Part shown: piece by piece, positions 1-64,000 of the stretch
How positions within the stretch are numbered: position 1 is the stretch's first letter
Layout of the letters: each line of letters opens with the position of its first letter
Assembly: GCA_050084515.1 (NCBI GenBank)
Contig: CM114271.1
Span: 2,480,001-2,544,000 of the forward strand
Direction: 5' to 3'
Length of the DNA stretch: 64,000 bases
DNA from: Blasia pusilla
Lineage: Eukaryota
Notes under the pieces: generated by a model
Told to the model about the DNA's origin: nothing
What the model saw: only the letters and a program-made list of their open reading frames with translations
Database searches by the model: none
Position numbers and translations under genes: made by a program

Positions 1-1100
1 TATCCCAGTAAAATTCATCTTTCTTCTCTTCTATCTAACTTATTAAGCTTTTCACTTGGAATATGAAAAAAGAAAATATAAGCAAATCTCTTAAGGAAGG
101 AAAGATTAGGCTTGTTTTATACAGAGAGATCTTGTACTATCTTTGTATGCAATATTGCCATGGATATTCTCTATATGGGATATAGAGTACATGCAAGTGC
201 TTTTGCCCAATATTCCTTAGGTATGTTCTTCTCATTCAACATAGCTCTTGATTTTTTTGCTATTTTTTTATTCTTTCTCTTCGCTAATCCATTTTCCTTT
301 AGAGAATAAGTACTAATAAGTTGCCTTGGAATGCTATGTTTTAGGAAGGCATTAAACTCTCCAGAGATAAACTCATCTCGTTGATTGGAGAATGCCATGT
401 CTAAATTTCTTTTCAACTAGATTCTTTAAATTATAGAACATGTGAAATAATTATGTTTTTTCTTCCATAAGGGATATCGATGACTTTCTAAAGAAATCAT
501 TAATGAATGATATAAAGCCTAAGATGGCCATGGGGCATGGCGTAGAGTGCGGCATAATGCATAGCACATAGGATTTTTCATATTGTATAAATTTTGACTA
601 CCACTCAAATTGAGTGGTAGTGAACATTTGAGATATTTGTGCATACAAGCTCTAGTATTTTAGTTGCAGGTTTACCTTTTCTTAGATTTAGTATCTTTGA
701 TTGCTTGCCAAAATTGAAAATAAGTATAGACTCGTGAATGAGTACTAGAGGAAGTGAAAGATGGTACTCATATCAAAATATTAGAGTTTGCCAAACTCTT
801 CAATCTCTAAGAGTTAAATATGTCCTATCTTCTTAAACCAAGTCTCCAAAACTCCAAATCTTCTTCATGTGGATTAAGTTTTCTATCCATTGTTGCTTCC
901 ATTCTAATTATCGTAGCATCTTATTTGAATATTCTACTAGATCTACTTTCGGAAATTTTGTTGCTTGGCTTTGTATGTTGAGATGGATCAAGATTGATTA
1001 TCCATACATCTATCATAGATGCATAAATGATAATTGTAATGTAATAAACTACCTACCTTTCCCTCTTGTTCCACACTTTGACCTTTAGGTTGTTGAGTCT
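1..1100 (-). mobile_element. Degenerate Ty1/Copia LTR retrotransposon relic (integrase core fragment)
   Basis: ORF 171-416(-) reads ENGLAKRKNKKIAKKSRAMLNEKNIPKEYWAKALACTLY, which matches the Copia integrase consensus QNGVAERKNRTL.E.ARSML.E.NLP..FWAEAV.TA.Y. Flanks are stop-ridden and boundaries are approximate. Confidence 0.7.
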
Positions 1101-4100
1101 CATGTGGGATTTGGGTTGTCAAGGATGATAAAATTTCTAGAGTTTGGGACTGATAAGTAAGTTCTTGACGTAGTCATTATCTAGGGGGAGGGATTTAGGT
1201 CACTTGAACCTTCATAAGTCATTTTCTAACTTGTCACTTTGAATGTCGTTGTAGTGAACTACATGAATAGTATTAAAATTGGACATATATGAGTATTATA
1301 TTGTGAGATTACATGGGCACTCTTTAACCCTTGTTAGATCCTAGTTTCAAATATTTTTACCCCTTACCCTTGTTGGATCCTCATATAATTTGGTATCCAT
1401 TGGAACTCTATTATGAGTTGAATGGGACATCCTTTGATTCATGTCAAATTTTACTCTTGAAATATTTGCATTTAAAGAACAGTGGAAAAATCAATAGGAA
1501 ACCTTTAGATCCATATTATAATTCCATACACTATATTTCAAAATCAATGATTCAAACTATGATGGAAGATCAATGGGATTAGAAGATCTTATTTATGTTA
1601 CCTACTATTTTCCTAACTTTTCTTTGGTCACTCTAGAAGCAAATGTATTCTGCTATATTAGTGGATTTCTATTTATTCTCTATTCCCTCTAGCCCTCATG
1701 GATTTCTATGTGCATAAGATCTAAAAAAAAAACTCCATGGGACATCCTTTGCATTCATTAGGCTCTTGTCCCCTCTTATAGATTCTTTCCATCAAATGTT
1801 AGTTTTTGCACATATGAGAATCACCAAAGTGAAAGATATGGGATACTCTTTGATCATATGAATGTGTGGATTACTTCATGTTCTATAAGGATCAAACAAT
1901 TTTATATGCATTGTGAAAGTGATTAGACATTTTTAAATCTTGGGAGCTACTTCGATGATTTATGTATGCTTCTGAAGAATCTATAACCAAATAAGAGCTA
2001 AGAGGGGATGGATACTTTGATTTATGGATTGATTTATATTGCATGATTTATGCTAATCGATTCTAAATTTTTGCTACTTCTAGCGTGAACTTTCAATACT
2101 TTTTTTTGGTCTACAAATGTAGACCACGAAACAAGAGTAAATTTGATTATGTGAAGCCCAAAATTCATAAGATTATTTTTTACTTCTTGTTCATCTCAAG
2201 GAAATTTATTTATCTTTCTCTTATATACATCAACATTTCTTTCAATTATTAAATAAGTAATCCAAAAATTTTGAATGTTGAGAAATCCCACCTTACCAAT
2301 ATATAAGCTTCAAGAGCCTGGATAATACTGAATGAAAGAACAATCTACGATTAAGCTTTGATAGTTCAATTTTACAATATAGGAATATCATTTGGCCATC
2401 ACGAGAATTCAACGAATGACTTAGTATTGAAGACAAATCGTAATCATAAAGTCTTTTAGGCTTCTACTCTAAGTGAGATATACTATATGTAAACCAAATA
2501 TAAACCACATCAAAATTCAGGGGATAACGCACAAGAGAAGAACAAATGTAAGGCCTTGCTACTCCGTTTAATTATCTCAAAATCCCATCTAATGGCCATT
2601 AAACTACAAGAGAAAATAATTCTTATATGGTAAGAGTGAGAGAAAGAAATCATACCAAGAATGGATACTAGAATATGGAGGAAAAAGACACTTGTCCAAA
2701 TAGTATCCATTGCAAGGGAGTATATGAAAAATATTTGTTTCCTCCTTTGGTTAGTCTGCAGAAAATATTATCTTGGTAAGAATTTTTCCTATGAAACAAC
2801 ATATTATCTCACTTCATTTTTTTGACAATGACATTATAACTCTAGAAATGATGAAGCAAACATGACTAAGTATTTTATAGATTAGTAGCATTTACTAGTC
2901 CATAAATTGAATATCAACTAATGATTATTTTAAAACTCCAAAATATCTAAAGTACCAAAATTTAGATCTTCTCTTTATCCATAGAAGCACATGCTACCGA
3001 TAGTAATAGTATTTCAAGGTTTGAGTTAAAACGCATCTTCCAAAGTACAAGTATTATTTTTCCTCACTAATATAAAAAAAGATTGGTATATTATTTACTA
3101 GATCTAAGGAAGACCTCTAGATGATGATCCAATTGGGAGTTCCCAATTGTAGTACTAGAGATGAGTAAAAACTAAAAAAATTTCTTAACTCCTCAATTTT
3201 ATACACATTTTAGACTTAATCGTGACGTTTCCATCTTATTTGCACTTCAACGAAAAGGCTTAGATGTACTTATGTTAAGAAGTTGGTATGGTATGTAAAA
3301 ATCTTCTGAATGTTTCTTCCATATTAGATTAAATTAATAGTGCAAAATTTTCAAGTTTTAAATATAAGAGTGACTGAAAAATTCATGATCGAAAGCGGCC
3401 AAAATTTTCAAGGTATGGTTTTTTATCTCTATTTATATTACGAAGATAAAAGGACACACATCTAATATGGAACAATTTATTTACCTCCAAGGGAATTGGA
3501 AAAGCACTATAGTGAACGTTAGTGGGTTAAACCATAATATTTTCATGACTTGAAACAAATGAATGTAATGATAAGATAGCTCTAGGATATCTTTATTTAA
3601 AACTATAAGGTCTCACCTCATAGGAATTATCTTCTCTTCTACCAAAATTCATTGACCCCGTTAATTGAAGTGTCTTATTTCGAACCATCTATATTGACTT
3701 CTCTTCATGAAAATGTTTATGATGGGTCAAATTCCCAAAAAAAAGTATGCACAAGCCAATGCTAGTCAATATATTCTATAAAATCATCTGACTACCCGAT
3801 CTTTACTCATGAAAGAAGCTCAATTAAGGATATTTTCATTTACAAAAGCTAAATGTATGACAACTCCACTACTATTTAGAGTAAAACTCTCACACTTATT
3901 TTTATTTTTTTCAAAAGACTTTTCATAGTAAGTTGTTAAAATGACATTTTAAGGATGTTGGTCCACTCAACTAGACATAAAATCTTCTACCTTCCCACTC
4001 TTAGTTGCACAATAATGGACAAGTCCACAAATTCCACTCTCCTGCCCCTCCAAATGGAAATCTTTAAATATTGAGTTTCCCAATTAAATATTTCTCAAGG

Positions 4101-5961
4101 TTGTAAGATTGTCAAAAGGATGTGGGCAAAGACGATGAGATGATTGAGTTGATACAAACAAGAAGGCAAGGCCAATAAGGTTTGGGGAGGGGGAGATATG
4201 AGGTAAGGGTAGAGACACAATCCCTACCCTTGTCCTTGTCTCTCATCCTCTTGCCTTAGATGGGGTTGGGGATGGAAAGGATAAGGTAGGATCAACATGG
4301 GATGGAGAGAGATGGCGCATGTGTAGGAGGAGATGACATAGGATGATCGAGAATGACATGAGGTATGTCATGACCATACGGATTATGTCGTAGGGTATAG
4401 TCTGCTAGTAGAGGCCATACCTCATGTAGGGCCGTAGTGTCTAGGTAGAGATGCGGTTTCATACATAGGGTTGGGGGTTACTCAGTTGAGGATGACTTGT
4501 CCAGTAGGGCCCGCTCTTAGGTTGGAGGATATAGTGTGGATGTTCGTGGCTTGTGGCCTATGTTGGAGGTGGAAATCTGGTGCGTGGTTGGTTGGGAAAG
4601 AAGCGCCTAGCTGAGAGCTTTCCAACGGGCTTTAGATCATCGGATTTTGTCAAGGGAGTTGGAAGTTATCAAGGATTGAAGATTCTGGTTCGTGTTCGAC
4701 GATTTTCTCATGTGGAGAGCTTGGAGTGCGGAAGCTCTGTTGAAGTTCATCCAGATTGGGTGAGAGGTTCCTATTGCTACTTGTATTGTAATCTCCTGTG
4801 AAGCTATCTGCTTGAGTGTGTGGAGCGTTACGGATTTTTGCGTGCCGGACGGAAGCGCTGTCGGATTTGCGGTTTTGGAGGTGTATGGACAGCAAGTTTG
4901 TCTGAGTTTTAGCTCGGAGTACAGAGCTCGGTTACAGCTGATTTTTTGTGGAGAGATAGCTATGGTGGTCCATTGAATTTTGGTTGAAATAGATTCAATT
5001 TTGGTTGAGGATTTGTGGAGTAATTGCTGATCGAAATTTTGCGGACTAGCTCAAGGTCTGGCTATGGTGGACAGTAGATCGGAGGGGCTGGTTGGTTGGT
5101 GATTCGTTTATTTTTGGAGATGCCTATCCCATTGGGGGCGCCCTGGTTGGGCCTCTCTCCCTAGCGAAGCATGGCAAAGCGTGGCAAACGGGGCATGTCT
5201 CGAGCATTTTGAGGCTTCGAGGCAACTCGTGGTAGCTCGGGGCGAGTGGGCGTGAGAGGCAGAGTAAGGAGCAAGAAGCAAGCAAGCAAGTTGCTTGCTT
5301 GGGCGTGAGGCAGTTTTTTCACGATTTGTGATTTGAGTGTTACATAACTGGTCACCCATCTTTGGGCTATTCTGCCTGGAAGACGCTTAACTGCTGAGTT
5401 CTTAACTATGCCAGTGTACACATTGGTGTAGCTCATTTGGTGCTGTTTGGAGATGTGTTAGGCGCTTTATGCATCTCAAGTTTTTGGTTGATGGATCTCT
5501 AGCGCATAGTACGGTGTAGCCTCTCCATGCATGTGATATTTTTAGGTGATGCGAGTCCAACTAGCACGTCATCGACCCGCGGCGAAGAAGCTATTGCGTT
5601 AGAATTGTGTGGTGGGTTCTGTGGATTCAGGGGGCGCCACGTTTGGTGGATTGTGTTACCTTGATTTCCATTTGAGATTGGAGGGTTGTCGTTGGACTTC
5701 CTATGTTTGGATCCCCTCCATCGTTGCTGCTTGCTTGCGCGCCCATTGTTAGGGTTTACGCTGATTTCCATAGTAGTGTTACTCTTGTTGTGCTACCGGT
5801 AGTGAGGCTAAAGTGATGACCAGTAGACCGTGGGAGGCTTCTTGTAGTGATGACAGGTTAGGTTGCCTACACCCATAGCTAGTAGAGCTAGAATAGAATA
5901 GCGACATCGACGTCACTTGGTTACTTAGTGGTGGTAATTTGGTGGTGGTGCGACATCGGCG

Positions 5962-7356
5962 TTGGTCATCACGGAGTTGTCTGGTGGTCTGGTTGGGGAC
6001 TGTGGTGCGGACAGTGGTGGTTTAACACAGAGTGGATTGAGGTATCGACTACCTTTTCCACTTCCGACGGTTGATGAAGAGGAGGACGAGGGTGTTCCAA
6101 ACACCGAGTCTTCTACGTTGTTATCGAGTATTGCAGCTCCATTGATTTGGGACATGGACGGGATATATGGGGCCATGAAGGGCCCACGACGATACTCGGG
6201 TGTAGTGGGCACCATTGAGTTGGAGGACTTCATGCAGGAGTTTGATACGTGGTGTGATATGCAGATGTTGCAGAACGCCACGTTGTTTACACCCTTCTTG
6301 GCTTGGAAGGGGTTGTTTCAATACTTGGAGGGACCACCCATGGATGATTACCATGAGTTTAGGAAGGACCATGTTGTTGAGATTGAGGCGTGGAGACAAT
6401 ATTGGTCTCCAGGCTATGTGTCTATCACCCATGGTGGTATTGGTAGTAGTGCTCCTACTATGCCAGCCAACCCGACGTTGAGTGGTACGAGTACGAGCCG
6501 GAGTGGGGATACTAGTGGAGGTACCAGTGGGGGTACTAGTGGAGGTACTAGTGCCCCACCATTGTTCAGCCTGCTTGTAGAGTTCTTCAAGAAGTTGAAG
6601 AAGAACTATCAGGGAGTGAAGACAGAGAAGTTGAGGAGTCTTCAGGAATTTGAGCGAAAGACTGGTGAGAGTCTTCGTGAGGCAAACACTCGTATGCGAC
6701 GCTTGATTTCAGTTACCCAGGGTGTGACTGAGGCTCAGGAAGTCCAATTTTGGTATGGGATCTTGGAAAGAGAGTTGCGCCGCAAGGTACGTGATGCTAC
6801 TCTTAGGAGTGACGATTCACCTACATTGACCCATGTGTTTGCTCTATCTGAGAAGATTAAGCTTAACATGATGAAGGAGAGAGTGGTGACATCCGCATTC
6901 AGTAGGGATACAACTACTACTTCTCGTGTTCAGCATTCCACCTCACAATCACGTAGTAGTGGTGGTGGTAGTAGTAGTGGGAGTCGTGGGGGGTACACAC
7001 GACCTCAGTCAGGTCCTAGAGGGACACTTGCGCAAAGACCATTACCTTCATTTGTTGCCCCGAAGCAAGGACAGTCATGTTGGACATGTGGAGGTGATAA
7101 TGTTAGGAGGTTTTTTCCCCAAGAGGATGGGAGACGGACTTTGGAGGATGGGCCTCACTCGGCCCCAACTCAATGTGATCATTGCGGGAGACCAGGTCAC
7201 CCTCGAGAGCGTTGCTTTGATCTTCATCCAGAGTTGAGATCAGGCCGCGGCCGTGGTGGAGTAGCTCCGAGAGGCCGAGTTGGTAGAGGTGGTAGGGGTG
7301 GTAGAGGTGGACCAGTGGTTGGAGAGCCTACGGTGGCTACCCCTACCCACCACTGA
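5962..7356 (+). CDS. Retrotransposon Gag-like ORF (464 aa) with CCHC zinc knuckle and RGG-rich tail
   Basis: CDHCGRPGHPRERC zinc knuckle, a degenerate first knuckle CWTCGG, a gag-like GESLREANTRMRRL segment and RGGRGGRGG. The true start is probably one of the internal ATGs. Confidence 0.85.
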   Translation: MVITELSGGLVGDCGADSGGLTQSGLRYRLPFPLPTVDEEEDEGVPNTESSTLLSSIAAPLIWDMDGIYGAMKGPRRYSGVVGTIELEDFMQEFDTWCDMQMLQNATLFTPFLAWKGLFQYLEGPPMDDYHEFRKDHVVEIEAWRQYWSPGYVSITHGGIGSSAPTMPANPTLSGTSTSRSGDTSGGTSGGTSGGTSAPPLFSLLVEFFKKLKKNYQGVKTEKLRSLQEFERKTGESLREANTRMRRLISVTQGVTEAQEVQFWYGILERELRRKVRDATLRSDDSPTLTHVFALSEKIKLNMMKERVVTSAFSRDTTTTSRVQHSTSQSRSSGGGSSSGSRGGYTRPQSGPRGTLAQRPLPSFVAPKQGQSCWTCGGDNVRRFFPQEDGRRTLEDGPHSAPTQCDHCGRPGHPRERCFDLHPELRSGRGRGGVAPRGRVGRGGRGGRGGPVVGEPTVATPTHH

Positions 7357-7964
7357 CAGTCACTATGGGTGCCAGATTGAGCGGTTGGAGCGTGGTTGGC
7401 TACTATGGTTGGTATCCAAAGATAGAGCAGTTCGGGAGCAAGGGCTTCCACCTCTTATGGAGGGATGATCTCTCTTATATGGTGAGTGCAAAGACCTGAG
7501 GTTGAGGCATCATTTGCGATTACAAGAGGAGCCACTCGGCGTCGAGCCACGTGGTGCTCTTGTGGAGTTGGATCCACAGGAGGGGTGAGGTTGGGAGGCG
7601 GCTAGGCTTTGTCTTTCTTGTTTTTGAGGTGCTTAGGACTCCATCCATGGTTCCTCACGCAGCCTATTGAGCCTGATGGGGGGATCGAGGCATCTACATC
7701 GCGTGTAGTAGACACGGATGCAAAGACATCGATCTTGATGTGCGGATGGCAACTTCAGTATTGGGATCCCAATTGTTTTCGGCCATAGAGCTGATGGCTT
7801 TAGGAGTTGACTTAGCTCATGTATTTTATCTAGTAGCCACGTTGTGTGAACGTGGGAGTGTTACTGCTACACGTGCTGAGGTCGATGAGGGTGTTGCGGT
7901 GGAGCGACCCTCTATGTCAGGTGTAGCATTGAGTACCACAACTACTTGGTAGGCAGCAACGGCG

Positions 7965-8470
7965 AAGATGGATGCATTACCAGCCCGACCAGCCATTGAT
8001 CGTGAGAGGCTTACACCTGGTGTATGTATGTTGGACAACCGGAGTGGGATATTCCGATTGGTGAGTCATACAGGATAGGTGTATAGACTAGATAGAGTCT
8101 TGTTAGACTCTAGTGCCCAACCTTTGATGTTGGGAAAGGCGGCATGTATTGCTTTGGGTATTCGAAGGTTAGAGCTTGAGCCTTGCCCATTCCAGATTCA
8201 AATATCACTTGGAGGAGCCAATGATAGGTCTCACTTCATGACACGGGAGAAGTTTTCTGTACAATTGAGACAAGATCATGCAACTGATAGCTCCCGGTTG
8301 GGAGTACCTGCAGTGGTCACATCAGCCGAGTCGTATGATGTACTAGTTGGAGGAGAAATATTGTACCCGATGGGTTTTCAGATGGAATACTGGACTGAGA
8401 CAGCATCTTACAGACCTGGTTGGCAGTCCGGGGATGGACGTATGAGCCAAGTTCCTGTGAGATTTATTTA
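7965..8470 (+). pseudogene. Retroviral-type aspartic protease domain of pol
   Basis: RVLLDSSAQPLMLG (LD[ST]GA motif with G>S) and SYDVLVGGEIL (ILG-type C-terminal motif), in the same frame as the downstream methyltransferase. Confidence 0.8.
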
Positions 8471-8831
8471 TGGGGCTCGACCAAGAGGGTCTTCCCCAAC
8501 GGTGTTAGCATCTGTGGCTGGTTTTAGTGGAGTAGTCACTTGGCCAGGAGACTTTTTGGAGGGTAATGTTTCTGCTATGGATTCTCCTGTGCATGAGGAG
8601 GTAAAGGAGGTCCCTAGTTTTGCAGCAGTGGCATCCTCATCGTTGGATGTGCAACTTTGGAGTTCATGCGGTGCACTACGGTAGGAGGCTGATCGCCTAG
8701 TGCATGAGGCTTGGTGTGAGGCTGTTGCACCTCACGAGGAAGAGGAGGCCCCACGGCGGATTCCTACTTCTGGTCTAGTTGGATTATTCCCTTTGGATAC
8801 TACACCCATTGCATGGCAATATCCACTGGAG

Positions 8832-9785
8832 GGCATTTGTGTGTTAGATCTCTTTGGTGGGATTAGCATTAGTTTGGCTGCAGTGTTGCAGGACGGTATT
8901 CTTGTGCGGAGATACGTGTATGTGGAGCGAGATGAGACGGCACAGAGAGTCTCATCCCGACATATCGGTCAGTTGATGTAGAGATATCATGAGTTGTTGC
9001 CGCCATCAGCTATTCGTGGGTACCAGCGTGCTTTGCCGTCACTCATTGCATTGTTGGGGGCACAGGACCTTGAGAGGGTTGATCCTGTGGATTTGGTGAT
9101 TTCTGGATGGCCATGTCAGGGTCATACACGTGCTAGTCATGGTGAGGGATTACACGACCCTAGGTCTTGATTTTTTTGGGAGATGTTACGGGTGTTACGA
9201 CATCTTCAGGTTCATCAGGCACGTGCTCCAGCTTACATTCTGGAGAATGTTCCATTGTTGGATGACACTCGGACCCGGATGATGGCGAGTGTTCATGAGG
9301 TGCGGTCTTGGATTGGACCAACGGTGTTGTTGGATGCAGCTCGAGTTGGCTCGCGTGCACATCGTCCACGCTTGTGGTGGACAAACTTGTTGCCCAGGGA
9401 GGTTCTACGTCGAGCATATGATGCAGTGCAGCGGGATCCTTGCCTTATAGTGGATAGTATCTTGGATACTGGGCAACTTTCTCAGGTGGTGAGGGTTATT
9501 GATCGGTCACCCATGGCAATGGTGAACCGTGTGGGCCAACCTAGGATGGCACTACCCACATTTGTGATTTTTCCCTCGTCATATGCCTATAGGGAAGGTG
9601 ATCCCGGGCTTGCATGGGATTCTCATGTGCGACAGTTGGTGGAGCCTAACGCTGATGAGAGAGAGAGCGTGCGATGGGATTTCCTACTAGTGTGACAGCG
9701 GTTGGTTCCATTTCTGAGGCTTCACGACGTCATGTGTTGGGTCAGGCCATGGACCTGAATTGTTTGACCTGGATTTTGAGTCTTG
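8832..9785 (+). pseudogene. DNMT3-like C5 cytosine DNA methyltransferase domain embedded in pol
   Basis: Motif I VLDLFGGI from 8841, motif IV DLVISGWPCQG (PC at 9111-9116), motif VI ILENV (ENV 9243-9251), motif VIII AHRPRLWWTN 9357-9386, motifs IX-X ERERAMGFP...RRHVLGQAMD ~9655-9755. Interrupted by stops at 8979 and 9168 and a +2 (GA) slip near 9660. Confidence 0.92.
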
Positions 9786-10036
9786 GGATGGCCGAGGAGC
9801 GTCGACTTCGAACTATGTCTATGGATCTTCCATCCCTTGTGATGAGCTCGATGGCTACCGGGACGGTAGAGACATCGGCGGGGGGCGAGGAGAATAGTAT
9901 TTTGCATCCTTGGAGTAAATGGGATGTTATGGTTGGGCATGTGGAGTTGGTTTCTCATGTTGGTGGAGGAGTTATTTGCTCAGATGATGGTGTAGCTAAG
10001 GGTGTACCATCTTGTGAAGGGGTTGCCTAGCAGCCA

Positions 10037-11150
10037 ATGGCGTCGTCCTCTCCCTCTAGTGTGCGAGTGGAGGAGACTTGGAAGCCATTACTTGGTCCCA
10101 AGCTTAGGGGAGGTGAGAAACGACGCTTGACACAATTCCTACGTGCTTATAGGAGTTGTTTTGCCTTTAGCATGAAGGAGTTGGGTGCTTTGGTTGGACC
10201 CGGTATACGGATTGATTTGGCTAGTGATTCGCCAATCTTCCGTCGTCCCTACCGATATATTGATATGGAGAGGGACCTAATTTAGAGTAGGATGTTGGAC
10301 CTTCTGGAGGTTGGATTAGTGGAGTTTTCGCATGGAGAGTATGCATCGCCCCTTTGTCATCATGCTGCTAAAAGGATGTGCATGGCAACTACACGGATAG
10401 GCGGATGTGTGGAGATTACCGTCCTATCAATCGTCAGACCAAGGCCGATAGGTATGCCATGCCTACACCTAAGGAGATCTTTGATGTGGTGGGACAGGCA
10501 AAGATTTTTAGTACTTTGGATCTTCGGGCAGGATACCATCAGTTGCCAATTCGAGAGAGTGATAAGGCCAAGACAGCATTTGGGGTGTTAACTCTCATGG
10601 CAAGGATTGTTTTTACCAGTGGAAATTCTTACCCTTTGGGTTGAAGAATGCACCTGCCGAGTTCCATAGAGTGATGGAAAGGATCCTAGCAGGGTTGGAT
10701 TTTGTTCGGTGTTACATTGATGATATCTTGGTGTTCAGTAACATAATGGAGGAGCATTAGATACATTTGCAGATTGTGTTTGAGCGGTTGAAAGCTCATG
10801 GTCTACGTTTGCATCCAGGAAAGTGTAAGTTCTTCCATGAGGATGTTGAGTACTTGGGTCATGTGATCTATCCAAGTGGTTTGGGAGTTCAGCAAGCAAA
10901 GGTGGAGGCTATTGCACTTATTCCTCGTCTGGTAGATGTGAGTAGAGTTCGGGCATTCATGGGATTGGCGAACTACTATCGGAGGTATGTGAAGGGATTT
11001 AGTGCTTTGGCAAAGCCTTTGAACCAATTGTTGAAATCACTGTGCAAGCTTACAGGAAAGCTTGCACGGTGGGCTCTTATCTTACACGAGTACGACTTCC
11101 AGGTGGTACATAGACCTGGAGTTGCCAACCTTGATGCTGATGGGTTGTGT
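10037..11150 (+). pseudogene. Gypsy reverse transcriptase, frameshifted, RNase H core missing
   Basis: PIFRRPYR, RMCGDYRPIN, FSTLDLRAGYHQL, PFGLKNAP, catalytic YIDD at 10713-10724, KCKF..EDVEYLGH, VRAFMGLANYYRRYV, then directly LTGKLARWALILHEYDF. Confidence 0.93.
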
Positions 11151-11519
11151 AGGAACCCATGTACTAGCCAAGAGGATGCAACTGGGGCTAGATGGCATGG
11201 CAAGGTTGATGAGGAGATGGCGCCAGGTTGGCATGCATCCGCCTTTTAATGTTGGTTAGGGGTGGACTCTAGTATGGAGGACCACATGACATCTTACTCT
11301 AGTCAGAGGGTAGATGGCCAGCCTTCAGATCGTAAGGTTGGAGATGATGGTACGAATCAGCGTGATATTCATGATGAAGCGTTGGTGTTGGAGTTCCTAC
11401 AAAGCACTAGAGTGCCAGGAATAGTGAGTGCCAAGGAGCAAGACCGTGTTCTTCAACGTGCTAAGAGGTATTGATTGGAGGGAACACATATTCTCCGTGT
11501 GTGGGAGGATGGTAGAGTA

Positions 11520-12791
11520 CGAGTAGGGCTGCATTTGGCTCAGAGAGAGCGCATTGTGTGACATGCCCATGAGGAGTTGGGACATTTTGGGGTAAAGCGT
11601 ACGTATAGCTTACTCCTTGGTCAGTATTGGTGGCGTGGCATGCATACTCAAGTGCAATAGTTGGTGTCACGGTATATGGTTTGTGACCGGGTGAGGGCAT
11701 CATTCAATGCCCCTACACACGGTTACACCCCTTGCCTATTATGGGGTTGGGTTACCGTTGGAGTGTGGACTTTGCGGGACCGTTACCGTTGACTGTACGA
11801 CATCATCGATATGTGTTGGTGATGGTGGAGCACTTCTCCAAGTGGATTGAGTTGGTGGCATTACCTGACAAGGCAAGTGAGGGAACGGCGTATGCGTTTC
11901 TTGATAGACAGCTTAGTCTTTGGTGCACCAGCTGAAGTGTTGACCGACCAGGGTACAGAGTTTCAGGTCTTGTGTGACAAGGCATTGATTGATCTTCGGA
12001 CCACGTCTCGAGATCATTGAGAGGCGGATGGTTCGGCTGAGCGTGTGATTCAGACGCTGAAGAGGGCATTGTGCAAGTATGGCCTACAGAAGGGGCATCT
12101 TGGAGATTGGGATATTCAGTTGCCATGGTTAGCCATGGGGTATAGGTTCAGTCGCCAAGCATCCTTGGCTTCCTTCTCACCTTATTTTCTGTTATACGAC
12201 CGAGATCCATACTTGCCCGCAACAATTCGTCGGGAGTCTAGTGAGGTGGTGAACCTTGATGACCCAGAGATGTGGATGAGAGTGTGTTCTGAGCGGGCAG
12301 AGCTCTTTCGGAGAGTTTTGTCAACAGTCTTTGAGAATCTTGCCATTGCTCAACACAGGGATACGTTGCGGTATGCGACCATTCAGGGTGGAGGTTATCG
12401 ACCATCGATTTGTAGGTTCCATGTGGGGGACTATGTCTATTTGCAGCAGATTTCACAAACAATGTTGGATGTGACGGCATGCCGCACTATTTTACGAGTG
12501 CGCGAGGTGTTACCTTCTGGAGTTCTCATGTTGGAGGGTCGTGATGGAGTTGTTTGGAAGGACCATGTGCGTAATTGTGCGCCATGTCATCTTTCAAATG
12601 TGGATGGTAATGTTGACCCAAGCTTAGCCATGATACGTGCTAGCTTGAGGTGCATGTTGTGTGGGTCTGCTGGTAACGCAGCCCGTATGTTGGTGTGTGA
12701 TCGGTGTTCTAGGGGTTGGCACATGATGTGTTTGACTACACGTATGGATGTTGTTCCTACTGGAAGGTGGGTTTGTCCTCGATGTACTTAG
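11520..12791 (+). pseudogene. Gypsy integrase (zinc-binding region, DDE core) with C-terminal PHD finger
   Basis: HEELGHFGVKRT...YWWRGM, WSVDFAGPLP, VLTDQGTEF, AERVIQTLKRAL, FSPYFLLY. C-terminal CMLC-x11-CDRC-x4-H-x2-C-x14-CPRC at 12651-12785. Confidence 0.9.
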
Positions 12792-12954
12792 GAGAGGTAG
12801 ATGACTTGATCTTTGCATGATATGGATTACAGATGTGCGACTAACGATGGGGCAACCTAGCACCTGGCCTTCTGATTCACGCACCCACGAAGGTGTATAG
12901 CATGTAGTAGATGTATAGGGCTACCTGGGAGTTAGAGGGACCTAACCGCCAGTT

Positions 12955-13190
12955 AGGGGGGGCGAGTTGTGGTACACTTTTGTTTTTGTATGCTCTTGTC
13001 TATGTTATGTATGTATGTGAGTATGGTATGTCAGCAATGTATGTTGTATGACGATGTGGATCGCACGACAGGTAGGAACTAGTCAACGTGGGTGGAGGAT
13101 AGTGGGATAGGTACCGGGAAGGATTGGTAGTGGATTGGTTGGGGACGGGTATAGGAAGGAAGAAGACACGAAAGGCACTCGAGGGTCCCA
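12955..13190 (+). repeat. Polypurine tract and putative 3' LTR of Gypsy element 1
   Basis: AGGGGGGGCGAG at 12955-12966, then TG at 12968. Candidate CA end at 13190 or 13198. The sequence just before the tract is homologous to 49021-49066. Confidence 0.6.
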
Positions 13191-14850
13191 CTTCTACAAA
13201 TATGCCCCATCACGTGGGACAAAATAAGGGGTTTTTTAATTGTGTCCCTCAGAAGACTTATTGAGTTTTTTGGAAGAACAATAAGGTTTAATTTATTCCA
13301 TGGCGCTCTTAAAAGAACAATAGGGTCTTTATATTAGTTTCTCTTCCATGGAAGACGTTCACATAAGATAGGGTTAATACTCATAAAATACATATAATAC
13401 ACATTTTTTGCATAATATTTATTTATGTTTATTTCAAATCTAATTTTATATAATAATTTTCCTCCCTAGGTAGGAAATTCTTTGATTCTTTGCACAGAAA
13501 TTTAGAGGGAAAAAGAATCATTTTTTTAAATGGTTTCCCCCCCTTAACCATTTTTCGAGTATTTCTCTCGAGTACACTTGAGCCGGGTTTGGGTTTAAGG
13601 GAAAACTTCCAAGGAAAGACAAACATCCCCCACTCAAAAGAAGAGCTTGCAAGCAAGTTGCACGGGGATTGTAGGGAGGTTTGATGATCGAGCAAGTTTC
13701 GATCAATCATCTATCAAGTTCTTCCCGAAAAGCCGCCAGGTTGAAAAGCTTTCTTTGATCCGTGATGACAAACACCTACTTGTAAAGTAGCTCAAGGCAT
13801 TTTTTTTTTCAATTGGATCTACATCCTGCGATACTAGAACCTCGTACGGATGGAGTGTGCTTCTCTGGATACATTCGTGTATGTCTATCATTTTGGCTTA
13901 TTGTTGAAGTTGATTCGCCATTTTTTGGGCTGATTCAGGTCAACATGTGAACTCTCTCTCTCTTTTGATTCAGATTTGGTCTTGGGAGGAATCAAATTTG
14001 GCCATGAACGAGGGATATTTGCAACCTAATGCCCCCAACAAAAATCTTCCTCTCCTTGCCATCTCTTTCTGCACTCTTGTGCTTCTCCATGGAGCTACCA
14101 TGCCTGCCTCTTGTAATGCCACCATGCGCCCCTCAGATGAGCATCCAACTGCAGTATTCAGTTGCACCCATAGTTTTTCAACACGAAATGTGTGGTTGAA
14201 AGGTGAAACCAATGTTGTCTCTTGTGGAAAATTCTGTATAGAGTGATTAGCGAATCAAATTTTGCTGCTTGTTTCCAATCATATTTTAATCTTTGAGCTC
14301 TCCTGAAACACTTGAAAATTCGCAACTCTTTGTGAGCGTGGTTGTCAAGCCAAAGTGACTATTGTGGTGATTCCCCATGCAATAGTGCCTACTGTAACTT
14401 ATGAGGGCAAGATTATCTATAAATCCACCCTTGTAAATTAGTTATCTTACAATCCTTTTATGTCAAAGGACATGCTAACTCGAATAGCCCAAAAGATGTA
14501 TTACACTACTGGCAAGGGAAAGGAGCGGGATCCTAATTCCCCAACTAGTTTGGTTGATGTTGGTAGTGATATCGCAAGTTTTTTTGAATCTACAGCAGAC
14601 ATTCACAAGATCAACAAAGTCAAAGAAAAGGAAGGGAAAATAGACACAACTTGTACTGGAGGCAAGAGTTACAAAAATGGAATATTGGTTGGGGCGTATT
14701 GTGTTTATGATTCAACAGAATGGTTCACATTGGTCAAGACATCGTAGGGCCTTGGACTTGTTGGACATGCTTGTACCTCCTCGTCAACACAAGGGAAGCA
14801 TTTTTTGTGTCATGTGTAATTGGTACACTGATGAATTGTGAGTAGGTTAG

Positions 14851-15240
14851 TGCGAGTAGAGTAGAGTAGATTTTTAGTCCACGGGAAGCTGATTTGGCTT
14901 ATGGGACCCCTTCCACATATGTGAAATTGACATTGCATCCGACGGGCACCTTCACAACTAGATTTTGGGTTCTCACTCAAGAGATTTGGTCTTTGTTTTT
15001 CTTTGTTTTTCTTTGTGAAGGCTTGGAATTTTATCCAGATTTTTAACCTGGGAGCATAGTCAAGGCACACAAGGCGTTATCTCTCTCGAACATGGACCAT
15101 CCATGCCCTAGGTAGGGGACGCCACTGCCCTGGGGTTGAGACCGCCCCCCACTGTCCAAGGGGAGAGTTGAACCCAAGACCTCTTCAAGAGGACCTTACG
15201 TTTGTTCAGCTAACCTCTTGGTCATCTACCGCTTGGGAGG
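14851..15240 (-). mobile_element. tRNA-derived SINE, full-length copy
   Basis: On the minus strand: A-box-like TGACCAAGAGG (15214-15224), B-box-like GGGTTCAACTCTCC (15162-15175) and a (TCTAC)n tail at 14854-14870. Flanked by near-identical 11-mers GAGTAGGTTAG (14840-14850) and GAGTAGGCTAG (15241-15251). A second copy lies at 27260-27572. Confidence 0.75.
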
Positions 15241-16369
15241 GAGTAGGCTAGGGGGATGACACATTGGCTGATTGAGCTTCTTGCTCAATTAGGGGTTGAA
15301 TCCCCTCTATCATAGTGTAAGGACAACATGTTGGATATTAATTTACCTTGGTATTTTATTTTCTTTCAAGGCCTTATTTATTTCAAGTGATTGCTTTACT
15401 TAAAGAATTTTAGGGGTACCAAAAATTTAAAATGATTCTTTTAAAGTACATAAGAGTGAGGAAAAAAGTTTTTCACTTATAAGTTAGGGGTCTAGGTCCT
15501 AAAACGTTGTAGGTGATGTAGAGTCTTTCATATAGTGACCCCCCTAGGAAAGGCGAGGGATACTACCAATTCACGTATGAAAATACCTACTGTTGGGAAT
15601 TTTCTCCATAAAATAAGTCTTCCTATAAGATGGACTGAAGTTTATGGATTCATCGAAGTTCGAGAAAACCAAATTTTTGTGTGTGACCTTATTTCTACAT
15701 CTACTTTAAAACCACATATGCCCATATGTTGCATAAATAAGGCTCAAATCAAAAGTGAATGGCAAAATTATGAAGCAAATTAAACTAAAAGTATGTAAGA
15801 GATTATGAGGTCAAAAAATATTGATGTTCTAAGATGAGCAAAGTTATGGATAAAAAATGCTTGTAGATAATTTTAGGGGAAAAAATTAATATTCCTAAAA
15901 TATAGGATCAAATTAATGTGGAAGAATACGAAAGATGGATGTAGGTAAAGAGCATAAGCAACCAATACTATGGATGAATTTTGATTGAACACACAAACAA
16001 GTGTATAACAATCTCCTCCAAGAAAGTCGAGAGGAATTCCAAAATAGATGAGGCCTTCAAATGTTGGAATTAATTGATAGCACAATATTTCTTCATAGAT
16101 GAATTAGATAATCTTGTAATTTTATTTACATGCTCTATTTTTTATTCCTGCAAGAATATTTTTGGTAATTTCAATATTAGAAGTTGTTACTTAGCTTCCC
16201 TTATTCAAAAGGCTAAACAACTCAAATCCTTCCAATCTTGTTGGATCATAAGTGTGGTAATATTGATTGATACTAACCATCCTTATGTGTTGAATGTATC
16301 TTATAGCAAGTAATTTCTCAGATGGTGGAATAAACAACATCAAGGTCGAGATTTTATACGATTTTTAAG

Positions 16370-16928
16370 CAGGGTTACATACGAACAAAGTTTGTGTCCG
16401 CGGACTTATGTCCGTCCTATGGACGGACATGTCTGCGCAGGCCTCGATACGAGCGGAGTGTACTTGAGCCCACGCAAGAGCCCCCAACGTAGATCCGAGC
16501 TGACAGAGCGCGCACACGTTGCGTCACCCGCGGTAGGCTTGCAACCAAGCCCGGAGGGCAAGGTTGCACGAAAACGGACGAGTTCTGACATGCCGAGCCC
16601 ATATCCGAGTTTGCATGGAGCCCGCATTGGTTGCGAGACGGATGCGGGCTCTGGGCCGGCTTGGAGGCGGGCTCGGGTGCGGGCCCTGGATACCCAGTCC
16701 TATGGACAAACATGTCCGTCCATAGGACAGACATAAGTCTGCGGACACGGACTTTGTCCGTGTGCAACCTTGGCGTAGGGCGGGTTGGGGCCCGCGCAAG
16801 GCCTGCATGGCAGGCTGGATCTTGCGGGCCACGCAATGGGTGTGGACTTCGTGAGCCCGGGTCTACGCGGCAGGCTCTGGTGCAGGCTCGAGCATGTCCG
16901 TGGACTTGTCCGTTTCTATGCAACATTG
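16370..16928 (-). mobile_element. hAT-type MITE (outer copy), TIR consensus CAAGGTTGCAC
   Basis: Ends CAGGGTTACAT and ATGCAACATTG. Perfect 8-bp TSD TTTTTAAG at 16362-16369 and 16929-16936. Confidence 0.85.
16559..16772 (+). mobile_element. hAT-type MITE of the same family nested inside the outer copy in opposite orientation
   Basis: Perfect TIR CAAGGTTGCAC/GTGCAACCTTG. 8-bp flanks CCGGAGGG and GCGTAGGG (6/8). Confidence 0.8.
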
Positions 16929-18409
16929 TTTTTAAGATCACGTTAAGGATAGGATTTTGGTATATCACTATTTTCTCGTGTCTTGAAATTTGGATGGAAG
17001 CTAAAGAAATTGCATCTCTTAGACTCAATTACTAAAAAGGATGAACTTTTGATTCGTCATAAGAGACTATAATTTTAGATTTAACTTTTTTATCCAATTT
17101 TTTTTGTTAATTATAATTTCACACAGGTCTTTATTTCATGGCACATTACTCCAAAGTACCTTCAACCTTAAATTGAATATTCCCCATTTTACACAACTAC
17201 AAATTGAATTCTATGGAGAAGAATGACATTCTTATAGCATTTGGTATATATCCAATAATTTATAGTAGATTCGGCTTTGAATTCTATAGGTAAGTGTCCA
17301 ATATTTTAGACTTCAAAGATGATATCACCTTATACTATCTACCCACTAAAAGGATTAGATGTTTATCCAAAAAATATTTGTCGTGTGCAGTCAATTTCAT
17401 CCCATCTGAATATCCTTATGAAAATATCAATTCAAAATTTACCAAAGAATCGTTTTCTAGTTTTGACTGCAATAACTTGAAGTGCGCTTACAATAGACTT
17501 GCGAATGGGATTTCCAATATGGCTCACAAATAGATTGCAAATTATGGCTATCAAGAGTCATACTTTACGACTATAGGGCCTCTTACTTGAGTTACAAGAG
17601 ACTCAAAAGTGGAATACTTGGATTTGAAAATTGGAAATTATCTTATAATTGCTTATAAAAAGCACTTCTTAGTGGCCTAGGGTCCTTATTTCATGCTTGT
17701 GATCTTGCTTGGTGACAAGGGAGATAGAGAGTACCTTGGAGATTCAAAAGGGGAAAAATAATTATCTCTAATGAGAGTGTAATGAGATGCAAGAGGTTTT
17801 ATTTTCATTGGTTCTTTCGGCAAGAGGTGTCTACTCGCCTCCTGTATGTGCACCAAATGAAATTCAAATGATACTTCAAACTATGAATATTGTGTTGGGC
17901 TTGATAGTAAGGACAAGATTGGAAGAATTCAAACCCAAGTCGAGCACACAAAAAAGTTAAAAAGGAGGAAGTTGAAATGAAGAAGTATTGTGCTAAGGTA
18001 CGCACAATATGGATGGTAGAGATGATGATGGATTTAGGCCTAAGGAAGAATAAAAATCAAGGCATTTTTTTATCATGAGTGATAAAAAAATTGAGTACTA
18101 TATGAATGTAAGGTACCTTAGAGACTTCAATGATTGCACACATAAATTATCCATTGTATTGTAACAAAAATGTGTTAAACTCAAAATGCATTGTGTTATG
18201 TGTGTCATTCTACATTGTGACCCAAAATGTCCCTTTTTTGCGTAGCGTGTCAACTCCTAGGGATGAGTGTTATAACAGACTCCGACCTAAAAAGAGAAGG
18301 GTGATTAGTGGAGAAATAATGCTCCACTTGTAAGGGAAAGATGAAGGGTTCATAAATCTCTCTATCTTCTTGTTGGTGGAATTGTGTGTCCATCCTAACA
18401 CACGTTTAT

Positions 18410-18908
18410 TAACGTTGCAAAAAAATGGACTTGTTTGTCTATGGAATGGAAATGCCCAATAGATATCCCACCCAAGTTTTTTTGATATCCGAGTCGCCCG
18501 GGAAGGATTCGGACGTGGGAATAGGTGTATGCTTAGATTAGGAGATATGGGCAAGGGTCGAACGGATGTGTGGGCTATGAGGCTGCATATGGTGCATATT
18601 GAGCCTGCATGTGGCCGCATCCAGCCTGTAGTGGGCTAGGCGGGCTCAATGCAGGCCATGTGTAGGATTGATGTGGGCCTTTGTGGTGAGGCACGGGCTA
18701 TGAAATGGGGTGGAAAAACGGAAGGTGGGTTGTTGGTCTAGGGTATGGGCTAGCCAAGCCATGTCTATGTTGAGGGTGGGATGGGCGTGGGTGTAGGTGT
18801 AGGCGATGGGAATCTAGGCTTGCATGGACATGTTTGTCCTTGGGATAAACATAAGTTCACGTGCATGAACATATCGGGGGACACTGACCTTGTCTATCTG
18901 CAACCTTG
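18410..18908 (+). mobile_element. hAT-type MITE, same family, older copy
   Basis: Ends TAACGTTGCA and TGCAACCTTG. Flanks ACGTTTAT and ATGGTTAT (6/8). Subterminal sequence resembles the other copies. Confidence 0.7.
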
Positions 18909-18949
18909 ATGGTTATACCATAATCTATTAATCACCCCATGATAATAGA

Positions 18950-21050
18950 GGGTGTAGGGCTATGAAAATATGTTTAGAGTGATCTGCATAAGAGAGGGAT
19001 ACATGCCCTATTGTATTCCTCCATTCAAAACCTGTATGATTGATATTCTTCAACGACATTGTGTTGGAGAGGATATAGCAAATTTCCCTACGTTGGACCT
19101 TGATCTTGTGGAGAGATTCATCGGCCCTCATTGATGCTTAATCATTCATGCAACTATGAGGGGATGGTTCGCATTTTCATATCAAGGATTTGGACGAGTG
19201 ATGTACACATAGTATGTTGTACTTTGGAGCAAGAGTTGCACTGTTGCACGCATCCAACCACGACACAAATATTGATGGAGGGGACCTCCCATACCTTGGA
19301 GTGTTAGAGGAGATATTAGGGTTGGACTTCCACAAGTGCTTTCTTTGCCTTTCAATGTCATCGTGCCAATGGCATTTGTCATGAATAAGTTATTCGTAAG
19401 AACAAATATTTGTTTGTGGGAGTGGCACATGCCGATCAAATGTACCCTTGTAAAGGCCCCATATGCTCTCTCCTTATTGTCATTATTACTCTCCTCATCA
19501 TCCATTGTCCCATGTGCATGTGCAAGAGGTGTGGCAATATGAAGGCAAACCAAAAACTTTAACGTGTGGAATATGACCTCATCTAATATGTATCCCTCTT
19601 CCATAAAACCCTCTACTCAAGCTTGGGTTTTTTTTATCAAGCCCTTCAATCGACGTATTCACAAAATACATTCATCTATATTACATACATCCTACTATGC
19701 CAAACTCTTTGGCCAAATGGATAAGCCAATAACTCTTCTAGATCATGAATTAGGGTGGAAAGTCACTCTCGAAGCATATGACAACTACAACTGCACCCAT
19801 CTCCAAATGGTTGTAATACTCAAAAGGTATCTCTATGCTACTCGCCCATCTATCCGTGGAGATCGCATCATTGCATCAAGGTTATAAAACCATATTAGTT
19901 TCTTACAATTGCATGAATGTTTGGGGTTTTCCTTGGTGCTTGAGATTGCACAGAAACGGATAAGTTTGGACATGCCGCTCGGGTACCCACGGCCCATATC
20001 CAAGCATGTCCCTGAGCGCGTTGAGCCTGTAGCATAGACCTCGGGTTCGAGCTATGCTACGGGCTCAAAGGCGGACTCCAGGGCGGATACCTGGGCCCGC
20101 ACGGACATGTTCATCCTAGGGACGGACATAAGTTTGCGAACATGGACTTGTTCGCATGCAACCCTGTTGGTGGCCCAATAGGGTTAAGCGTTACCTCAAA
20201 CAAGTTATCAACCCACATATAGCCTCCTTGAGACGTGGCGATGCATAGTTTTGCATTGATATGAGTATTGTGTTATGCATCAATTGGTGGAGGTTATGGA
20301 TCTTTAGTCTCTTATTGAAACTCCTCATGTCTTGATCCAAAAAGGACGTTCGCAATTATGCACCATACAATAATCTTTAACTTTGTTTCTCCTAAGAGTC
20401 CTACCCAATACCTCTGTAGACTTACCACTAAGGACTGTATAAGGACATCCACATATGGTACTCTACTAAACGACCTGTCAACTCCACGAAGCCATGTATG
20501 TTGGGAACAATTTATACATCCTTAAATATTCAAATTTGAGGTTGCATACCCTCGCTATAGAACTGTTAACTCAAAGGCCAACATGAGGTGCCTAAGTGCT
20601 CAACATTGGCTAGTGGACTGCAATCTTGGGGGAGGCATTGGTAGCATGGGCATGGATTAGAGAAACAACTTTAAGGTCTTCTGGAAAAGCACACAAATAT
20701 TCATCCCTATTATCTTGAAAGGCTCCACTAGCATTGACTCATATGTTTTGGAGGATGTATTTCCAATACATACCCAAGTAACCATACATACATACCATTA
20801 ATTACACGTGTACACACATGCATCCAAGTACTTACTCAACAAGATAAATCTCGTGGCTAAAAATCAATGGACAAAAAAATCATCACAATCAAGGCTTCTA
20901 TGGGGATTATTACTTAATTGGGATCCATATGGTCTGGGTAGTATTACCCCACGACGGGCATTCGCCCATCATGCTATCAACCTTCTATTTATGTACATAC
21001 CTTTGCATATGACATCACGTGCATGGATTGAACACCTTCCCATGTAAGGA
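18950..21050 (-). pseudogene. Highly degenerate CACTA-type transposase relic
   Basis: RLKGLIKKTQA*VEGFMEEGYILDE around 19580-19660 resembles the DUF4218 motif LKGYVR..ARPEGSMAEGYI.EE also seen at 28.9 kb. Otherwise stop-ridden and interrupted by a MITE. Confidence 0.5.
19941..20166 (+). mobile_element. hAT-type MITE, same family
   Basis: Ends TGAGATTGCAC and ATGCAACCCTG. Flanks TTGGTGCT and TTGGTGGC (6/8). Confidence 0.72.
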
Positions 21051-21476
21051 TTCTTCAAAACTTGCCTTAGTAAGCCTATGAGACATAAGTAACCTCAAGA
21101 GACGCATATGCATAGTACTAGTACAAGTTTTTGGCTTCTTGGGTGTGCTCTCACTCAAGGATCCTACGATACTTGTGAGGTAATACTAGAGGGGTCCACA
21201 TCACACCCACATGTGGTAAGTAAGACATAACCTTACAGGACTCCATCTTACACAAGGAGTTGGCATAACAAGGAGCTAAGGAAGGAACAGAGGGAGCAGG
21301 TAGATTGACAACAATTGGTGGAAGTGGGGCGTTCACCGTAGATGCCCAGGGGGACTCTACAAATGTAGTAGTGCATGGAATCTGGCTAAAATCCCCGAAG
21401 TAAAAATTTAATTGGTTATAAGTGAATATACAAAGCTAGAGTTGTGAAGAAAGGCTACTCTTAAGAGTATTAGATT

Positions 21477-21990
21477 GAAGGTTGCACACGGACTTATATC
21501 CCTCCCTAGGTAGAACATATTTGTACGGGCTTGGATACTTGTTGCTCGCATCTGAGTCGATCCTGCCCGTAACGTAGATTTGGGCTTGGCCAACCCAAAC
21601 CAAAGTCGCCCATTCTTGCCACCTGTTTTGTAGCCCACACATGCCTGTAGGGTGGTCTAGGCCACCATAGTGCCCGCACAGTGGACTAGGCATATCGTCA
21701 TGGTTGCACAAAAACGGGCAAATCTACCCCTAGGACGGACATGGATCGAAAAAGGTAGGGGATCTTATAGCTTGTGGTGGAAGGCAAGGAAGGCGGAGCA
21801 ATAAGAAAGGAGGAAGTGGCGACAGAGAAGGAAAATGCCAAAAATGGAAGCAAGTAGGGGATATGAGGAAGAAAGGGAAGGTGGGGCCCACATGGACAAG
21901 TCCTTCCATCCATCCGCACATCCATTCAATCCTTGTCAACCTGCCTTAATCTGAGCCTCCACCCGTTCCAACATTTCCAGGCGGGCTATT
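21477..21990. mobile_element. Truncated or composite copies of the same MITE family
   Basis: TIR-like starts GAAGGTTGCAC at 21477 and CATGGTTGCAC at 21699. Segment 21940-21990 resembles 36640-36715. No closing TIR found. Confidence 0.5.
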
Positions 21991-23722
21991 GGGGTACTGA
22001 AGAAACACGGTAAGAATTCCCTTTTCTAGAATTCTCATTGAAGACTTTGTGAATAAACTTTGACAACTATTGAGGTTCGAGGACAAATATTAGTGAAAAT
22101 AAGAGTTGCATCGATACTAAATTGATTAATTACCTTATGAACACCTTAGTAAAAAAGAGGGACTATGGGAACATGCATCCTATGAGTACGCAAGGGCGAA
22201 ATTGGGGATTGGCTATTTCTGATACTTAGATCAAAAAGAGTGATGGATCAAGATGAGTGAAATTCGAATTTACGTGACCATGGAATTTAGGGATTAAGTA
22301 ATGGGAGTGAATTATAACTACCTTTATGGAAACCACAAAACAAGACCTAAAACCAAGGTCTGAATAACTCTAGAGTTTGCACCAACATAGAGTACATTCA
22401 TTGCACACCTTTTTAGAGGAAGGTATCGAGGACCCTAAATAAGAACTCGACTAGACTGTAATGTTTGACATGAGAGTTCCGAAGTCATATCCTTCCACAG
22501 CTAAGAACTCGATTCGCATGAGCTCATAAGAATCTATGTGTCATTATAATGATGTATTAAATCCCATGTGTTCATAAATTAGTTGAAACCCACCTCAAAA
22601 AGTTCACAAGTGAATCCTTCAAATTGCACGGTTCTCTTCTTGACTTGCACAAATTATTTTCTCCTTGAAGTCTCCTTATTATGACATGCTCTACATTAGC
22701 TACACCCTAATATCCACTAGTTATAGATTTCATCATCTATGAAAAAAGGGACTTAACTATTTCCCATGGGCTAGTAACTCCTCTAAAGAAACTCAATAAC
22801 TAAACTTGTGTTTTCACAAGTTCACCTTGATTTCTCACTCACACTGACCTCTATAGAGAATGCAGTGCGTCCCAAACACAAGATATATGGATTTATTGAG
22901 TATAGAAATCAGTTAGGGAACTCTAATTGATAAAGGACATGGACTATAGTTGCCCCTGGCCTGATCTCCTAATGTAAGAAGAAAGACTTATAAAAAGATA
23001 GTTATGATTAAAGTCTCTTTTGCGTTTTGGGGCCACTAATACAGAGGAATAAGTGGGATTAGCAAGGTTTCATGTTAATTTTTTAAATAGACGGAGGAAG
23101 AACTAATACAATATGAAAGCATGGTATAAAGCACACATGAGAGATGTGTTATCTTCCGGACAGAGCATGGTATAAAACACACAGGAGAAACCTATTATCT
23201 ACCAGACAAAGGTTTTGTCCACAAGAAAAAAGACAGGACACCACAAAACCCATCCTCAAGCTTATTTATCCTTGCGTCTTCTAACCCAAGGTTGAGTTAG
23301 TTAATCTTGGCTTCTCCTTGGGACTATCTTTGAAAAAAATCTTTCTGTTCCCCTCCCATCAAGCAGGAAGCTATAGCACAATGGACAACTCCTCCCCTAC
23401 TGAGAAGGTTATCATGGGCTCAAATCCGGCTCTGCGCACTTCATTTTGTCCTTGTACTGGTCTCCACTTAACCAGACTTTTACCCTCCTTGATCTAACCG
23501 GAGGATGAATGGGCACGAGGAAACCCTTTGGGGATATGACTTGATCACATTTCTTAGAACTGAATTTACATGTATGTATACAGTAAAAAACGGAGGGACT
23601 AAAGAAACTGCGAGAGCCTTGACTGCAAGTAAATTCCAAAAAGAATATGGGGGATCTGACTGTCAAAATGAAGGGTTGGTAGTTCAGTTATTCAGTTGCT
23701 ATCCTGGTATCGACTTCTGAGC

Positions 23723-24340
23723 CTAATTGCATATCTTTTCACCAGTTGCAAATACACAAAACACGACAACACAGAGGAAAGATAGCACTCTGGGAATGGT
23801 AAACAGAATAGCCCAATTGTTAAGATCTTCTGATTCTGCAAGGGAAGCCTCTAGAATCTGCCAAGTAGCAACCGCTCCTACCACCCCCGTCAACGTTCCT
23901 GCTATGTGGGAGACACCTATTACGTTGCCTACATACCTGGGCACGATTTTCAAGCTGGTTGACTGCAAGTCCTGTCCTGGCAAACATACAAGCTCCAAGC
24001 ATGATGGATGAACGGAAGGCAGTTCCTGTACTAGATTGCATGGTAGACTTGAGCTCGAGTCCCATTGCAGCTGTGATAAAGCTATTTATGTAGCCTCTCA
24101 GGTTTGTCAAGTGCAGACTTTGACTTGAATTGAGCTTGGAAGCACAAGAACTGTGAAGTTTCACGCAATCTCAGTGGTTGGTTTTTGGGTCAAAGTGAAG
24201 TGATCACATCTTACTTGGATTTGTCAGCACAAAATGGACAGCAGCTGGATCGAGCTTCCGAAAGAAACAGACAAGGACCAAAATATTGACAACTTCAGGA
24301 AGTAAGTTGGGAGGAGATGAAGAAAGAAAGCTTCTAGCTT
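23723..24340 (-). pseudogene. Decayed PHT4/SLC17-family (MFS) anion/phosphate transporter, C-terminal part
   Basis: Across frameshifts: LLPTYF..., ARTGLAVNQ / IVPRYVGNVIGVSHIAGTLTGVVG...ILEAS...W..LFTIP...VVFCVFATGEKI*. This resembles plant PHT4 [29 protein letters not shown]...FSTGERIFD. Confidence 0.72.
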
Positions 24341-26636
24341 CATGAAACCCTTAAAAATCTCCTTCTGCTGTCTGGCAGAGGTGTGCCTTCCTCTTCTTTG
24401 CAGTTTTTTGCTTCCTTTCCTTGGTAGACACACAACACCTTTCGACTTGTGCTGTTTCAGACTTTGCGTTCAGTAGCAGAAGGTTTGATTTTTTTTCTTC
24501 CTCACTTCCTGTATTACTGGGTGAGTTCTCCCAACTCGGTACTTACTGCATTCACACTCCTGGTAATTCCAGCTTAGCCAGCAACTTCAGAGTAGGTTGC
24601 TGGTCTTTCTGAACTTGAGGCACATTCCTTGCTATATTCTTTAGATCTAATCAAGATACAGAATCAGTAGATTTGATATTGTCGTTGCTTCCTGATTCCT
24701 GTTTTGTTGCAAGAGTTCTGAGAAACATATATCAACTCATGAAGGAGAGGGTAGAAGGGACCAAGAGGAGCTTATGAGCTTTGGTGCAAACCTGAGTCCC
24801 TTAGAAAGTGAAGTATTTGAAAGAGAGTCTCCAAGTGGGCAAGATGGAAAGAAGCAAACTTAGAGAAAGGATTTGCAGTCTACATCCCTGAAAACTAGAT
24901 TTGGAGGAGGAACTTCCAGGCGAGAGACGAGAGCGGGACAAGAATCAGGTACACCTATATCTTGAATTGATGGGCATCAAGAAGAGAAATGCAAAGAAGG
25001 AATAGAGACTGCGTACTATCTGAATTTCGGGTCATGCTAGGAGCTTATGGGCAAAATGGATGGAATCGGCCGAAGAACCCAAAAGTTGTTCTGCCAACTC
25101 CCGGAGCTGCGAAGGACTTTTGTATCTGTTGGTGATAGAAAAGCAGAGGAACATGAAATTATGAGTACAAGACCAAAGAGTTATTTGTCAAGCCTTTGGA
25201 CCTTTTCATTGTAAAATGAAGGATGCCACTTGGACTTGAGTAAGGTGAGGAAAAGATGACTAGGCCCAGAAGGTGACCAAGCAGCCTCAAAGATGATACA
25301 TCCACTTTGAGAGGAACAGGAGAAGATATAATGTTGCACACATCAGGGACTTTTTTCCAGCCGGACCTTTCTAAAACGTAAAAGCCACGGCTGGCAAGCA
25401 AGCAAACCAGATAAACCAGGATCCCCTCAAAATTTCTCCTGTTGAAAGGCGATTCGTGTTAATGAGGACCAACATGATTGATGAACCAGCCGTCAAGTCG
25501 CCTGCTACCTGTAAAGCAGAGTCCTTTAAAAAGAGAAACAAAGAACCTCAAGAGAGATAGCTTACAAATCCGTCAATATGGATGGGTATTCTATGCTAGC
25601 TCAAGATGGCTCAATTCATTTCTCTTCGTCTTCGGTTAGCGAGGAACTCCGACATTAGAATAGGACAAGCCCGGTGTGGCTACGACATCCACCATATTAT
25701 CTATTTCAAGCGTTAAGACAGGCAACGAATTTCGTCTGATGTGATCTAACATCACAAACACATTGTGCAAAATCGGGGATTCCGAATTCATCCGAGACGA
25801 TTCCTGAGCGACGCCGCCAAATGCGAACGGGATCCAAGCTAAGGTGAGCGTACAGAGGCCGATTCTTTAATCCACACGAATCCACTCACCACCTCACAGC
25901 TGCAATTGCTGCTCACGCTCTACGTCCAGCATATGATCACACACTCGGCCCTCGGGAAGTGGAGGCCTCAAGCTCTCAGATCATCACTCTCCACTGCAAA
26001 TCTCAGGCCTCCCAATATTCTCTCTCTACCACAAATCTACCCCCTCCCTCCCTTTCATTGTAAGGCGAAGGCATTTGCAGACGAAGAGACGGTTCCGAAG
26101 CCCTCCCCAGGCTCTTCCCGAGAACCAAAAACCGAAATCAAAATCAAATGGATCCCTTGAGTCGCACAACACACAATTCAGTCCTCGCCATTACACGATA
26201 CTCTCTCTGATTTCTTCTCTCCACCCCGATGTCCAACAGTAAATCAACCAAACATTCAAACCATCAAACAATCCGTATAAACTTACTCTCTTTCTATTCT
26301 GCAGCTGTACCTGTGATGAACGCTTCTGGCCCTAATTTTTTTTGCTGAACGACGAAGGTTCACAGCGGCGTGAAATCCACAAATCCAGAGCACGGAGCTT
26401 TCGCCTGTCTGTCTGTCGTACAATCAATCATCAAACACTCACGTCACACGCTCTGCACATATCCTCTGCGTTATCCTCATGAGCGGAGAAGGGAGTCCAA
26501 AGGAAGCCTCAGCGAATGAGAGTAACAGAGAGAGTAGGGGAGGGGAGGGGAGGGGGGGGAATGGAGACCGTTGACAGTTGACAGGAAGGAGCGCAACATC
26601 CTCTCAGCCACAATCCACGGCTGTGAGGGAAAGGGA

Positions 26637-26646
26637 GCCACGTGTC
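26637..26646. promoter_or_regulatory. G-box/ABRE motif GCCACGTGTC
   Basis: Exact ACGTGGC on the minus strand, next to a purine/pyrimidine tract (26518-26560) at the edge of the non-TE segment upstream of the transporter relic. Function untested. Confidence 0.3.
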
Positions 26647-27225
26647 AGAAGCGCAGGAGCGAGCCATGAGATGAGCTCTATGTAGTTAATTAATGCGTTC
26701 AAATGTTTTGGGATTCAAAAAGAAAGAACGGAGTTCGAATTCATATATAAGATATCCATTTTATTATAAAATCAATATTCAAAAGGGGAAAAAAAAAGGG
26801 TAGTAGTATGCGAAGAAGGGAAGGAGCCGAGAAATGTTGAGCGGAATGCCAACAGAAAATGGCGATAAGTTAACACAAAAACCAATTAGATTAACCACAT
26901 TGTTAATAATTTGAAACAAATTTGACAAGAACATAAGTGATTGGTCAGATGTGAATGGAGGACGAGTTGAATGATCCCCAACCATTCCGGCTCGACGTAT
27001 CAACACCAAAGTTTATGCACGTTCACGTTGTAAGGCCACTGAGATGCATTGTGGAAAATAAATAGTGACTATGAAGAGAGAAAGAACTATGTCATGTCTG
27101 ATAGGATAGATCGACGAGATCTAGGAGAGCGCCAGGAGGATAGTGTTGAGCTATGGTCCTCCTTGCCTTGTGTGTGTGACACGAGTCTCTCATTAGGAGA
27201 CTGGGCTTGGATTGATATTGGATTG

Positions 27226-27259
<34 letters not shown>

Positions 27260-27266
<7 letters not shown>

Positions 27267-27572
27267 TTTTTAGTCCACGGGAAGCCGATCTGGCTTATGG
27301 GACCCCTTCCACATGTGTGAAATTGACATCGCATGTGACACGCACCTTCACATCTAGATTTGGGGTTCTCACTGAGGAGATTTGGTTTTGTTTTTTTTTT
27401 GGTGAAGGCGTGGAATTTTATCCAAATTTTTAACCCCGGAGCATAGTCAAGGCACACACATGAAAGGCACACAAGGCGTGCTCTCTCTCGAACATGGACC
27501 ATCCATGCCCTAGGTAGGGGACGCCACTGCCCTGGGGTTGAGACCGCCCCCCATTGTCCAAGGGGAGAGTTG
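27260..27572 (-). mobile_element. 5'-truncated copy of the SINE, inserted in a (GA)n microsatellite
   Basis: Near-identical to 14863-15170. It stops within the B-box and is flanked by (GA)n at 27229-27262 and 27573-27587. Confidence 0.8.
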
Positions 27573-28384
27573 GAGAGAGAGAGAGAGATTTTTGCGCACC
27601 ATGGAGACACTTTCTTATGAGAGGGTTACTTAATTTACAAAGAGAGAATGAAGATTTTAGAGCTCTAGAATAAGGGAACTCGCTGGTATCTTGTTGTGTC
27701 TGTAGGTTGGAGACTGTCTTTCCCGCTTCATGGCTCATGGGAGCAAGAGCCGTCTATTTGGTGTTCTTTCTTTACAGATTTCTCGTAGAGGATAGTGGCC
27801 CGTGGAAGCGCTGCCCAATTTTCGGTAGAAATTGAGTATGGAGGCGGGTTGCTCCATGCCGGTGCTCTTGGGAACACCATGTAGTTCTTTGGTTTCTATC
27901 TTTATAGGTTTGAGATTTTTTGGGGGAAAAATTAGCGCGGAAGGGCTGCCACAATTTTTGTTGGAGAAGAGGCTATGGGTTACACAATATTCCCTCTCAG
28001 TTGTTGCTGGAAGATCAAATGGAGAAACAAATTTGATGACGTCATAGATCGGGAAGCTTTTCACGTTTTCAAAGAAAAGGTGTATAATTTGGACATCTAA
28101 GCACGAAGTTGTGACCGTTTCTATGGGCTTCCATAGCCAACTTGTGAAGGAAGGAGCAATTTCAAAAAATTTGGTAAAATTCTTAGTAAAGAGGTAGAAA
28201 AAAAGTAAAAAGTTGTTTCATCTTAGTGCATAAGACAAGAGGAGAAAGTGATTTGAGGGTAAAGTCAAGTGGAAACTTTATTTAGTGGGTGGTGACCCAA
28301 GATTTATGGGAATTAGTGGAATATAAGCCAAATGTGAGATAAGTTCAGTGAGTTGACCCTTGGTTTAAGGGGTTAGTAGAGTAG

Positions 28385-31300
28385 AATATATTCCCTTCGT
28401 CTACCCGAAAATGATTTCCATAAGCCTTCATTCTTTTGTAGGATTGATAAATATGAGATGGTGGAACTGCTAGTTTTAATACCAAAGCGTCTACCTCTTT
28501 ACCTTCCTCAACCCACTCCCGCACCTTGGGTCTTAGCCATGATGCAAAAGTCTCCTTTGTCCTTCCCTCTACCTTGAATAAGGTGCCAGGTTTCAAGAAG
28601 CACTTGCAAATAAGTATTTTCAAGTTGCATCACAATTCTACTAGACGATTGAAACTATTTTCAGGTGTAAGGACAAGAAAACACATGGATTTGAAAAGAA
28701 GGAAAATTAGTACTTACTCCCATAATTGGCTCATGCACGAGGTGTTTTCCAACACATATTGATGTGCACTTAAAAGAAGAGTGTGCGATAGAGTACTCTT
28801 CACTCTTCCTCCTTCTAGGACCTCTCCAAGAACACCCTCCTCTTTTGTTGCATCCCACACTCGTGTTTGGACAACTTTGAAGCCCTCCATGTATTCAGTG
28901 ATGATGCCCAATGCCTCATCCAAGATATAGCCTTCGGCTATGCATCCTTCTGGTCTAGCATGAGATCTTACGTAGCCCTTTAATACACCCAAGTACCTCT
29001 CGATTGGATACATCCAACGATAGGTTGATGGACCACAAATATCCAACTCATGAACTAAATGGACCATCAAGTGTGTCATGACATCAAAGAAAGATGGAGG
29101 AAAATGGATCTCCATGAGACATAATGTCTCTGCTACATCTTCTTTCAATGTTGGTAGAGTGCGAGGGTCCCAAGTTTTCACACATAACTTCTGGAATATC
29201 CTAGACATCCTCATGTTAGTTGTTCTCATTGGAGCCTTCATCAATCCTCTAACAAAATACGGCAACAATTGTTGCATGAAAATATGGAGATCATGGGATT
29301 TCAGGCTTCCTATTGTCTTCCTTAGAATATGTTTCTACAATGATCCTCCATATCCACTTGGCACTTTCAATGTAGCCACCCTACTTGTGAACACCTTCAT
29401 TTCTTCAGGCGTAAGGACATAATCTGCTCTAGGCTTTACCTTCGCCGATTCCCTCGATGGATGGGGTTGTAACCATAAGTGTTTTTTGATTCCTCTAGCT
29501 TCTAGATCAAGTCTTACTTGAATAGAATCCTTATTCTTCAACCCAAATAAGGTTTTGAGGGTGTTATCTGAAACATTATTCTCACAATGCATAAGGTCCA
29601 ACGTATGTCGTATTAATAGATCCTAAAATCAAAAAAACAATACATGAGAGAGCAAAAGTTTATTATGGTTGATTTGTTGAAACATATAAATACAATAAAC
29701 TTACAATTTCGGGTGACTGATGTAAAATAAGTTTAGATCATTTCAGCCCTAAAACTCAGAGTTGGGAGATCAAATTACTTACCTTCCAATAGGGAAGATC
29801 AAACAAGACACTCCTCCTTCCAATCCCATACTTTTTGTAAGGGTCTTGTTCTTGAATCTCTCCCCTCTTTACTTTTCCCCTTGACGTCCCATCAAAAATG
29901 ATCTTTGCTTCTGCCCATTGAAGGACTTGGCTACTTGTTACATGAGTTTCCCTTCTCTCAACACTACGGTTGAAGTGTTTAGCCATATTGATTTGTCGAT
30001 AAGGGTGGTTACTCCGCATATATCGTCTATGCCCCTGGTATGTATGCTTGTGACATGGTTTTGAATAATACGACTCAATATTAGGTCCACAAACTACACA
30101 AGCTAATCTACCCTTCGTGGCTTGGCCTAATACAACACCCAATCCCGGGTAATCATTAATAGTCCAGATAAGCATTGCCCTTAGATTAAAACAAGAATTA
30201 TCTTTCTTTGCACTCTGGTCAAAGATAGGAACTCCAACCCATAGTTGTTGTAGCTCCTCAATAAGAGGTGCTAAGTAGACATCTAGATTATGACTACCCA
30301 CAGACTCTTTCCCTGGAATGATAAGAGCGAGCGGCAAAAAGAACTTCTTTGTGCACAACCAAGGGGGTAAGTTATAGTTCACTAGAACAACCGGCCAAGT
30401 AGACCATACTGCGTTCTTATCATTGAATGGATTAACACCATCTAAAGCTAAGCCCAATCTGATATTCCTATGTTCATTGTTGAACTCTGGCCATGTGACA
30501 TCTATATGCTGCCATTGTTTTGAATCTCCCATGTGCCAAACCATACCATCAGAAGATTTGTTCTTTGATGTCCATGTCATCAGCTTAGAAATACTCCTAC
30601 ACCTATACATTCGTTTTAATCTAGGAATAATAGGGAAATGACGAAGCATCTTGTTTGGAAGTTTACTTTTTCCAACTTCTCGATAGCGAGGTGCATGACA
30701 TTTGGTACATAGCTCCAAGTCCTTATAGTTATCCCTAAACAACATGTATCCGTTTGGACAAGCATAGATCTGAATATAATTCACTCCTAGCTTGGTGATT
30801 AACCCCTTGGCAACATAGGGATTTCTAGGAACGTTGTTACCTTCAGGTAGAACTTGAGAACCTAAGAATTTTAATAGTTCATCAACAGCCACATTGGGAA
30901 CACTATGTGCACTGCAAATGTTTAAAAGTATCATAGTAAATGTGATCTTACTAGTCTTAGCACCAAGAAAAAGAGGTTGACATGCCATCTTTAAGACTTC
31001 TTCATCGAATCCCCAGTCAATTGGACTAGAAGCTTGGTCACTCTCGTTTATTCCAATTTCAAATGGTTGCTCCTCTTCATCAAGAAGAGTATCAACCATG
31101 GAATCTTCAAAGCATCCAAATGCTTCGTTGATCATTCTATGAACTTCAAAGTTCTTATCAAGATCATCAGATGCAGATTCTTGAGGGACTGATGTAGGAT
31201 GTATCATACCACTATTCTTCAATTTAACTCTTTGGTCAGCCCTCTCTTTCCATTCCTCGTCAGAGGAGTGATATTCTTGAATATTTCTTGAGATACTATG

Positions 31301-31486
31301 TCCAGGATTTCTCTTATGGATCATAAGATGTTTCTCAATGATTGATATAAGCCTCAATCGACTTCCCTTACACTCAGTGCATGGACATTTCAGCTTGCCT
31401 AAACCAAGTTTTTTGGCTTGCTCTTTCTCTCTATGCCATAAATTTTCATCGTGACTAGCGATTCGATAGGGATCACTCAAATCCAA
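28385..31486 (-). pseudogene. CACTA TnpD-like transposase (Transposase_21, DUF4218, start of DUF4216), spliced
   Basis: RNIRLGLALDGVNPF, STWPVVLVNYNLPPWLC, INDYPG. GT-AG intron 29623-29782 joins LPYWK|DLLIRHTLDLMHCENN. In-frame TAG at 29335-29337, then LKSHD, FPPSFFDVMTHL, WMYPIERY, ARPEGCIAEGY. Breaks off after AYGNHFRV. Confidence 0.92.
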
Positions 31487-33700
31487 GTAATTGTTGTACG
31501 TCGAACAAGTAAAACAAGAGTTTTATCATTTCAATTTGGATAAAATGTTCCATGCACGATAGAAAATAACTACAAGGGACAAGTAACCGAAATTTGAATT
31601 GAAAAAACTCCCATGTAATTTAAGTACCTCTTGGAGCTCCCTGATTTATTTGCCATGCCGAGAACCTTGCCGTGTTAAGCTTCTCCTCACCCTTGCTTGA
31701 TGGAACCACCTTTGAACAAGATATCTTGATTGAAAAGCAAGATAGTCCGGGGAACTTATCAATTTTCACCTTCTCTGATGATGGAAAGGAAACCTCTACT
31801 TAACACTCCATCTTCTGCAGAAAACATAATATACCACTAAGGAATAGAGGAGTATAATTTATTTGCTGAAGTCTATTCTCTTTCTCTTCTGCTATGACAA
31901 ACACTACTTATTGAGTACACAATGCATATGCTGATACATAGGCTATACCTTCATCAAATTTTTTGAGAGATTAACTATATAAACATCTACCTTTCATGCA
32001 TGTGCACCTAATAAGTCACATCAGGCTTTCACCAAGTTTAGATACTAGCTATTATCCTTGAAGTCCGTTCCTCAGTGAAAGGGGGACATCTAGAACACTA
32101 ACTCGAATGATATGGCCTAAATTGGTTCGAGCTCTCACTCATAATTTCAAGTGCTATAGCTCTTGACTTTTGTTTGATTAAAAAATCAGTTCATTAGTTA
32201 TTTCAAGCTTTATCCCTAATAGGAACATATGCTGAATCCTCCACACCATGATGTGTGGATGGGATGGATTTAAATACTCCAGCGGATTACATTCTAGATA
32301 TAAACAATGGAAAGGGCAACACACCTCTCCAATAATACTGCCTTGGACTCTAGAGGTGTTTTACGTAAATCCATTTCTCATGGTTTCCGCTCGGATCGGT
32401 AAAAATGCTTTCTCCGTAGTTTAAAATACGATCTGTCATAAGCGGGGAGACAAAAATAGAGCATGTGATGATAATGATGTGGAGCAGAAACAAAAATCGA
32501 TCTATTTTTTTTCCACACTCATTGATTTCAAGTCTCACAAATGACCAGCAAATGCTATAGAGAAATTGAAGTGGTAAGGACGTGGGATGATTTCAGATGC
32601 GTTGACGGATCCCATCCTTGACAATGAGGACCGCCATGGGGAAGGTTTAGAGCAGTCTACTTCAACGTGGAAACAGGAGGCCGCTGGAACATTCTTCTTC
32701 CTTGCCTCAACTCCCCGAATGATCCACCTCCATGCCTCACTATCCTTCTGGCCGTGCTCCCGCCCACTCAATTCAACAACTCTGAGCTTCATAATCCTAG
32801 TTACCATAGCAGACGCAACAAGATTTAGGTCAGCAATCCATCCCGAGATCCATCCCAAATTTCCGTTTTGGTTCCAAGTTACCAATCCATCTCACTCCCA
32901 AGTTTTCAACAAAGAAGCAATGAGTTTCAACTAGACAATCAATCTTAGGTCGCAATACAACAGATCCGCATGGAGTTTCAATTCAACTCAATTGGAAGCC
33001 ACTCCACCTCAACCTTGAAGCAAACTCGTCGGATAAAAGAGCGTCTAAAGCTTGTGCTGATGCCGATACGCTGAGGACGATGTGTCTCAAGATTCTTCAA
33101 CAACCTCACTTCTAAACAATGAACGAGGGTAGCGAAATTGAGAGCAAGAGTACATGAGAGTAAACAATCGAGAGTACATGAGAGCAGGTTTTTGCGCGTA
33201 GGCTTTGTTGGGGGTCATGATGAGCCTCTTCTTTAAACTTGCACATATTTGACTCCCGCGTATTTCTATAGGGTACCAGCCACTTGGATCTTCTCTTCTT
33301 TCTAGTTATATCTTTCAGTTTTGGATTATGACTACGCCTAGTACTTTTATTTCCACCTAATTTATATTAACCGATTTATCATTATTCTTAGGTTTTACAC
33401 GTCAGGTACTTCGTTAGTCTACTAATTATAAAAATTAACTACATTTAGTTAAGAGGACTAGATTTAGTTAACTTCATTTCCTCGTCATAAAATGTAATAT
33501 AAAATCATGTAATTTATAATAATTTTTTATTGCTACTAACAAATTTAAAATTACACGTCATACTTAGTGACTATGTTTAGTGACATACTAAGACTATATG
33601 ATTACATGTTAGTAATCTTAGGATTTCTAGTTGTAAAACTAGTGCCATAGGACCTAGTTGTGAATACTCTAGTTCTAAAATCACCTATTTCTTTCTAGTG
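28385..33700 (-). mobile_element. CACTA (En/Spm) DNA transposon, 3'-truncated
   Basis: Minus-strand terminus CACTAGAAAGAAA starting at 33700, with short subterminal repeats (CTAGTTGT, TTAGTGAC) at 33560-33670. Transposase lies downstream. No matching opposite terminus found. Confidence 0.8.
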
Positions 33701-33719
33701 GCAAAAGGAATAAACCCAT

Positions 33720-34341
33720 TAGTTACATGTCTAATAGCATAACATAACTCCTTGATTCTTGTTGATGCATTGACCATACAACCTTTAAAATGTGTCTGCT
33801 AACAAACCAAGTCAAAACATGTTGGATCAACAACCACCTCATCATCCAATATTCAAAATCCACCTCGAGACATAAAAAGATCAACTCTTCGATGAGAGCT
33901 TGCTTGTATGGTAGAAGGTAGGGCATATAGGTGCTCTTACTCGACGATGTATTCTATTGTATAAGCCATTGATTCTACCTCCTCTCTAATCACATTGTGT
34001 GTTGTTCATTCTATACTATGTGTACATCAAGAAGTATGGATACTCTTTGTATTAATGGACTCCCCGCATACACAATTTGGCATACTTAGTAGAGAAGGAT
34101 GACGAAGTCCAAGATTTAATTGCAAAGTTGTCAAGAATTTACTTTGAGGAAAATGAAATGGAAGAATAAGAGGATTTGCATCAAGCCATGTCCTCTCTTC
34201 TAAACCCGTACATGAATGCAGACAAGCTTGATGAGTGTCAAAGGATGCTTCAAAGATAATGCTTGAAAGTTGATTTTGCGCAAATTCTTGGAGATATGCT
34301 TTGTAGAGGCATGGGGTAGGAGATACATACGAAAGATTCAA
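33720..34341 (-). pseudogene. Non-LTR retrotransposon relic, C-terminal CCHC and restriction-like endonuclease (CRE/R2-type architecture)
   Basis: One frame reads ACLHSCTG...WLDANP...LQLNLGL...CVCG...IHTS*C...HNVIRE...RRVDL (33877-33891)...DEVVVDPT, with four stops. Confidence 0.65.
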
Positions 34342-34463
34342 CTTCTTGGGGTATTTGGGCTAGATAAGATAGTTATTGATAAGAGATGTGACGTGGATGA
34401 CAACCATGTCTTATTACCATACAATGGTGCTTTATACTCCCATACTTAATAAAGGGATTTGGG

Positions 34464-34927
34464 GAAGAGGTCTCCATCTTTCTTGGGAACTCTTTTTTCC
34501 AAACATACTAATATTTTGTAGCCCCTAATGTGGGGTTCAAAGTCTTCACACTTGATAGAATAGTTTTGGATGATCATTGTGATGTGAATAAAAATCCTAT
34601 TATGTTCCCCTAATTTGTGTATTGTACTCCCACTCAAAATGGAGGGAGATAGTGAAGAGGATTCCTTCCTTCTCTAAATATCTCTTATCTCCCAATGCCT
34701 AGAGTGTTAAGAATATCTATCTAGTTGGTGAAGAGGGCTCCATCTTTCTTGGGAACTCTTTTTTCCAAACATTATAGTATTTTATAGGCCCTAATGTGAT
34801 ATTATGTTCCCCTAAGTTTGTGCATTGTACTCCCACTCAAAATGGAGGGAGTTAGTGAAGAGGATTCCTTCCTTCTCTAAATATCTATTATCTCCCAATG
34901 CCTAGAGTGTTAAGAATATCTATCTAG
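34464..34927 (+). repeat. Tandem duplication, copy 1 34464-34724 and copy 2 34730-34927 (copy 2 lacks about 70 bp)
   Basis: Direct visual alignment; near-identical blocks such as TTGTACTCCCACTCAAAATGGAGG...GAATATCTATCTAG. Confidence 0.9.
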
Positions 34928-35589
34928 ATGAAAGCCAATAAATATTAATCATGTATGATGTAAGAACATTATGAGTTATATTCAATCGTCTATGTAACCT
35001 CCCTTTATTTCCTTGTAATATGATATTATGTATGGTGGAAGAAAATATTTTTAATGGGTTGATAATTTCGTCGTTTAGTTGCATATGCACCCTCTTTTAA
35101 TAGTAGATCTAGAGATGAAAATTGAACATTAATATTTTGTTTATAACACTACTAACAGGCTTTGTGTGACATATTGGCGTCTCATAAATATTTGGACATG
35201 GTGCATATTTCCCCGTTTTTGGAAATTTCCACAAGAATTCTAAAAGAACTCTCAATGAAGGAGTCATAGTTAGATGACGTTGAAGTATATTGTTATTACG
35301 ATGACCAAACCTACCTCCAATCAAGGGGATGTAAGATATGGTTTGGAGATGCCTCCCCCCAAAAAATAGGGGATCTGAAATGCAACCTCTAGATTTAATA
35401 TCTCACCGTTGAATTATTCTACTATAAGCAAAGCTTCCTAAGAATAGAATATTATAAAATAGGTCAGAAACGTTATTTTCTTTACTAGTCATATATTGGG
35501 GAACCGTAAAAGTTTTTCATTCTCATATATTGATTTTTTCCCATATTGAAGTTCCATCAATAAGAACGTACACACAAACCAATCATTTC

Positions 35590-35853
35590 CAAGGTTGCAC
35601 GGAAACGAACAAGTCCAGACATGACCAGCCCGCACCCGAGCCTACCCTAGAGCCCGCATCCGTTGCATGGCGGGCTAGGGCGGGTTGGCGCGGGCTCGAG
35701 GCAGGTTGGTGTGGGCTGGGCGCGGGTTGGGGCCAGTTAGGAGTCCGACCCGCACCAACCCGCATCGAGCCCGCGCAACGGGTGTGGACTTTGTCAGCCT
35801 CGATCTCTCGTGGGCATGTCCGTGAACACGGACTTTGTGTATGTGCAACCTTG
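35590..35853 (+). mobile_element. hAT-type MITE, same family
   Basis: Perfect TIR CAAGGTTGCAC/GTGCAACCTTG. Flanks ATCATTTC and GTTATTTC (6/8). Confidence 0.82.
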
Positions 35854-36289
35854 GTTATTTCATATGTTCAACATGTATAATGCATACAATGATTTATTCA
35901 CAAGTTTATTTCTTAGATTATTGCATTTCACTCTCAACACAAATTGATTTGAATCAAATAATTTTTCATCCCAAAAAGTTAGGAAGTATTTTTTCTTTGT
36001 CAAATATACTATATAAATGATATTTACTTAGTGAATTTCCACTTTTAACCAATTAATATCTCCTTGCTTATTTCTATTTTTTAGGTTATAATGGTCATAA
36101 TATATAAATTCTCGCCCCCTTTGTGAATGGAACTATTCATGCTAAACCTCTAGATACTCGTAGTATCTAATTTACGCAAGTAATACAAAGTATCATTGCA
36201 ATAGGAATTTACCTCTTGGAAGCATGGGCATATTCCTAGTATTTGTTTGATTGAAGGATAAGCTTGAGGGACTTGTTACTACTTACTAA

Positions 36290-36773
36290 CAAGGTTTCAC
36301 AAATTCTGTGTATTTATGTGGACATGTGTGTGTCTACGTACATGTGCGTGCAAGCCCAAGTTCTCGCACCCGCGTACCTAGTCCAACAACCCTTCAGTTG
36401 TTCTTGCCACCCATTTTGTAGCTTGGATCAAGCCCATAACTTGCTTGCATAAGCTTGCATCAAGCCCATCTCGCTCGTACCTCCTTGTGGTAGGCTCGTG
36501 CAAGGTGACAAGGCTCGTACTAGTCCGTGGCACACCCACACAATGCAAGCCCTGTACAAGCTTGCCACGGGCCAAGTGGGCTCGGTGTGGGCCATGTGAG
36601 TGCTCCTAGAGTGCGCACTCGTTCGATTCTTGCATGCCTCCCTTAATCCAAGCCCGCTCCTCTTCCCACGTTTCGAGCCCGCATGGGCGATCGAGACACC
36701 AAAAAAACCCAGGCGGGGATCTATTGGGCATGTCCATTCTATGGATAGACAAGTTTGTTTCCGTGCACCCTAG
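36290..36773 (-). mobile_element. hAT-type MITE, same family
   Basis: Ends CAAGGTTTCAC and GTGCACCCTAG. Perfect 8-bp TSD CTTACTAA at 36282-36289 and 36774-36781. Confidence 0.82.
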
Positions 36774-39700
36774 CTTACTAAGGTCTAACTTTAGTTAGTG
36801 CAAGAGGCCAAATGATTATTTAAGTTAAATTTTATGGTATTAGAAATTAGAGTAACAAGTTTAACTTCCTAGCAAGAATTGGTTTTTCCGGTTTTTCTTG
36901 TAGGGTTGTGTTTGTAGGGTTTTGATGGGCATGCCATGCACTTGTAGATGGCGTTTAAGAAAATAGGAGGAAAAGATAGATACCATGACCGCCAATAAAA
37001 GCATCTTGTGTCAAAATTTGGAGCTTGACACGAATGGAGTCCACCTTGAAGTCAAATCTAGATTTTCTTGATTTTGATGTCATGAATTTGCTTTTATCCA
37101 TGTAAGTGCTCACATGTGGAGACTTCTCATCCCATGGGCACCGCGTTCGCCTTTCATGACATGTATGTTTTCTTTTGATGGGAGTGATTTTTTGACCCGT
37201 TGTCTAGGGACTGATCATTCTCATTCAGGTTTGTGGGTAAGAATAAGACTAGCTAGTCTAGACAGATTGTCCCCCACACAATTATTTATGGGGTGCGAAA
37301 GGGAAAAGGGGATGCTCTACTGACTAAGGAATCAACATCAACCACCTTACCAAAATTCAAATTCTAGTGGGTTTAATGTTTGTTTGAAAGCTTTTTGGAA
37401 CCGAAGATCGAAAGTGTTTCACCTAATCTCAAGAATTTCAACATCCTCCATCTACTAGTGACATCACATGCATTAATCATAAGTAGGTACTTTTCATGTT
37501 TTTTCTACTTTCCAAGATGGTTTAATGGAATATTAGATAGATCTAACTATTATTGTGTGTGTTGCACACAATAAGAATTCTTATAATATTTCTGTCACAA
37601 CTTCTCTAAACTTTCTCATGTGTCTTGTCTAAACCTAAATAGTACTCTTTAATTTTATGAGGAATAGCAAGTGTTGGAGGAGTTCCAATCTTACAAAAAT
37701 AGATGTCCAACGCATACAGAGTCAACTAGTGAACGTACTATTTTCAAAATGATATTTATTTCAAGAAGGGCTTCACTTCTTTAGGAAGCCCTTCTTGAAG
37801 CATCCAAAAAATGTAACCCCTACTTGTCATTGTATTACAACATAGATTTCATTTCTTGCTACTTAAGATGGTTGACTCTAAAAGAACTCTTCGATATTCC
37901 TATTAATCTAAGCTTTGATCCTTATTTCCACTACTACAACCTTCTTGCTAGTGTCTTGTACCTCTACATTCTAGAAAGCCACAAGACAATTACAATCAAT
38001 CCCTACGGTTTGTACTTTTGGATGTAAGCATGGCACATGTATTCTTGTGGCTATGGATAAATTATCATTTTTGTAAATGAGACTTTTTGATATGTAAAAA
38101 CTGATTTTTTATTTTAATTGCTCAACCATAGTACTCATTGTAGCATTAGGGATACGCATGCCCTAATAACCATGGCTACTTCCTACATTATGACGGCTTT
38201 TCACAAGTCTCTAAAAATAAAACAACACCATTGGAAAAGAGAGGCAATAAAAGGTACTCCCACGCAGATAGAGGATCCATTTTTTGGATGTAGTGAACAA
38301 AGTCTAATTATATACCATTCATACTAGAGTTTGAAATTTGATCCTCCCCACCATTCAAAAGCTCCTGTAACCCGAATGCAATTCTATCATGTGGCCCTAA
38401 ATGACATGTTTCCAACATAAATTTTAGGGCAAATCAATATGAGATTCGCCGATAATTACTGAGACTAGTGTAAAAAAAAAAGAAAGTTGTACAACGAACA
38501 TGGTGTTTTACTATATTGAACTAGAAAATGGGGAAAATAGTGTTCCTAGACCTCATGCTATGCTAAGGAGGATGTGGATTGTAGAAGGTAGAGTTGAAAA
38601 AGTCCACTAAATCCAATAAAAGGAAACTTGGAAACACCTCGGGAACCAGAAAATTTGGAAAAGTGTATCTCATCCTAAAATTTCCTCTGCGGATGTTGCA
38701 TCTATGAAATCTCCATGGCTGGGGTATATTAATTACAGACTCCATGTTCTTGCTAACTCTGCCGGATTTGAGGTCATCCGATTTGTTGACAACCGAGAAG
38801 TGATGATTTGGACTTGGCGGAAAGGGCATGTTAATGTGAGCCTCTGACCTAATTTTCTCCGCAAGAGAATGATGTGGTAAATGGCAGATCTTGCTATTTC
38901 TCTCGGTTCCATTTTCGTCCTTAACTTTTCTGCATGCGGTTTCTTCTTAGGCGCTTACGACAAAGAGTGAGCGAGATGGAAGTCAGGAAGAATGGGAATC
39001 TCTACAGCGCAGGGGTTGCGATTTGGGCCTCTCTTTGCTTCAGATCCTAGACTGCGGATCTATGATCTGCGTAAGCCAAACTGAAGATTCCACAGGCGTT
39101 AATATCCAGAAAAGTCCCCAGAGTTTTGGCGGAAAGGCATAGATGCCAACGGCTCGCGCCGATGTTGTTTCTCGAGCTTGGGAGACCGTGAGAGTCTCTC
39201 GTCATGGTCTCTCGCTCGCTACAAAGAAGTGCAAAAGTCTTGGGAATCCGCGCCGTCTATCACAGTTGTGACATGTCGTCTCATAATGGTTCCACATCGT
39301 CGCAGCAAGTCGTGAAGGTTTGTTTTCCGCAACCCGACGCCAGAACGCACATCTTCTGATTTGTCGTCTTCTGATACGCAGAGTTTCAAATTTTACGTCC
39401 TCCCCGATCAAGCACGGGACTGTGAGTACTTCCACTGATCACGTTACATGTGGCTATGGAGTACGAGTTGAATCGAATTGCGTCGGGCTAGTGTTGTTGC
39501 TACATTCCACCGATCACGTCATCCATGCCTATGGAGTCTCGGTAAGATCGAGTACCGAGTCGTTGCGCTTGACGCATTCCCGATATATCGAGTCTGCCGG
39601 AATTTCCACAATTCTCACGTCAAATCGAATCGCCGCCTGCGAGTTTACTTCCAATTGATGCCTCTGATCACTTCAAAGGTGGCCATGGATTAAGGGATGA

Positions 39701-39869
39701 TGAAATCGAATCTGGCGGCACTGCTACGATTGTCACGATTGCTTATTTATTGGTTGATACGCTCTGGTCACTCCAATCCAAGCGAATTGCGATTCCAAAG
39801 GAATCCGGATCATTCCCTCTTGATCCACAACTGTGCTCGACTCGACTGCTTCCTTCGGCCTTCCATTCC

Positions 39870-40525
39870 CTTCCGAAGGTGCGCACTGCACTCCACTGTT
39901 TCCCTCTGTCATTCATTCTCATACCTCGCGCGATTGCGTCTACCGATCCTCCATTGTCATCCGCATTCCCATACCAAGGTGCGCTCCATTGCTTTCCTCG
40001 GTCTCCCATTATCATCCAAAGGTGCGCGCGATTGCGTCTTCCGAACCTCCAGTCCGAACCAAAGGTACACTCCATCGCTTCCCTCCGTTCGGTATTCCAT
40101 TATAATCCAAAGGTGCGCGCGATTTCCTCTCCCGAACTTCCATTCGCATCCACATTCGCGATCAATTGGTTCCTTCCATAATACATTATAATCCAAATGT
40201 GTGCGCAATTGCTTCTCCGGGTCCTCCACTCTCATCCGCAGATTCCAATTTCTTCCTTTGGTATTCATTCCATTATAATTCAAAGTTGCGCGATTACTTC
40301 TTCCGGTCCTCCATTCTCATCCACATTCGCGCTCCCTCCAGTGCTTTTTTCGGTATTGCATCATATCATAATCCAAACTTGCGCGCGTTTGCTTCTTTCG
40401 GTCCTCCGGAGATTCTCGTCCATAGATTCCAGAGGTGCGCTCCATTGCTTCTCTCGGCCTTCCATAGTAATCCAATCGTGCGCGTGATTGCTCTTGCGGT
40501 CCACCATTCTTATCCACAAATGCGC
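39870..40525. repeat. Degenerate minisatellite, about 7 units of ~90 bp
   Basis: Core CCATTATAATCCAAAGGTGCGCGCGATTGCTTCTTCCGGTCCTCCATTCTCATCC recurs near 40007, 40097, 40184, 40271, 40364 and 40462, with a partial unit near 39915. Confidence 0.8.
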
Positions 40526-41849
40526 TCGAACTCCTCCTCCGCTCTTCAGTTGTCACTTCAGTAGTCGTTCCTTCCCCCTTTGGACGGCGGATCTGATCGT
40601 CGCCGTTGTCCACGCCCATACTCTGTCCGCGGACTCGTCTCGGAGACTTAATGAAAGGATTTTCATATTATCTTATTTTCTAGTTTTTGAAAAATATTAT
40701 ATTTTTTATTTTTTTAATATATATATATTCATTATTTCGAAAAAGAAAGATTCAAGTGATAAAAAGGAATAACTTGTTTAAAGTTTAACATCTATATTAT
40801 TATGAGAGAACATAAACATTAGGTAGGAACAAATTTATGTTAATTCATGAACTTATTTTTCATATATCAAATGTATAGTATTTTAGAAAGAAGAATCTTT
40901 TTGTATAAAACTAGTCACCTTTTTATTCCTAATTAATTCTTACTGCTCCTTTTTGGAGTAATGAAAAATGGGTTAAATTGTGACTTTTAATAGAAAGTAA
41001 TCATCAAGTTGGGAAGCACACATTGGATCTCCAAGTTGAAGTTTTGTAAGGGATTGGTGACATGATTTTAGGTGGCATGTTGGGAGATGGAGCGATAAGA
41101 GAGCCCCAAATCCATTTCGGGTTTAGAGTGGGGATGGCAAATAGAAATATATTACTCATGCAAGGATCATGTACTAGTAAGAGAAAATGGGAGAATCAAG
41201 AACAAAAAAGAGGAAACTTAATAAGTGAACGAACTGTGAGCCAAATGAAAGGAATCCCCTAAAACCTACTTTAAAAAAAAACAATTGGATGCACATTGCA
41301 ATGCATGAGTCATTATCACAAAAATGTGACTAAGGACTTAACTTATCCCTCAAATCAATTTTGAACTATTATGTTGGTTTAGATAGCGAGAATCCTATTG
41401 ATTGATGGGATCAAGTGTCAACAAGAGAGGAGTTAATCAAATAATCCTTCACATATTTCTTATGAATCCTAAGACACGTGGCATAAGAAGAGTGTTCAAC
41501 ATTGTGGAGAGTTTAAAATTGTGTGACTACTAACCCAAATAATAGAATGGATTTCCAATAATTTATCTCATAAAATTACCTAGACTAATCTAAATTAAAT
41601 TCCGCTTGGAAGATTCTGCCAAAAACCAGCAAAGAAAAAATATACTATAATTAGAGGGTTGGAAAATACTTCTCTACACATAATAAGGCAAAAAAGAATT
41701 TCTTTTAGTGGTACTCCAAATAACCCCAACATAATCAAAGTTAAAAATGATGTGAGACGGTCACAAGTATTTATCCTCCAGTCAATTCATTTCTTTTCTA
41801 TTTTATAATTGCACCAATTTCTTACCAATTTTCCGTTCATAAAATCCTA

Positions 41850-42065
41850 CAAAATTCAGTTCACTCTTTAATAGGCCAAAATCCAAAAAGAGTGAACTGA
41901 ATTTTGTCACCTAAATAATTTTTAGGTGACAATTATTTAGGTGACAAATAATTGTCACCTAAACAATTATTTGTCACCTAAATAATTGTTTAGGTGACAA
42001 ATAATTATTTAGGTGCAATGCAATGCCTTTACACATCCCCTAAACTTCTGTCACCTAAATAATTG
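41850..42065. repeat. 20-bp perfect inverted repeat plus a cluster of eight TGTCACCTAAA motifs in mixed orientation
   Basis: Arms at 41850-41869 and 41887-41906. Motifs at 41905(+), 41921(-), 41936(-), 41953(+), 41972(+), 41989(-), 42008(-, variant) and 42049(+). Confidence 0.85.
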
Positions 42066-42338
42066 TTTTCTCCCATTAGAAAATCCAAACTATCACTCGC
42101 TAAAAGAAAATTGTCTCTATTTTAAAAACTCCTAATTTGACGGATAATCCTTCAAATTAATAAACCCCAAAAACAGAAACGAACATGGTATTTAGAAGAT
42201 CTTGCAAATGTTAGCTAACGACAAATTTTAACTCATATAGAACCTTCTCCAAATACTACTCCTAATTTCAACCTAAACAAGGGTACCTTGGAAGTTGGAA
42301 GATCTTGCCAGTGATTACTTATGACACACTAATTAATT

Positions 42339-42461
42339 GGGGGAATGCCCCCTTCTTCCTTTTCTGGTCCTGTTGTGGCCTTCAGGTTTTGACTCTTTGA
42401 GTCCCCCTCTTTTGTACTTCCGATGGGTTTTCCATCACTCGTTTTTATCGAAGTGCATCTT
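42339..42461 (+). repeat. ~122-bp dispersed repeat, copy 1
   Basis: Near-identical to 55159-55281. Confidence 0.9.
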
Positions 42462-43030
42462 CGTTTCTAATTGAGGCTCACATTAAACCTCCTCTAAGAG
42501 GATCCAGACAATGATTATTTTGCACTAACATGATCGATGAACACAAAACAAACAAACCCAACGGTCTTTTCTAAACCGAAGCTCTTGGGATTCTTGGGAA
42601 ACAAACAAAAATGGAATACTTTAAGCCCTTAAGGATATAGGCAATGATCACTTCATAAGATTCCAATATTCTTATTGAACGCACTAGGATTATGCCTATG
42701 TATGCGACCAAGGACGTAAATAAATATTTAAGTAGATACTAGATATGGCTTCACTTTAAATGGCGGATTGGAATCACCCCTGAAAACTTTAAATTATCTT
42801 GTTTAAGTTATTATGTGTAAAAGAAAAAGGCCAAAAATTAACCATACCCTATTAGAAGTAGTGAGATTTCAGGATACCAATCAAGAGTGGAGGGGGGACT
42901 CTTTTATTTTGGGGGGGGTTAAGTGGGGTCTAATTATCCCAAGTCTCTTGCCCGATGGTAAAATTCCCCGTTTGTTGGATAAGTTTTGGATTGTTTACGT
43001 TATTTCATATCAGCAAGTACTTGTGCACAA

Positions 43031-43385
43031 TATATAATTAAAAGAGGATGGGGCTTGAGGAACCCTTCCTGTGACACCTCTACTTTTTGCCCTTCTCCAA
43101 TGTTGACACGTGTTATATTAACAAAATAATTAAAATAACTCAAACGTATTTTCCTCATAGTGATTGTCACTCGTGCATGACACGCGTATTATGCTATTAC
43201 TAGCATGATGTCCATGCTATGCACGGGTGAGAGGGAAAATAAATTTCATCTCTTCAATATTTGGTCTTCTCAATTCAACTACTCTTTAAATGTGATGCTT
43301 GTCGATAGCAAAAGAGGTTTGAAAGGACAAGTGTCAACACCGGAGGAGGGTTTCTCTAACCCTCATCCTCTCTTAATAATATAGA
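43031..43385. mobile_element. Tail-to-tail pair of short non-autonomous Helitron-like elements (43031-43197 plus, 43200-43385 minus)
   Basis: The minus copy starts A^TCTATATTATTAAGAGAGG and ends CCCGTGCATAGCATGGA-x7-CTAG^T. The plus copy starts TATATAATTAAAAGAGG and ends CTCGTGCATGACACGCG...CTAT. Confidence 0.65.
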
Positions 43386-44659
43386 TTTGGAGGTAGATTT
43401 TACGTAGATGAAAAATAACTCATAATTTCAAATTTGGCAATGACACATGTCAATAGATAGTTTAACCGCGTATTTTCTGTCAATACTTAGATCTCTCCCA
43501 TGTTGCTTTGTGTTTGGAGAGCATACTTGACACTATTTTTTAGGTGGAAGGATGTCGCCATCGAGGAGGAACTTCTCAAATAATAGTATAGATGGGATGC
43601 TCTATAATATAATTATGCACTATGTGATCACTCACATAGTGCATAATATGGTTGTCAATTTTTTTCAAATTGTAGTGGAGGTGGGAGGGGGATGATTCCA
43701 CGCGTCCTAAAAAAATAAGAACATCATTATTTTATTAATTTTGGTGAATTAGGGAATGAATAATATGTTATATAAAATTTGAACGAAATTGTTATTTTTG
43801 GATCTTAAAAGTCATTGGCACGAGCGGGTTAATAATTTAGTAAACGAATGAAAAAAAATCAGTTTTTTTATTTTCTGAAGCTTGAGAGATCACTCCATTG
43901 TGTTTTGTACATGACTACTTTACACATGAGTTTCATTCTCCTTTAGAGAGCTACAAGATGTTCATATCGACTAAAAAAAAAATTCCTTGCCTTGTGGATA
44001 TCTCAAGATATTGATCATAGGATAAATTCCCATTGAATTGTGATGTTTGAAGGGGTGGCATTTTGTTACAATGCCACCCCTTCAAACATGGCACGACAGG
44101 AGGAAAGAACACATATGGGAACATGAAATAATAGCAAGGAGATCCTCCACTCCCAAAAAGGCCAAAACTAATGGGGGTAAAACATTTTGACCATTTTTGG
44201 CAGCAAGGGGCAAACAATAAAGGACAATCCTCAAGGTGATCTTTTAAGGGTGATCTAATAATTGCTTCATTGATTGAAGGATGATCATGTTGAAGTTTCT
44301 AGAAAATTGATTCATCCTATGTCCTAAATAAGGGCCATATCACCACTTAAAATTTAAATTTTGGTGAGGTTATGGTTTTAATGAGAAGTGGTAGGGAATA
44401 GACCTTCCTCTTAAAATTAAGCATTAACAAAATTTTGTAGGAACTTTTTAAAGAGGACCCAATTATTGCAAGATATCCTCAATGATGTCCAAGGCTCTAT
44501 ATCTAGTAATGCCTCTACAATACAACACTGTCTTGAACCTTCCACGATAAAATTTATTTTTGTTTGAAAAGGCTCACTGTATTTGGGATCGATGGCTATC
44601 ACCTTGTATGCATCTTACCATATAAATTCCCCAAATATTTAATCATAAAATAAAAGAAA

Positions 44660-47600
44660 CGCATTCCCTCATAGCGGAGGGAGGGTGGATGTGGCTTGAT
44701 ATGCCGATGGAGATTCGAGAGTGGAGTTGGCTATATGAGCCTTTTTACTCATATTTTACATGAGAAAGATGTTGAGACACATGAGCCAATGCCGACCAGT
44801 AGTCGCATCCGCTCATAACAAGTTCGATGTCGATGTGTTGTTCGAGGAGATTGTCGTGCCGCGGTGGTTTCCACGTCACATCGAGGAGTCAATTTTGATC
44901 GTGCAATACAGTGATGGCATGCATGTTCATGTTACCAGTTTGAGTCTCTTTTCTTGCACTTGTCTCGTGTCATTGAGGGTGGTGGGTATCGGGTAGAGCT
45001 TAGGCTAGATAGGTATGGCGATGGTGACGAGTGTAGATTTCTTAAATGTGTAGCATGTTTGTGGATATAGGGTGGTCGCCCAAGTAGGGATGGCATGTCA
45101 TCAGCTTAGATAAGCTAGTTTAGAAGGCTCAAGGTGAGCATGAGTGTTGAGAGTGCGTGAGGCCAGGTGTGTCGTCACTTGATTATCATTAGCGTAGGTG
45201 AGCTAGGGAAGAGTGTGGGAGACTCTCAGTGAGTGTGAGTGCTTGAGCAGGTGAGGAAGGGTTCAAAAGAATGGGTTAGTGGAGTGACATGGAGTGGAGT
45301 GAGATACTCAGAGGTTTTGAGTGAGGAGATATTTCGACTCTCATCCGTAGTTGGATCGTCATCACTGGACAACACGTTTGGTGATGAGATTGCAGACAGA
45401 GAGAGTATCATGTAGAGGGAGGTGGATGACATGGGCCACTAGGGCATCTCTCATTTCTCGGGTGCGCTAGGCACCATTGATCTAGATGGCTTCATCCAAG
45501 AGTTTGACACATGGTGCAACTTCTTGGAGATATGAGCCCCTACGCGGTTCAACCCTTTCGTGCAAGGCTCGGCTAGTGCCGAAATTCTTTGTAAAGCCTG
45601 CCGACAAATTTTTAGAATTTCTGAATGGATTTGAAGTTAACCGGGAAGACAACCCGTGAGAAAAATCAAGTGATTGGAAACCAACTCTTTAGTACGAAAA
45701 TTGATGGCAGTTTTGAAGAAAGTGTGCGGGAGGGTCCGGAAATATTATCCAAATAACTTTCCAAACGTTATATATTTTCCGAGTAAGAAGGAGTCTACCG
45801 GATGGAGCCTTACGTGTTTCCATGGGACTAGGGTTAGTGCGAGGGTAATAGGTTACTTTAACTAGTTCAAGACCTTATCCACATAAGTAATGGAGTAAAA
45901 AACTGGGCACCAGACGAATTTCTTGGAGGAGACGTTCTAGAAAAAATGGGAGACTTGCCATTTTCTCCAGGAAATGCCGAGCAATCATCTACCGAATTAA
46001 CTCTCCAAACGGCATATATTTTCCTAGTAAGAAGGAGTCTGCCAGATGGTGCCTTACGTATTTCCATGGGACTAGGGTTGGTGCGAGGTAGGTTACTTTA
46101 ACTTCTTTGAGACCTTATCTATAGAATTAATGGAGTAAAAAACCTAGCACTAGACGAATGTCTTGGAGGAGATGTTGTGAGAAAACGGGAGACTTTCTAT
46201 TTTCCCCAGGAAACGTCGAGCATTCATCTAGGTGTTGGGAATAAGTGGAAGAGGCAAACATAACCAAGGGAACAAGAGACTAGATCGATGAGGAGTCGGG
46301 ATAGAGTTGGTTGCTTTTAGAGAATACCTAAATGGTTACCCATGTGCCAGCAAAAAACTGGATAGATGAAAAATACTAGCCGAGCCCTGCTTTAATGGTG
46401 TAGAAGGGTTTATTCCAGCATTTAGAGGGTCCTTTGATAGATAACTACATGGAGTTATGGTCTTTACACTCGCTAGAGATCGATACGTGGAGGAGGTATT
46501 GGGCTCTAGGGTATGTATCCACTAGTGGCCGTGAGGTGTATGATGGGATAGTGAGAGGAGAGAGAACTACACTAGGGAGATGGAGATGATGGTAGTGAGG
46601 GCCGTGAGTTAATAGAGACCTCTAGTGCTAGAGCACCACCCAATTTCACTACAATAGTTGAGGAGGGGCTACAAGGCGTGTAGACCGACAAGCTGAAAAG
46701 TCTACACGATTTTCAACGAAGATCGGGTAAGAGTCTAAGAGAGGCGTTCACATGCATGTATCGAATGATCATTGCTACATATGGAGTAATTGAGGTGCAA
46801 TCAGTCCAGTATTGGTATGTGGTTATGGACTAGGAGCTATGGAGGAGAGTCTGAGATGTGATGTTGCTTCACATGACGAAGCCCACATTGAAGGTGATCT
46901 TCGAGTTGTTTGAGTGGTTTGATCTCAATATGAATGAGGAGCAAGCGGTGACCACAAGATTCTCATGAGAGCTAGTAGATCCACATATGTCAATAGCCCC
47001 ACAGGTACCCCAATGTGCACTAGTACAACAGGAGCACGCGGGCATGCCCAGAGAACATAGTGGGTATCATGAGTCTATGAGGCAACAACCCGTATCGACA
47101 TATGTTGGCCAGTAGGGACAAAAAATGGTCCGTTGGATATGTGGTGGGCCCCATAGGTAGAGGGACTGTCCACAACATGGTAGAGGGACGAGGGGCCGAG
47201 GGGGCCTCTGATTTCTCAGGAGCCACCTAGGATGCCCCTACCTCAATTGTAGTGTAACCATTGTCATCACTATGGTCATACTAGGGATCCGGATATGTGT
47301 TTTGATCTTCACGGAGAGCTTCATGTAGAGGTAGGTTGAGGGTCTGGGGACAAGAAAGTTGGTGGAGATAAAGGAGTTGATGATTGTGGTGGTAGGGTTT
47401 CACCACCAATTAGAGGAGATGGAAGACGTGCATCCGATGCACCGCTCCTCACTCGCATAGATCGGTTGGAGTAGAAAATTGTTGCCATGATGATGATGTA
47501 GCCATTGACAGGTATGGAGCCGAGAGTAGCTAGTGTGGCTCCAGCCTCGTTTGTCGTATTAGGATACGGGGTAGTATTATGAGGGTTTGAAGTTTATGTG

Positions 47601-49810
47601 CAATGCAACTCAAGTAGAGGCTACTATGGTGGTGACTCAGGGTGCTACGAGAGTGGCCGAACCATCAAGAGGTGGGATGGAGATAGACCTAGAGGAGGTA
47701 ACTGATGGGTGACAGGCCAGGGCTTCCCAATTGTTTACATTGTCGGAGGCATTGCATACACCATTGATGATGCCTAGACGACAACCGGTGCCCACAAGTG
47801 GGGTAGGTGTATTGATGTCACAAGGGGTTTGAGAGATGACTCGTATGCCACCTTAGGTGGAGCCCGTGTCCACATTGTTGGAGATAGCCATTAGGCTGAG
47901 CCAGACTCCTTTGTTTTTTTTATGGAGTTGGCGGCGATGGAAGTTGGGCTAGTAGAGGAGTTCCAGTTGGCCGCCATGTTGTGTGATCATGGAGAGGTGA
48001 GTGCCTCTCGTTCAAAGATCGTAAACCTGCCCTTAGAGCAAGTATAGTGTATGACCCATTGCACGTTCTACTTGATTCAAGAGCGCAACCTTTGATGTTA
48101 GGAAAGGTGGCATGTTTGGCATTGGGGTTACAAAAAAGTGGCATTGAGCCTTGTCCCTTTCAGATATAGACCTCAATTGGGGGCATATCACTCCCGCAAC
48201 ACATAAGAGTTAATTGTTAGACTCCAGCTAGAACGTGAGTCAGATAGTGCGATGGTGTGCACTCGGGAAATTACGACACCGGCAGAGTCGTATGATGTCA
48301 CTTTTGATGTGTTGGAAGGAATTAAAATATTGTCATTTTTGTACCCCATTGGTTTCATCCTTGATTTTGGGGAGAAGACTGTTTCTTATCAGCCAAGATG
48401 GCGATCAGATGATGGACGGGTGGGCCATTAACTGGTGCAATTTGGTCGTAGTGGTGGTCGATCACCTAATGATAAGATGATTAGTGACCATGTTGGAAGC
48501 ACTCATATGTGATGTTAGTTTGACCAGGAGAGTTGTTGGAGGGGACCATCAATGGGGAGGATACCTTGGTAGTGGACAGTCCCACGGAGGGACAAGTTAG
48601 GGTGGGTGTCTCTTCCCATGCTGCAGAGACCTCTTTATCGTTGTTGGGTACGAGCGTTGAGTTGCAGAGGAGTGTAGATGACCTTGTGAGTTAGGCATGG
48701 AGTCGAGCCTGTGTCTTGGGGCAGAAAAGTCAAGTGATAGTCGTGCTCTTGGAGTGGAGACTTGATATCTTCAGATACCACACGTGTTATGTGGCAGCGT
48801 CTGTAGGAGGATGCAAGAGTGTTAGATATCTTCGGAGGGATCAACATAGTGCATAGTTGTAGTGTTGCAAGATGACATCCAGACACATCGATAGCTCTAG
48901 GTAGAGATAGATGAGATGGATATGTGGATGAGTGTGTGTTGGAAGATATGGCGGATATGATAGCACTAACCTGCTTGATGTGTATATAGTAGTAGATCAT
49001 GTCAGGTAGATGTGATGTCTACTATCTAGAGTTAGAAGGGTCCAATTGCTAGCTAGGGGGCGATTGTGTGCTCTTAGGATATATGCGTGAGTATATTTTA
49101 TTTATGAGTGGAACGACCCGTGTGTTGGGAAGATTGGTATCATGTGGTGTGTAGATGTGATCAATGATGTGGATTGTGTAGCGATGTGTAAGTGTTCGAT
49201 AGTTGAGACATCTTAGTTAGCCAACATGTAGAGTTATACCGCATCGATGACGTAGAGGATCAAGTTAGATCAACGAGATGTTCGGGTGTAATTTCATCTT
49301 GAGATGTCGGATAAGGTTGGCGACATATCCGTTACATTGGGAACATCATTTTTGAGGATTTCCTTATTTTGTTCTTAGTTGTCATGTGACTCGTTGACTA
49401 AGTTAATGTTCATCCAGTAACCTAAGCACGTAGGTTATCGTTTGGAAGCTCTTTTTGGGGAATGAACCTTTTGGCTCTTTCCAAGTCTATAAGAGAGGAA
49501 GAGATGGCTTTCCCAAGCCGTCCATCTTTCTCATGTTGGGCCTTAGGAGCACATCTCTTGCTTTGTGTAGAAGGAACTAGGGTGCTAGCATCTGGATTTC
49601 CTCATAGCGAAGGGTGGATGTGGTTCGATGTAGATTCGAGAATGGAGTTGGCTATGTGAGCTATTTTTACTCATGTTTTGTTTTGTGATCTCGATGTATA
49701 TGCATGAGTTTATTTCGATTAAGAGTGGATTGACCATAGTGTTGGGAAGATCAATGTTATGTGGTGTGTAGATATAACTAGCGATGTTGATTGTGTAACA
49801 ATGTATATAC
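44660..49810 (+). mobile_element. Second, older, internally deleted member of the methyltransferase-bearing Gypsy family
   Basis: Colinear homology to element 1: GTIDLDGFIQEFDTWC (~45470), KGLFQHLEGP (~46405), DKLKSLHDFQR (~46690), CFDLH (~47300), VLLDSRAQPLMLGK (~48065), VLDIFGGI (48819-48842), then a jump to the 3' region and PPT AGGGGGCGA (49055-49063). A direct repeat at 44664-44757 and 49597-49680 may be LTR remnants. Confidence 0.85.
45563..46389. mobile_element. 827-bp non-autonomous hAT-type element interrupting gag of Gypsy copy 2
   Basis: 15-bp TIR CAAGGCTCGGCTAGT / ACTAGCCGAGCCCTG (14/15). Flanks CTTTCGTG and CTTTAATG (6/8). Gag homology resumes across the insertion. Internal 244-bp-period tandem duplication at 45754-46230. 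Confidence 0.85.
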
Positions 49811-51082
49811 CCACTACACTTTTCAATGAACTTGTCAAATGGTGTGAATGCCAAGATGGGATGAGGATCTAAGGTGGAATATGAATTCTAAAAATTGAGC
49901 CAATGATGCTTCTCGACTTTTCTTGAAGATTAGCGAGTGGAACAACAAGGGGTTAATATCCTCGCTTGAAAAATTGGTTAAAAAAATGTTTTAGAAAAAA
50001 CTCCAAATATAACTACAAAGGCCAGTAGGTGAAGGGGGTAAAATTGGGGATGGAAATAGTTTTTTTTCTTACACTTTATTTGGGCTATAAAACCGAAATG
50101 ACTAGTTAATTTTCAAACAAATGCAGAAATTTTAAAGTATATGAGGAAAATATTTTCCGAAAGGTAATTGTGAAATTATTTGTTCAATTGATACTAAACT
50201 TGTTTCTCCTTCTTGACCGTTGGTTCCACACAAGAAACACCTCCAAAATGGCACCTCCGCTAGTCTGGCCGTCCCCAGAATCAGTCGTTCGTTCGGCGTA
50301 CTAGGGTAGTCCTGCTAAACTAATCGTAAATAAGAAGGGACAGGTGTTGTTTGTACAGTACACGCAATGGCTGCTCGTGCAGACAACAAGGAGAGTATCC
50401 GCTGAATTAGCGGCAGCTGCCTTGCTGTCATCCTAGCTGTCGCGGTTCTGGGCAGTGAAGTCAAAACCCGACCCGTGACAGAAATGAGACGCAACTCGCT
50501 TACTTTGGCGGAATATGACGCTCCTCAGCCCCACAGGCTTTTAATGAAGGTGATGTGGTGGACCTCCACATATAGTCCCAGCTAGACGTCTTGCTAACCT
50601 TATCTCGTCATGACGGTGTAAGACTTCGACGGGGAAGAGAATCCCTTCTGCTAAGCTCTGCTTTTAACAGATAACGTCGTTGCAAATCCGAATTAGCGCA
50701 GCGCCACAGAATGAATGTTTGCTGATGTGGCAGCCTAGCAGGCATGCAATCGTTGGGTGGGGCCTGCCACAAGTATCGGAATTCCGGGAATCCCGATGGA
50801 CATCCCCAGAGGCTGCGGGTCCCGATTCCCGAGAGGAAGATTTCCCGGCAGAGTGATTTTGGTATGTACACGTGTGAAAGGTTAAGGTCAGCCCTACCCT
50901 GGGCGACGATAGGAAAGGGAGTAGGAAGTCCTCCACCTACTATAGTTGCTCCCTCGGTTTCCGGTATACTCCCTTTAGCTAAACTAGTAAGGACCCGCAA
51001 GGCGAGGGACCGTGACACGCACGGATCCCCTTTTAATAATTCCGGTTCAAGTGGTTTTACCAGTCCTAATATTTTGAGGAAA

Positions 51083-52147
51083 TCATATTATTAAGGGCGT
51101 TAGCGCTTTGCTAAGAAGCTCCCGGGAACGCCACGTGTGAAGTCTAGCAGATATTCAGTTATTGTTTAATTTTTTTATACTAAGCTAAAATTTGAGTAGA
51201 CTTTTTTTATTAAATAATAATTAAATTTTTTTAAAAGATAAATTGAAAATTGAAAAATAAAATCAATAAATAAAATATATTTTTTTCAGTTTCATTTTCC
51301 ATTTTAGAAATTAAAATTATGATTTCAACATTTAGGGGATTTTTTTTAATTTCAAGTTAATTTTGGAAGGAAAATTATATATTATTTTAAAAATATTTCA
51401 TTTGATTTCCTTTTCAATCTTTAATTGTGAAGGATTTTTTACCAATATTTTGAGACAAACTTTGGGTCAAAATGAGTGAATTTTTTTTCTGATTGAGAAA
51501 CTTTGAAGGCCCCTATCAAATTTGTCCATGAATTGATGATTTTTTTAAATTTTCCCCTTTACTAAGAAAACAAGGACGGTAAGGTTTTAATAATAATTGA
51601 TTATTTATAATTAACTCAAAATTAAAATATTTCCCCAATGAAATCTTTAGTCTTTTTTTCTTTTTTTTAATCTTTCCTCATTTGAAAATTTCAAATTATT
51701 TTTTCAAGGTTCATGCAAACTAAATTTAAAGTTTAGTTTTGAGGGGAAATTAATTTTAATTTTGGGAAAAAATGGAAAGAATAATAGGACATTAATGGGA
51801 CAAGAATTATTCTTCAAAATAAAGGAACACATATTATTTCTATTTTATTTTTAACTTTCAAGTTAGATTTTGGGGGAATTCAATCCCTCTTTTGGGAAAA
51901 AAATCATCTAAATATTTGATTTTCTTTTATTTATTGAAAGACGGGGATTGGAAAAGGGATAACTTATTTTTAAAATTAATAAAGGAAAATGTATGAAAAA
52001 TTTTCTTGAGGGGAATTGGATGTATCATAAAAAGAATTGATCTTTTTTTTTTTTGTCATCTTTTTTTTAAATTAAATTTTATTCATCGTGTGTCACTCAG
52101 TGACACAGGCGGTCACTCAATGCATCACACGGGCAGAAAATTACTAG
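51083..52147 (+). mobile_element. AT-rich non-autonomous Helitron-like element
   Basis: Starts A^TCATATTATTAA and ends with a degenerate hairpin CTCAATGCATCACACGGG followed by CTAG^T (52144-52147). Extra hairpin TGTGTCAC-TCA-GTGACACA at 52089-52107. Confidence 0.5.
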
Positions 52148-52606
52148 TAATGATAAGTGTCAAACGAAGGAGCAATTAAGAAACCGCCTCCTCCGATTAG
52201 TAGAGAATTTTAAATTAGTCTTTGTGAGTTAGTGATTGGGAGTTATAACATTTGTTCGTTTAAAAGGTTAATTTTTTTTTAATTTATATGGTAAATTAAT
52301 TTTTGGTACAATTTATTTGGAGAGAAGATGGGTAATGATTTGGAATCCCAACACATGTACTTAAGGAAATTCAGAAAAAGTGTTGAGAGGAAAGATTGGC
52401 ATGTCCTAGTTCTTATTTTTTCAGTAGCTGGTGCAACATTTGTGCAATTCATGGGGATTTGTAGGACTTGATTTGGAATTTTTAGTGTTGAATTAATATT
52501 CCTTGTGTAAGAATTTCATTTTGTTTAGGGCTTGGACAATGAGTACCACATCCTCCCGAGATGCATAGATAGTTGCGGTCTTGCATTTATTGCGAGAAGA
52601 TCCGAG

Positions 52607-52851
52607 TAGTGGTTTGCGTTCGAATCCACCTAGGGACTTCCTATTGGTAGTCCCCTCTTTGACCCGTTCGAATGGACGGGTGGGATAGAAGATCAGGACA
52701 GGTAATTAAAAAAATCTTTCCCAACTAAATAACAAAGCTCCTTGCATATCAGTGTGGAATGTCGGTAGGCTAGTGGGGTGGGTCATCAAGTGCGGGCATA
52801 GTGGTCTGGGTTTGAATCCACCTAGGGACTTCATGTCGGTAGTCCCCTCTT
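52607..52851 (+). repeat. Two ~53-bp repeats with a Pol III B-box-like motif (SINE-head-like)
   Basis: 52607-52659 and 52799-52851 share TAGTGGT..G.GTTYGAATCCACCTAGGGACTTC...GGTAGTCCCCTCTT. Confidence 0.55.
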
Positions 52852-55158
52852 ACTTGCCTGCCTGCGTTCAAGCTGCCCAATCTTGCAATAAACTCAAGGT
52901 TACGACTATCTATGGGCTTCCTGTCCTCTCGCCTGTCCTCCTTATATTCCTTACATGTACACTTTCATGACCTTCTTAATGAAGAATATTTCCTCCTTTA
53001 AGGTAAGTGTCCACCTATGATTCCCAAAACAAGGATTGCTTTTGTGTAATTGTATAATTTTCACGATTTTTTTCCTATTTCTAAACGAGTGATAGGTACT
53101 CATTTTTTACATGTAACTTATTCAAAAGGGAAAATTTTGGGAGTACATTTTGGGAGGTAATTCACATGGGCTTACACTAGTCTCTTTCTATTAGGACTTG
53201 CTTAAATGCACAATGATTTAACTACCTCCCAAAATGATAAGTAACTCTCAAAATTCTCAAGTGCCATTTTCAATCAATTTTGAGTCCATTTCACCAAAAG
53301 TGGCACTGAAAGTTCACTGAATTTATTAGAGCTACTATTATATCTTTTCGCTCATTGTAATATAGAAAGTGAAAACGCAATTGCCTCCAAATTCTCTAAG
53401 GTCATCATCCTTCTTTCACTAATGGTCCATACCATGCTTGAAACCACTAACATTTCAATAATCCATTCAAGAGTCATTTTCATACTAAGTCCAACCACAT
53501 CATATATCCTTTTGTGTGACCAAGTATGACACCAACGCCTTCCAAGTTTTTACTAAATTTTAAATTTTGTGCACATAGATCGGTATATGGTATCCTTGTG
53601 TGAGTCATAGAGAAATTTATATTCAAGAAATATCTTGTTACTGCGTATGTTATTTTTTTCTTGTCATTTGGGTTATCCACATGTACTTTACACTTGTTTA
53701 ATAATTTAGTAATATTATTCTCCCACCCGTATCATGGATTGCACATAATTATAACTTCAAATTAAGAATCTATTTGATTCTTAATGTGCCCATTTTTTAA
53801 GAAATATAGATTTGTAGACAACTTCGTGCTCCAACCTAGGTACTCGAGAAATAATAGTAATAATAATAAATCAAGAAAAATATTTAAATTAGTCTTGTTT
53901 TAAATTTTTTCAGCAGCCCCATAATTTCCACACGCATCCTTTCTGTAGATGAGGTCACTCACAAATGTTGCCAAGGAAGTTACACCTCCCCCATTGAACC
54001 TCCTGCCTACATCTTCGAAGGTTGGAAGCTTAAGTGGATAATGATGATGAAGAAGAAGTGGTCAGCCATTTTGACTTAGAGTTTCTTGCGTGGAAACACG
54101 TGCAATTATTGCTCCATGATCCGAATTTCTTGGCGTTTCTGTTCGCATATTGTTATTTGTTTTGGGTGCGGTCCATTACTATTAATTATTAACAGTTTTT
54201 AATAGACTCTTTCGTCCTCTCTCTTTTCATTCTCTCTCTCTCCTTTTTCCTGCGCCTCATTTCGCTTAGTGAAGTGTGATGCAATCAAACCCGCAAGTTG
54301 TCTGCCTTCTAAATTTAGAGCTTTTCTTTTATTTATTTACTCCCTTTTGATGAGGCGTCATCTATGTTATATTATTTATTCTAGCAAAGGGATGGGTTCA
54401 AGAGCTTTCTTCTTAAGTGCAACAGTTTGAATAAAGTTTTTTCCATATAATCACAGGAGAGGGGGGTCACTTTTTTAGTACCTTTTAATATAAGGAAGGT
54501 CCAATAGTAAATAATAAATTCATATTTTATAAAATAAAACTAATTTTTTTTATGCATTGACATTTATTTTTTATTTGATTTCATTTAGTGTCACCACTAA
54601 TTTCTATTCTCATTGGAGTTTCAACATCGGAAACGATTAGAGGATACACAAGGTAGAGAGAAAAGAAATGAGGCAGGATTGCGATGACGATAATTACATG
54701 AACTTAGGATCTTATTGAATAATGTTATAAAATGAGAAAACATGGAAAATATGTACATGTGCGAGAGAGCATTGCACCAGCGGTCTCTCTTTATTATATA
54801 AAGGAGTCTAAGCTTGGAATAGAGGGATAACGAGAGATGGAGAGATGGAGAGACCAAGCAATTTTTTCACGCGAAATTAGGTCAGAATTACCAAATCAAA
54901 ACAATCCATAATGTTACAAGACTTTAGGGTTTCACTATTGCAACCTCCTTGGGTTTTTTCAAAAGAGTATCTTCGCAATTTAATCATTCTTCTCTCATTT
55001 CATCAACAAATATTAATGAAAGTAATATTATTTCATCCAAACTAATGTCTTTCTTTACGGCCTCTATCGATATATTCGTCATTTTTTTCTCGTCATTTAA
55101 TAATTTAGTAGTATTGTATCCCACCCCTCTCATGGGCCGCCCCACGAAAGGAAGAAGG

Positions 55159-55281
55159 GGGGGAATGCCCCCTTCTTCCTTTTCTGGTCTTGTTGTGGCC
55201 TTCAGGTTTTGACTCTTTGAGTCCCCATCTTTTGTACTTCCCATGGGTTTTCCATCACTCGTTTTTATCGAAATGCATCTT
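55159..55281 (+). repeat. ~122-bp dispersed repeat, copy 2
   Basis: Near-identical to 42339-42461. Confidence 0.9.
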
Positions 55282-55747
55282 TATTTTTATGGGCCGCACA
55301 CTGGTTAACTAACTAACTACTATTATAAATTCTTGCAAAATGAAACATAAAAGTAGCAGAAAAACATTTATTATGTTTGATTAACGGGAGGAGGCGTGAG
55401 TGAAGCTGATGAACAACTATCATCAATCCTGGGTGTCACACCACATGCAGCAGCATCGAGTGCTAGTGCTAAAGAAGTGCTAAATCCCGACAGTGCGTTA
55501 TAAGCATGACACAAGATCGGGGATCCCAGCTAGCAAACCTTTCCTACGATCGCCAAACGCGCCTTGCTAAAGTTAGCGGCGAGTCCGAGATTGGCGGTGC
55601 CCCGAAAGCCCGGGTCAAAAGGGGGCTCATCGCGTCCGTCCGTTGCGTACCGCGCCTCCACACGACGGTGGATCTCCACAGACGGCGCCGCGGTGGACTA
55701 GCGCTAGTATGGGCGCCAGTCAAGTGGCCTTCGCGTCTCGTCTCGTC

Positions 55748-55880
55748 TCGTCGCGCCCTTCTATCGTCCCATTCGCCATCGCGAGTCGTCGCGCGCTTCT
55801 TCCGTCCCATTCGCCATCGCGAGTCGTCGCGCGCTTCTTCCGTCCCATTCGCCACTGCGTCTCGTCGCGCCCTTCTCCCG
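55748..55880. repeat. CpG-rich 38-bp tandem repeat (about 3.5 units)
   Basis: CGTCCCATTCGCCATCGCGAGTCGTCGCGCGCTTCTTC starts at 55765 and 55803, with a variant at 55841. Confidence 0.9.
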
Positions 55881-56792
55881 TTTTAAAGTTTATATTCATC
55901 TCCCGTCCCCAGCGCCACCGAGTCTCGTCGCGGGAGAATCCGTCGCGCCCATACGCTGCCTGGCGTCCGGACTCGTCTCCAGCCGCCACAGCGAGCGGGC
56001 AAGTGCAGCGTTGACTGCTGGTGAAGAAGGTGGGACACGTGGTGAGGCGGCAGTCCGTGGCTCCGGCAAAGGCCGGGAACGGGCGGGACGGTCCCAGTCC
56101 CTCCCCCGGAAGAGTCCCGGTCCCACAGTAGAGGTGTTTCCAGAGAACAGAATATTTCGCTCTCTCCTCTTTTCCACCTGTCACGGGATTTTCTCGGAAT
56201 AAGCTAATAATACCCCACACGACGAAAACAAATCGAAACTCCCCACCCATAATTCCGATAATCATTTTCCACCGTGTAACACCCCATTGGTGGAATGGGA
56301 ATCGGCCCCTCCCTCTCTCACCCGCCTGTTATAACTAAACCTTCATCATCATTTACTAATAACCAATAGCCGAAGAATGAATGATTATTAAACTTTAAAT
56401 ACGGGTAAAAATACGTTTGATCTTCGCTGCAATATACACGGTGCCCTTTGAAGATACCCGGGGCCGGGTAGAGGAATGTGGTTCTGCCCGCAGCCCGAGG
56501 TTGACATCCCTAGAGTGGCGCGCTTACGTCGTCGCTAGCTAGGGCAGGGTTCCGTGACGCCAAGAGGCGGGCGGAGACAGGTTTGTGGGACTAAAATTAA
56601 TTGACGGAAGCGCTTGAAATATGACGGAATGCGCAGGGATTTGAGAGGAAAATCCTCAGCGCTCTGCTGCTGCTGCTGTTGGTGTGCTGCACAGAGGAAG
56701 CACAGAGTGAACAGGCCAGAGCTGAGGCGAGCAGAGGAGAGGAGAGGAGAGAGAGAGAGAGAGAGAAGAGAAGAGAAGAGCAGCGGAGAGAG

Positions 56793-56876
56793 ATGATGGC
56801 CTACGTCTGCGGGCGATTTCAACCACTGTGCAGGAAACCTGTCCGGGGGATGTTGTGTAGTGGATGCATGGTTTAA
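56793..56876 (+). other. Candidate upstream ORF (27 aa) in the H+-ATPase leader
   Basis: ATG 56793 to TAA 56876, MMAYVCGRFQPLCRKPVRGMLCSGCMV. It follows a GA-rich tract (56735-56792) and precedes a donor-like GTGAGC at 56881. Confidence 0.4.
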
Positions 56877-57214
56877 CGTGGTGAGCACAGCGTCGAGGAG
56901 TTGACGTTCGTAGAGGAGATGAATCTGTAGGTCAATTAGGCGTAATTTGCCCGTTTTAGTTGAAGTGAACGTGATTGGCGGCTCGAGGTCGTTTATTTAC
57001 TCCGGTCATGAGAGGCGTTAAGGAGAGTGACTGATTGTGTGTGCGATTTGCTGCCGCTGTCGTCGCCTCCGCTACTCGATAGTCTGGGAGGACTCGTTTG
57101 TTTGGTGACTGATGGTCGATTGTCTTGACAGACGAGATGAAGGCTCTAACGCTCTGATGCACCGGAGTTCTTGAATCCCCGTTTTCTTGACCGGGAAATC
57201 CGAGTGGTTTCAAG

Positions 57215-60200
57215 ATGGCCGAGAGCACGCCAAAGACTGGTAAGGCGGACGGTCTCGACAGTTTGGCAGCCATCAGCAACGAAGACGTTGATTTGGTGAG
57301 GACTTCCTTCATCGGTCGTCAATTTCGGCTACCTTATGTCGCAGTGCGGAACAATTCAGAAAATCTATCAATGATGATGGCGGAATCGTCGCGGATGAGA
57401 TGGACTTGTGGCAGCACTGACGGCGCTTGGTTTCCGCTTGTCGACGAGATTGCTCCTTCGTGATGAACATGCATAAAATTTCACGACGGAAATCCCCGTA
57501 TCTGAGTATCTCACTCATTCGTGTGTGGGAACACTTTTTCAGGAGCACATTCCTATCGAGGAAGTGTTCGAGCAGCTACGATGTACAAAGGAGGGGTTGA
57601 CGACGGAAGAGGGAGAGGATCGTATCAGATTGTTTGGAATGAACAAATTGGAAGAGAAAACGGTAAATGCACGAAATCACTTGTTTCCTTCCTTTGAAGT
57701 CGGTCTACATGTTTCTTGGTTTCTTCATCCTCAGCAGGAGATTATTATGTCGCTCTCGGGATGAGATTCCCGGTTCCCCACACCACGCCCTCCACGGTTT
57801 GAGACTGGAAAAATCTTCTCAGGTAGGAGAGTATAAACTTGAATTCTCTTCGAGTCATGGGCCGTGCGCCGATTTTGAAATAATTCCTTCGAGGTTCACG
57901 CGGGATCCAGAATATCCTTCATTGTCTTGAATGATGTGTCCCATCAGGACGTAAGAAGTAATCTTCCCTTCCTTTCGAAGGTTTACAGATGGATAGACGA
58001 TGTGGATGCAGTCGTATCTGCCCTCGGCTAGCTTTAGTATGAAGAGGCACGGATTATTGGACGTTTGTCCCAGAAAATTCGAGTTTCTTGTACATTTGCT
58101 TCACTGGGCTCCGTGTTCCTTGATTTTTCCGTCAATGAAGGAGTAGTGAACTTCCTCCATATGTTTAAGTTTGTGACGGCTCGCTTTTCCTCCAAAACTC
58201 GACACTTGCTCCATGTCCGCGTCTTCTCTCATTGGAGCGGTGATTTAAGCGTATATGCTTCAGGCAGTTACACTACCGGTCCATGAAAGAGGAACGGGAG
58301 CTAGTTAATGTTCGTCTGATGGATAGAAAGATGTGCTACCCGTTACTAGCATCCAACTGTAGAGGACCTTCGGCAACAATTATTCGTTGATTGTCTTCTT
58401 TTATCATGGCCTGGATCTCCTCTTTGCTGCGTATACTCGGCATGTTCCAAAAATTCTTTGTAGACTGTGAATTCCTCCTCTTGTTTCACATGTAGATCTG
58501 CTTTCAGCTTCTATTTTCGAACACAGCCTTTTGAGTTGGTAGTATTTTTGAAAGGCTACGGTGCGTTTAGCTAATTTTTGGATTTCTGTTGGGCGATCTC
58601 AGGAAAACAAAATTCTGAAGTTTCTCGGGTTTATGTGGAATCCTCTGTCATGGGTGATGGAAGCTGCCGCAGTTATGGCCATCGCCTTGGCCAATGGTGG
58701 CGTAAGTACCTGTACTTCACTTCCGCTATTACATTTCATGGTTGAAACTGTAGTGTCTTCGCCTTACATCAGCAATTTAAGAGTACGTGTATCTACTTGG
58801 CTCTGAGTTTGACTCGGTGGTTTGCAGGGGAAACCGCCAGATTGGCAAGACTTCCTGGGAATTATGATTTTGCTCGTAATTAACTCTACCATCAGTTTTA
58901 TAGAGGAGAATAACGCTGGAAACGCGGCAGCGTCTCTGATGGCTCGACTAGCTCCAAAGACGAAGGTTGGCGTCGTCCTCTCTGAAACGGGATCACTATC
59001 GCAGCGTAGGATCTATATAGCCGGTGAAAGGTCTCGACAGAGGAATCTTCGGTCTTTTGATTCTGTGCGAATTGTAGCCAGAGCGTGATGCCCTTCACGA
59101 GTTTGGTTTCAGGGATTCTCTTCATTGACGTGGAAATTTACGGTTGATTCTTCTTGGAGCAGGTCTTGCGAGATGGACGATGGGGAGAGCAAGATGCATC
59201 AATCTTGGTACCTGGAGACATCATTAGCATCAAGTTGGGAGACATTGTTCCTGCAGACGCTCGTCTCCTGGAGGGAGATCCTTTAAAAATTGACCAGGTG
59301 TGTGGATACTTGATAATCTATATCCTAGGATTTTCGATTTACCGTTTGCTCTCGAGTCTCCAGTTGTTGTACGCTCTGAACACAAATTTGCTGGCTGCAG
59401 TCTGCTCTGACCGGAGAGTCCTTGCCAGTCACAAGGAAGCCTGGTGATGAGGTGTTTTCGGGGTCCACCTGCAAGCAAGGAGAGCTTGACGCTGTAGTTA
59501 TCGCCACCGGAGTTCACACTTTCTTCGGCAAGGCGGCCCATCTCGTGGACAGTACGAATCAAGTTGGCCATTTCCAGAAAGTGAGCAACTTTCAAATGTT
59601 ATTGAAACTTGAAACTCTTGGAAACTCTTGCAAGCCTTTATAGTTTAGACTATGAAGAGATTCTTAGGATCGTGCGAGGGTAAAACGATCTCACTGGATC
59701 GGCGTACGTTTACTAATAATAATACTGTCTCATTGTTTCTACGAAGTATGAAAGCAGGTTCCCTCATGATTACAACTTCACTATGCTTCGCTTACAATCG
59801 TGCAGGTTCTCACAGCAATCGGAAACTTTTGTATTATCTCTATAGCAGTTGGTCTTATGATTGAGATCGTTGTCATGTACGCCATTCAAAAGAGAGCCTA
59901 CCGACCGGGTATTAATAATCTTCTCGTTTTACTCATCGGCGGTATTCCTATTGCCATGCCCACGGTGCTGTCAGTAACTATGGCCATTGGGTCTCACAGG
60001 CTGTCTCAGCAGGTGCGAAAGAATTGGAGCATTTATTCTGCTTGGAGTGGATGGACCAACTTTAGAGAGACTTATGTCATGATTTCGATTTCCTCTGCGC
60101 AACTCTTCCGTACTTGAATAAACTCGAGTACGTTGGTCACATGTAGTAGACAGAAGTGGACTGTATTTAGCCTTCTGAAGTGGAACGGTAATTGCGATTC

Positions 60201-63200
60201 TTGTGAAGGGTGCAATTACGAAACGTATGACCGCTATTGAAGAGATGGCGGGAATGGATGTGCTTTGCAGCGACAAAACAGGAACGTTGACTTTGAATAA
60301 GCTCACCGTCGACAAGAACCTAATTGAGGTAATTTGTTGCGACTTGCACGCTTTTTGCTAATAACTTGCACTGCAACGGATGAAAACTGAGAAGTTAGAA
60401 CACTCTGCAAGTCTTCAAGAGAAGATGAAACTGACGGTTATCAATTGCGCCATCTGACTTAGAAAATACTTTTAATTTGTACTTCCTGAGAATGATGCCA
60501 CCTCGTGCTCTGCTCGACGTACATACGAGTCTGGCATTATTGATCTCGTTAAGCAATATGTATTTTTAACAGTGACACAAATCTATAATCCATCGACATG
60601 AAATTGAATGGTTTTGAGTGCAGATTTTCTGTAAAGGTGTCGACAAAGATACGGTCGTACTGCTTGCTGCAAGAGCTTCAAGAACAGAAAATCAAGACGC
60701 AATTGATGCTGCTATTGTAGGAATGTTGGCTGACCCGAAAGAGGTATGTCAAATTGATTCCGTACAGCCATAATCGAGTGCCTCTGGCTACTTTTTCGAT
60801 GGCTTAATTCTGCATATATTTAAAAGAACTGCCAAGTATGTGGTGTCATACCCTTCGACTACGTAATGCAGGCCCGAGCGAATGTGACAGTAGTTCATTT
60901 TTTGCCATTCAATCCTGTGGACAAACGGACTGCCCTGACATACATCGACGGTGACGGAAATTGGCATCGCGCGAGTAAAGGAGCGCCAGAGCAGGTGGGC
61001 GACGTCAATCAAAATTTGTATGCGATTTTGCTTGGGAATGGAACTTGCAAGTCCCTTGCGTGTACTAACTGTTTACTTTTCGCAGATTTTGGAACTCGCT
61101 CAAAACAAAGATGAAATTGCTACGAGAGTGCACTCAGTGATAGACAAGTTCGCCGAGCGAGGTCTTCGTTCCCTGGCCGTCGCCAAACAGGTACCTGACG
61201 CTGATTTTTACACCATGATAGAAGGTTCTTCCTTCGCGAGAAGAATTCGGAAGAGTTACTAATTCTTTCTTGGTCCCCGTGCATATGGCATGCAGGAAAT
61301 TCCCGAGAAGAATAAGGAAAGTCCCGGGGGTCCGTGGACCTTTGTTGGTCTGATGCCTCTTTTTGACCCGCCACGTCATGATAGTGCCGAAACCATTCGT
61401 CGCGCCCTCAATTTAGGTGTTAGTGTGAAGATGATCACCGGTAAGTCGTGACCTGGATATACGAACGTAAGGCTTGTCCTTCTAACTGGTTGTGGTATGC
61501 CATCCGACTTAGTTGACGTTCCGTAGGCGTGTTGTAATTATCTTTTGGTGACAGTTTTGCAGTCGTACACTGTCCATTCAGGAAGTATAGAGGCCGTGGA
61601 TCACATAATTGGAGAAGTCATTGTTTTTGCGGACTTTTCTCTTCATATTCCGAGATTGAAGTAGCGTATGTTGTCCACACTGGATTCAGGCGACCAACTC
61701 GCAATTGCTAAAGAGACGGGCCGTCGGCTGGGCATGGGAGTAAATATGTACCCTTCCTCATCACTACTAGGAAAGCACAAAGACGAGGCGATTGCTGCGT
61801 TACCTGTGGATGAGTTGATTGAGAAAGCTGATGGATTTGCTGGCGTTTTCCCAGGTATCGTAGGATCTCGTGGGATTCTGAAAATAGAGGATATATGAAA
61901 GACCTGTATGGCTGAATTTATAAGTATTTAAATTTGTGTCTTTTCGATAACATGTAATTACACGCCCAGTCAATCTACCAGATAATTACAATTCTTCATA
62001 GCATCTCGTGGGACTATATGGAAACTTATACCAGGCACGGAATCTTCCCCTGTAGTATTTAAATAATCTGCCAATCGTGAAATAGAGTGAAAGTTTGGTC
62101 ATTCCCGTGTGCTTCCAAGGCAGAACTTCCGTTCAACTGCTCAAACTTCATCTTGATCAAGCGAGAGACAGAAGATGGTAATCCGACAACTAACAAAGTA
62201 AAACATGCGTATGCAGAGCACAAGTATGAAATTGTGAAACGTTTGCAGGAAAAGAAGCACATTTGTGGAATGACGGGGGATGGAGTTAATGACGCACCTG
62301 CGCTAAAAAAGGCTGATATCGGGATTGCAGTAGCAGATGCTACTGATGCTGCCCGAAGTGCTTCGGATATTGTCCTCACAGAGCCGGGTCTGAGTGTGAT
62401 CATTAGTGCAGTTCTCACCAGCCGCGCCATTTTTCAGCGGATGAAGAACTATACTGTAAGTACTCTGTGCTGCAAAAGTGAAGATCGGGATTACTGTAGG
62501 TCTGCTGAGGCGCTAGGTATTTAAAGGCAAGATGTTTGTTTCGTGGTTCGAAGAAGCATTTGACCGTATGTCTAATTTTTGCGATGAACATGTTCGCAGA
62601 TATACGCCGTGTCCATTACCATCCGTATAGTTGTAAGTGTAAATCTTCTTCTAGTAGAGTATTTCGTTTTCATGACCTGTTTACGACGATCTTCCTAGCG
62701 ATGTATTATTGCTTGTATGTTCCGTTTGAGTTCGTCTTGCGATGAATAGAGAAGCAACTTGTGTGTTGTCGGCTGGGATTGATCTGTGGATTTCTCTGAC
62801 CCTTGTGTGTTTACTTCTGTGCAGCTGGGTTTCTTACTTTTGGCTTTAATATGGAAGTTTGACTTCTCACCATTCATGATACTTGTAATTGCCATTCTAA
62901 ACGATGGTGAGTGATATCTCTTTACGTATGTTTTGCGTCGTTGGTTTCCAGTTGAGTTGAATAGGTTGTAGCTTCGCGGCATGGAAAATTCATACTCCCG
63001 AACGCAAAGGGAGAAGTATTTGGAGTAGTATTAACTTCGTTTCCTACAAATCAGGTACCATCATGACGATTTCAAAGGACCGTGTGAAGCCTTCACCATT
63101 ACCAGACAGCTGGAAGCTGAAAGAAATTTTTGCCACAGGCATCGTCATGGGCACTTACCTTGCTGTCATGACAGTTGTATTCTTCTGGCTCATTCACAAG

Positions 63201-64000
63201 ACAGATTTCTTCCCTGTGAGTAACTGGGAAAGTCAACTGGCACTTATGTCCAAACAAATGTCTATTTCCCAAGCAATTTTCCCCTAGTTCTGTAACAAAA
63301 AATCCGTTTCCCCGAGAGTACCGTAGCTTTTTCTCCAGATAGTACTTGCATCAGCAGACTTGGCATTCTTAACAAATTCCTTGATGATAAACGCAGGAGA
63401 AGTTCGGAGTCCGAAATATCAGGAACAGCAATAGTAGAATGACAGCAGCCGTGTATCTGCAAGTCAGTATTGTGAGTCAGGCTCTCATTTTTGTGACCCG
63501 CTCTCGGAGTTGGTCTTTCGTAGAGAGACCAGGACTGCTACTCCTAGTTGCTTTTGGGATTGCGCAGATGGTACGTCTACTTTGCACCCTTTCGATCAAG
63601 AATATTTTCACTCATCCTCCCTCTACGTCTCAAACCTTGGATTAACCCTTTCAGCTACTATAATAGTTTGAAATGCGGTTATGTGCGTCTACTGAACGAC
63701 GATATGTTGGGTCCAATTTAAATATAGCATCTAAATTTACCCTCGCGGAACACACGGGTAGCTGCTGTGTTTAGCTTGCTGCGTTGTGCCAAATCCTGGA
63801 TTTCGGCCTGCCATCGACACCGTTTGTTTTGTGAATCTGAGCGGTGTATCATCGAGATGTTCGCATCGTTTTGAATGCAGGTTGCAACGTTCATTGCGGT
63901 TTATGCAACTTGGGGCTTTGCCAATATCAGAGGCGTTGGGTGGGGATGGGCTGGAATCATTTGGCTCTACAGCATCATATTCTACCTTCCTTTGGATTTG
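57215..64000 (+). CDS. AHA: Plasma-membrane P3A-type H+-ATPase, 3' end beyond the window
   Basis: GT-AG exons: 57215-57295, 57543-57662, 58603-58701, 58828-58965, 59163-59297, 59401-59580, 59806-60012, 60209-60328, 60624-60743, 60872-60994, 61086-61190, 61296-61440, 61690-61854, 62217-62455, 62600-62632, 62825-62906, 63055-63215, 63397-63570, 63881->64000. Motifs [32 protein letters not shown] (Asp codon 60272-60274), [23 protein letters not shown]. The frame stays open across junctions. Paralogue number is not assignable. Confidence 0.98.

Follow-up and report, generated by a model that had tools for sequence, protein, structure and literature searches.

A decayed retrotransposon copy from a likely bryophyte branch of Gypsy-DNMT3 elements, with a predicted DNMT3-type methyltransferase at the end of its gag-protease frame

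Introduction

Retrotransposons carrying DNMT domains were described by de Mendoza et al. (2018, Nat Commun 9:1341, PMC5890265), a precedent cited in the earlier note on this DNA and borne out by the text of that paper. As presented there, KnitGypsy-Dnmt3 of the charophyte Klebsormidium nitens is of the gypsy type; its polyprotein includes a Dnmt3-type domain that is intronless and non-rearranged and is under purifying selection (Ka/Ks below 0.2), and the legend of Fig. 4c gives the element a DIRS repeat structure combined with Gypsy domains. In yeast, SymbioDIRS-Dnmt3 domains performed de novo CG methylation and the Klebsormidium Gypsy-Dnmt3 domain, in its sole experimental assay, produced no methylation, a negative result that the authors call inconclusive because human DNMT3B failed in the same test (PMC5890265, main text).

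Here, we analyzed a 64,000-nt stretch of Blasia pusilla DNA (the window) and consider it likely that positions 4366 to 13070 are a dead copy from a bryophyte branch of "Gypsy-DNMT3" retrotransposons, a reading that includes the packaging and cDNA-methylation mechanism proposed below. Set against its published description, KnitGypsy-Dnmt3 shares with this family the element type, the intronless non-rearranged domain in a polyprotein, a streptophyte host, the repeat layout (A..B-A-B) and the selection on the domain (dN/dS 0.21 here). The hosts differ: judging from how the relatives are named, those of this family are bryophytes and so land plants, as against K. nitens. The text of PMC5890265 mentions for KnitGypsy-Dnmt3 neither a conserved stop between methyltransferase (MTase) and reverse transcriptase (RT) nor 4-bp duplications nor a second integrated form. 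The family also has an integrase PHD finger, whereas "PHD" occurs 0 times in that paper's main text. A literature search found no paper describing land-plant Gypsy-DNMT3 members; public annotation of Marchantia already includes gene models that belong to the family.

Results and discussion

Organization and state of the window copy

The element is arranged on the plus strand as gag, protease, C5-MTase, RT, remnant RNase H, integrase and C-terminal PHD finger (Table 1), and read-through translation and Pfam uphold both the domains and the order that had been claimed. Three premature stops in the stretch that runs from the end of the protease across the MTase, together with frameshifts and the loss of about 350 nt of RNase H, indicate a dead copy, from which no product would be made.

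Table 1. Features of the element and of a second relative in the window
Feature	Position	Strand	Details
Left target-site duplication	4362-4365	+	GGTA; identical 4-mer at 13071-13074
Whole element	4366-13070	+	One decayed Ty3/gypsy-type retrotransposon copy
5' terminal segment A (repeat A)	4366-4540	+	Begins TGTCATGACC
Long untranslated leader	4541-5937	+	Without long plus-strand ORF; repeated as the rest of the element
gag	5938-7356	+	472-aa open frame; CCHC zinc knuckle 7174-7215 (CX2CX4HX4C)
Aspartic protease region	8079-8684	+	Aligns with P0163 from residue 629
DNMT3-like C5 cytosine MTase	8832-9785	+	2 stops (8979, 9168) and 2-nt insertion near 9657
Motif I	8844-8861	+	LDLFGG
Motif IV	9105-9122	+	GWPCQG
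Motif VI	9237-9251	+	ILENV
Motif VIII	9351-9380	+	SRAHRPRLWW
Motif IX	9659-9682	+	ERERAMGF
Motif X	9737-9754	+	LGQAMD
C-terminal tail of ORF1 past MTase	9786-10027	+	Aligns with last 80 residues of P0163, shared stop
Conserved in-frame stop	10028-10030	+	TAG; between gag-PR-MTase and RT-RH-IN-PHD
Reverse transcriptase	10031-11038	+	YIDD 10713-10724; frameshifted
RNase H end	11039-11249	+	About 350 nt of domain lost at 11038/11039 (alignment versus L001)
Integrase	11475-12100	+	Zinc-binding H..H..C..C region and DDE core; frameshifted
PHD finger, C-terminus of integrase	12651-12785	+	PF00628, E 5.3e-10, 39.6 bits
ORF2 stop	12789-12791	+	
Polypurine tract	12953-12964	+	TAGGGGGGGCGA; abuts 5' side of repeat B in window and 10/10 printed loci
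3' terminal segment B	12965-13070	+	Ends GCACGACA
Right target-site duplication	13071-13074	+	GGTA
Second relative, truncated and more decayed	45400-48850	+	gag, protease, first residues of MTase region

By sequence, ORF1 encodes Gag, protease and the catalytic domain of a DNMT3-type C5 cytosine methyltransferase, and ORF2, after a conserved in-frame UAG/UAA, encodes RT, RNase H, integrase and the PHD finger. The earlier note had placed the MTase inside a gypsy pol; the gypsy type and the protease frame of the MTase stand, but the domain does not belong to pol as commonly understood and instead forms the final part of the gag-protease ORF, 5' of the conserved in-frame stop that precedes RT. 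That stop is present in 54/54 aligned copies (TAG in 36, TAA in 18), followed by CAR in 53 of the 54 and by ATG at codon +3 in 52, with the same frame on either side in 52; the related proteins P0162, P0163 and P0166 terminate at it. The stop, the RNase H loss, the RT and integrase frameshifts and the missing LTRs were absent from the earlier note.

The window gag has its homologue in the N-terminal region of Marchantia P0162 and P0163; Pfam returned no match on this piece and detected zf-CCHC in relative P0018. The active-site motif of the protease, LLDSGA in P0163, has decayed to LLDSSA (8100-8117); Pfam again gave no match on the window protease piece, and P0018 has a weak Asp_protease_2 match (E 2.8e-4, 22 bits, under the 24.3 cut-off). 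Profile searches, which the earlier note had proposed for the RT, integrase and PHD domains, matched RVT_1 (PF00078) on three window pieces (28, 45 and 25 bits), the PHD finger as tabulated, and rve (PF00665) on fragment 11687-11935 at 26.6 bits, under its 32.6 cut-off. Relative to L001, RT indels lie near 10368, 10578 and 10961, and RNA reads of other copies carry dissimilar sequence either side of 11039-11045. Among relatives, RT_RNaseH reaches 114.8 bits in P0165, Integrase_H2C2 and rve are both found, and PF00628 occurs in 108 of the 120 listed. The nearest solved PHD fingers are those of KMT2C/D, CHD4, DPF2/3, ATXR5, KDM5, PHF21A, UHRF1 and AIRE. In chromoviruses, which are also Ty3/gypsy elements, the integrase C-terminus likewise bears a chromatin-reader module, although theirs is a chromodomain and that of the window family a PHD finger; PF00385 also occurs in just 1 of the 120 listed relatives (P0397).

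Terminal repeats and integration

The 4-bp target duplication is perfect (4/4) in 10 of 12 copies (the window and 11 loci) and 3/4 in the other two, compared with matches in 13 of 2180 control offset comparisons. At the 4366 boundary, DNA depth jumps from 4.8 to about 54,000, and records of other copies, both RNA and DNA, join 13061/13071 to 4366. The start of segment A, whose 3' limit is set by the loose end of reads at 4540, recurs in related loci, and by blastn the window A is too diverged to match the A of locus L007. Window B is 80% identical to repeat B of L007 over 115 nt, and homology between the window and the loci stops at 13070-13074. Related copies contain B once (A..B) or twice (A..B-A-B), no LTRs were found for the window copy, and no tRNA-type primer-binding site after A was recognized by eye in relatives. 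In its integrated form, the element carries direct repeats that are split (A..B-nn-A-B; in the window, A..B) instead of two LTRs.

Split direct repeats (A1..B1-A2-B2) characterize DIRS elements, and the layout is common to this family and the DIRS/Ngaro/PAT tyrosine-recombinase retrotransposons. It is distinguished from those by a DDE integrase (rve, Integrase_H2C2), by termini of the form TG..CA and by 4-bp duplications, and is without a tyrosine recombinase. The TG..CA ends and the 4-bp duplication show integration by the DDE integrase, and we assign the Gypsy-DNMT3 family, on its domains, to the Ty3/gypsy type.

A DNMT3-type methyltransferase domain

With stops read as X, 8079-9695 is a single frame containing the protease and MTase motifs I-VIII, interrupted by TAG (8682-8684), TAG (8979-8981) and TGA (9168-9170); motifs IX-X follow in the next frame (9659-10030), and pairwise alignment against L001 places two surplus bases near 9657. 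The two stops and one 2-bp slip described previously are exact within 8832-9785. The window copy aligns without gaps to P0163 (72% identity over 529 aa), an uninterrupted Marchantia polymorpha protein of 1278 aa, in agreement with the earlier claim of an intronless MTase in the protease frame. Pfam found no MTase on separate stop-to-stop pieces of the window; on the read-through, PF00145 was significant (E 2.1e-7, 31.1 bits, cut-off 22), a match that the earlier reading had depended on, and it scored 35 bits for each of the Marchantia proteins P0163 and P0165. As that reading had also stated, there is no BAH or chromo domain, by Pfam on the window pieces and read-through.

The closest solved relatives of the read-through are DNMT3A/B (1.8e-6). 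Against the PDB, a family profile of 40 sequences ranked DNMT3A (4.3e-27) and DNMT3B (1.8e-25) above DRM (5e-15 to 1e-11) and M.HhaI (1e-9), with no DNMT1 or CMT chain at ≤0.01. The DNMT3A match comprises three collinear stretches (motifs I, IV-VIII and IX-X), which confirms the linear, DNMT3-like order proposed earlier. An AlphaFold2 model of the L001 domain (pLDDT 94.4, pTM 0.93) yielded only DNMT3A, 3B or 3C in Foldseek (all 33 listed rows, ranks 1-50; best E 1.6e-21, TM 0.71/0.81). Based on the PDB profile ranking and the modeled fold, we classify the domain as DNMT3-type.

Animal DNMT3A/3B/3C are thus alike in best profile and fold match and in linear order I-X, and they share a short target-recognition region and the motif VIII block AHRxR..W.NL. 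However, they are about 21-23% identical to the family domain, which lacks PWWP and ADD domains, has PCQ where DNMT3A/B have PCN in motif IV (window alignment) and lies inside a retrotransposon polyprotein. Plant DRM, the second-best PDB class, belongs to the same DNMT3/DRM superfamily, but the stretch matching the family's N-terminal motifs is at the C-terminal end of the DRM chain (residues ~221-352 of 357), whereas the family order is linear. DRM methyltransferases are circularly permuted, with which this match position is consistent. Chlorophyte RT-RH-DNMT-IN-PHD elements (Monoraphidium, Haematococcus, Chromochloris) encode a related MTase (31-39% identity to L001) along with gypsy-type RT, RH and IN and a terminal PHD finger; unlike in the window family, RNase H precedes their MTase and integrase follows it. 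A quick tree has one branch that separates the two placements (SH-aLRT 97), with one long-branch exception.

Distribution, selection and transcription

Representative proteins related to the family number 2012 at E ≤1e-3 and 150 at ≤1e-30, many of them polyproteins of 1000-3400 aa; named relatives come from M. polymorpha, Calypogeia fissa, Sphagnum troendelagicum and S. fallax. Relatives are also encoded in 206 of 239 candidate metagenome stretches, of which 80 were kept; an uninterrupted ORF1 occurs in 0/80 of these fetched loci (longest open piece, 545 aa). The MTase occupies the equivalent place in proteins of Marchantia, Calypogeia and Sphagnum, and likewise across 62 aligned DNA copies. 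The domain, which the earlier note had allowed might be confined to this locus, is hence a property of the family. A second relative in the window, found by tblastn with pieces of the first copy, shows 36-59% identity in gag, 58% over 53 aa in the protease and 52% over 29 aa in the stretch preceding motif I (48762-48848).

Between the window lineage and the loci (non-independent pairs across one deep branch), dN/dS was 0.21 for the MTase core (n = 61 pairs, range 0.15-0.29; out-of-frame controls 0.73 and 1.18), the lowest among tested segments, 0.25 for IN-PHD (controls 0.73 and 1.07) and 0.38 for gag-PR (controls 0.74 and 0.77), and the ORF1 tail was under weaker constraint (0.54; controls 0.97 and 1.16). 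These values suggest purifying selection on the MTase between lineages, and the core is far from the near-neutral ratio that would have told against the earlier reading. Among the loci, in-frame dN/dS (0.58) was not below the out-of-frame controls (0.46 and 0.54), which points to neutral decay only of copies within their host.

The family is transcribed in the window's organism: two runs placed 3929 and 3836 RNA reads on the element, spanning 4366-13105, with the first mate on the minus strand in almost all (strand by library convention). Since just 26 and 28 of these reads are ≥99% alike to the window copy, the RNA comes from other copies.

Proposed mechanism and alternatives

In working copies, ORF1 would be translated in Gag amounts, so that the MTase would be synthesized within a Gag-PR-MTase precursor and probably packaged in that form; RT-RH-IN-PHD would arise from occasional read-through of the stop or from re-initiation at the ATG two codons on. 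After reverse transcription, the MTase would methylate the freshly made cDNA or the pre-integration complex of the element itself, and at the target the integrase PHD finger would read the tails of histone H3. Incoming copies would thereby already bear 5mC on arrival. Packaging, cDNA as the substrate and a benefit to the element are what we infer.

The MTase might instead be kept for another job, such as methylation of element RNA, a trans effect on the host chromatin that surrounds the insertion, or a DNA- or nucleosome-binding role to which catalysis is irrelevant. Neither KnitGypsy-Dnmt3 nor SymbioLINE-Dnmt domains methylated DNA in yeast, and RNA methylation was raised by the authors for the LINE case (PMC5890265, main text); moreover, placement in the Gag-PR ORF would yield Gag-like amounts, above a catalyst's need. 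We nonetheless regard this as unlikely: uninterrupted relatives retain the catalytic motifs (FGG, PCQ with its Cys, ENV, RxR and the IX-X block), and in the 40-sequence alignment the columns that hold the Cys, the glutamate of ENV and the arginines of motif VIII are invariant or 90% conserved; the L001 fold matches DNA-bound DNMT3A/B across almost the whole of their catalytic domain; and the MTase core has the lowest dN/dS.

More doubtful still is that some members are domesticated gag-PR-MTase host genes, whose selection and RNA we would be seeing. RNA is present, and several uninterrupted Marchantia gag-PR-MTase models (P0162, P0163) end before RT. Yet the same stop is the family's ORF boundary in 54/54 decayed genomic copies, with RT in frame after it, Marchantia has many near-identical paralogues (18 member sequences in the P0163 cluster), as expected of a repeat, and the RNA reads extend over RT, IN and PHD and across the B|A junction. 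Capture of a host DNMT3 fragment by one copy, or a host gene broken by a retrotransposon, has only the degeneracy and missing LTRs of the window copy in its favor and was rejected as having a negligible chance, given the shared position across bryophyte relatives and metagenome loci, the enclosing target duplications, the unbroken frame that joins it to gag and protease in P0163 and the selection between lineages.

A retrotransposon with a DNA-methylating domain in its own coding region is a rarity, which was initially reported from a freshwater alga and is now seen in mosses and liverworts. If the proposed mechanism is true, 5mC on arriving copies would limit harm to the host or hide the new DNA from other defences.

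Domain content and class of the element

The window copy of the retrotransposon (4366-13070) carries a cytosine-5 methyltransferase (MTase) domain within a Ty3/gypsy-type polyprotein (feature table below). Three hallmarks of Ty3/gypsy elements, namely a gag with a CCHC knuckle, the order PR-RT-RNaseH-IN and a DDE integrase, were present both in this copy and in its relatives. Pfam searches matched RVT_1 on three pieces of the window and rve on one fragment, and in a related protein (P0018) a single ORF contained CCHC, Asp_protease_2 (a weak match of 22 bits, cut-off 24.3), DNA_methylase, RVT_1, RT_RNaseH, Integrase_H2C2 and rve. Elements of the DIRS, Ngaro and PAT groups have a tyrosine recombinase and make no target-site duplication, whereas rve and Integrase_H2C2 domains and 4-bp duplications were found in the family described here.

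The window is AT-rich (30%-45% G+C) except for a few blocks of ~48%-55% G+C in which G strongly outnumbers C on the + strand; one of these blocks is the window copy itself. The sense strand of this copy is rich in G+T and poor in C (A 0.22, C 0.19, G 0.31, T 0.29), and similar values were obtained for four metagenome loci encoding relatives (L005, L007, L016 and L058: C 0.17, G 0.28-0.29). Observed/expected ratios in these five copies were 0.53-0.63 for CpG and 1.4-1.5 for CpA, and the flanks were AT-rich and unskewed. The strand skew is a property of the family, not of the window copy.

Features of the window copy and of other annotated stretches of the window
Feature	Position	Strand	Remarks
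gag	5938-7356	+	stop-to-stop frame; CCHC knuckle at 7174-7215
protease region	8079-8684	+	active-site motif degraded to LLDSSA
C5-methyltransferase domain	8832-9785	+	between protease and reverse transcriptase; coordinates of the earlier note
reverse transcriptase	YIDD at 10713-10724	+	followed by RNase H tail, then integrase
PHD finger	12651-12785	+	Pfam, 39.6 bits
direct-repeat pair	14854-15170 / 27252-27572		86% identical, ~12.4 kb apart; probable LTRs of an old, unrelated LTR retrotransposon
CACTA-type transposon genes	28714-31522	-	Transposase_21/tnp2, 221.8 bits (29756-31522); DUF4218, 130.3 bits (28714-29334)
tandem repeats	39970-40500		units of ~85-91 nt, copies 72%-84% identical; stretch otherwise unannotated
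123-nt repeats	42339-42461 / 55159-55281		96.7% identical; bound another element
second relative of the same family	45400-48850	+	inside the element bounded by the 123-nt repeats; older, truncated and more decayed; gag, protease and first residues of the MTase region
plasma-membrane H+-ATPase (P-type ATPase) exon	62081-62524	+	96% identical to many land-plant proteins, Marchantia among them; indicates a land-plant host but is too conserved to be diagnostic of the species

Identity of the methyltransferase domain

When stop codons are read as X, positions 8079-9695 form a single frame. Individual stop-to-stop pieces of the MTase gave no Pfam match; PF00145 was matched only by the read-through (31.1 bits, cut-off 22), as well as by the related proteins P0163 (35.6 bits) and P0165 (35.1 bits). 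The earlier note had proposed a complete C5-MTase in the protease frame, interrupted by two stops and one 2-bp slip, and this holds in detail: the domain contains exactly two stops (8979 and 9168) and a 2-nt insertion near 9657, after which motifs IX-X follow in the next frame. The read-through aligns without gaps (72% identity over 529 residues) to Marchantia polymorpha P0163, an uninterrupted ORF1 model of 1,278 residues comprising gag, protease and MTase, in which the stop codons of the window copy correspond to sense positions. The C-terminal ORF1 piece of the window also aligns with P0163, and a shared stop ends both.

Motifs I, IV, VI, VIII, IX and X occur in linear order with the catalytic Cys present, as the same note had described. 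The closest solved relatives of the read-through are DNMT3A and DNMT3B. DNMT3A is matched collinearly over the whole series of motifs I to X, which excludes the permuted order of DRM enzymes (VI-X before I-IV), again in agreement with the initial reading. A profile built from 40 family domains and searched against the PDB ranked DNMT3A (4.3e-27) and DNMT3B (1.8e-25) ahead of DRM (5e-15 to 1e-11) and M.HhaI (1e-9), and returned no DNMT1 or chromomethylase chain at E ≤0.01. An AlphaFold2 model of the uninterrupted MTase domain of metagenome locus L001 (pLDDT 94.4) was compared with known structures using Foldseek, and all 33 rows among the matches listed (ranks 1-50) were catalytic domains of DNMT3A/B/C (best E 1.6e-21, TM 0.71/0.81). 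The label "DNMT3-type" rests on this PDB profile ranking and on the fold match of a predicted model, by which the MTase appears nearer to DNMT3 than to DNMT1/MET1, CMT, DRM, DNMT2, DNMT5 or bacterial enzymes. A two-copy complex prediction for the L001 domain, run without an alignment, scored 0.00 against a mark of 0.32 and counts neither for nor against. No PWWP or ADD domain was detected by Pfam in ORF1 of the window copy or of P0163; a PHD finger is found instead at the far end of ORF2.

A conserved stop separates the methyltransferase from reverse transcriptase

A stop codon ~80 codons past the MTase (TAG at 10028-10030 in the window) was conserved in all 54 aligned copies (TAG in 36, TAA in 18), and RT continues in the same frame in 52 of them. 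The codon that follows is CAR in 53/54 copies, ATG occurs at codon +3 in 52/54, and gene models from Marchantia and Calypogeia terminate at this stop. Since the conserved stop lies between the MTase and an in-frame RT, the gag-protease ORF ends with the MTase as its final domain, and translation of RT-RH-IN-PHD depends on read-through or re-initiation. Leaky stops of plant viruses follow the pattern UAG-CAR-YYA, which is matched by the window (UAG CAG CCA) and partially by the metagenome loci (UAG CAA CCC). This layout predicts that the MTase would be produced in Gag-like amounts.

Distribution of the family

An exhaustive HMMER search with the window MTase retrieved 2,012 representative proteins at E ≤1e-3 (150 at ≤1e-30), many of them polyproteins of 1,000-3,400 residues. 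A word-indexed search yielded 36 longer proteins, with named sources including Marchantia polymorpha (many paralogues), the leafy liverwort Calypogeia fissa and the mosses Sphagnum troendelagicum and S. fallax. Versions from Marchantia, from Calypogeia and from the Sphagnum-like loci are equally close to the window MTase (each ~74% identical). Scanning metagenome contigs with P0163 identified 206 loci encoding relatives, of which 80 were retained; these share ~77% DNA identity with window positions 5964-13070, and homology ends at 13070-13074. The MTase is a feature of the element family, not a local accident. The earlier note had also considered that the domain might be a secondary insertion with its own target duplication, a reading that is rejected, since every copy has the MTase in a collinear position.

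Two layouts were distinguished among the proteins compared. The MTase lies upstream of RT in bryophytes and in metagenome groups (e.g., P0018), versus between RNase H and integrase in 141 proteins, including those of the chlorophytes Monoraphidium, Haematococcus and Chromochloris. A quick maximum-likelihood tree was built from 106 of the 246 retroelement MTase domains (all rows classed as "up" or "up?", all named rows and every third of the remainder); a single branch (SH-aLRT 97) separated the layouts, apart from one long-branch exception. A PHD finger was present in 108 of 120 relatives among the matches listed. The solved domains nearest to the window PHD finger are those of KMT2C/D, CHD4, DPF2/3, ATXR5, KDM5, PHF21A, UHRF1 and AIRE, most of which read unmodified H3 tails; by analogy, reading of unmodified H3 tails by the PHD finger of the element is a lead.

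Selection on the methyltransferase

To assess constraint, dN/dS was estimated by the Nei-Gojobori method from DNA copies aligned on uninterrupted reference frames; the two out-of-frame readings served as controls. Constraint was clear in comparisons of the window lineage with metagenome copies, where dN/dS was 0.21 for the MTase core (61 pairs sharing one deep branch and therefore not independent, range 0.15-0.29; controls 0.73 and 1.18), 0.25 for integrase-PHD (controls 0.73 and 1.07) and 0.38 for gag-protease (controls 0.74 and 0.77); RT was left out, as the window RT piece covers <85% of the reference. The MTase was at least as constrained as the integrase during the divergence of the window and metagenome lineages. 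This is the opposite of the pattern that the earlier note had set against its own proposal, i.e., an MTase with dN/dS near 1 alongside RT and integrase under purifying selection.

Among the metagenome copies themselves (61-62 copies), in-frame dN/dS of the MTase core was 0.58, not below the controls (0.46 and 0.54), giving no signal of selection, and this comparison was accordingly rejected as evidence of selection in favor of that between window and loci. None of the 80 metagenome loci has an uninterrupted ORF1, and these copies have simply decayed.

Termini, split repeats and target-site duplication

Two identical long terminal repeats, a further hallmark of Ty3/gypsy elements, were not observed in the family. 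A repeat search, a self-comparison with blastn and a comparison of the two ends at word size 7 recovered no terminal repeats in the window copy, because it has the form A..B, where A (4366-4540) and B (12965-13070) are its 5' and 3' terminal segments. Related loci have a split direct repeat, in which the 5' end carries A and the 3' end carries B-nn-A-B. For example, in L007, A1 (8511-8847) and A2 (17264-17600) are 91% identical, and B1 (17145-17259) and B2 (17600-17714) are 94% identical. Both ends were clearly defined in 12 copies (11 loci and the window copy): five loci have A..B-A-B (L007, L016, L022, L030 and L067), while six loci and the window copy have A..B only. Locus L050 also carries repeats, although the start of the element is unclear. 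L007 and L030 share the same insertion, flanks and target duplication (CATA) on different contigs; they are probably one genomic site sampled twice and should hence be counted once.

The termini, TGTCATGACC...GCACGACA, are of the TG..CA type, and all 12 copies begin with TGTCATGACC (with point changes) and end in ..ACA. They are flanked by a perfect 4-bp target duplication in 10/12 cases and by a 3/4 match in the other two, compared with matches in 13 of 2,180 control comparisons at offset positions. The polypurine tract is conserved, and B starts directly after it; inspection by eye revealed no TGG-type primer-binding site after A. A2 adjoins B2, and two variable bases part B1 from A2 within the near-palindrome GACA-nn-TGTC. 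This B/A junction also occurred in reads from the window's own organism, both in RNA (85 reads in one run, first mate + in 4 and - in 81; 120 reads in the other) and in DNA (10 contigs from one run, 1 from a second). On one reading, B-nn-A serves as the functional LTR, and a circular or concatemeric form is opened at the palindrome during integration; on another, A..B copies come from recombination between B1 and B2. According to a figure legend in the description of KnitGypsy-Dnmt3, an element of the alga Klebsormidium nitens, the same DIRS-like repeat layout is found there (PMC5890265).

State and transcription of genomic copies

The window copy is dead. Three premature stops lie in the stretch running from the end of the protease across the MTase, frameshifts occur in several places, ~350 nt of RNase H are missing at 11038, and B is present only once. 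Differences between the window and other genomic copies (run X1) were mostly A/T in the window where the others have G/C (A>G 115 and T>C 82, versus G>A 50 and C>T 46), a pattern consistent with decay through C-to-T transitions. In the DNA of the window's organism, the family is highly repeated. Among indexed sequencing runs, none of the matches listed was recorded as RNA; the evidence for transcription comes from the raw reads of two RNA-seq runs with the same species label, which placed 3,929 and 3,836 reads over 4366-13105, with the first mate nearly all on the - strand, which by the usual stranded protocol means sense RNA. Only 26 and 28 of the reads, respectively, were at least 99% like the window copy; hence, its relatives are transcribed, not the window copy itself. 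Some RNA reads from related copies skip from 11325 to 12317 (16 and 28 reads, with 7 other letters between) or from 6239 to 12400 (4 and 2 reads). These skips, the ends of which are not GT..AG, may reflect internally deleted transcribed copies or processing.

Precedent and implications

Gypsy-borne Dnmt3 domains as a kind were published in 2018, and excerpts of later texts name only "streptophytes (Gypsy-DNMT3)" and dinoflagellates as carriers (PMC5890265 for the former). By its published description, KnitGypsy-Dnmt3 resembles the present family in having an intronless Dnmt3-type domain in a Gypsy polyprotein, purifying selection and DIRS-like repeats. The published precedent for activity is mixed: Dnmt3 domains borne by Symbiodinium DIRS elements are reported to methylate CG in yeast, whereas the Klebsormidium Gypsy-borne domain gave no methylation there, a result that the authors call inconclusive (PMC5890265). 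No protein named K. nitens was among the matches of our protein searches, in which the top non-bryophyte matches were metagenome proteins. In the paper library searched, no land-plant description of such elements was found. The family therefore comprises land-plant members of an already published kind, with some of its anatomy apparently undescribed.

Domain content and order, ORF layout, ends, conservation and transcription are documented here for the family. In the most likely mechanism, the MTase would be made together with Gag and packaged, the packaged enzyme would methylate new cDNA or the pre-integration complex, and the integrase PHD finger would read target chromatin. A wider joint reading, to which we give only a small chance of being correct, is of a Viridiplantae-wide gypsy-type clade with its own epigenetic writer (the DNMT3-type MTase) and reader (the integrase-borne PHD finger, belonging to a class in which most solved relatives recognize unmodified H3 tails). 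The bryophyte branch would make the MTase in Gag amounts before a leaky stop, package it and methylate new cDNA so that insertions arrive pre-silenced, and would integrate via the palindromic junction GACA-nn-TGTC, inside a functional LTR, from circular or concatemeric DNA. If true, palindromic-junction integration would explain split direct repeats in an element with a DDE integrase, and the uninterrupted Marchantia copies would make the whole writer/reader/integration reading testable. We know of no description of such a replication style for Ty3/gypsy elements.

Marchantia gene models of the family are public without being named as transposon genes. In databases, family models bear the label "hypothetical protein" or "DNA (cytosine-5-)-methyltransferase", so that a survey of plant methylation machinery could take them for host DNMT3 genes. 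Hosts defend themselves against transposons mainly by cytosine methylation, so a transposon with its own de novo methyltransferase is a paradox. Such transposons were described in 2018, and the sole Gypsy-type example tested gave no activity. Its host, the alga Klebsormidium, is a difficult experimental organism; the occurrence of such elements in land plants brings the question of their function to a tractable system, with uninterrupted ORF1 models in Marchantia polymorpha and family RNA in the window's organism. The MTase ahead of a conserved stop, the PHD finger on the integrase and the combination of integrase-type ends with DIRS-like split repeats lead to falsifiable hypotheses on dose, targeting and replication.
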